Assembly: GCF_001186125.1 (NCBI RefSeq)
Contig: NW_014039895.1
Location: 3,545 to 52,089 of the forward strand
DNA length: 48,545 bases
Source: Sphaeroforma arctica JP610
Taxonomy: Eukaryota
Direction: 5' to 3'
Positions 1 through 48,545 of this stretch are shown piece after piece (within the stretch, counting starts at the first letter, position 1; the number at the start of each line of letters is the position of its first letter). Below the pieces are notes generated by a model, which ran no database searches, was not told the origin of the DNA, and saw nothing but the letters and a program-made list of their open reading frames with translations. A program made the translations under genes and the position numbers.

Positions 1-47
<47 letters not shown>

Positions 48-256
48 CTGTATGTATTGTTTGTGTGTGTATGTCTGTCAGTGTGTGAGTGTATGTGAAT
101 ATACGTATGTATATGTTTATCGCAAGACGCAATTGTGGTTTAGCTATTTGATGCTTCATATTGGGCTGAGACTTCGTTTGTTGTTTGTCAGCCTTTGGCC
201 ACGTGTGTATTATAGCTAATACTGCAACTCGCGCACATACTCCATCTGCCCCGCAG

Positions 257-4698
<4,442 letters not shown>

Positions 4699-7366
4699 GC
4701 TTTACAAGAATATACGTACATGTACGTTTCTGTTCTTGTCCATACAGTGTTTTGTTTTTATTGAACAGTAGTGATTACAAGTCAGAGAGTATTCAAATAC
4801 GAGAGAGTATGTACCCTGAACTTGCGACGAAGCCCTTTAACATACAGTGAGTAAACGTTCCTTACCGCTCGTGACGAACACGTGTGTTGGAGGAGCCTGC
4901 CCCTGATAGCGCTCTCAACACGCACACCTTCCCTAAAAGTGCAGACACTCAGCGACTGCAAATGTGTATCCGTCTTACCAATGCATCTGTGACTTTCCTT
5001 TGCAGATTGATCGAGGCCGCTTAATTAGCCGGGTATTAATGGTTACAGAAGCAATGCAAGTGTTACGTCTCAAGTCGCCTTGAACGTGGAGTTATAGGCC
5101 TAGAGACATGTGGGGAAATAGACAACATGTGTACAGCGCACGGGAGATATTGTGCTTAGTCCCTGCGGGAGAGGCGTGAGACCAATGCCGGGTACGATGC
5201 TGGGGTGCAACGAGTACTACATGTGGCCAGACGTCTGAGTGACGCAGAGGGTCTGTGTTTTATATAAAATAAGACGAAAGTGTGTGGATTCCGCGTCTTC
5301 GCCGTAGGTAGTGGTGAACTCAGCTACTGCCGTTAGTAAAGTTAAAAGTTATACGCCCCGCCGCCCCATTGACGTTTTATCGGCCGAGTGTCTGGGGTAG
5401 CGCAGGTACAGATGTATGTTATATAGGCGTGGCCCAGGCCATGACATACGCCGCCAAGTCTTGCAGCTACGTGTAGCTCGAAAATGGGGAGGGGTTTCGT
5501 GTCTGCTGCGAGAGCACACCCCACCCGCACACGCGCCCGCATGGCCTACCCAGACGCACAGTACGCAATGCGAAGGGCAATGCTTGTGCGTAGTCACATC
5601 GTGTGTCATCTTTGGGAGAATGAGGAATTGATGGGTTGGTGTCGGCCAAGTGGATGGTTGACTGACGCGCCGTTTATATGGGAGGTACAGCGTGTGGAGA
5701 CGATTTATGATTTTTAGCTGAAACCCTAACGTTCGGAGAGGCTTTTTGTAGTTACCATCACAGATGGGGTCTCGGCAGTCAAAGGAGATTTAGATGCGTA
5801 GATTGATCGGCGACTGAACGAACAATTAGAATCACAATTCAATCCATCAAGATCTGCTGAGCAATGGGCCTGTGATAAACTCTTTTTTAAACGTGTACTC
5901 TAGATTACTCCGTACTCCATAGCGTAACCTTGGTGTAGACTGTGCTATATACATTCATAGCCACAACTATCTGTGCAAATTGTGTTCAAATTTATCGAGA
6001 TCTTACTCCGAATTGTTTGAGTGCTTGTTTTAAACATGATGTATCGGCCCGGGACAATGTTTCGGTTTCATATTTTTGTATTCGGGGAATATCAGTATAA
6101 ATATGCTCGGAATGGACCCCTGATATGTCTAAACAACACAAGGGTAAACAAACAAACAAACAATTCAATATGAGCAGTACCACGCGATGTGGCATTTCTA
6201 CTAGTCAACTGTGGGCTGCATCAGTAACTGCGGTCAACGAGACACTCGTCAACTATGGGACTGTTCCGCTCGACCGAGATGTGGATGGCTATCTGAGTCG
6301 GTGGGAAACCAATGAACCAGTGGTGGTATTCGCAAGCTCGCATGTATTTGAAGCAAACTATAATATCCAGTCCAGTCACACGTAGACCTCGACAGTGGGT
6401 GTTAGCCGGATCGCATGATCTTAACGCAATGAATAATATATTCGGCCTACAACAACCTATACTTAAACGGACTATACTTAAAGTATACCTGGACGCTAGG
6501 TTTAGGGTTTAACCCCTTGATATGCAGCCATAAAAATTGAGAGCTGAAATGCCCCTGCAACTACGACCAGCTTATTAGCCGCCCGACATCCATTCTGAAC
6601 GTGTTTACGACCACGCTTACAGAGTAACTCTAATGATCGAATAGTACAGATACATCGATACAATCAAAGTATGGTGGAACATAAAGGCCACAGACAGACC
6701 TTGGCGTGCGTATCATGAGAATAAGCATCCACGGCGACGCTAGCAGCTGGTCATACCAATGAAAGCACGTGGCGCAACAGGGCAATGGACCTGAAACACG
6801 GTAAGTTACTCAATACGGCAACCAGAGCGATCTACGAGAAAACAAAGTGCCTGCCTTGTCCTCAATGCCACACTTTATAGTAAAGCCAACCACCAATCCA
6901 CGCTATTGACAGGTAGTTGGTGTATGGCTAGTGGTATACTGGAAGTGTGTGGACGTATGTCATATGTAGCTGCACAGTGAAACCTGGCCCTTGCATGCTT
7001 TATGCCACTTATCTGGTGCTGAGGATAAGCATCTTATTCCGGCAATGGCTCGTACGAAAATATACAACATCTCTATATCAATCATCCTCGCAGAAAGCAA
7101 AAATACATCGACCCTGCTTGCGCAAGATAACAATAACTCTACAGACGTGAGATTAGCAGTATGTGGGTCTGAAATCCCGAGGCCTATCACGGCCCCGTTT
7201 CATATTTTGTTTCCCATTCCAAAAAAAATTAAGTGGCGCCTGAGTAAGCGCATTAGCGTCGGTTTATCTACAGACTGAGATCAGCTGTCTGCCTTTGCCA
7301 CTCGGTAGGGGGGGGGGGGGGGGAATCTAAGGGGGGACACATATCCAGCCCCCACCACTCGCAGAG

Positions 7367-10072
7367 CTATCTCCGCGCAGACACCGTCTTGGGCCTGAAC
7401 TTGGGTATGTAGGTCAATTTCTCGTCCTTCGGCATGAACGGATTAGACAGTTCACCCGCATCAGCCGTATTATCGGGCCCTACCCACTGCCTGCCCTTGC
7501 GCGTGCGCCAATCCCCGCCACGGTAAGAGTCTCTGATCATCGCGACGAAATCCAGCTGCGCCTGAGCCACACTCGGGGAAAACATCGCGTCTCTGTGTAC
7601 GATTTCGCTGGCGGGAGGTGCACTGACCTGTACTCGGCTGCCAGCGGGCACCTGCAGGGCTACCCACCCAAGACCCAGCACAACCATATCCTGGGCATCG
7701 GGGGACAGCAGCTGAAAGTTCTGTACTTTCGCATGACTCAGGTCTACTATCACAGAATCGTCCGTTACGTACTCGTAAGTCCCTGTCCCGTCCTTCTGAG
7801 TGTCTACATCACTATGCCTGGATGTGCCTGCTATCGAGATAGCCTCCGCTTGCACAGACACAGGGCTGTACCAGACCATTGTTGGCTCCTCCGTAATCTT
7901 CCTATCAGGCAAGTGTATGTCGATACTCAGAGGCAGGCCTGGTACACGCACTCGCACACTACCTGCAGGCGGACGATGGTGCGGCTCGCCTACCTCACAT
8001 TGCAATTTACCTACCTCTACCCCACTGACCGTATCCGTGCCACACACGTTCGGCGGCACATGCGCGTTATGTTCCGAACTTCGGGGCCACGGAAGGATTT
8101 GCGGTTCCAGCATAGTGGGAAGGATGGGCGGGATGTCCCATTGATAGGTGCGAGGAAACAGACCGGGCGTGTCGAACAGAGCGTGCTTGTGACTGTGGAA
8201 ACACGGGATACGTGTGGTCATAAGCGTGGTACCGGCTAGATGGGAGGTGGTGGAGAGACTCCACTGCACACGCTCTTTGCGATGGGCTTCCTCGCCCACA
8301 AACAGGTTTATATTGAGCATGCGCTGTGCAAAGGCATTGACCAGCGTCGATTTACCGACATTCGCATTCCCCATGACGTACACATTGCGTCCCATGAGGT
8401 TGTCGCGTATGCACTGCACCAGATTGTTTATGCCACTGTCCCGTTTGCCCGAGAGCAGGAAGGTCTCCTCATACGCCACACGCGTGCCTCTCTCCTGCAT
8501 CCGGCTCTGGAAGTACTCTCGCAGGTGCCTGCCCTGTGTCTCGTCACTGATATCAAAGGGCAGCAGATCGCACTTGGTCACCACAAGGATAACCGGGTGT
8601 CGGTCAATGTACGTGCGCAGATTGCGGATCAGCGACCCCTCAAAGTCCGTCGCATCCACCACTAGCAGCACATACGCCCGCAACTCCTTGGCAATGACCG
8701 CTACCTCCTTTTCAAACACAGCCACATGCGCCCTGTCCTGGGGAAGCGCGTGTCTCCGCACATCTGCGACACTCCCGGCCAACTGGTCTCTTTGCCGGGC
8801 CTTTTTCACGGCCTCCCGTGGCCCACCCTTGGCCTGCTTGTCCGCTATAAGGGTCCGACACCGCAGACACAGCCCCATCCGATAAAACCGAGCAACCCGC
8901 GTGCTTTTGATGATCTTTGAGGTCACACCCTCCTCCGGTCTGAAGGCTATAATCCCCCCACACCCGTGGCATATATTCCCGGCTTCTTCAGCCACGCCTG
9001 CGACCATGAACCGCTCGCGCAACTCTATCTCGGGCGAGAAACGCTCACCCCGTTCGTTGTACTTCACTACAGTCAGAGGACGCCCTGATTTCAACGCCTT
9101 TACTCCTCTGGATACAGTGTTTCCGGTATCGGACGAGTGTATGGCGTTGTCGGCGCTTGTCCTATCGAGCCCTGCCGCGTCTTGGTGCATACCTTGCTGC
9201 GCCGCTCGTTCGTACGCAAGGTCCACGTCATGCCTTCTCCGATGGGGTGACCCAGGTACAACTGTACTGTTCCTACCACCCTCCTCACTAGTACCAGGTA
9301 TACTCCTGCTTCTGTTACTATCGACTGCACTCGTGCCGCCATCGAGGGCTTTTCCTCGCCTCTCTGGGTGTATCCGTCTGTGTGCATGCGTTGTGCGTGC
9401 GTCTGTGTTATGTTCAGGCGTCTTGTTCGCCTCCCTCGCCCGTTGTTCTGATACAATATCGCGCATTCGAGAGTTTTTCCTTGACTCGCCAATAACAACC
9501 CGATTTGCATCCACAAAATCTTCATTTGCACCAATTCCATCCCGATTTCTGGTCGCACGAGCGTCCCTGTTCGTCACATCAAAATCACCCCGTACCTTGC
9601 GTATGCGCATGTCTTTCTCTCGCTTTTCTCTCATATAAGCAGCCTCCCTATCACGCGCAGCTGCTATAACCCCCTCCCGTCCTCTAAGCGTTAGCCTCGC
9701 ACGCGTCTCCATCTCCTTCTCTTTGAACTCACGTCGTTTCTTGTCGATGTCGAAATTCGGGTCGAAATCGTTCCCAAACAATGACCCGAAATTGTGACTG
9801 CGACAGACGACACGCTGAACTATGTGCATACACTGCGGTGCCGTTCTTGTGCAGGCGAGTGTGTGTGTATGTGCTGAGAGATACGGAAGTGCACTCGCAT
9901 GGGATAGACCTGCACGACGAGACACGAGAGATCGGTTGTGCGATCTCAGCAAGGACTTCGGCGCCTTTGTGCCGCAATGACGGTTCATAGTGTGTGTGGG
10001 TTGTTTTAAACCCCAACTTCCCGTTACCATCGAGACCCGACAAGGACGCGCAAGGCACATACGCACCGACAT
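7367..10072 (-). CDS. NOA1: NOA1/YqeH-family circularly permuted GTPase (probably mitochondrial ribosome assembly), intronless, 901 aa
   Basis: Zn motif CHGCG...CLRC, then VVDATDF and permuted G motifs in order G4 (TKCDL), G5 (LSG), G1 (GNANVGKST), G2 (GTT), G3 (DTPG). The Arg/Ser-rich N-terminus with few acidic residues resembles a mitochondrial presequence (inference). ATG at 10072-10070. The family is clear; exact orthology is less certain. Confidence 0.82.
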   Translation of the reverse strand: MSVRMCLARPCRVSMVTGSWGLKQPTHTMNRHCGTKAPKSLLRSHNRSLVSRRAGLSHASALPYLSAHTHTLACTRTAPQCMHIVQRVVCRSHNFGSLFGNDFDPNFDIDKKRREFKEKEMETRARLTLRGREGVIAAARDREAAYMREKREKDMRIRKVRGDFDVTNRDARATRNRDGIGANEDFVDANRVVIGESRKNSRMRDIVSEQRAREANKTPEHNTDARTTHAHRRIHPERRGKALDGGTSAVDSNRSRSIPGTSEEGGRNSTVVPGSPHRRRHDVDLAYERAAQQGMHQDAAGLDRTSADNAIHSSDTGNTVSRGVKALKSGRPLTVVKYNERGERFSPEIELRERFMVAGVAEEAGNICHGCGGIIAFRPEEGVTSKIIKSTRVARFYRMGLCLRCRTLIADKQAKGGPREAVKKARQRDQLAGSVADVRRHALPQDRAHVAVFEKEVAVIAKELRAYVLLVVDATDFEGSLIRNLRTYIDRHPVILVVTKCDLLPFDISDETQGRHLREYFQSRMQERGTRVAYEETFLLSGKRDSGINNLVQCIRDNLMGRNVYVMGNANVGKSTLVNAFAQRMLNINLFVGEEAHRKERVQWSLSTTSHLAGTTLMTTRIPCFHSHKHALFDTPGLFPRTYQWDIPPILPTMLEPQILPWPRSSEHNAHVPPNVCGTDTVSGVEVGKLQCEVGEPHHRPPAGSVRVRVPGLPLSIDIHLPDRKITEEPTMVWYSPVSVQAEAISIAGTSRHSDVDTQKDGTGTYEYVTDDSVIVDLSHAKVQNFQLLSPDAQDMVVLGLGWVALQVPAGSRVQVSAPPASEIVHRDAMFSPSVAQAQLDFVAMIRDSYRGGDWRTRKGRQWVGPDNTADAGELSNPFMPKDEKLTYIPKFRPKTVSARR

Positions 10073-10934
10073 CTTGGCAGTGTAAAGTGGGCAGACGGAT
10101 GCAGTTGATGGGCGTGGGTTTTACGACAACACACAAACAGATCGATCTATCTATAATCTAATTCGTACTTGATCTCTGGGCAGAGATGTTAGTATTTGGC
10201 CTGGTACATAAGCCCTTAATTACTGGTGCAGTATATTCTGTACTGCTGTGTTGACGTGAAACTTGATCACAGTTTAACTGGATGGCTATTCCTTTCTGTG
10301 AAGTAAGTGCGTGAGAGGTCAGACTGTCACACTTTACATTCCCATCAAACTACGAGATGGAAAGTAGCACTGGAGTGCAGATAGCTGATTTACAGCAAAG
10401 CATAAAGCATGGCATACTAAGGTATATATCGTCAATGGACTTCTCGACAGAGGAGAGAGGCTATGGACACCCCAATTCTAAGACATGCAGCATAGCAATA
10501 GGCTTCACATGATGCATATTGTGGCAAGCGGCCACATGAGATATTCGATACAGAGCAGTTCACTTTGCCGACGAAATTTTAACTTTCAGCCTCCAGGTTC
10601 CTTCCAAGTTCCTTCACGTTCATTTTTTTTAACGAACATATAAATAAATAGAGTATTCTCAACAGCATAGTCTGTACTGTCATACGCGTAAACAGCTAGC
10701 TATCACTGTGTGTCTGGTCTGTTGCACTGTTACACCTACGACGTATACTCATATGATAGTATCTTGTATATAGAGCGAACGCACATAGTGCGTGCTCACC
10801 ATTTAGCATTGGGCATTAGAATTTATATATATAAATATATTGAATTTAGAAACTCGGCTATTTAAGACTTGGACTATAATAAAGGTTCAATACATACCAT
10901 ACTGCCATATAGAATAAAGTAAGAGAAGTAAAGT
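10073..10934. promoter_or_regulatory. Probable shared promoter region between the divergent NOA1-like and CDC40 genes
   Basis: 862 bp between head-to-head start codons, with AT-rich TATA-like tracts near 10640 and 10825. Positional inference only. Confidence 0.4.
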
Positions 10935-11791
10935 ATGAATGCGCTGGCCGACTATGCTGGCAGCTCGTCAGAAAGCGATGGGGAAGGTAGAGCCACCAAA
11001 CCGACTAAGACAGAGGAGAGGTCACCTCCGTCAACCCACGTGCCCACCAATCTGAGTGCATTAAAGAAGAAGATGCAGCTCAATGTAGCACCCTTAGTGC
11101 ATGCTAAAACAAATGGCCGGTCCATAGTTCCAGTTGATCCGCATGCCAAGAATTTAGGATACAATCCCAGAATCGATGAAATGTACGGGCCTATTGAAGG
11201 GCCTACAAATCCCAACAAGACCTCACAGGAGGCAGCAGAAAGGAATATAATCAGTGGGTATGTGGAAGATACCGGTATAAGTGACTTCGCATTCGAGGAA
11301 CAACGTAGAACGTTCCATGCGTATGGGTATGCATCGAATCCCTCGGCTGGTGCGAATGTGGTGGGCGATAGGAAACGCGCGGAGAAGCAACAGAATGCAA
11401 CGGCGTTTGAAGGTAGGTGAACATGTTTTGACACTCCTCTCGCATCCATAGATGTCACCGTGTGTGTACCTAGACTTGAATTGTAATATTCGTGTGATTA
11501 GTAGGTCAAGAAATGTTTAAGTACGGCTTCAAACACTCCACACAGCCATAAACGTGTCAGTCATTCCATTACGTTCTATTGTGATGGAGCCGTGTGTTGA
11601 AGAAATCGTGATCTCTTTTGCGCGACATTGCTATGAGAGACATATTTCAGTCATAATTTTATGCATATATGTGTATACACACATAAAGACATGAAATTGT
11701 ATGTATATATATATATATATATTCGTATATATATATATATATATATATTATTTATTTATTTATTTCTTATTTACTTATCTACTTAATATAT

Positions 11792-11849
<58 letters not shown>

Positions 11850-14800
11850 ATATATATATATATATATATATATTATTATATTATTACTTGTAGTATATAG
11901 TTTACTTTATATATATATAATTATATTTATATGGATAGGGATATGGATATGGACATTTATATGGATATGGAATAGATTTCGATATGGATTTGTAAATCTA
12001 TATCAATTGAATACGCCACTGATTTTTTGACACCCCATTTCAGTCTGCAAATTGTATGTGATCCATACCCACATTCGAGTGCCATTGTTGTATTCGGTCG
12101 CAATGACACACACACGTTGCTATGTGTGTCTATGTGCATGACTGTTTGTAACGTGTAGACTTCACCAGTACATGACCAGTGTGTATTTGTTCTGGGGTAT
12201 TCGTGCGCGTGCTGAGGTGTGTTTATGTTCTGTGTCCAGCGGATACTGCATGTACACATCTCTCCTCGATATCGACGTACCCCGTGCGTGTATGTATGTT
12301 GTTCGATGTCATCCACATATTAATATTTATGTGCTCGTGTGTGTATGCATGTCGTTCGATGTTTATTTTTATGTGCATGCCATCCACATATTATTGTTTA
12401 CATACTCGTGTGTGTATGTATGTTGTTCGCATGTTTATTCATTACATGCATGCCATCAATATATTGATATCTACGTACCCCGTGTGTGTATGTATATTGT
12501 TCGTATGTTTATTCATTACATACATGCCAACCGCATATTGATATCTACGTACCTGTGTGTGTATGTATGGTGTTCGCATGTTTATTACGTATGTATTTGT
12601 GTATGTTGTTCGTGTTTATTCATTATTTGTATTCCATCCACGTATTAATATTTACGTACCCCTGTGTATTTATTTATATTGTTCGTATGTTTATTCATTA
12701 TCTGCATGTCATCCACATACTGATATTTACGTACCTGTGTGTATTTATGTTTGTTGTTCGTACGTTTAGTTCATTACATGCATACCATCCGCATAATAAG
12801 CCAAAGCACATATCTCCTCCTTTGTCCTAGGAGTTAGAAATTCTGGTCCAAAGCGGAAACGAGAGCACAGAGGCGATGCAGCGGACCTGGACAACTACCA
12901 AGGCCCTTGGGCTAAGTGGAAGGATGAGAAGACCACCGCCAAGCCCACAGACGAGCAGATGGAGATTCTAAAGTCGTACAAGGTACACACGGCCCACAAC
13001 ACGCAGATGCAGATGCAGATGCAGATATAGATACACATACACATATACATGCAGATACAGATACACATACAGATGCAGATGTAGATGTAGATGCACATAC
13101 ACACATACATACATACAGATACACATACAGATGCAGATGTAGATATAGATGCACATATACATGCAGATACACATACACATACAGATGCAGATGTAGATGC
13201 ACATACACACATACATACATATACATACATACAGATACACATACAGATGCAGATGCAGATGAGATCAGTATATGTATCGCTGAGTGGTCTATGTGTACTG
13301 ATGTCTTATGGTGGCTCGGCTGGGTTGCGTATTTGTACGTGGTTCCTGCATGCGGGGCACATGGGCGGTGGTGGAGAGTGTGCGATGGGCTTGTCATGGT
13401 GGGTCAACCCGTGGCTGCGTTCAACTTGTCGGTATCAGACCTCCGAGTAGGGTCAACTCCTCTTGTGTGCTTGTGTGTGGTGGTAAAAGGGTCTGAAGGA
13501 TGAGTGATTTAAACCAAAGCAGCCAGTGTCTTGGGGTTTGGAATGGATGTGTTCCCAGGGACTACGAGACACTTAACGCGTCCGCTGTATATATTTGGGC
13601 GGTAACAGGTGAAGAACATTGCGGAAAGCGGTGGAAAGGCCAAGAAGGATGAGGAAGTATCTGTTCTCAACATTGACGACGCTCAAGGTATGTGGTCTTG
13701 TTTGCATGGGTAATTGGGCTCACTCGCATCTGTCCTAGTATTGTTATGGCTCGAACCTGACTGTGTAAAATGTATCGAATCGTGGTCGTCATTGGCAACC
13801 CATTTTTTTGGTGCGGAAACGGCTCGATTGAATGGAGGAGGATCGTTTGGTGACCATTGCATAGTGTGTGCATGCAGAATGAGTTTGAATGGGAGAGGAT
13901 CGTTTTGGTGGCCATTGCGTAGTGTGTGCATGCAGAATGAGTTGCCACCGTGTGCATCGTTGGGATGGTTATATCCCTCCCTACCTTGTGTGTGTCCTAT
14001 CCAACATGTCTGCACTGTTTCAGGGTCATTTAGGGCAAGAGTGCCCACTGCACTTTAAATACCTATACATCTAGCCGTACCGTTCTATTTGTATAAATAT
14101 GTGTATGTTAGTATATATATATATATATATAATGATGATTGCAACATCAAGTATATCTGTGTGTCTAGATCCGAGACTTAGAAATCGCTAACTATTTATG
14201 GTAGAACCGTTATTTTAGTCAAGGATACCTTTTTGCTCAGACTGTCCCCTGAAATGCATCAAGCTCAATCATACATGTGTACTCAATAGCCGCGCACGAT
14301 ATATATCTTTCAACCCATGCAAGATTATTGCTCACCTTGATACGAATACATGCAAGGCAGTAGGGAATTATTCAATCATTTCATCTAAGTGACATAAACA
14401 AGTAGAAGATAATCTGCCTAGGTATTCGATGTACACATGGCTAGGCTGTGAGTAGTCCTCCTCGCGGTGCGCATGGGTCACATTTCTACCACCGCCGCCA
14501 CCACCACAATATCTATCAATTCGAGTGTATCTCATATATCCCAACTTAACGTGTATCTCATATATCCCAACTTAACGTGTATCTCATATATCCCAACTTA
14601 ACGCGTATCTCATATCTCCTTACTTAACGTGAATCTCATATCCTAACTTATCGTGTATCTCATATATCCCAACTTAGCGTGTATCTCATATATCCCAACT
14701 TAACGTGTATCTCATATGTCCCAACTTAACGTGTATCTCATATATCCCCTTAATGTGTATCTCATATATCCCAACTTAACGTGTATCTCATACCTACTAA

Positions 14801-17800
14801 CAACGTTCATCTCATATATCCCAACTTAACGTGTATCTCATATGTCCCAACTTAACGTGTATCTCATATATCCCAACTTAATGTGTATCTTATATTTCCC
14901 AACTTAACGTGTATCTCATATATCCCAACTTAACGTGTATCTCATGTATCCCAACTTAACGTGTATCTCATATATCCCAACTTAACGTGTATCTCATATA
15001 TCCCAACTTAACGTGTATCTCATATACCAATTTAACGTGTATCTCATATATCCCAACTTATCGTGTATCTCATATCTACTAACAACATTCATCTCATATA
15101 TCCCAACTTAGCGTGTATCTCATATATCCCAACTTATCGTGTATCTCATATATCCCAACTTAAGTATCTCATATATCCCAACTTAACGTGTGTTTCATAT
15201 ATCCCAACTTAACGTGTATCTCATATATCCCAACTTAACGTGTGTCCCATATATCCCAACTTAACGTGTATCTCATATATCCCAACTTTACGTGTATCTC
15301 ATTTATCCCAACTCAACGTGTATCTCATATATCTCAACTTAATGTGTATCTCATATATCCCAATTTAACGTGTATCTCACATCTCCCAACTTAACGTGTA
15401 TCTCGTATATCCCAACTTAACGTGTATCTCATATATCCCAACTTAACGTGTATCCCATATATCCCAACTTAACGTGTATCTCATATATCCCAACTTATCG
15501 TGTATCTCATATATCCCAACTTATCGTGTATCTCATATATCCCAACTGAGCATTTCCTCACTACCTTCTGCAGACTACCAAGGACGCACCTTCATGGACA
15601 TACCCCGCACCGTACCCTCGGGCGTCAAGCTCGACTCGGATGACGGTCCCGAGAAGTGCTATGTACCTACTAAGAACCTGGCTACATGGCAGGCTCACGA
15701 CAAGGGGGTCAGCGCCATCCGTCTGTTTCCCAGGTCTGGCCATCTCATCCTTACGGCTGGTATGGACTGCAGGGTCAAGCTGTGGGAGTACTACGGGAAA
15801 CGGCGGTTGATCCGCACCTATGTGGGCCATACGATGGCCGTCAGGGATATCGACTTCAACAATGACGGGACCAGGTTCCTGACGGCGAGCTACGACCGTA
15901 TGGTGAAGATGTGGGATACGTTCACGGGTATGTATATGTAAGGCGGTTGTGTACTGTGGGGTGTGGGTTGGGGATTGTATTGCTTTTGTGTATCGCGGGA
16001 TACTGTGACCATCGATAGGGATCGCAAATGATCCTTACTTTTTATGAAGTCAGCTGCAGATCGATCGATCTGTAGTCGAAGTGGTTTGTCAGTAGGTTAA
16101 CGAGTGGTAAGGTATGCACTACGCCAAGGTATGCTGTGCGCGCCTTGGGTGTAGTCTGTTGATACGCTACCACAGGTTGGGTCCTTATAAGTCACACCCC
16201 GATAGAATTGCGCCCCTATACACGAAGCCTGTTGTCTCGCTGTAAGTGGCATGTGCACCCTTTCATTAGTTGGCACGTGCAGCTTGCAGGTACTCCCGGC
16301 TATGTTTGGGAGCGCCTTGGTGCTATGCCTAGACATCAACATTGGTGTGAGGCAGAACGTTTGTTCTATTTAATCTTGAATGGCAATGTTCATATACCCG
16401 ATTTATTAAACGTATCCTTTCAATCCAATTACCGTGTACGTATGTGTAGGAGAGTGCCTAGGTCGATACACCAACGGAAAGATACCCTACTGTGTCAAGT
16501 TTAATCCCGATCCCGCGAAGCAACACATGATTGTCGCCGGTACGTCCGACAAGAAAATCGTACAGTGGGACACCACCACCGGTGAGGTCGTGCAGGAATA
16601 CGACAGACACTTGGGAGCCGTGAACACCATCACCTTCATTGATGGAGGCAACAGGTACGTGTATATCTGTACACAGATATATATATATATATATATATAT
16701 GTCTAATTCATAGCACTATGCAGGCTTCACATAGCATCATGGAGGTAACAGGCACGTATATATAGGTATATTTTATTGCTAGATCCTGGTGAACAAAACA
16801 GAGAAAACTAAGTATCATATGCGCGGTTAAGGTCTATGCATGTGCCCGTGACTATCGCTGCAACGTCAATTGCGTATTGTGTGAATTGCTGTATGCCGGC
16901 AATATCTGACAAGTCTTGTGACCAAGTATGTATATTGTGTCATACAGAAGTCTCATCTGATTTGGTGTGTGAGATTCACTGGCAATGCCAAGGTACGAAC
17001 AGTCCCGCGCGGGTAGGTCATATACACACAAGAGTTCATCAATAATGTATACACACAGGAACCCATCATAGATGCACTTGCATTGACCACGAAGAATAAG
17101 ACTTTTTTTTGTGAATACTGCCAATATATCCTTTGCATACAGATTGCTCCCTTTCAGGTGAGATTTTTTCTCATGTAATAGGCTCTTTCGATTCTTGTCT
17201 GTGAGATCGGTTCTATCATAATATCTTCTGATACACTACACTTCACTCCTCGCCGTCACGAGCAGATCTGTACTTATCATGACAACCCCATCAAGCAAGT
17301 GACCTGTGCAGCTTAAATCATCATTACCACACACATACCTCGCCTTATGAACAGAATGGTCTCCACCTCCGACGACAAGTCCATCAAACTGTGGGAGTGG
17401 GAGATCCCGGTGGACTACAAACACATCGCCGAGCCTGGCATGCACTCCGTACCCGCCGTTGCCATGCACCCCAAGGGTCGCTGGATGGCCTTCCAATCTC
17501 TGGACAACACCATACTTATCTACGGAGTGGGTGAGCGGTTCAGGATCAATAGCAAGAAGCAGTTCAAGGGTCACCTGATTGCCGGGTATGCGGTCCAGCC
17601 CGGGTTCTCGTCCGACGGGCGCTACGTCATCTCGGGTGATTCGGAGGGCAAACTCATCATCTGGGACTGGAAGTCTACCAAGATCTACAAGTACGCTTGG
17701 GTTACTATCCTGTAGTGTTATATTTTCTTTCGTTGTGCTCGGTACTTGTTGTACCATGGGCCGTCCATAGGTCGTCTTTGTCCTGTTCTTATCCTTTTGT

Positions 17801-28225: not shown

Positions 28226-29058
28226 ATACCAAGACGTTTATGTTAATAAGACAATAAGTTAATCCGTTTAAATGCAAAATGTTAAATAAGTTTAGCTTCA
28301 ACCCTTCGTGATGAGCAAAAGATTAGGGGATTTTAGACTGAGACTATTGTTTATATGCTCCGCTCTAATCACTCACTACTTCGGTCTAGATTTATTTCTA
28401 TTTTAGTTACTAAGACCAGATATCATTTCATTGGACGCTTAGTTTACATTTCACGCCTCGAAACAATCATCTAATCAACTAACCAATAAAAAATACTTAA
28501 GAAAATAAAGGAAAATCAAAACACCAAGCTGGTGCAGTATACATCTGCACCTAGACCCCGTCACTTGGTACCTAGCTTCCCATCCCATTTAAGGCATAAA
28601 CGGGCACATCTAGTTGGCTGGCTAGGGGGAATCAAACCCATGTTGTCCTAAATTCTAATAACTCTGATCCTGTCCTTTTCTCAGTGGATTATCTTGCTCT
28701 GAGAACATTATCGAATTGTACCAACAACCATTTCATGCCTGAGACCCTCTCTCATGGTACTCCCATAAATTAGAGATTCCCAAAGTGTCATTATCAGGTG
28801 TCAGATTGGTGTCGTTCCTATATTATGTACAATTCTAACTTCAGTGGAAAACCCAATCTATATTTCGAAAGCCACTTAATTATCCACAGTAGAGTCTCAT
28901 ACTCTAAGTTCTTGTTCATGTCCAATTCGTTAAACGTATTTCAGTATTATAAGAATATCCGTTGATATGTTTATACGTTTATAATATACGTTAGCTGTGC
29001 AACTACTATTAGGAACCCGCTATTTTTACACAGCATAAACGTTATATACCAAATCATG
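28226..29058. mobile_element. ~0.83 kb AT-rich non-coding insertion (solo LTR or MITE) splitting the minus-strand integrase
   Basis: Flanked by ATAAG at 28221-28225 and 29059-29063; removing it restores the frame IDSSTY|SQPRGDQLLQL. Alternative boundary: 9-bp inverted repeat ACGTTTATG (28234) / CATAAACGT (29034-29042). Confidence 0.6.
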
Positions 29059-29316
29059 ATAAGTAGAGGAGTCAATCAATGGGGCCGTCCACTCTTCCAG
29101 GGTACGGATGGCCATCTCTGCTCGTCCATTACCGCCGTGATGTGCCACCGACGTTAAATACACAAACATCCCATGCTCTAACGCAAAGTCCTTGAACAAC
29201 TTGCTGTCAAATATACTGTCCATGTCCGCAACAATATGCTGTGGAAGTCCACAGGGAAACACTTGTTCTAACATAAACTTGATGACACCTCTCGTAGTTT
29301 TCTTAGCTTGCGTAAA
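29059..29316 (-). pseudogene. Integrase catalytic core fragment (second D and the E) of the minus-strand gypsy element
   Basis: KKTTRGVIKFMLEQVFPCGLPQHIVADMDSIFDSKLF...HHGGNGRAEMAIRTL. Confidence 0.85.
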
Positions 29317-30170
29317 TGTAATAGCTGGGCCTCCATATTAAGCTCTATGTTATACACGTACTCTTAAGCAGTACGTAAACTACAAACGTATTCTTAATAG
29401 TACGAGGAACTTAAGTTTCCTAAATGGTTTTTAACGGTTTTATTAATTAATACCTTTTCCATTTCACATATCAGATATTTGGACAAGGCCATTAAAAGGC
29501 CCCAGTAAAATACCAAACATAAGATTTGGTCTAGTTCTATTAATAGAACTATATTTACTTTCCAAATCTATTTATATCTGAATACTTCGGTAGCGAGATG
29601 GCTCAACCGAACATAGGTTTCTAAGGACTATTAGCATTGCTTAGTTTATCCTCCTTTCAGCCAACCAGATGTGCCAGTCTGATGAAGGCTAAGTCGATAA
29701 TTCTTGATAAGTGGTAAGTTATTGGTTAATGCAATAACTATGGACATCAGGAGTATTTTTCTTTTTCTATTCCTTTTTTCTTCTAAAGATAGGATTTTAT
29801 GAGTATCTTGGATTGCCCCAACGAAACATACCATAGTTTCTATTAGAGTGACAACGAAACACTCAATAAAATCCCTTCGGCGAAAACAGTACTGAGAGGA
29901 TTATATATAGGCAATGTCTCAGCCTCACAATCCCTCAAAGTATTGCTGTTTTCACGAGGCATACCTAACTTTACTAAACGACTCATTTCGTTTATTTATT
30001 TCAAATTTAACTATACTTAGACTTAACCGAAGAGTTTAATTACTTTAAGGCGTTAATATCGCCTTGATAGACCGAAACTTACATAAAAACGCAAACCACT
30101 AACAACTTCGACATTTCGTTTACAGCGACTTGCAATTACGCCCGAAAAGCGTAAAGGCCTGAGCGCTACA
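29317..30170 (+). repeat. 5' LTR (TGTA...TACA)
   Basis: Starts TGTAATAGC at 29317 and matches 34845-35645 up to 30129. The end at ...GCGCTACA 30170 is inferred from the terminal inverted repeat and a following TGG-starting PBS-like tract (TGGCAGTTGAGCCAG, 30175-30189). Confidence 0.85.
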
Positions 30171-30173
30171 CCT

Positions 30174-31515
30174 GTGGCAGTTGAGCCAGATGTACTCAGC
30201 GCATCTATACTTTACGAGGTACTACCACCAGAACTCCAGGCTAATTATTCGCCTGTTCTAACGCCCGGCCATGAGTTGCCCGTCCTTGAAGGTATTATAG
30301 ACCCAGAGGCAGGTAAAAATACTCCGCCACCTTTACCCAACTGGGATGACAATCGTCGAGAACCAGGTAAGACTGGGTATGTCATCCAGACGCATGAATC
30401 ACCCAAGATTATAATACCAATTACTATCCAAGAAACAGCGCACCGAAAGGCCTCGACCATGGACTTTACAAGGGGTAATAAACACTCCCGTAAACGTGTT
30501 AACGATGTCGAATTTAATCGCTTCGATTGCACAGCATTACACCAGCCCGCAGAGGATATCCACTCCGACGAGGTGACCGAACTTTTATAAATCGGTCGAC
30601 GATTACACCATTAAGATGGAAATCGCCCATGGCGAGCACCGTGCTGATGACGTATCATATTTTGCTAATATGATCGCGATCAAGCAGAAGCGCATCGATC
30701 AGCTACTTCAGGCCCAACGTGGGCAAGACCCCCGGGATAACTCGAAGTCCAAGGGACAGATTAGTTGACTTAAGTCGAACTGGGATGCCAACAGCAAGCA
30801 GGTCGAGTTTATAAACAACCATGACCTCGACACCCTAAACCGTACGTTTAATGCGTTTACGGTCATGCTGGAGACGAATGATATCGCTCCCCAGCAATGG
30901 ATTTCTGCTTTAATGCAATCGTTTGACCCTACATGAACAAGTTACTTGATCCTGCAGCGACATCAGCATGAGCTAGACACTTGTCGTGACTGTCCAGCTG
31001 TGTGTTGGTTGGTTACGTCCTTATTTAGCAAGGACATACGAAGTCCAGGGCTGAGTTCAATCTTAACTGAACCGGTTGAGAATACTCCTATTCAGAGTTA
31101 TATTCTGAAACTTGATGCTGATCTTAAACGTCCAGATATAACAAAGGACAAGGCTCAGCGATGGTACAAGTTCCTGGTTATGCATGTTTTCTGTAAGAGC
31201 ATAAGAAACAACGACCGTGAAAGTCTGTACACCGAGTTGCGACGTAAATACGCTACTGAGGCTCGAGACAAGGGACGTGAAACAAAGTTTTATCTATCCC
31301 GACTTACGTGGGAACAGCTTTATGATACTGTATCCACCCTTTTCCCCGCACACCGAGTATCCTCGAAGGGAAAGGCGGTAAATAAGAAACCGCGCGAGCT
31401 CCCTGATTAAGGATACCTCTCACGCCAGACGTCAAATGATAAACCTCATCAGACGCGTCCTAACCAGACACGTGCTCGCGACTCCACTCAATCAACGCGA
31501 CCCAATAAACATGTA
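30174..31515 (+). pseudogene. Degenerate gag region of the + strand gypsy element
   Basis: Broken ORFs 30174-30590 and 30946-31410 lie between the 5' LTR and RT. Assigned by position; no zinc knuckle recognised. Confidence 0.55.
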
Positions 31516-32541
31516 CCAATTGAACCTAACACAGGGGTATCATCAAATGCAAATTTATGAAGCCCATCGTAAGTACTTTAGTTTTACCTGGAAAGGTAAA
31601 CAATAAAGGTTTAGAGGTGCACCTTTTGGGTCGCACTCCTTACCAGCATTCTTCCAACAAGTTATGGAGGAAAAGTTTGCAGACATGCCTAACGTGCAAG
31701 TCTATATAGATGACATAGTCATTTTTTTTAAGACTAAGGGCGAACATGCCGCAATAGTCAGGCGAGTCCTTCAGAGACTCAACGAACAAAACTTCAAGAT
31801 TAACGAGAAGAAATGTCACTTCGCCATGAGCGAAATACAGCTCTTAGGCTACCGTATATCTGGGGAAGGTATTAAAATCGACCCCGGTAAGGTGGAACAC
31901 TTGTTAGATTGGCGAACACCAACTACAGGAAGAGATGTGAACAGCATGTGTGGGTTTGTAAACTTCTTTTCAGATGGAGTACCACACTTGGCTGATTATC
32001 TTAACCCTTTGAACACTTAAGATGTCATAAAGGTAAACCAGGAGACTTGTGGACTAAAGAGTGTAATGACGCATTTAAAGCGCTCAAGCACGCAGTCCAA
32101 CAAGCCCCTGTTGTACAAGGACCAGTCGCTGGCGTGCCTATTGAAATAGTAACGGACGCATCAGACTTAGCACTCGGAGGTGTACTATACCAGGTTATAG
32201 ATAATAAACCTAGGTATATACAATTGTTTAGCCGAGCAATGAATGCATCACAGTTGAATTATCCAACTGTGAAGCAAGAGCTACTAGCCATAGTAGCAGC
32301 TTTGACACACTTCCGCGAATATGTATACGGAACAGCTTTTACGCTGATGTGTGATCAGAAGTCCCTTCAATATATGAAGGAAATGAAGCCAGACTCTCAA
32401 TTACTGAGCCGATGGCATGATACAATATCAAAGTTTCATTTTGATATCAAACATCTACCAGGGATACATAACCATTTACCGGATATGTTATCACGCTTTG
32501 TACCGGACTTTAATAAATCCGTACGTGGGTTACTAGCCACT
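31516..32541 (+). pseudogene. Reverse transcriptase (5'-truncated) and RNase H
   Basis: LNLTQGYHQMQI...RKYFSFTWKGKQ*RFRGAPFG...YIDD...KKCHF...LLGYRIS...GFVNFF, then RNase H motifs. Stops near 31603 and 32018. Confidence 0.92.
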
Positions 32542-32905
32542 GATTGGAAATGTAACCCCAGGTGGTTTGAACTGGCTCAAAAGATATTTGGGCACATACA
32601 GTTGACATGTTTGCTGCACATCATAACGCACAACTTAAGAATTACAGGACTTTAAATCATCCTTTAGTATATGCCTTTTAATTAGACCTCTCCGAACATA
32701 ATGCGTGGGCTAATCCACCATGGCAGTTATTTGCCCAATTACTAAATTATGTTCATATACACAAAGCTATCATCACGTTGTGTTGCCCATTACGGAGTAA
32801 AGATCCATGGCTCAATACAAAATAAGCATGATACAATGCGAGCCAATATTTTAGATAGGGAAGTAGATACTTTCCTATATCAGGGTACCCGAGCCGCCCA
32901 GAAGA
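32542..32905 (+). pseudogene. Dam-like DNA N6-adenine methyltransferase domain (DIRS-type MT) in pol
   Basis: With one frameshift near 32593: DWKCNPRWFELAQKIFG-HTVDMFAAHHNAQLKNY...YAF*LDLSEHNAWANPPWQLFAQLL...ITLCCP...DPW. NPPW lies at 32712-32723. Confidence 0.85.
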
Positions 32906-33299
32906 CNNNNNNNNNNNNNNNNNNNNNNNNNNNNNTCAGAGATTCCACTCCCTACTAAATTGAGCGTTAAGCAATTCAAAGGCAACACAGCACTTGAAGT
33001 CTCTGCACAAGAAATACAATCTACTAGTGACACTACAGTTAAGAAGCGTCAGTCTCTAGCTAGGACTCTGCTTAATAACATAGAGTCCAAGCCCGAAGTC
33101 TTTCAACCCCTATTTTTAAAAGGGATTGATGAAAGATAATCCCGAAGCATATACACATATAATGCGACTATTAAATAAGTCAGGTGTACCAAACGCACTC
33201 GAGCGCACTCATGACACTCATGCGAAAGAAGGACAGGAGTCTGGAAACACTACTGACTCAGAGACCACGCAAGTGGGTTCTTAACACCCTACCTTTATT

Positions 33300-34616
33300 G
33301 TGGAGGAGCAGAATGATGAAAACATTCTTGCTTGGCTGACGCAAAACCATAAGCTGTGCGTAGTAGACGCAATTGAAGATGCTAAGCGAAATGGGATCGC
33401 GCACCCTAAGCTGGCAACTTTAGTTGACAGAGTATATCAGTCATGTACAGACTGTGATCTCAACCAGATTAAGCGCTATGGGTTCGCACCGCTTAAGAGT
33501 GTGACTGAAGATGTTCCATGGCGCAGGGTCATCATTGATCTGGTTGACCTGCCTACGTCCGAGCACACAGGCGACCGTTACGTATGCCACTTCTTACGGT
33601 ATAACTTGCTCTATACTTCAAAGGACAAGAGTACGCAGGCCGTGGCAGAATTATGTTGCCAAGTCTTTGCTGACCACGGGTGGCCAGGTGTAATGTGTAC
33701 TGATAACGGTAGCGAGTTCTGTGATGACGTAATGGAATCGTTAGTACTCGTATCAGGCATGTGCCATAAAAGGGATGTACCATATAAACCGCAAACACAA
33801 GGCGCGAATGAAACGCGCCATAGAAGACTTGAGTGCTTCTTACGTACTGCATTAACGGATGATGCAGATGATTTACAAACACAGATGAACGAGTGTGTTG
33901 ATCCGGTTACAGGTACAGCACCCGCTCACTATTTTCGTGGCAGATATAGTGAGTTACAAATACCTTTTAACAAGGACGAACCTAATCACCATGAGTTACC
34001 ATGGTTAGAGCCATGGTTAGAGAAGGTACAACGTGTTTATAACGTTGTATATCCTTGCTTGCGAGAAACACGCAATATTGCCTTATTAAAAAGGCAAAAT
34101 AGATGGAACGCTACCAAAAAGATAGCAGAGTATCAGGTTGGAGACAGAGTTATCATCCGTCAACGTAATTCCGATGCTACTGTACTAACATCGAAATGGA
34201 TAGGACCATACATAGTCTCTGTAGCCGACTATGAGGTTAATAACCCCGACGGTTCTAGTGCTTTAAATATAGGCACTAGTCGGATTCCGACTACCGAGAT
34301 TATACTCGCAAGAAGACATGGCTCTAATGCCCCTCTTGATCGTCCTGAATTTAAAGACATTATATGGAGAACGAATAAGGGAGGTTATACATACTATCGT
34401 ACACGCTTTATAGACGGTACAATCTCTGAGTTGACTTCAGATGCTTTCGATAATCAAGACTATTTGAAAGCCTTTCATCGAAAATGGCGTAAACGCCTGC
34501 ATAAGTCACAAGCTGAAAAGATAGCATGTTTCCATCGTCTGAAGGCACAGAAGTTAAAACTTACTCGCTTACAGCATTTATCACGAGCTTTAAGGCTCAC
34601 CCTTCATATGTGCTGA
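33300..34616 (+). CDS. DDE (rve) integrase of the + strand gypsy element, with chromodomain-like C-terminus
   Basis: Open frame of 438 aa with CTDC, IIDLVD, TDNGSEF, GANE, then YQVGDRV...KWIGPY (GPY/F module). Part of a broken pol, so not an independent gene. Confidence 0.85.
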   Translation: MEEQNDENILAWLTQNHKLCVVDAIEDAKRNGIAHPKLATLVDRVYQSCTDCDLNQIKRYGFAPLKSVTEDVPWRRVIIDLVDLPTSEHTGDRYVCHFLRYNLLYTSKDKSTQAVAELCCQVFADHGWPGVMCTDNGSEFCDDVMESLVLVSGMCHKRDVPYKPQTQGANETRHRRLECFLRTALTDDADDLQTQMNECVDPVTGTAPAHYFRGRYSELQIPFNKDEPNHHELPWLEPWLEKVQRVYNVVYPCLRETRNIALLKRQNRWNATKKIAEYQVGDRVIIRQRNSDATVLTSKWIGPYIVSVADYEVNNPDGSSALNIGTSRIPTTEIILARRHGSNAPLDRPEFKDIIWRTNKGGYTYYRTRFIDGTISELTSDAFDNQDYLKAFHRKWRKRLHKSQAEKIACFHRLKAQKLKLTRLQHLSRALRLTLHMC

Positions 34617-34844
34617 AGACACTGAAGCGTAAGAAACGTCCAGTCGACCACCACGGACCTACTAGACCTAAGCCCAAAACTCACAGGGTAACCGAGAACG
34701 CTTAACTTCTCCGCCTGAGAAACATTAACTATACGTAATGCTACTTAATGTTTTCGACCCGTTTTTACTTCTCGCTTTGTAAATCCAAAATCGGCTCGCG
34801 TGAGCAACTAGTCTCTGTTGGATTTCAAAGCTGGGCGGAGGCTG

Positions 34845-35645
34845 TGTAATAGCCGGGCCTCCACATTAGACTCTTTGTTATAAACGTACTCTTAAGCAGT
34901 ACGTAAACTACAAACGTATTCTTAATAGTACGAGGAACTTAAGTTTCCTAAATGGTTTTTAACGGTTTTATTAATTAATACCTTTTCCATTTCACATATC
35001 AGATATTTGGACAAGGCCATTAAAAGGCCCCAGTAAAATACCAAACATAAGATTTGGTCTAGTTCTATTAATAGAACTATATTTACTTTCCAAATCTATT
35101 TATATCTGAATACTTCGGTAGCGAGATGGCTCAACCGAACATAGGTTTCTAAGGACTATTAGCATTGCTTAGTTTATCCTCCTTTCAGCCAACCAGATGT
35201 GCCAGTCTGATGAAGGCTAAGTCGATAATTCTTGATAAGTGGTAAGTTATTGGTTAATGCAATAACTATGGACATCAGGAGTATTTTTCTTTTTTCTATT
35301 CCTTTTTTCTTCTAAAGATAGGATTTTATGAGTATCTTGGATTGCCCCAACGAAACATACCATAGTTTCTATTAGAGCGACAACGAAACACTAAATAAAA
35401 TCCCTTCGGCGAAAACAGTACTGAGAGGATTATATATAGGCATTGTCTCAGCCTCACAATCCCTCAAAGTATTGCTGTTTTCACGAGGCATACCTAACTT
35501 TACTAAACGACTCATTTCGTTTATTTATTTCAAATTTAACTATACTTAGACTTAACCGAAGCGCTTAATTACTTTAAGGCGTTAATATCGCCTTGATAGA
35601 CCGAAACTTACATAAAAACGCAAACCACTTTTCGTTTACAGCGAC
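34845..35645 (+). repeat. 3' LTR, 3'-truncated, preceded by a PPT-like tract (AAAGCTGGGCGGAGG)
   Basis: Direct repeat of 29317-30129 with about 11 substitutions and one 13-bp deletion (manual count). It lacks the last ~41 bp of the 5' LTR. Confidence 0.9.
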
Positions 35646-38600
35646 CAATACTGAGCATTCTCCTGCGGATGCCACAGGAAGGTCGACGAAATCCACACCC
35701 CAGTGGGCTAAATGACCGCTGTTCGCTCAGGTTGTTGCAACAAGCCTGAAGATTCTGGTGGTGGCCTCCCATACTGCTGATACTGTGCACGAACTCGAAC
35801 TATCATTCGTATTTGCGGCCACAAGTTACCCCACCCAGGTACATATTTTGTCAAGTGCTCCAAGCGTGCCTGCGCAGCATGCGCATATGTTACATGGAGG
35901 TATTGCAAGGACTTAACAACTTGTGCTCCTGTTAGCTCCACGCCTCAAAGTTTCCGTGTGGGGCAAGCCAACAGGACCGGCCGGGGATCCACCTGAAGAG
36001 GAACAGCCTTTCGTCTAAGAGCCGAACCAGCATTATCCCTTGTGTCTCCCAGTTCCTCAGCGTTTATTGACGCCGCCACCACAGGTATGTCACGCTCCTG
36101 AGTACTAACCGTATCTTGCTGTCTGTCGACGGATATACTCACTGTTCTGCTCTGTTCAGTGATTGGTCCAAAACATACATTTCTTTCACTTTCATAACCA
36201 GAAATGCAGCCACCTGTCGCACCCCGGTCCTCAAAGAGTTTAGTTGCATCTGCGTCGTTGTGGTTGTTTGCCTGACATGCTTCGATTCAGCTGGCTCCAT
36301 AACCGAGTCACTGCTGAACAAAGCTTCACACTTCTTCCAGATTTCCGCACTTACTTGAAAATGTCTTGGACCCAATCTGCAGATGAGAGTAACAAATGAA
36401 GGTGGTTTTGTATCCTCTCGCCCATGCCTGTTGAATACCTCCGCTAACTATGGGGTCGTCAGCTAAAAGTTCCACCAAAATAGGGAACCACTCTGTCCAA
36501 GGCCAGTAAGGGCATACTAAAGTACACCACGCTACTTCCTTCTTGGCCTTGTTGACCACTTTGGGTAGCAACGTCCAATGATGATTAAATAACTAGTTAA
36601 CACTGGGGTCGCCCCAGTATCACACAAATAACCCTCTTTCTAGAGTAGGAACACAATAATAGGGAAGTATGGCGTTGCCTGGTAAGGCAAACCCGTCGGC
36701 CGTGTGGGGTCCCCACTGCTTATCTGCCGCTTTAAAGTATGGGGACGTAAGTTGGTACTCCTCTGTCGACGGCATGGATGCTAGTGGATAGGCAAAATGT
36801 TTTCTGAGGTCTTCACTACCCTCTCGCACCCGCAGTATGGGATCAATGGTAACACATGAGCGGGACAACACATCCGCTATAGGATTTTCTTCCACAGGTA
36901 TGTGCACTATTTACCCATTGAAGTCTCGTACTACATCGTAGTATCGTCCCATTCGTCTGCCCCCGACGTCGTCTACAAATGATTCTTTAGACCTAGAAAA
37001 TATTGCTACCAATGGCTGGTGGTCAGCATATAGCCGTATCACCTTCTCCGTACGACTGAGTATCCTCATGTCCTTGCGTATCCCGCACACCAGGGCCAAG
37101 GCCTCTTTGTCTGTGATGTGATATGCCTTCTGCGCCCCATCATACCGTGAAGAGACGAAGCTGACAGGCAGATAACTTCCATTCTAAATACTGTAAGTAT
37201 ACCACCTATGCCTACTGATTCGCAAGCGTCTGCGAACATCACTAGTTTCGTAGTAGTTCCCCAATTTTCTGAAATGCAGCTCGTTGCGGTTGATCCCATA
37301 TGAACACACTATCATCTTTTAGCAGTATCGCCACTGGTTGCAGTATCCTCGCAAAATTGGGCACATACTCTAGCCCACCAACCCACCCTATGGTACCAAG
37401 ATTTTAGTCGATCCTTTGAGGTTGGTTCATTTAGCTCTAGCAACGCATGTAAGCGTACATCCCCCATTGTAGATCCTATATAGTCCACCAGCCTCCCTAT
37501 GATTACCACCGGCGTTCTGTATTGCGCTACCACACATTTGGAAAGTCTTAGCTGCACATTATATCGTCGGCACCTCTCCATAAAAAACTTTAGCCACTTC
37601 CGATAAATCATCAATGTAGCAAACCACATCATCGAGACCCGCAAATATCTCTTCTAACACCTGCTGACACCTCCACGATGCCTCCTTCAACCCGAAGGGC
37701 ATCCCCACAAAGGGTTATCTTCCAAAAGGTGTCTTAAAAGACAAGTATTTACGCGACAGGGGTGCTATCCTCAACTGATAGAACCTTGACCCATATCCAT
37801 TGTCGTTGTATAATTTTTGTTTTTCAACTTAAGACAAATTTTCACGTTTTGTGGGTATATGATACAGTACCGCTCTTAGTTGCGTATTCACTCTTTTCAG
37901 ATTAACACAACACCGCCAATCGTCCACTTCTACAGGTGTCACCCCGGGCTTCTTATAGACCAAATGAGGAGCCGAATATCATTCGCTCTTCTGAATCTCT
38001 TCTATAATGCCTGCCTTCAACCACGCAGACACCTTCTGGAACAATGCTCCTCCCCTTACTTAATCATTGTGAAAGTAGCTCGTATATTGAGGGACAGCGT
38101 CAACATTCTCGTAAAGTATCAGGTCGGCTACATTAAGAAATTTTGGATGCATTGCATCATACGCAACCGCCTCAAACAGGGACAGTAAGGTATGTACTTT
38201 TTCTTTAGATGCCATTACTGTTTCTGCCAATTTGTGTATTCCATCGGTTACAAGATCTGAGTAGTCCAAAGCCTTGTCCCAGACCACATTTTCATGTTCA
38301 TCGTCTAGCCACTCCGATGTGCAATATTTTTTCGCTGAGTCTCGGTAAAGCATGAGATACTCCTGTCGCGCTCTTAGTCATAAGCCCTTCATACACAGGC
38401 ATCTTCTCTTCTCCAGCTCCTTCTTCAGGCATCACCGCCACTACTATATACTCCAATGCCAGTTGACGTGCGGACTCCATAAGCTCTTCCTGGGGGACTA
38501 CGGTCAGTACTTGCTTTCTCCAAACTAGATGCCAGCACAGCTCCTGCAGACTTTTGTATCCCACCAGTAAGTCACAACTCATGGGAATACATGTTACTAC

Positions 38601-39413
38601 AAAACACCTCATGGCCACAGTTTTTGTATAAACCTTCCATGATACTATCTGTACGTCCACCACCACCTCGCCTATGGGTGTAAGCTCACCAAACCCTTTT
38701 CCGGTATACACTGATATTTCTATGTTCAGGCGTTCTACTAGGTCTGTGGTTATCCGCGTAGGAGTAGCTCCTGAGTCCAAATAACTCAGACTTTTTACTC
38801 CATTTACCACAGCCTCAGCAACGCTTCCATGTCAGTGTTTGCCAGGTACCACAAACTTTGCGGCACTGGCAACCACAGCCCCAGCTACCTTAGCGTCTTC
38901 GGCTGCTGTCGAAACTGTATTGATTGCTGCTCCTGCTACTCCAGCTGCTGACGTGGCCTTCAATGCAACTGCTACCACTGCTTCTTCCTCCTTCTTCGTC
39001 TGAGCTGTCTTGATGATCTTAGTACGCTTCCTCTTTTGTTGAGGTATGTGGCCAGACATATTACCATCTGTCATGGGACAGCTGGTAGACTTACAAGGAT
39101 GTCAGCCAGTATAAATTTCTCCACCTGGGACCTGACCTTATGCTCCCACAGAGCCATTAGTACGGACAGGCACCCCTCGTCTAGCTTCTAACAGATCACT
39201 CTGTATCTTACACCCTAATGGTAGACCCCATGTCTCATAAGCTATTTCTACAATCACCATGTCCTGCTCCTTCGGATAGCAAGCCAAAACAAAATTGTGC
39301 AAATCAACTTCAATTTGTTTCATATTCTTCATTGATTGCTTACCAAAATCCTCAAGTTTTACCATTCTCAAGCATGGTAATATTATCCTGGGAATGCCGC
39401 TCTGAGACTGCAC
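35646..39413 (-). mobile_element. Older, decayed Ty3/gypsy element: gag?, protease, RT, RNase H, Dam-like MTase, integrase N-terminus (continues at 29316 and 28225)
   Basis: Protease VNGVKSLSYLDSGAT (~38810-38765). RT GMPFGLKEA...VVCYIDDL (YIDD 37607-37618). RNase H LVMFADAC...GIGGIL, LYADHQPL, HIPVEENPIADVLSR. Integrase LHVTYAH and HWGVDFVDLP...SVLVA. Many stops and frameshifts; no 5' LTR seen. Confidence 0.9.
36400..36770 (-). pseudogene. Second Dam-like MTase domain (degenerate) in the minus-strand element
   Basis: Single frame: EEYQLTSPYFKAADKQWGPHTADGFALPGNAILPYY...LFV*YWGDPSVN*LFNHHWTLLPKVVNKAKKEVAWCTLVCPYWPWTEWFPILVEL. NHHW (36575-36586) is at the NPPW position. Confidence 0.8.
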
Positions 39414-40199
39414 TCTTGCTACTCTTATACGTCCTTTAAGAGGAAATACTCTAAATGTACATGGTCTACATGGGAAAGTCTCAAATGTAAAACGTTCATA
39501 CAGATTTACGGGTACGTTTTTTAATTGCTCAATGAAATTCCCTAAATGTGGTATTCAATTCCTTTCTCGAACTTACTTCAAATAAAACCTAAAAAGTACA
39601 TTTAGCGACTGTTATATGTACATTTAGCGACTTTCCAGTGCTGTATTTTTTTTATGACACCTGGGTTCGACGCAAAGCTTCTTCCCTTAAATACATTCTG
39701 GAGGCCCATAGGCACCACGGAACCTCCCCCTGATGTTTCAAACCCAGCACCCGCACATCCTGTGTGTGTACGTTAGGCCACAATCGAAGAAATGTCGATA
39801 GATGTCAAATGACTTCCGCTTATTAATTTGACAATATTTCAGACCCATCATTGGAATGTAAATATGATTGAGTGTGTGTTTGTTTACATTGTGTATGCGA
39901 TTGTAGAGAATTCCAACTTCTTTCTCATTGCTGTCATCATCTTATTTGCACTACCCACAGCACAAAGAATAGGAAAAGAGCTACACATCATAAGATCAAT
40001 ATTATACAAAATGCCATATATGGTTCATTATCAACTCGTACATAGGAGCAGGTCATATCCGTATAAAATTATATCTTTATAGATGTCTGAATGCTGATTG
40101 GTAGCTAAGGACAAAATATCAATGGCCGATTCGTTATGATCTCGTGCTCGGGAACAAATCCTAACTAACTTTCGTCGTAAATATCCGTTCGCGTATCAA

Positions 40200-40579
40200 G
40201 CTTGTACTGGCCGACTTCCCTCGTGAGCTATGGCCGCTGGCTTGTTGCTCATTCTGTTCACGTTCAGTGGTGCCAGAAATTTGGCCTCTACAAACTACGT
40301 TTTATGCGTGCCTGTTGTCGGTTTCTAAAAAAAAATCAAATACTTTGGATACCTTTCTAGTGATTATGATTACGCTCTAACATGCTCGCGCTTTTACTGG
40401 CCGACTTCCCTCGTGAGCTATGGCCGCTGGCTTGTTGCTCATTTTGTTCACGTTCAGTGGTGCCAGAAATTTGGCCTCTACAAACTACATTTTATGCGTG
40501 CCTGTTGTCGGTTTCTAAAAAAAAATCAAATACTTTGGATACCTTTCTAGCGATTATGATTACGCTCTAACATGCTCGC
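40200..40579 (+). repeat. Tandem duplication, 190-bp period, two near-identical copies
   Basis: TACTGGCCGACTTCCC...CATGCTCGC starts at 40205 and 40395. Confidence 0.93.
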
Positions 40580-43500
40580 CCATAGTAAGATCTTCTTCGA
40601 TTTATTACGTTCCGCTCACACTATCCAATCATCTGCGATTGAGGTAAGAATAATCGCCTGGTAATGGGGGTCGAGTACGATTAAGCAAGTATAAATCTAT
40701 TGCTTACGTCTTTTGGGCTCTTGAATAATGTTCGAGAGGCCGCCATTTTGATACCGCGTGCCAAGAAAGATACCAACTTCTTTTTTTACGTGAACGTACA
40801 AGCAAGTCTTTCGCACCTCGTGACTGTCAGGTTCGTACTGAGACCACCATAGATTTCGATAAGTTTGTCATATAAACGAACAACTTGCCTTAATAATATG
40901 ATCCCTCACACTGCCAATCCTCACAAGCTTTATATGCTGCGGCCTGGTTGTTTGCTATTTTCTAAAATCGAATAGCCGAACATACTGTCAATTTATATTT
41001 TTCAACAATCCGAAACATGTCGCGCTCTAAAGAATACCAACAACATATTCATTTAAAAGATTATACTAGTAATAGAATTGGACCGCACATGTGCACGGTC
41101 CGAGTCGTTGTTCCTTGTGTACAAGAAAGCGTTAAAGCTTCCTCCTTTTCCCCAGGCTATATTATATTCAACAAAGTTCTAAGACTCTAGAATGATTTCT
41201 CCTTTCATTGCTTCAAAAATTATCAAGCAATAGGGAAAAGAGAGGTAATGTTTTAATCTTTATCCACTCACCTGATTCTGTCGGTATGTATGGGATTAAA
41301 TTGTTTCAGTGGCCGCATCGAATTGATATAGAACATCATCAACATGTATCTCCCACAAAATAAATTGATACAAAGTCTGACTTCTATAGTTTAGTTGACA
41401 ATTCTTGATAATTCGCCCTGTCACATATTTCGCTACGTCTGTCCCAGACGAGGATGCCATTTCGACACGGGGATCAATCAAAACTTTACCGAATTATATC
41501 CTATAGAGACATGACTTTTCTCAAATATGTAAAACACACCTTGATGCGTCGTCATTATCGTTGTTGATAATAACTGTTGTTCTCATTTGACTGGATGTGC
41601 ATTCTTTGTCTCCACTCATGAAGAGAGCCTGACCTAAATAATGTACAAACTTTTGTCAGCATGCACAAGTTTTATGGCCGTGAAAATGAATATCGACTTT
41701 ACATTACCTCAAATATAGTCTTTAGACTAACTAAACTATCAGAGATGTGTAACCTGAAGAACACACTTTCACTCGTTTCCGTGTCACATCTCACTGGCAA
41801 ATTTTCATTCTGTATACAATTTCCCAATCTATAATTAGCAGTGCACTACCAGGGGAATTAGTAAATCGAACATATCAGGCCGAATTTCATGCATCAGACG
41901 CACCACTGAGAGAAAATTTGGCCGCAAACCGCAATTAACACCTAGTCAACGAAATAAGACGCTTGGCAAGTCCAAAGTGCTAATGACTAGCAAAAGTACG
42001 TTGTATCCATCTACGTTGTTAAGAAAGGGAGCGCGCAAGCAGTGGGGGTAGTGAATATGCAGAGAAGATGCGAAAGGAGGTGATCAACGTAGACACCAAT
42101 GTAGCAATAGATACTCCGTCAAAGTTAATGTCATTTTATATCGGTGACTGGATCTTGCAGATAAACATTGTATTACAATTATGCGAACCGGGGGAATGGA
42201 TCAAAGGCTCGCCTATAATCTACCATTTGTCGCCACTACCCTTTCAGGCCGTTGGCTTCTGCGATGCTGATGCACATAGAATATGGATGAATGACTTACA
42301 CAAGTATCATAAGGCAGAAAGCTTAAGACTTATGGGACCCGCAAAGCTGACCGAGAAGATTTCGGTATTGATTCCGTGGAAGCATAGGAAAGCATATTTG
42401 AACTCAGCGATTGTCACATTAGAGAAAACAATCGCTATAGTTACTTTTTAGATGGTATGCCGAGTCCTGCGAGAGCTGACGAGCAATTCAGTTATATAGT
42501 ACGATGGATGAAATGTTTCCTCACAGATAATGTTGCAAACAGCTTTATAGTAGGCGGTGTAACCCAACACGACAGTTTAGCTGTGGAGTTTTGCCTTGTG
42601 CCCATGGTAGAGCAGCATCAGAAAACTCACAACTCGTGTATGATTGGGAGGCGTTGTCTTTGCACGACTATATCTCAAGTGTCCAACTGACAACAGAATT
42701 CGAAAATGAATTTCCGGAATACTATTCTCCTATGTTCCTGAAAAAGTGCATCACAGACCACGTGAGTTGCGCATCAGACAGTGAATGAAGTAGCATATAT
42801 CAATACCAATTAACAAAAGACATCATCTCTCCCTCAACATATTTATTTGTAACGAATGCATATAGCCGAAGGCTCTTTAATTCAAAGTTAAGCAACCTTT
42901 GCACGAACAATCTAGTAAATGTACATCGAAAAAGTGAAATTGTCGCTAAATGTACATTTGTACTTATGTGATCAATATGTCAGTACGTTTTCATTGGTAA
43001 AGAGTGGATGAACATTTAGTGGCCTTTTCTACGTTTTCAATGTACATTTAGATATGAGTTCTTTACCACCTTGATTTGTGTGTGCAACAACGCCTATCCC
43101 TTTGGGATATAAAAAACTGCTTTCTTATCTGATAATGGGCGCAGACCAGACCAGAGTCTCACGCGAGATATTGTCACCTCAGCAAAGTTCAAAAGTGAGT
43201 GAAACATATCCAGATATGTCGTGTTAGTCCTGACGTGATACATTTCTTTCATGATCAGCAAGCCATTTTGTTAAATAAGCATGTCATTATATACTGGAGA
43301 TGCAGCAAAAGTCGTGTGCTAAACGTTTTCAATGCAGATTCCACACATGTCCGTCAGCCTAATTTCACCACTTTTGGATGGGTTGTCTAACCGCGGATTT
43401 ATAGCTGTGGCCGCTGTGTTTCAAAGTAGGAAGTTTGACAGCTTTGACAAAGGCTGCGAAGCCTCAAGTCAAAGTCAACTGTATGTCCATAGTAATGCCC

Positions 43501-43853
43501 GATATGGTGGCGATTGTGGCAGTATCATATTTACTGGTTTGTCGAGACTTGTTTTGACATTGAAAGAGTAAATGATAGTATTTTTTGCTTTGAATTTCAA
43601 ACCATTTCGGCGCACGTATATATCTTGTAAATAGGTAACTAGCGGACTTACTGTGAGTTCGCCGGAACAAATGAGACCAAGGCACCGTCGAAGGCGGACT
43701 TTTATGAGGAGGCATAGTGCCTCTATGTCATGAAGTCGCTATGGATACGCTTTGTATCATTAATGGCTGGCTTGAGGAACAAAGAGCCGCATGCGGACAT
43801 CTTTTGTGCAATCATCCGACGTTGCTGAACCATGCGCAAATGTATTTCCAGAT

Positions 43854-44290
43854 AATATTTCACTGGCTCGCCGAGTAGTGGGCCGATGACTGTTTGATAA
43901 ATTGCAAAGTCAATGAATTGTTATTGAGCTAAACTGGCTGCCGTCTTATAGTTGAATTACTTTTCGACTACAAGTCGAAGTCCAATTACTTTGCTACTTT
44001 GTTTTAATAATGCTAACAAAAGTCACATAACGCATTGCATCTCTCAGACCAGACACAGATAGGATGTTGGGAATATTTCAGTGGCTCGCCGAGTGGTGGG
44101 CCGATGACTGTTTGATAAATTGCAAAGTCAATGAATTGGTATTGAGCTAAACGGGCTGCCATCTTATAGTCGAATTACTTTTCGACTACAAGTCGAAGTC
44201 CAATTACTTTTGCTACTTTGTCTTAATAATGTTAACAAAAGTCACAACGCATTGCATCTCTCAGACCAGACACAGATAGGACGTTGGGAA
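43854..44290 (+). repeat. Tandem duplication, ~218-bp period, two similar copies
   Basis: AATATTTCASTGGCTCGCCGAG...GTTGGGAA starts at 43854 and 44072. Confidence 0.92.
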
Positions 44291-47200
44291 ACGTATGCTC
44301 AACCAACTATTATTGCTCTTCTGGATGTTCGTATGTGAGGAGTTTGTCGCGCAGGAACGAGAGACTAATTTAAAGATTTGATCTTATGACATAGTCTGCA
44401 TCGATTTGGAAACGAGCATTTTCTTGGATTATTATTTGGAAAGTTCGAGATCACACTATGAAGTTTTATCTGAATACGCGGCGGAACGGTTCATGCAAAG
44501 GCAGCTCTTATGCTCGAATAGGAGTTAATCGAATTATAGCTTACGCGACTCCCCCAAGACATATACTTCGAAACTGGCCGAGAAAAATATGAATGAGCTT
44601 TATTAAGGGAATGATTCGACTCAGTATATAGTATCCGAATCAGTATGCAGCAGTCGAAATCACAACGACTCTTAGCACCCAGAGCTAGTTAATTCGCTGT
44701 ATTTGCTGGAATTCGCTGTAGTCGCAGTTGAGAAGAATACGCGACGGTGTAAATGGATGCATTCAGTGAGCCAAGGGAATAAGTTTAAACGATAAACATA
44801 GAGAGCACAAATCATGAATACCGAAATACACCAAGGAGACGGAATCCGACAAACCAAATTCAAATGTTTCCGAAGAAAATTTTTATTCTCAAATATTGTC
44901 ATGTACACAAACCCATACAGGAAGCACAAGAGTCATTCAGCGTTTGTGCCAGATATACTTTTTAGTAAAATTCTTTACGACATAGCAATTGTATATCATA
45001 AACACTGAAAGTACATATGTCATAGGCTCGCAGGTTCTTCATGTCAACGTATGACCGTACTGATCAACAAGAATTTGTCGGAATAAACTAGCTATTTTAT
45101 TGGAAATTAATAGATCTTGATATGGACAGGAATGTCAAGTTGATATCGTTGCAAAATGAAGCTACAGTTTCGTGCTGGCCATTCTGGAGAGCTCACGAAC
45201 GGTTCATAGATCCAACTCTTCAAAAACGAAAGTTGAGGGGAAAGTGATCGAGGCAGCGTCATACGATGCTGGCGTGGTCATACTATCAGTCGATTTTTCA
45301 TTCTCCAATTCTACAAAAGTATCGGATGGAGCACGACCAGGACCAAAATTGGAAACCAAATATTCCGAAATACTTGCGCTGTAGAGAATTGTGGCTGTAG
45401 AAACATGTGTCTTGATCTCATGTTGGAATACCGTTCAGTACACAGCACGAAGCGTATTACCAAAGATAGGAAATGTACAAATGACAAATTACAGCACCCG
45501 ACTCTTGCAGGTGTGCATTGTAGCATGCTTGGATTCAATCTCTGGCTACCACGGCACAGAACACAACATGTATTAATGGGTGAGCGCAGCTTCCAAATCT
45601 ACCTTGGTGTGTCTTAAAAAAAAAGCATCTTTATTTCGTACCTCGCAATCGTAGATACTTGTCAGTCGAATTTACTCTAGTCTGTAAAATTGTGTGGGAG
45701 CTATGCGAAGGTTTTACATGATACATTGGTAAGTAGCTAGGATAAAAAGTTAGTCGCTTCTGTGATATCAACCGTCTCACTGAAGTGCCATCCTTAATAG
45801 CCAAGACCGTTCACCGCCTTGTATTCTCATTCATTTCAGTGCGAAATGTACAAAACTGCTGGTGTGGCCCGCAGCAGATAATCTTATACTAAGTGAGCTC
45901 AGGGACTTAAAAACACTTTTCGATCTGTTGTTGTCAATCTTGATTTGTTCTATTCCAATACATTCGGTCGTGGTGTAAAATTATAGTCAGTCTCACATGG
46001 TGCAGCGCTCGGAGTGCTGCGTTTGGGGTTATGTTTGGGTTTGCACCTGGAAGCTTCGTGAATACTCCGAAAGAGCTCATCTCTGTCGAGGTTGAAACAA
46101 GAATGAAAACAAATGCTACATTAATATACAGTAGTAAGCCTCAAGCTTTGAGACAACATGAAATAATAGCAACTAATCGATGAAAAGCACTCGCCGATTA
46201 TAAATACCCACCTCATCACTCAACGTAGGACTTGGTGGCGCTCCAACAACAAGATCGCTATTTGCAACTAACCCTGACCTGGTCTCTAGTTCAACTTTAT
46301 GGTCGCTCACTGACGTTTGTTGAGAAGCCGCACCTCCAGCAGTTTCGCCTAGAGTGATCTCTAATAGAGAAGCGACGAGCGCAAATGAGCTATGTTTATA
46401 AAACTCTTACATTCTACATGAACATGATGAGGTGCGTTTCCCTGTGATGGAAACTGAACACGCTCTACGTGGGGTAGACAGCAAAAACACAGCCACATGA
46501 ATTACTAGTATGCTACCCAGAGAATAGAGCTGATTAGGCTCTGTGTATTTCATAGCTAGAAAGGTATGTAAGAGTGTCCAACTGCTGAGGTGTATTGTAA
46601 AGAACACGTTCATACTATGATAAAATCTCGATACTGCACAACGTTAAAGAAGTTTCAAATGCCTTTTGGGTCAAATATTCTACAGCCATGACTATAGTGC
46701 AGGTCTTCTCGTAAACATGGAAAATTAAAACATGTGTTGCAACCACAGTACTCACGGAATAATCCAGTCTCCGATAGAAGTTCGAGCTGTGTGCGTAAGG
46801 ATTCATTGACCCAAGGGCTGGCTAGGACTTGACTTTTTTTCTGCTCCCGGCATAAAGGAAAGCGAATATTTCATAATAAGGATCACATCTCAAGAGGACT
46901 TATGATATCATTGAGCAAAGAGGAAAAATATGCAGACGTGCTGCTGCCTGAGTGCACTACGGATATTAGTGAGACGTTGATTAAAATCAGCAAGAGAGCT
47001 TCCCTTGAAACGCTGGTGCAGAACCGAGAGTGATTCAAGATGAAAATAATTAGCAGGGAAATCGAGAACATGGAAAGAGCAGATATACCTCTCGGAGATA
47101 CTCTATGTCCACGTTGAGCGCTATGAGAGCTACACAGGCGGTAGAGACTTGCGCGAGCTAAAAGTGAGCATGTAAATGAGGGGAAGCACCGGTCAATTTG

Positions 47201-48369
47201 TGATAGAGAATCAATTGCGGAGGTTCGTAGGGGGGATGGGTTGGGTTGGCTTGTGAATAATCCAGATGCGACCACATACATGTATCACGCCAAGAAATAT
47301 ATGATCAAGCCAACAAGCACACAGGATACATTCCTATACAGGGGGGAGCGGGGGCTTCCGAACAATGCGAGACCGGAAATCTTGAGGATATAAGTCCCCA
47401 AACAATATTATCGGCAATCACTGGTCACTCCGCATCTTGCCAAACCAACTACTGAGGCTTTACATTATGATTATGAAAGCAACGACAGAGAATTTGCATG
47501 TGAAATTGACAATTTTCATCGTAGATTAAAGTCTTTCCAACAGATAGATTGAAATAACTACGTACAAACTTAGATTCAAATGCATCTCAGAAATTTAAAA
47601 TTTATATAGCTGTTCTGCCACTTAGAGTTCGATGACCTTGTATGTAATCATGGTTGCACAACAGTTGTCAAATGGCTACCTGCCGAAAGACAACGATGCA
47701 TGAGTATGACAAATGCATGCCAGTACCCAATATCTGTTACTTTGGAAAATGTTTTCGAGAAGGTAGAAACAGTTGTACCCCTATTAATAGAATAGGGAGT
47801 TCCCATGTTTGTAAAATCACCAAAAGGTACTACAGAAAAACTTAGGATGATCAAATTGGCTCTGCTTACTGAGTTAACTGGCAATCTAATTGAAAAAGGG
47901 GTCGGGTAGTTATCGCAAAACACATAGTGGCAAGTATCGTGGTAAATTCTAGACAGCATATCGTGAATCAAACTCCAACTTCGCTACCCAACACACCTGT
48001 ATTGCTCGCGTCTTAAGTATGCGTAGCATACGAAATAACGCGTCGGTCAATCTGTGCTGTTGCTCCTCACAGTACTCGACCAATTCGTGTTTATATGCAC
48101 TGAATAGCTCCTGGAAGGTTATAACATAAGCGTTGTACAAGATTTGATCAAAAGGTTGTTGAGGACACAGCTGAATCGATTCATGACCATATCCGACCCA
48201 AAAATACAGGAATAGCCACACGCTGCAAAATATATAAAACAAACAAATAGTATATACTGCTCAAGATTTGCATTTTTCACTTATGTATAGGTCAAAACCG
48301 AAGTTGACACATGGCTTATTTCGCAGAACGACAATACATTCTAGAACAGTGAATACACATTGTGTACTT

Positions 48370-48416
48370 TATATATATATATATAAATATATATATACAT
48401 ACATACATATATATAC

Positions 48417-48447
<31 letters not shown>

Positions 48448-48461
48448 ATAATATATATATN

Positions 48462-48524
<63 letters not shown>

Positions 48525-48545
48525 TANATACTACTAATATACATA
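48370..48545. repeat. (TA)n microsatellite; similar TA/TG tracts at 1-40, 950-1180, 1605-1682, 3290-3385, 3637-3680, 11700-11930
   Basis: Directly visible. Several tracts abut N gaps. Confidence 0.95.

What the first reader, a model, noticed from the sequence alone, without database searches (positions are those of the whole stretch)
29317..35645. Ty3/gypsy LTR retrotransposon carrying a Dam-like adenine methyltransferase between RNase H and a DDE integrase
Seen: directly after the RNase H end motif (NHLPDMLSR), pol continues DWKCNPRWF...FG-HTVDMFAAHHNAQL...AF...AWANPPW...TLCCP...W (32542-32905; the ORF track misses it because of a frameshift), followed by an rve integrase, all between direct LTRs. 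Established: NPPW is the catalytic motif IV of amino-(N6A/N4C) methyltransferases, and this post-RNase H MT domain is characteristic of DIRS-type elements, which use a tyrosine recombinase rather than a DDE integrase. Inference: this is a gypsy lineage with RT-RH-MT-IN architecture that may methylate its own cDNA or insertion site, for example to mimic an active-chromatin mark or evade silencing. I cannot confirm from here whether this architecture has been reported.
Basis: partly seen in the sequence, partly recalled or inferred. Interest (0 to 1): 0.9.

Follow-up and report, generated by a model that had tools for sequence, protein, structure and literature searches.

The report
Decayed gypsy retrotransposon with adenine methyltransferase
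This is a broken copy of a gypsy-type jumping gene that carries an adenine-methyltransferase-like domain between its RNase H and its integrase, a design that a 2026 preprint has already described; intact copies likely use the domain to methylate their own replication intermediates, but that activity is untested.

Summary
Between two 767/768-bp LTRs (29317-30083, 34845-35612, 4-bp target duplication) lie RT, RNase H, a Dam-family methyltransferase (MT) domain with DMFA and NPPW motifs, and a DD35E integrase. This copy is decayed: no protease, truncated RT, stops, frameshifts. Two intact relatives encode PR-RT-RH-MT-IN in one frame, so the N gap does not create the architecture. The MT is conserved like RT (67% versus 22% in the next linker). 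Its model (pLDDT 93) matches the RNA-cap methyltransferase PCIF1 best.

It is not new. A May 2026 bioRxiv preprint defines these 'DAM-LTRs', including an ichthyosporean lineage; a host gene here matches an ichthyosporean best. This scan has noted the kind 23 times in at least 3 other genomes. The preprint's E. coli assay was negative, so catalysis is unproven.

Small additions: a probable degenerate chromodomain ends the integrase, although the preprint says that lineage lacks one. The element sits inside an older, unrelated MT-bearing gypsy element. The 5' LTR looks overwritten by the 3' LTR plus flank, so LTR identity does not date the insertion. A spliced RNA-like contig runs out of the 3' LTR.

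The parts
29313..29316 (+). Left copy of 4-bp target-site duplication (TAAA)
29317..30083 (+). 5' LTR, 767 bp, TG...CA; 11 mismatches and 1 gap to the 3' LTR, 6 of the 11 in the first 45 bp
30084..30130 (+). About 46-bp duplicate of the 3' flank (outer element's integrase DNA) in place of a primer-binding site; suggests the 5' LTR was overwritten from the 3' LTR plus flank
   Evidence: inference
30131..31516 (+). Presumed gag region, broken ORFs, no Pfam family at cut-off; a deletion near 31510 removes protease and N-terminal RT
31517..32014 (+). Reverse transcriptase, 5'-truncated, one in-frame stop, YIDD motif
32005..32496 (+). RT connection and gypsy-type RNase H
32539..32906 (+). Dam-family (PF05869) / DIRS-type / PCIF1-like amino-methyltransferase domain, motifs DMFA and NPPW; four pieces and one in-frame stop in this copy; last strand falls in the N gap
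32907..32935 (.). 29-N assembly gap
32936..33314 (+). Fast-evolving MT-integrase linker; not alignable to P0002 or P0003 above shuffles, but covered by family contigs
33315..33944 (+). Integrase zinc-finger remnant and DD35E core (D 33537, D 33702, E 33810), small deletions
34347..34500 (+). Probable degenerate chromodomain at the integrase C-terminus, aromatic cage largely lost
   Evidence: the fold model is too weak to confirm
34821..34844 (+). Imperfect purine-rich tract before the 3' LTR
34845..35612 (+). 3' LTR, 768 bp
35613..35616 (+). Right copy of 4-bp target-site duplication
35613..38831 (-). Outer, older, single-copy gypsy element, right part: protease 38831-38298, RT 37927-37604, RNase H 37165-36860, MT-like domain 36763-36434 without an intact NPP motif, start of integrase
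29026..29316 (-). Outer element, rest of the integrase core, split by the inner insertion

Best explanation
This is a decayed copy of a high-copy Ty3/gypsy 'DAM-LTR' retrotransposon family whose intact relatives make one PR-RT-RH-MT-IN polyprotein, and whose methyltransferase likely adds N6-methyladenine to the element's own reverse-transcription intermediates (RNA/DNA hybrid or single-stranded cDNA) so that new insertions would start out with the host's active-gene mark. Shown here: architecture, single-frame relatives, conservation of the MT, amino-MTase fold, gypsy-type RT, decay of this copy. Inferred: the MT travels with RT-RH in the particle because it is in the same polyprotein; it prefers hybrid or single-stranded substrates, by analogy with its closest solved structure PCIF1; host AMT1 would then maintain 6mA (the preprint's model); the chromodomain-like tail would steer integration. 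Identity as a DAM-LTR about 0.95; this mechanism about 0.5.
For: P0002 (1400 aa) and P0003 (1376 aa) are single proteins with RT, RH, Dam (E 7.6e-5, 7.4e-6) and rve in that order. Of 28 chosen MT homologues scanned with Pfam, 21 hit Dam and 10 have Dam followed by an integrase domain. P0002 versus P0003 identity: RT 63.5%, RH 72.5%, MT 67.4%, MT-IN linker 22.4%, IN core 54.7%. NPP[WFY] in 125 of 150 MT domains and in 17 of 20 that I labelled LTR-type. AlphaFold model pLDDT 93.4; Foldseek top hits human and zebrafish CAPAM/PCIF1 (E 9.7e-5, TM 0.66-0.69); VIA-align Z 10.4, rmsd 3.0 over 136 residues, against 7.8 for E. coli Dam and T4 Dam. [quoted passage not shown] RT tree: window RT groups with P0002/P0003 (SH-aLRT 99) on the gypsy side, away from 22 DIRS-like rows (100); the MT tree recovers the same 12 rows within one clade (98/96). 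The preprint reports more 6mA and more expression on DAM-LTRs than on other LTRs in two ichthyosporeans.
Against: No catalytic activity is shown for any member; the preprint's heterologous assay gave no 6mA. Intact P0002 has CPPW instead of NPPW yet is equally conserved. Iyer et al. judged DIRS1 MT copies likely inactive (PMC4738411, passage). The closest solved structure is an RNA enzyme, so DNA is not the default substrate. 6mA enrichment could follow from transcription and host AMT1 alone. No ApT or GATC bias distinguishes the element from host genes. The protein-level conservation rests on one pair and is not a dN/dS.
Confidence: 0.55

Rival explanations
1. The domain is an RNA methyltransferase: it puts m6A or cap-adjacent m6Am on the element's genomic RNA or primer, affecting stability, packaging or escape from RNA surveillance.
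For: PCIF1/CAPAM takes the first six Foldseek ranks and the first VIA-align rank; rRNA adenine methylases (DIMT1, KsgA, Erm) follow at Z 8.0-8.5, tied within 1 with the Dam enzymes at 7.8. Iyer et al. place DIRS1 MT domains in the PCIF1 clade. It would explain a negative genomic-DNA assay.
Against: The 149-aa domain lacks PCIF1's helical domain (target about 480 aa; TM by target 0.23). Pfam and PHROG hits are phage DNA methylases. A shared fold does not show substrate. It does not by itself explain the DNA 6mA enrichment in the preprint.
Confidence: 0.22
2. The domain is kept for a non-catalytic role (nucleic-acid or SAM binding, or a structural partner of RT-RH), and 6mA on the copies is laid down by host AMT1 because they are transcribed.
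For: CPPW in intact P0002; 25 of 150 homologues depart from NPP[WFY]; the outer element lacks the motif (but it is decayed); negative E. coli assay; Iyer et al.'s view.
Against: Both the SAM-binding DxFA motif and NPP[WF] are retained in most homologues across DIRS-like and LTR elements, which is hard to explain without catalysis.
Confidence: 0.18
3. The MT makes N4-methylcytosine rather than N6-methyladenine.
For: Amino-MTase motif IV is shared by both chemistries (established knowledge, recalled).
Against: All close structural and profile matches are adenine enzymes; N4C enzymes usually have SPPY (recalled).
Confidence: 0.03
4. The arrangement is an artefact: a DIRS fragment and a gypsy integrase joined at the N gap, or nested by chance.
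For: 29 Ns lie between MT and integrase; no listed contig spans the gap itself (table cut); the linker after the gap does not align to the relatives above shuffles.
Against: RT and RH upstream of the MT are gypsy-type. Both sides of the gap have the same two best relatives, which are single ORFs. Contigs of internally deleted copies join pre-gap to post-gap DNA in the same orientation (32887 to 33427 in 4 of 4 runs, 32809 to 33142 in 3 of 4). No tyrosine recombinase match in the window.
Confidence: 0.02

Closest known systems
DAM-LTR retrotransposons, ichthyosporean lineage (Fernandez-Moreno et al., bioRxiv 10.64898/2026.05.21.726589; whole main text read, supplements not seen)
   Same: Ty3/gypsy RT, DDE integrase, PF05869-type Dam domain with Asn-Pro-Pro in Pol; host probably an ichthyosporean; high copy number.
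   Different: The preprint says this lineage lacks chromodomains; this family has a probable degenerate one. The preprint's main text does not mention PCIF1 (0 occurrences). This copy is decayed. Whether this very family is in their data set could not be checked.
DIRS-type tyrosine-recombinase retrotransposons with MT domain (example L001)
   Same: MT directly after RNase H, same domain family and motifs.
   Different: DIRS Pol ends after the MT and uses a tyrosine recombinase in another ORF; here the RT is gypsy-type, followed by a DD35E integrase, direct LTRs and a 4-bp target duplication.
PCIF1/CAPAM cap-specific adenosine N6-methyltransferase (PDB 6IRW, 6IRX)
   Same: Closest solved fold (TM 0.66-0.69, Z 10.4), NPP-aromatic motif.
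   Different: 13-14% identity; no WW or helical domain; cellular single-copy RNA enzyme.
Chromoviruses (chromodomain-bearing Ty3/gypsy)
   Same: Chromodomain-like module at the integrase C-terminus.
   Different: Pfam Chromo does not score it; cage residues are mostly replaced; the RT groups with other MT-bearing elements, not with chromovirus P0004.

Membership tests
Ty3/gypsy LTR retrotransposon | Direct LTRs with TG...CA ends and short target duplication | tested here: met
   767/768 bp, 4-bp duplication
Ty3/gypsy LTR retrotransposon | Pol order PR-RT-RH-IN with DD35E integrase | tested here: met
   RT-RH-IN in the window, PR in intact P0002; PR deleted in this copy
Ty3/gypsy LTR retrotransposon | RT groups with gypsy RTs | tested here: met
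   47-row quick tree, split from DIRS-like rows at SH-aLRT 100; no named reference RTs were available
Ty3/gypsy LTR retrotransposon | Primer-binding site and gag | tested here: inconclusive
   The PBS position holds duplicated flank DNA; gag-region ORFs have no Pfam hit at cut-off
DAM-LTR (preprint definition) | PF05869 Dam domain within an integrase-encoding LTR Pol | tested here: met
   P0003 E 7.4e-6 passes the preprint's 1e-5 threshold; P0002 7.6e-5 and the window piece 0.016 do not; 21 of 28 scanned homologues hit Dam
DAM-LTR (preprint definition) | Asn-Pro-Pro catalytic triplet | tested here: met
   NPPW in the window and P0003; CPPW in P0002
DAM-LTR (preprint definition) | 6mA enrichment on insertions and AMT1 in host | not testable with these tools
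   No genome held; only assembled contigs available
Ichthyosporean DAM-LTR lineage | Ichthyosporean host | tested here: inconclusive
   Best non-self hit of one host gene is EukProt CFRG0494T1, 44% identity, E 1.5e-83; that CFRG is the Creolimax fragrantissima prefix is recalled; one gene only
Ichthyosporean DAM-LTR lineage | No chromodomain | tested here: inconclusive
   No Pfam Chromo hit, which agrees with the preprint's method, but profile-profile probability 92%, E 6.7e-7 to 9 chromodomains, best of 105 windows
Ichthyosporean DAM-LTR lineage | Falls in the preprint's 97%-support DAM clade | not testable with these tools
   Their sequences are in supplements that are closed
DIRS retrotransposon | Tyrosine recombinase, no DDE integrase, inverted or split repeats | tested here: not met
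   No YR match (2-sequence profile), DD35E integrase and direct LTRs present
Class I amino-methyltransferase fold | Rossmann-like SAM fold with motif IV | tested here: met
   Model of P0003 residues 578-726, pLDDT 93.4; top matches are methyltransferases

The most novel reading that the evidence does not exclude
This clade of DAM-LTRs carries a PCIF1-like enzyme that methylates the element's own RNA or RNA/DNA hybrid rather than double-stranded DNA, paired with a cage-less chromodomain that Pfam misses: a retrotransposon-encoded RNA or hybrid adenine methylase with its own chromatin-targeting tail, which would explain the failed E. coli assay and correct the 'no chromodomain' description.
Probability: 0.2. 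Interest if true: 0.65.

Novelty: new member of a known kind. Interest (0 to 1): 0.24.

Why it matters
The kind is interesting because it suggests that transposons can imitate the host's active-gene mark. That idea is already in the 2026 preprint, and this copy is a dead example. What this work adds is direction for the open question of substrate: the closest solved structure is PCIF1, which prefers RNA and RNA/DNA hybrids, so those are the substrates to assay. It also names two intact natural proteins (P0003 with NPPW, P0002 with CPPW) that make a ready comparison, and shows that the integrase probably ends in a hidden chromodomain.

Tried and rejected
No whole genome is held, so no copy census or dN/dS. 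Sequence searches of PDB with the MT domain: 0 hits; with the 85-row alignment, only RNase H-driven hits. The ESM Atlas gave no answer. The metagenome scan found 1 relative among 44 candidate stretches, a DIRS element. A homologue search on the MT region among full-length proteins found only P0002 and P0003 among 101 candidates. Chromodomain by structure: model pLDDT 49, no Foldseek match at E <= 0.001, best Z 5.1; no verdict. A first-round profile of 5 Pfam-type chromodomains did not detect the tail (probability 0.6%); only the 9-sequence profile did. The post-gap linker does not align above shuffles. No ApT or GATC bias relative to host genes. No tRNA genes in the window. No RNA holder listed on record; run kinds are guesses. 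Dating by LTR identity was rejected because mismatches cluster in the first 45 bp (6 of 11, Fisher p 1e-5; cut chosen after looking) and flank DNA is duplicated. The outer element's place in both trees is unresolved (long branch). No earlier notes on this genome.
Full report
Observation. The window has two direct repeats with 789 of 800 aligned bases identical. Between them Pfam finds RT (E 5.6e-18), gypsy-type RNase H (E 3.2e-29), a weak Dam hit (PF05869, E 0.016, on a 77-aa piece read with X at its stop) and a weak rve hit (E 0.05). The integrase keeps D, D and E with 35 residues between the last two. Public contigs of the family stop matching at 35612 and run into unrelated flanks in 4 of 4 runs. 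The LTRs are therefore 29317-30083 and 34845-35612, with TG...CA ends and a 4-bp duplication.

This copy is decayed. It has no protease, and RT begins at the equivalent of residue 294 of P0002. The MT lies in four pieces with an in-frame stop. The integrase has small deletions. Family contigs differ from the window at 174 listed places over 2.2 kb, and some carry extra bases at the places where the window changes frame, so the breaks look private to this copy. Summed contig depth over the element is about a thousand times that of the flank; this is not a copy number, but it marks a large family.

Intact relatives settle the architecture. A search with the RNase H ORF among longer proteins gave 8 hits among 1337 candidates; two (P0002, P0003) are 64% identical. 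Both are single proteins with RT, RH, Dam and rve in that order, and both match the window on either side of the N gap. No listed contig spans the gap itself, but contigs of internally deleted copies join pre-gap to post-gap DNA. A search of 1.84 billion representatives with the P0003 MT gave 1689 hits at E <= 0.001; 150 were returned. I scanned 28 of these with Pfam, chosen as top hits or long proteins: 21 hit Dam, 10 have Dam followed by an integrase domain, 2 have Dam before RT. Local profiles over all 158 stored proteins give 17 with MT followed by integrase (the profiles were built partly from the same proteins).

The MT is kept by selection and folds as an amino-methyltransferase. Between P0002 and P0003 the MT is 67.4% identical, RT 63.5%, RH 72.5%, integrase core 54.7%, and the linker next to the MT 22.4% (one pair, not dN/dS). 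NPP[WFY] occurs in 125 of 150 domains; P0002 has CPPW. AlphaFold2 on an 85-row alignment gives pLDDT 93.4. Foldseek's only 3 matches at E <= 0.001 are CAPAM/PCIF1 structures. VIA-align ranks PCIF1 first (Z 10.4, rmsd 3.0, 136 residues), then RNA methylases at 8.0-8.5 and E. coli and T4 Dam at 7.8. Iyer et al. had already placed DIRS1 MT domains in the PCIF1 clade and thought them inactive (PMC4738411, passages). [quoted passage not shown]

Trees. RT tree: 47 rows, quick method; I kept only a subset of the RT-MT proteins without integrase (the first 8 and every third after). The window RT joins P0002 and P0003 (SH-aLRT 99) in a 12-row clade of MT-bearing elements (97), on the side opposite 22 DIRS-like rows including L001 (100). 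MT-bearing LTR elements are not all together: P0038 pairs with MT-less P0004 (95). MT tree: 63 rows, DIRS-like rows halved after the first 10, most fragments dropped, bootstrap not converged. The same 12 rows fall in one 18-row clade (98/96) with no DIRS-like row. This fits one capture followed by joint descent in this clade. The trees have no named references and no root, so they do not show a donor.

Host. Flanking genes are spliceosomal-intron eukaryote genes. The best non-self match of the single-exon GTPase is EukProt CFRG0494T1, 44% identical; CFRG is, from memory, the prefix of the ichthyosporean Creolimax fragrantissima. The host is thus probably an ichthyosporean; the species was not determined.

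What is known. Fernandez-Moreno et al. (bioRxiv 10.64898/2026.05.21.726589; whole main text read; supplements not seen, and they hold the sequence lists) define DAM-LTRs. They report at least four transfers from DIRS, an ichthyosporean lineage in Pirum, Abeoforma and Sphaeroforma, more 6mA and expression on these elements, and no 6mA gain in dam-deficient E. coli. They propose methylation of RNA-DNA intermediates maintained by host AMT1. 'DAM-LTR' occurs in no other paper of the library. Searches listed no other paper whose title or abstract start describes this architecture; subscription papers are not covered. 6mA marks transcribed genes in AMT1-bearing eukaryotes, ichthyosporeans included (PMC12695648, passages). 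PMC5890265 was seen as a search listing only. This scan's index holds 23 notes with these words in at least 3 other genomes; I had found the preprint before that look-up.

Additions from this locus. (1) Chromodomain-like tail. Pfam does not score it, and a profile of 5 typical chromodomains missed it. A profile of the tail from the window, P0002 and P0003 picked up the tails of P0014 and P0028 (E 0.002). It aligns to a 9-sequence chromodomain profile at probability 92%, E 6.7e-7. Among 105 sliding windows of the P0002/P0003 alignment, the tail scores best (30.4; best unrelated window 19.6). Other members of the clade (P0012, P0013, P0016, P0017, P0019) also hit that profile. The structure model is too poor to confirm it. 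If this clade is the preprint's ichthyosporean lineage, 'lacks chromodomains' may be a threshold effect. (2) The element interrupts the integrase of an older, single-copy, minus-strand gypsy element with its own MT-like domain after RNase H (iE 2.6e-21), only 25-30% identical to P0003. (3) About 46 bp after the 5' LTR duplicate the 3' flank, which itself lacks 13 of those bases, and 6 of 11 LTR mismatches lie in the first 45 bp. (4) One contig of run X18 begins at 35600 and skips two GT...AG introns on the plus strand: a spliced transcript in the element's direction. Contigs cannot show where it starts.

Mechanism. Shown: architecture, intact relatives, conservation, fold. Inferred: the MT is packaged with RT-RH and meets the RNA/DNA hybrid and single-stranded cDNA; it likely methylates adenines there, and host AMT1 would keep the mark after integration (about 0.5). 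RNA methylation (0.22) and a non-catalytic role (0.18) remain open.

Verdict. A real feature and a correct anatomical reading, but a broken member of a kind described in 2026, probably from the lineage the preprint studied. Interest 0.24.

Noticed in passing
window 38831-35613 and 29316-29026, minus strand: Older single-copy gypsy element with PR-RT-RH-MT-IN order, 25-30% identical to the inner family; its MT lacks an intact NPP motif. Two unrelated MT-bearing LTR families are nested at one site. Its own LTRs were not found as repeats.
   Followed up: partly
window 30084-30130 versus 35613-35645: The 3' flank is duplicated behind the 5' LTR, in a version 13 bp longer; probable LTR conversion or assembly error.
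   Followed up: partly
window 35600-37194, plus strand (run X18): Contig with two canonical introns (about 36085-36382 and 36898-37093), antisense to the outer element and starting at the end of the 3' LTR; possible LTR-driven or read-through transcript.
   Followed up: partly
P0044, P0063: Proteins of 2144 and 2382 aa with an exonuclease/endonuclease/phosphatase domain, then Dam, then RT-RH and an integrase zinc finger: an unusual order that may correspond to the preprint's Euglena elements.
   Followed up: no
P0002: Intact Pol whose MT has CPPW for NPPW; a natural variant for activity tests.
   Followed up: no
window 1217-4045, 7367-10120, 10932-17715, 19777-24924: Host genes: exons that look like MSH2 (by eye), a YqeH/NOA1-like GTPase, a WD40 protein that looks like CDC40/Prp17 (name recalled), and a 1715-aa class III nucleotide cyclase.
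   Followed up: partly
window 14418-15617; 40200-40579; 43854-44290: A 26-bp minisatellite inside the WD40 gene, and tandem duplications of 190 bp and about 218 bp.
   Followed up: no
L001 752-3992: Metagenome contig with a DIRS-type element: RT-RH-MT ORF (HPPP motif) overlapped by an ORF that looks like a tyrosine recombinase.
   Followed up: partly

What the first reader, a model, noticed from the sequence alone, without database searches (positions are those of the whole stretch)
35646..39413. A second, highly divergent gypsy family has the MTase in the same position
Seen: the minus-strand element reads PIADVLSR, a linker, then EEYQL...WGPHTADGFA..NA.LP.Y...LFNHHWTLLPKVV...TLVCPYWPWTEWFPIL, then an integrase, with no assembly gap in between. 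Its RT, RH and IN peptides differ strongly from the + strand element, and I see no nucleotide-level similarity. Inference: the architecture is not a one-off capture. It is either an old clade retained under selection or a repeated acquisition. This copy also argues against a gap artefact in the first element. NHHW in place of NPPW may be decay or a family variant.
Basis: partly seen in the sequence, partly recalled or inferred. Interest (0 to 1): 0.8.

Follow-up and report, generated by a model that had tools for sequence, protein, structure and literature searches.

The report
Dead gypsy retrotransposon with methyltransferase-like domain
This is a broken, dead copy of a second gypsy-type jumping gene that carries an adenine-methyltransferase-like domain between its RNase H and integrase, a real design that a 2026 preprint has already described, so it is genuine but not new.

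Summary
On the minus strand, RNase H, a DIRS/Dam-type methyltransferase-like (MT) domain and the start of an integrase lie in one reading frame (37183-35708, 8 stop codons, no N). The integrase core is cut at 35646 by the plus-strand element (LTRs 29317-30129 and 34845-35645). It resumes at 29316 going down.

RT and RNase H group with Ty3/gypsy, not DIRS. The MT segment finds 156 proteins at E<=1e-3, mostly DIRS-type ORFs, and 69 of 151 scanned carry Pfam Dam. A predicted fold (pLDDT 85) matches methyltransferases best: PCIF1 Z 7.8, T4 Dam Z 6.9.

The two elements share no nucleotide similarity. In MT trees both fall with other gypsy-borne MT domains and apart from all DIRS-type rows (support 94/94). 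The RT/RNase H data reject putting the two elements in one clade (AU p 0.014).

This copy is dead and low-copy. NHHW replaces NPPW, unique among 151 domains, while 15 of 17 other conserved positions survive. Whether that is decay or a family variant stays open.

Gypsy elements with this domain ("DAM-LTRs") were described in bioRxiv 10.64898/2026.05.21.726589 (May 2026), including a lineage in ichthyosporeans, the likely host group here. This scan also noted the design before, on other DNA. Verdict: real, already known, modest interest.

The parts
38298..38831 (-). Protease-like ORF of the minus element (…SYLDSGATP…)
   Evidence: Weak Pfam hits to gag-asp_proteas (E 0.0026) and Asp_protease_2 (E 0.0047), both below the curated cut-offs. 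The D-S-G-A motif is read.
37315..38086 (-). Reverse transcriptase of the minus element, in two frames (38086-37604 ending YIDDL, then 37599-37315), with in-frame stops
   Evidence: tblastn of gypsy polyproteins, for example P0154 q206-361, E 1.8e-9. Best local phmmer hits are gypsy-type proteins, the top being P0179 at 5.5e-12.
36860..37298 (-). RNase H of the minus element (three frame changes at its start), ending …PIADVLSR
   Evidence: Pfam RT_RNaseH PF17917 at E 2.8e-11. Best local hits are gypsy-type: P0179 at 1.3e-11 and P0181 at 1.9e-10.
36325..36787 (-). DIRS/Dam-type methyltransferase-like domain of the minus element. It has two in-frame stops and one frame change near 36420.
   Evidence: phmmer finds 156 proteins at E<=1e-3. 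A single tblastn HSP spans RNase H plus MT with DAM-bearing gypsy polyproteins: P0055 at E 3e-16 and P0118 at E 7e-14. The predicted fold has pLDDT 85.2; best structural matches are PCIF1 at Z 7.8 and T4 Dam at Z 6.9.
36686..36697 (-). D-G-F-A, at the conserved D-x-F-A position of the domain
   Evidence: In the 151-row alignment these columns read D 149/151, F 142/151 and A 144/151. All three are kept in the minus copy.
36575..36586 (-). NHHW (AAT CAT CAT TGG) where relatives have NPPW or NPPF
   Evidence: DNA read. Motif counts over 151 rows: NPPF 50, NPPW 42, NHHW 1. P at position 2 in 133/151 and at position 3 in 144/151.
35800..35950 (-). Putative integrase zinc-finger region (LHVTYAH…RVRAQY), same frame as RNase H and MT. 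Unverified.
   Evidence: Assigned by position only. phmmer against the 180 session proteins gave no hit at E<=1.
35646..35726 (-). Start of the integrase core of the minus element (…HWGVDFVDLPVASAGECSVL), cut by the plus element's 3' LTR
   Evidence: It matches positions 49-75 of a profile built from 24 gypsy integrases, at E 0.057. It ranks third of 1548 six-frame segments of the window.
29029..29316 (-). Continuation of the minus element's integrase core (…GLPQHIVADMDSIF…HHGGNGRAE…)
   Evidence: It matches positions 86-162 of the same integrase profile at E 8.1e-10, ranking second of 1548 segments. phmmer hits the integrase regions of gypsy proteins, for example P0178 at 2.5e-7.
29317..35645 (+). 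Plus-strand gypsy element nested in the minus element's integrase. LTRs are 29317-30129 and 34845-35645.
   Evidence: The LTRs are 98.5% identical over 785 nt, plus a 16-nt match after a 13-nt indel. The internal part is collinear with P0154 and P0151 from RT onward.
32500..32906 (+). MT-like domain of the plus element (NPPW at 32712-32723). It has two frame changes and stops, and runs into the N gap at 32907-32935.
   Evidence: Translations. 62% identity to P0151 over 126 columns. Weak Pfam Dam hit at E 0.081.
33285..34616 (+). Open integrase ORF (443 aa) of the plus element
   Evidence: Integrase profile E 2.2e-42. Homologue P0154 carries Pfam rve at E 5.9e-9 in the aligned region. The window ORF itself has no Pfam hit at E<=0.01.
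39435..39600 (.). Start of an unrelated high-copy repeat that bounds the recognisable minus element on its 5' side
   Evidence: Summed contig depth is 6540 against 129 for the single-copy part in run X2, with many contigs ending at 39435-39441.

Best explanation
The minus-strand stretch is a decayed, non-functional copy of a Ty3/gypsy-type retrotransposon whose pol reads protease, reverse transcriptase, RNase H, a DIRS/Dam-type methyltransferase-like domain and a DDE integrase in that order. Its integrase was most likely split later by insertion of the plus-strand element.

It belongs to the kind recently named DAM-LTR. In active members the domain would be translated as part of the Pol polyprotein, between RNase H and integrase. 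It is predicted (untested here) to bind S-adenosylmethionine and an adenine in the element's own nucleic acid. The target could be the reverse-transcribed DNA, the RNA-DNA hybrid or the RNA cap region. New copies would then carry, or attract, the host's permissive 6mA mark.

This copy can do none of that. It has 8 stops in the 492 codons from RNase H to integrase, several frame changes, an interrupted integrase, no detectable LTRs, and HH in place of the PP of the catalytic motif.

Its MT domain, the plus family's and that of a third gypsy family (P0066, P0122, P0025) probably come from one gypsy-associated MT lineage rather than from separate DIRS captures. That lineage either descended vertically or was exchanged between gypsy families.
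For: Shown by calls:
- One frame from RNase H through MT to the putative integrase zinc-finger region.
- RNase H hits Pfam at 2.8e-11.
- A single tblastn HSP covers RNase H plus MT against DAM-bearing gypsy polyproteins: P0055 at 3e-16, P0118 at 7e-14.
- 156 MT homologues at E<=1e-3. Of 151 proteins scanned, 69 carry PF05869 at E<=1e-5 and 4 carry rve together with the MT domain or its homologous region (P0055, P0118, P0122, P0154; my counts).
- RT/RNase H tree: the minus element lies on the gypsy side of a 100* split from 6 DIRS rows.
- The two integrase pieces flanking the plus element match adjacent parts of one integrase profile: positions 49-75 at E 0.057 and 86-162 at E 8.1e-10. They rank second and third of 1548 window segments.
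- The plus element's LTRs are 98.5% identical, so that insertion is the younger one.
- MT trees: a branch with SH-aLRT 93 (151 rows) and UFBoot/SH-aLRT 94/94 (48 rows) sets 10 rows apart from all DIRS-type rows. The 10 are win_minus, win_plus, P0151, P0154, P0066, P0122, P0025 and three fragments.
- Fold: pLDDT 85.2, pTM 0.76. Best structural matches are PCIF1 at Z 7.8 (122 aligned, rmsd 3.4), T4 Dam at Z 6.9 and E. coli Dam at Z 6.4. About four in five of the 50 rows are methyltransferases by title.

From the literature (preprint Results, Discussion and Introduction read): DAM-LTRs exist in five lineages, one of them ichthyosporean with a conventional Ty3/gypsy organisation. The authors report more 6mA and more expression on DAM-LTR copies.

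Inferred: the mechanism of the domain, and the order of events.
Against: - No LTR pair for the minus element was found (blastn with words 9 and 7).
- No target-site duplication was recognised around the plus element, and about 10 integrase profile positions are missing at the junction.
- Pfam itself hits neither the minus MT segment (none at E<=10) nor the minus integrase pieces.
- The zinc-finger assignment is unverified.
- The RT/RNase H row of the minus element has a very long end branch (3.02) and an unresolved place. The AU test rejects it joining the plus, P0151, P0154, P0066 and P0122 clade (p 0.0137). That conflicts with simple vertical descent of one DAM-bearing ancestor.
- MT-tree support (93 to 94) is below the tool's star threshold. 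The nearest row, P0016, is itself a long, decayed fragment.
- Structural Z values are under 8, which the tool calls middling. Foldseek found nothing at E<=0.001.
- Catalysis is unproven for the whole class. The preprint saw no 6mA gain on expression in E. coli, and Iyer et al. 2016 (PMC4738411, passages read) regard DIRS1 MT domains as likely inactive.
Confidence: 0.8

Rival explanations
1. Repeated acquisition. The minus family captured its MT domain from a DIRS element independently of the plus family.
For: The RT/RNase H data reject a single clade of the minus element with the plus, P0151, P0154, P0066 and P0122 group (lnL difference 16.4, AU p 0.0137). The preprint infers at least four independent DIRS-to-LTR transfers. 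In my MT trees the chromovirus-type carriers P0055 and P0118 sit with a DIRS-type row (P0007), away from the window families (96/93), so separate captures do occur.
Against: The minus MT lies on the same side of a 94/94 branch as the plus family and the P0066 family. That branch separates it from all 35 DIRS-type rows of the 48-row tree, and the 151-row tree shows the same grouping (SH-aLRT 93). The AU clade was named after the tree was seen, and the minus row is a long, decayed branch.
Confidence: 0.2
2. The NHHW motif is a family variant. The minus family kept the domain after losing the catalytic prolines, so the domain serves a non-catalytic role such as binding nucleic acid or a host factor.
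For: The minus copy keeps 15 of the 17 columns that are at least 80% conserved in 151 domains. The only two lost are the adjacent prolines, both changed by the same C-to-A step, CCT to CAT. Its nearest row, P0016, reads NSSW at the same place. Only 114 of 151 domains keep the N of the motif (my count). Iyer et al. 2016 argue that DIRS1 MT domains are inactive binders.
Against: The copy is plainly dead, with stops on both sides of the motif (…VN*LFNHHW…). P0016 is also a decayed fragment: its D-x-F-A reads D-A-V-S. The pattern was noticed after the fact. Only one other diverged copy was seen in the genome, and its letters at this site were not shown.
Confidence: 0.3
3. Artefact. The RH-MT-IN order results from a DIRS fragment nested in a gypsy element, or from an assembly chimera.
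For: The locus demonstrably contains one nested insertion (the plus element), and the preprint warns of nested insertions creating chimeric elements in Euglena.
Against: RNase H, MT and the following stretch share one frame over 1476 nt. Single HSPs span RNase H plus MT against intact polyproteins. No DIRS-type RT or tyrosine recombinase lies nearby. There is no N in the region. Independent contigs of runs X2 and X15 cover 35650-39526 without a difference. Intact relatives of the sister family have the same order in one ORF.
Confidence: 0.03

Closest known systems
DAM-LTR retrotransposons, in particular the ichthyosporean lineage (Fernandez-Moreno et al., bioRxiv 10.64898/2026.05.21.726589, 22 May 2026; Results, Discussion and Introduction read; supplements closed)
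   Same: A Ty3/gypsy-type pol with a DIRS-derived Dam-like domain between RT/RNase H and integrase, and no chromodomain seen. The host gene next door has its best named relative in an ichthyosporean (CFRG0494T1, 40% identity; the tag's meaning is recalled).
   Different: This copy is dead, low-copy, lacks detectable LTRs and reads NHH where the preprint reports an almost universal N-P-P triplet. Whether the preprint's data set already contains this family cannot be told without its supplements.
DIRS1-type retrotransposons (RT/RNase H/MT ORF plus tyrosine recombinase)
   Same: The MT-like domain is homologous. Most of the 156 hits are 580-700-aa ORFs with the domain at their C-terminus, and six carry a tyrosine-recombinase region.
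   Different: RT and RNase H fall on the gypsy side of a 100* split from DIRS. The element has a DDE integrase instead of a tyrosine recombinase.
PCIF1/CAPAM, the cap-specific adenosine N6-methyltransferase (PDB 6irx)
   Same: It is the best structural match of the predicted domain: Z 7.8, 122 of 126 residues aligned, rmsd 3.4, 16% identity. It is also the best, though non-significant, PDB sequence-profile hit (E 0.54), aligning the …WG..t.D.FAs..N… block. Iyer et al. 2016 place DIRS1 MT domains in the PCIF1 clade.
   Different: PCIF1 is a large cellular enzyme with a WW domain and long insertions. The element's domain has only about 130-150 residues. The similarity is below the level that proves kinship.
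Phage/bacterial Dam, Pfam PF05869, and T4/E. coli Dam structures
   Same: 69 of 151 homologues scanned hit PF05869 at E<=1e-5. T4 Dam scores Z 6.9 and E. coli Dam Z 6.4.
   Different: The minus copy itself does not reach PF05869. According to the preprint, only part of the prokaryotic domain is represented.

Membership tests
Ty3/gypsy (Metaviridae-type) LTR retrotransposon | pol order PR - RT - RNase H - integrase | tested here: met
   Collinear tblastn matches to gypsy polyproteins. The pieces are ordered 38831 down to 35646, then 29316 down to 29029, on the minus strand.
Ty3/gypsy (Metaviridae-type) LTR retrotransposon | RT/RNase H groups with gypsy rather than DIRS | tested here: met
   42-row RT-RH tree: the gypsy/DIRS split is 100* and the minus element lies on the gypsy side. 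Its place within gypsy is unresolved (end branch 3.02).
Ty3/gypsy (Metaviridae-type) LTR retrotransposon | DDE (rve-type) integrase | tested here: met
   A profile of 24 gypsy integrases hits 29029-29337(-) at E 8.1e-10 and 35577-35726(-) at E 0.057, on adjacent profile parts. Pfam rve itself does not hit.
Ty3/gypsy (Metaviridae-type) LTR retrotransposon | Long terminal repeats flanking the element | tested here: inconclusive
   blastn found no repeat pair between 38.8-44 kb and 24-29.3 kb. The copy is old, its 5' side abuts a high-copy repeat at 39435, and its 3' end is undefined.
DAM-LTR (Fernandez-Moreno et al. 2026) | Dam-like (PF05869-type) domain encoded within the pol of a non-DIRS LTR element | tested here: met
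   By homology. phmmer hits reach 9.8e-11 to proteins, 69 of 151 of which carry PF05869 at E<=1e-5. The domain is in frame with RNase H. The minus copy itself has no direct PF05869 hit.
DAM-LTR (Fernandez-Moreno et al. 2026) | Conserved Asn-Pro-Pro triplet of the catalytic pocket | tested here: not met
   The minus copy reads N-H-H (AAT CAT CAT). The plus copy reads N-P-P. The miss occurs in a dead copy, so it bears on activity more than on descent.
DAM-LTR (Fernandez-Moreno et al. 2026) | Host encodes AMT1, and copies are enriched in 6mA | not testable with these tools
   No genome is held for this window, and no methylation data were available.
DIRS retrotransposon | Tyrosine recombinase and DIRS-type RT/RNase H | tested here: not met
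   The best RT/RNase H hits are gypsy-type and the tree agrees. A DDE integrase follows the MT domain. No tyrosine-recombinase-like segment was seen in the ORF and Pfam scans.
Class I SAM-dependent N6-adenine methyltransferase fold | Rossmann-like methyltransferase fold | tested here: inconclusive
   Model pLDDT is 85.2. VIA-align gives PCIF1 Z 7.8, T4 Dam 6.9, KsgA 6.5 and E. coli Dam 6.4, with most rows methyltransferases, but all Z are under 8. Foldseek found nothing at E<=0.001.
Class I SAM-dependent N6-adenine methyltransferase fold | Motif IV (D/N)-P-P-(Y/F/W) intact | tested here: not met
   NHHW in the minus copy, 1 of 151 rows.

The most novel reading that the evidence does not exclude
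The minus element represents a distinct gypsy family that obtained its methyltransferase-like domain from another gypsy family, not from a DIRS element, and then kept the domain after losing the catalytic prolines (NHHW here, NSSW in its nearest relative). That would mean the domain is passed around among LTR elements and is useful to them without catalysis.
Probability: 0.2. Interest if true: 0.5.

Novelty: already known. Interest (0 to 1): 0.3.

Why it matters
Retrotransposons that carry an adenine-methyltransferase-like module may manipulate the host's 6mA-marked, transcriptionally permissive chromatin. What the module does is still untested: the preprint found no activity in E. coli.

This locus adds a small piece. 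Two very different gypsy families in one genome carry related versions of the domain at the same position. One of them has the catalytic prolines replaced while the rest of the domain is kept. If the replacement proved to be a family trait, it would argue for a non-catalytic role and for exchange of the module between LTR families. As it stands, the locus is a confirmed example of a published design.

Tried and rejected
- Whole-genome copy survey: no genome is held.
- Long intact relatives of the minus family: the search for homologous proteins with 'longer' and P0001 found nothing at E<=1e-5. The exhaustive representative search gave at most 38% identity.
- Pfam on the minus pieces. The MT segment (E<=10), the RT pieces and the integrase pieces (E<=0.01) gave nothing. 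The SBD_N (0.014) and YbaJ (0.081) hits are chance-level.
- LTRs of the minus element: none found.
- Target-site duplication of the plus element: none recognised.
- Zinc-finger region of the minus integrase: no match.
- Foldseek against the PDB: best E 1.3, unrelated folds.
- PDB sequence-profile search: only non-significant rows, PCIF1 at E 0.54.
- Host identification through the protein atlas: uninformative taxa.
- Reads. The second used contigs only, so it cannot give copy number. It did not list the letters of the second copy at the NHHW site.
- The careful RT-RH tree did not finish in time, so the quick tree was used.
- Earlier notes for this genome: none.
Full report
**What is there.**

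The window is eukaryotic DNA with introns, microsatellites and N gaps. On the minus strand between about 38.8 kb and 35.65 kb lies a decayed retroelement.

- Protease-like ORF at 38831-38298, with D-S-G-A. Its Pfam aspartyl-protease hits (E 0.003-0.005) are weak and below the cut-offs.
- RT pieces at 38086-37604 and 37599-37315.
- RNase H at 37298-36860, with Pfam RT_RNaseH at E 2.8e-11.

From 37183 to 35708 everything is in one frame: 492 codons with 8 stops. The peptides PIADVLSR, EEYQL, WGPHTADGFA, LFNHHWTLLPKVV and TLVCPYWPWTEWFPIL are all there, and no N run falls in the region.

**The integrase is split by a nested insertion.**

The plus-strand element has LTRs at 29317-30100 and 34845-35629, 98.5% identical over 785 nt. 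A further 16-nt match follows a 13-nt indel, which carries the LTR ends to 30129 and 35645.

Directly outside both LTRs the minus strand reads integrase. On one side it reads …HWGVDFVDLPVASAGECSVL (35726-35646). On the other it reads FTQAKKTTRGVIKFMLEQVFPCGLPQHIVADMDSIF…HHGGNGRAE (29316-29029).

I built a profile from 24 gypsy integrases, leaving out the plus family, and ran it over all 1548 six-frame segments of the window. The ranking was as follows:

| Rank | Segment | E-value | Profile positions |
|---|---|---|---|
| 1 | plus integrase ORF | 2.2e-42 | 6-289 |
| 2 | 29029-29337(-) | 8.1e-10 | 86-162 |
| 3 | 35577-35726(-) | 0.057 | 49-75 |

The two minus pieces are therefore consecutive parts of one core. 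I infer that the younger plus element inserted into the integrase of the older minus element.

Three things count against a tidy picture. I saw no target-site duplication. About 10 profile positions are missing at the junction. The presumed zinc-finger stretch (about 35950-35800) matched nothing. So "then an integrase" is right, but most of it lies outside the finding's coordinates.

**What the inserted domain is.**

The 107-aa read-through of the minus MT segment (stops as X) was searched against 1.84 billion representatives. It found 156 proteins at E<=1e-3, the best being P0004 at 9.8e-11 and 38% identity.

Most hits are 580-700-aa ORFs with the domain at residues about 460-570, which is the DIRS RT/RNase H/MT layout. 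I scanned 151 proteins with Pfam: the 150 listed hits plus P0154. By my count, 69 carry PF05869 (Dam) at E<=1e-5, many carry RVT_1, and four carry rve. A local screen found six with a tyrosine-recombinase region.

The minus copy itself does not reach PF05869 (none at E<=10). The plus copy does so only weakly, at E 0.081.

An AlphaFold model of the minus domain, built on a 60-sequence alignment, has pLDDT 85.2 and pTM 0.76. Foldseek found no PDB match at E<=0.001. VIA-align against 48,161 chains gave these top rows:

| Chain | Z | Notes |
|---|---|---|
| zebrafish PCIF1/CAPAM (6irx) | 7.8 | 122 aligned, rmsd 3.4 |
| T4 Dam | 6.9 | |
| KsgA | 6.5 | |
| E. coli Dam | 6.4 | |
| M.TaqI | 5.3 | |

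About four in five of the 50 rows are methyltransferases by title. All Z values are under 8, which the tool itself calls middling.

PCIF1 was also the top, non-significant, PDB sequence-profile hit (E 0.54). This echoes Iyer, Zhang and Aravind 2016 (PMC4738411, passages read). They place DIRS1 MT domains in the PCIF1 clade and consider them likely inactive. The 2026 preprint instead derives them from prokaryotic Dam.

**Is the element gypsy, and how far is it from the plus element?**

Local phmmer of the minus RT and RNase H pieces against the 180 session proteins puts gypsy polyproteins on top. In a 42-row RT-RNase H tree the 6 DIRS rows and the 36 others are split at 100*. This was the quick search, because the careful one did not finish. 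The minus element is on the gypsy side, but with an end branch of 3.02 and no resolved place.

The plus element groups with P0151 and P0154 (100*), and this trio is sister to P0066 and P0122 (95*). All of these carry the MT domain.

P0154 (1400 aa) and P0151 (1376 aa) are intact polyproteins from short unnamed contigs. They are 64% identical to the plus RNase H ORF and read PR-RT-RH-MT-IN in one ORF. Together with the gap-free minus copy, this disposes of the gap-artefact worry.

Between the two window elements blastn (word 7) finds only chance matches (E 3.1). tblastx finds three collinear blocks at 30-42% identity, in RT, the RNase H end and the MT core. MT against MT is 22/64 identical, E 8e-4. 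"Second, highly divergent family, same position" is therefore correct.

**One capture or two?**

In the 151-row MT tree, a group of 10 rows is set off with SH-aLRT 93. The group contains:
- win_minus with fragment P0016
- fragments P0067 and P0058
- win_plus, P0151 and P0154 (100*)
- P0122, P0066 and P0025 (95*)

In a careful 48-row tree the same 10 rows are separated from all 35 DIRS-type rows, P0004 and the chromovirus-type carriers P0055 and P0118 by a 94/94 branch. P0055 and P0118 sit with a DIRS row at 96/93. For that tree I kept every second DIRS-type row and dropped the other fragments.

Every row of known class in the group of 10 is gypsy-type. This favours one gypsy-associated MT lineage for both window families.

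Against simple vertical descent, the AU test rejects the minus RT/RNase H joining the plus, P0151, P0154, P0066 and P0122 clade (lnL difference 16.4, p 0.0137). I named that group after seeing the tree, and the minus row is badly decayed. The trees are unrooted, because no Dam or PCIF1 outgroup was held. My reading is shared MT lineage about 0.55 to 0.6, separate capture about 0.2, and the rest unresolved.

**State of the copy, and NHHW.**

The copy is dead. It has stops and several frame changes: at least four in RT/RNase H, one in the MT tail and one in the integrase. Its integrase is interrupted and no LTRs were found.

Contigs of two genomic runs cover 35650-39526 identically at single-copy depth. 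One other 3.9-kb contig matches in pieces at roughly 80%, so the family has at least one more diverged copy. A high-copy repeat starts at about 39435.

The motif DNA is AAT CAT CAT TGG, preceded by a stop. Among 151 aligned domains, NPPF occurs 50 times, NPPW 42 times and NHHW once. P is present at the two positions in 133 and 144 of 151 rows.

The minus copy keeps 15 of the 17 columns that are at least 80% conserved. It loses only the two prolines, both by the same C-to-A step. Its nearest row, P0016, reads NSSW. That is suggestive of relaxed or lost catalysis in this sub-lineage. But both sequences are decayed and the pattern was noticed after the fact. I put decay at about 0.65 and family variant at about 0.3.

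**Host and literature.**

A neighbouring host gene, a YqeH-like GTPase at 7367-10120(-), has as its best named relative eukprot CFRG0494T1 at 40% identity, E 2.6e-106. The next relatives are at 31-33%. From memory, that tag belongs to the ichthyosporean Creolimax. On this basis the host is likely an ichthyosporean-related protist. This is an inference.

[quoted passage not shown] I read the Results, Discussion and Introduction. The supplements are closed. Its main points:
- It reports DAM domains in Ty3/gypsy elements ("DAM-LTRs") as new.
- It defines five lineages, including an ichthyosporean one of conventional gypsy organisation.
- It infers at least four DIRS-to-LTR transfers.
- It finds more 6mA and more expression on DAM-LTR copies.
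- It saw no 6mA gain when the domains were expressed in E. coli.

Earlier notes of this scan on other genomes point to the same preprint.

**Verdict.**

The kind is already known. The residual interest lies in two questions: the possible exchange of the domain between gypsy families, and the HH-for-PP replacement.

Noticed in passing
window 35650-39600 (+ strand): Contigs of run X6 skip five stretches bounded by GT..AG on the plus strand: 36081>36380, 36894>37091, 37192>37936, 38187>38415 and 38566>38813. Spliced RNA would look like this. It runs antisense through the dead minus element and begins at or before 35650, inside the plus element's 3' LTR. The joined exons hold no ORF over 74 aa. 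This may be an LTR-driven read-out transcript or a lncRNA.
   Followed up: partly
window 39435-39600: A high-copy repeat begins here. Summed contig depth is about 6500 against 129 single-copy in X2, and dozens of contigs end at 39435-39441. It overlaps the 138-aa minus ORF 39138-39554, so that ORF is not reliable gag.
   Followed up: no
window 30130-31517 (+): The plus copy lacks the protease and the first ~90 residues of RT found in its intact relatives. P0154 residues 1-293 have no tblastn match. It also has stops and frame changes in RT, RNase H and MT, yet its LTRs are 98.5% identical and its integrase ORF (443 aa) is open. It looks like a young but defective copy, possibly moved in trans.
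   Followed up: partly
window 33285-34616 (+): The plus element's open integrase ORF gets no Pfam rve hit at E<=0.01, although its homologue P0154 does (E 5.9e-9) and a local gypsy integrase profile scores it at E 2e-42. It is a diverged integrase that a standard domain scan would miss.
   Followed up: yes
proteins P0055, P0118 (not in the window): Two chromovirus-type polyproteins (gag-RT-RH-Dam-H2C2-rve, P0055 also with Chromo) carry an MT domain that groups with a DIRS-type row (P0007) and not with the window's families. This is consistent with a separate capture, as the preprint describes.
   Followed up: partly
window 40200-40579: Two tandem copies of a 190-nt unit, 98% identical, just beyond the minus element.
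   Followed up: no
window 19777-24924 (-): A 1715-aa uninterrupted ORF, the longest in the window, lies upstream of the retroelements. It was not examined.
   Followed up: no
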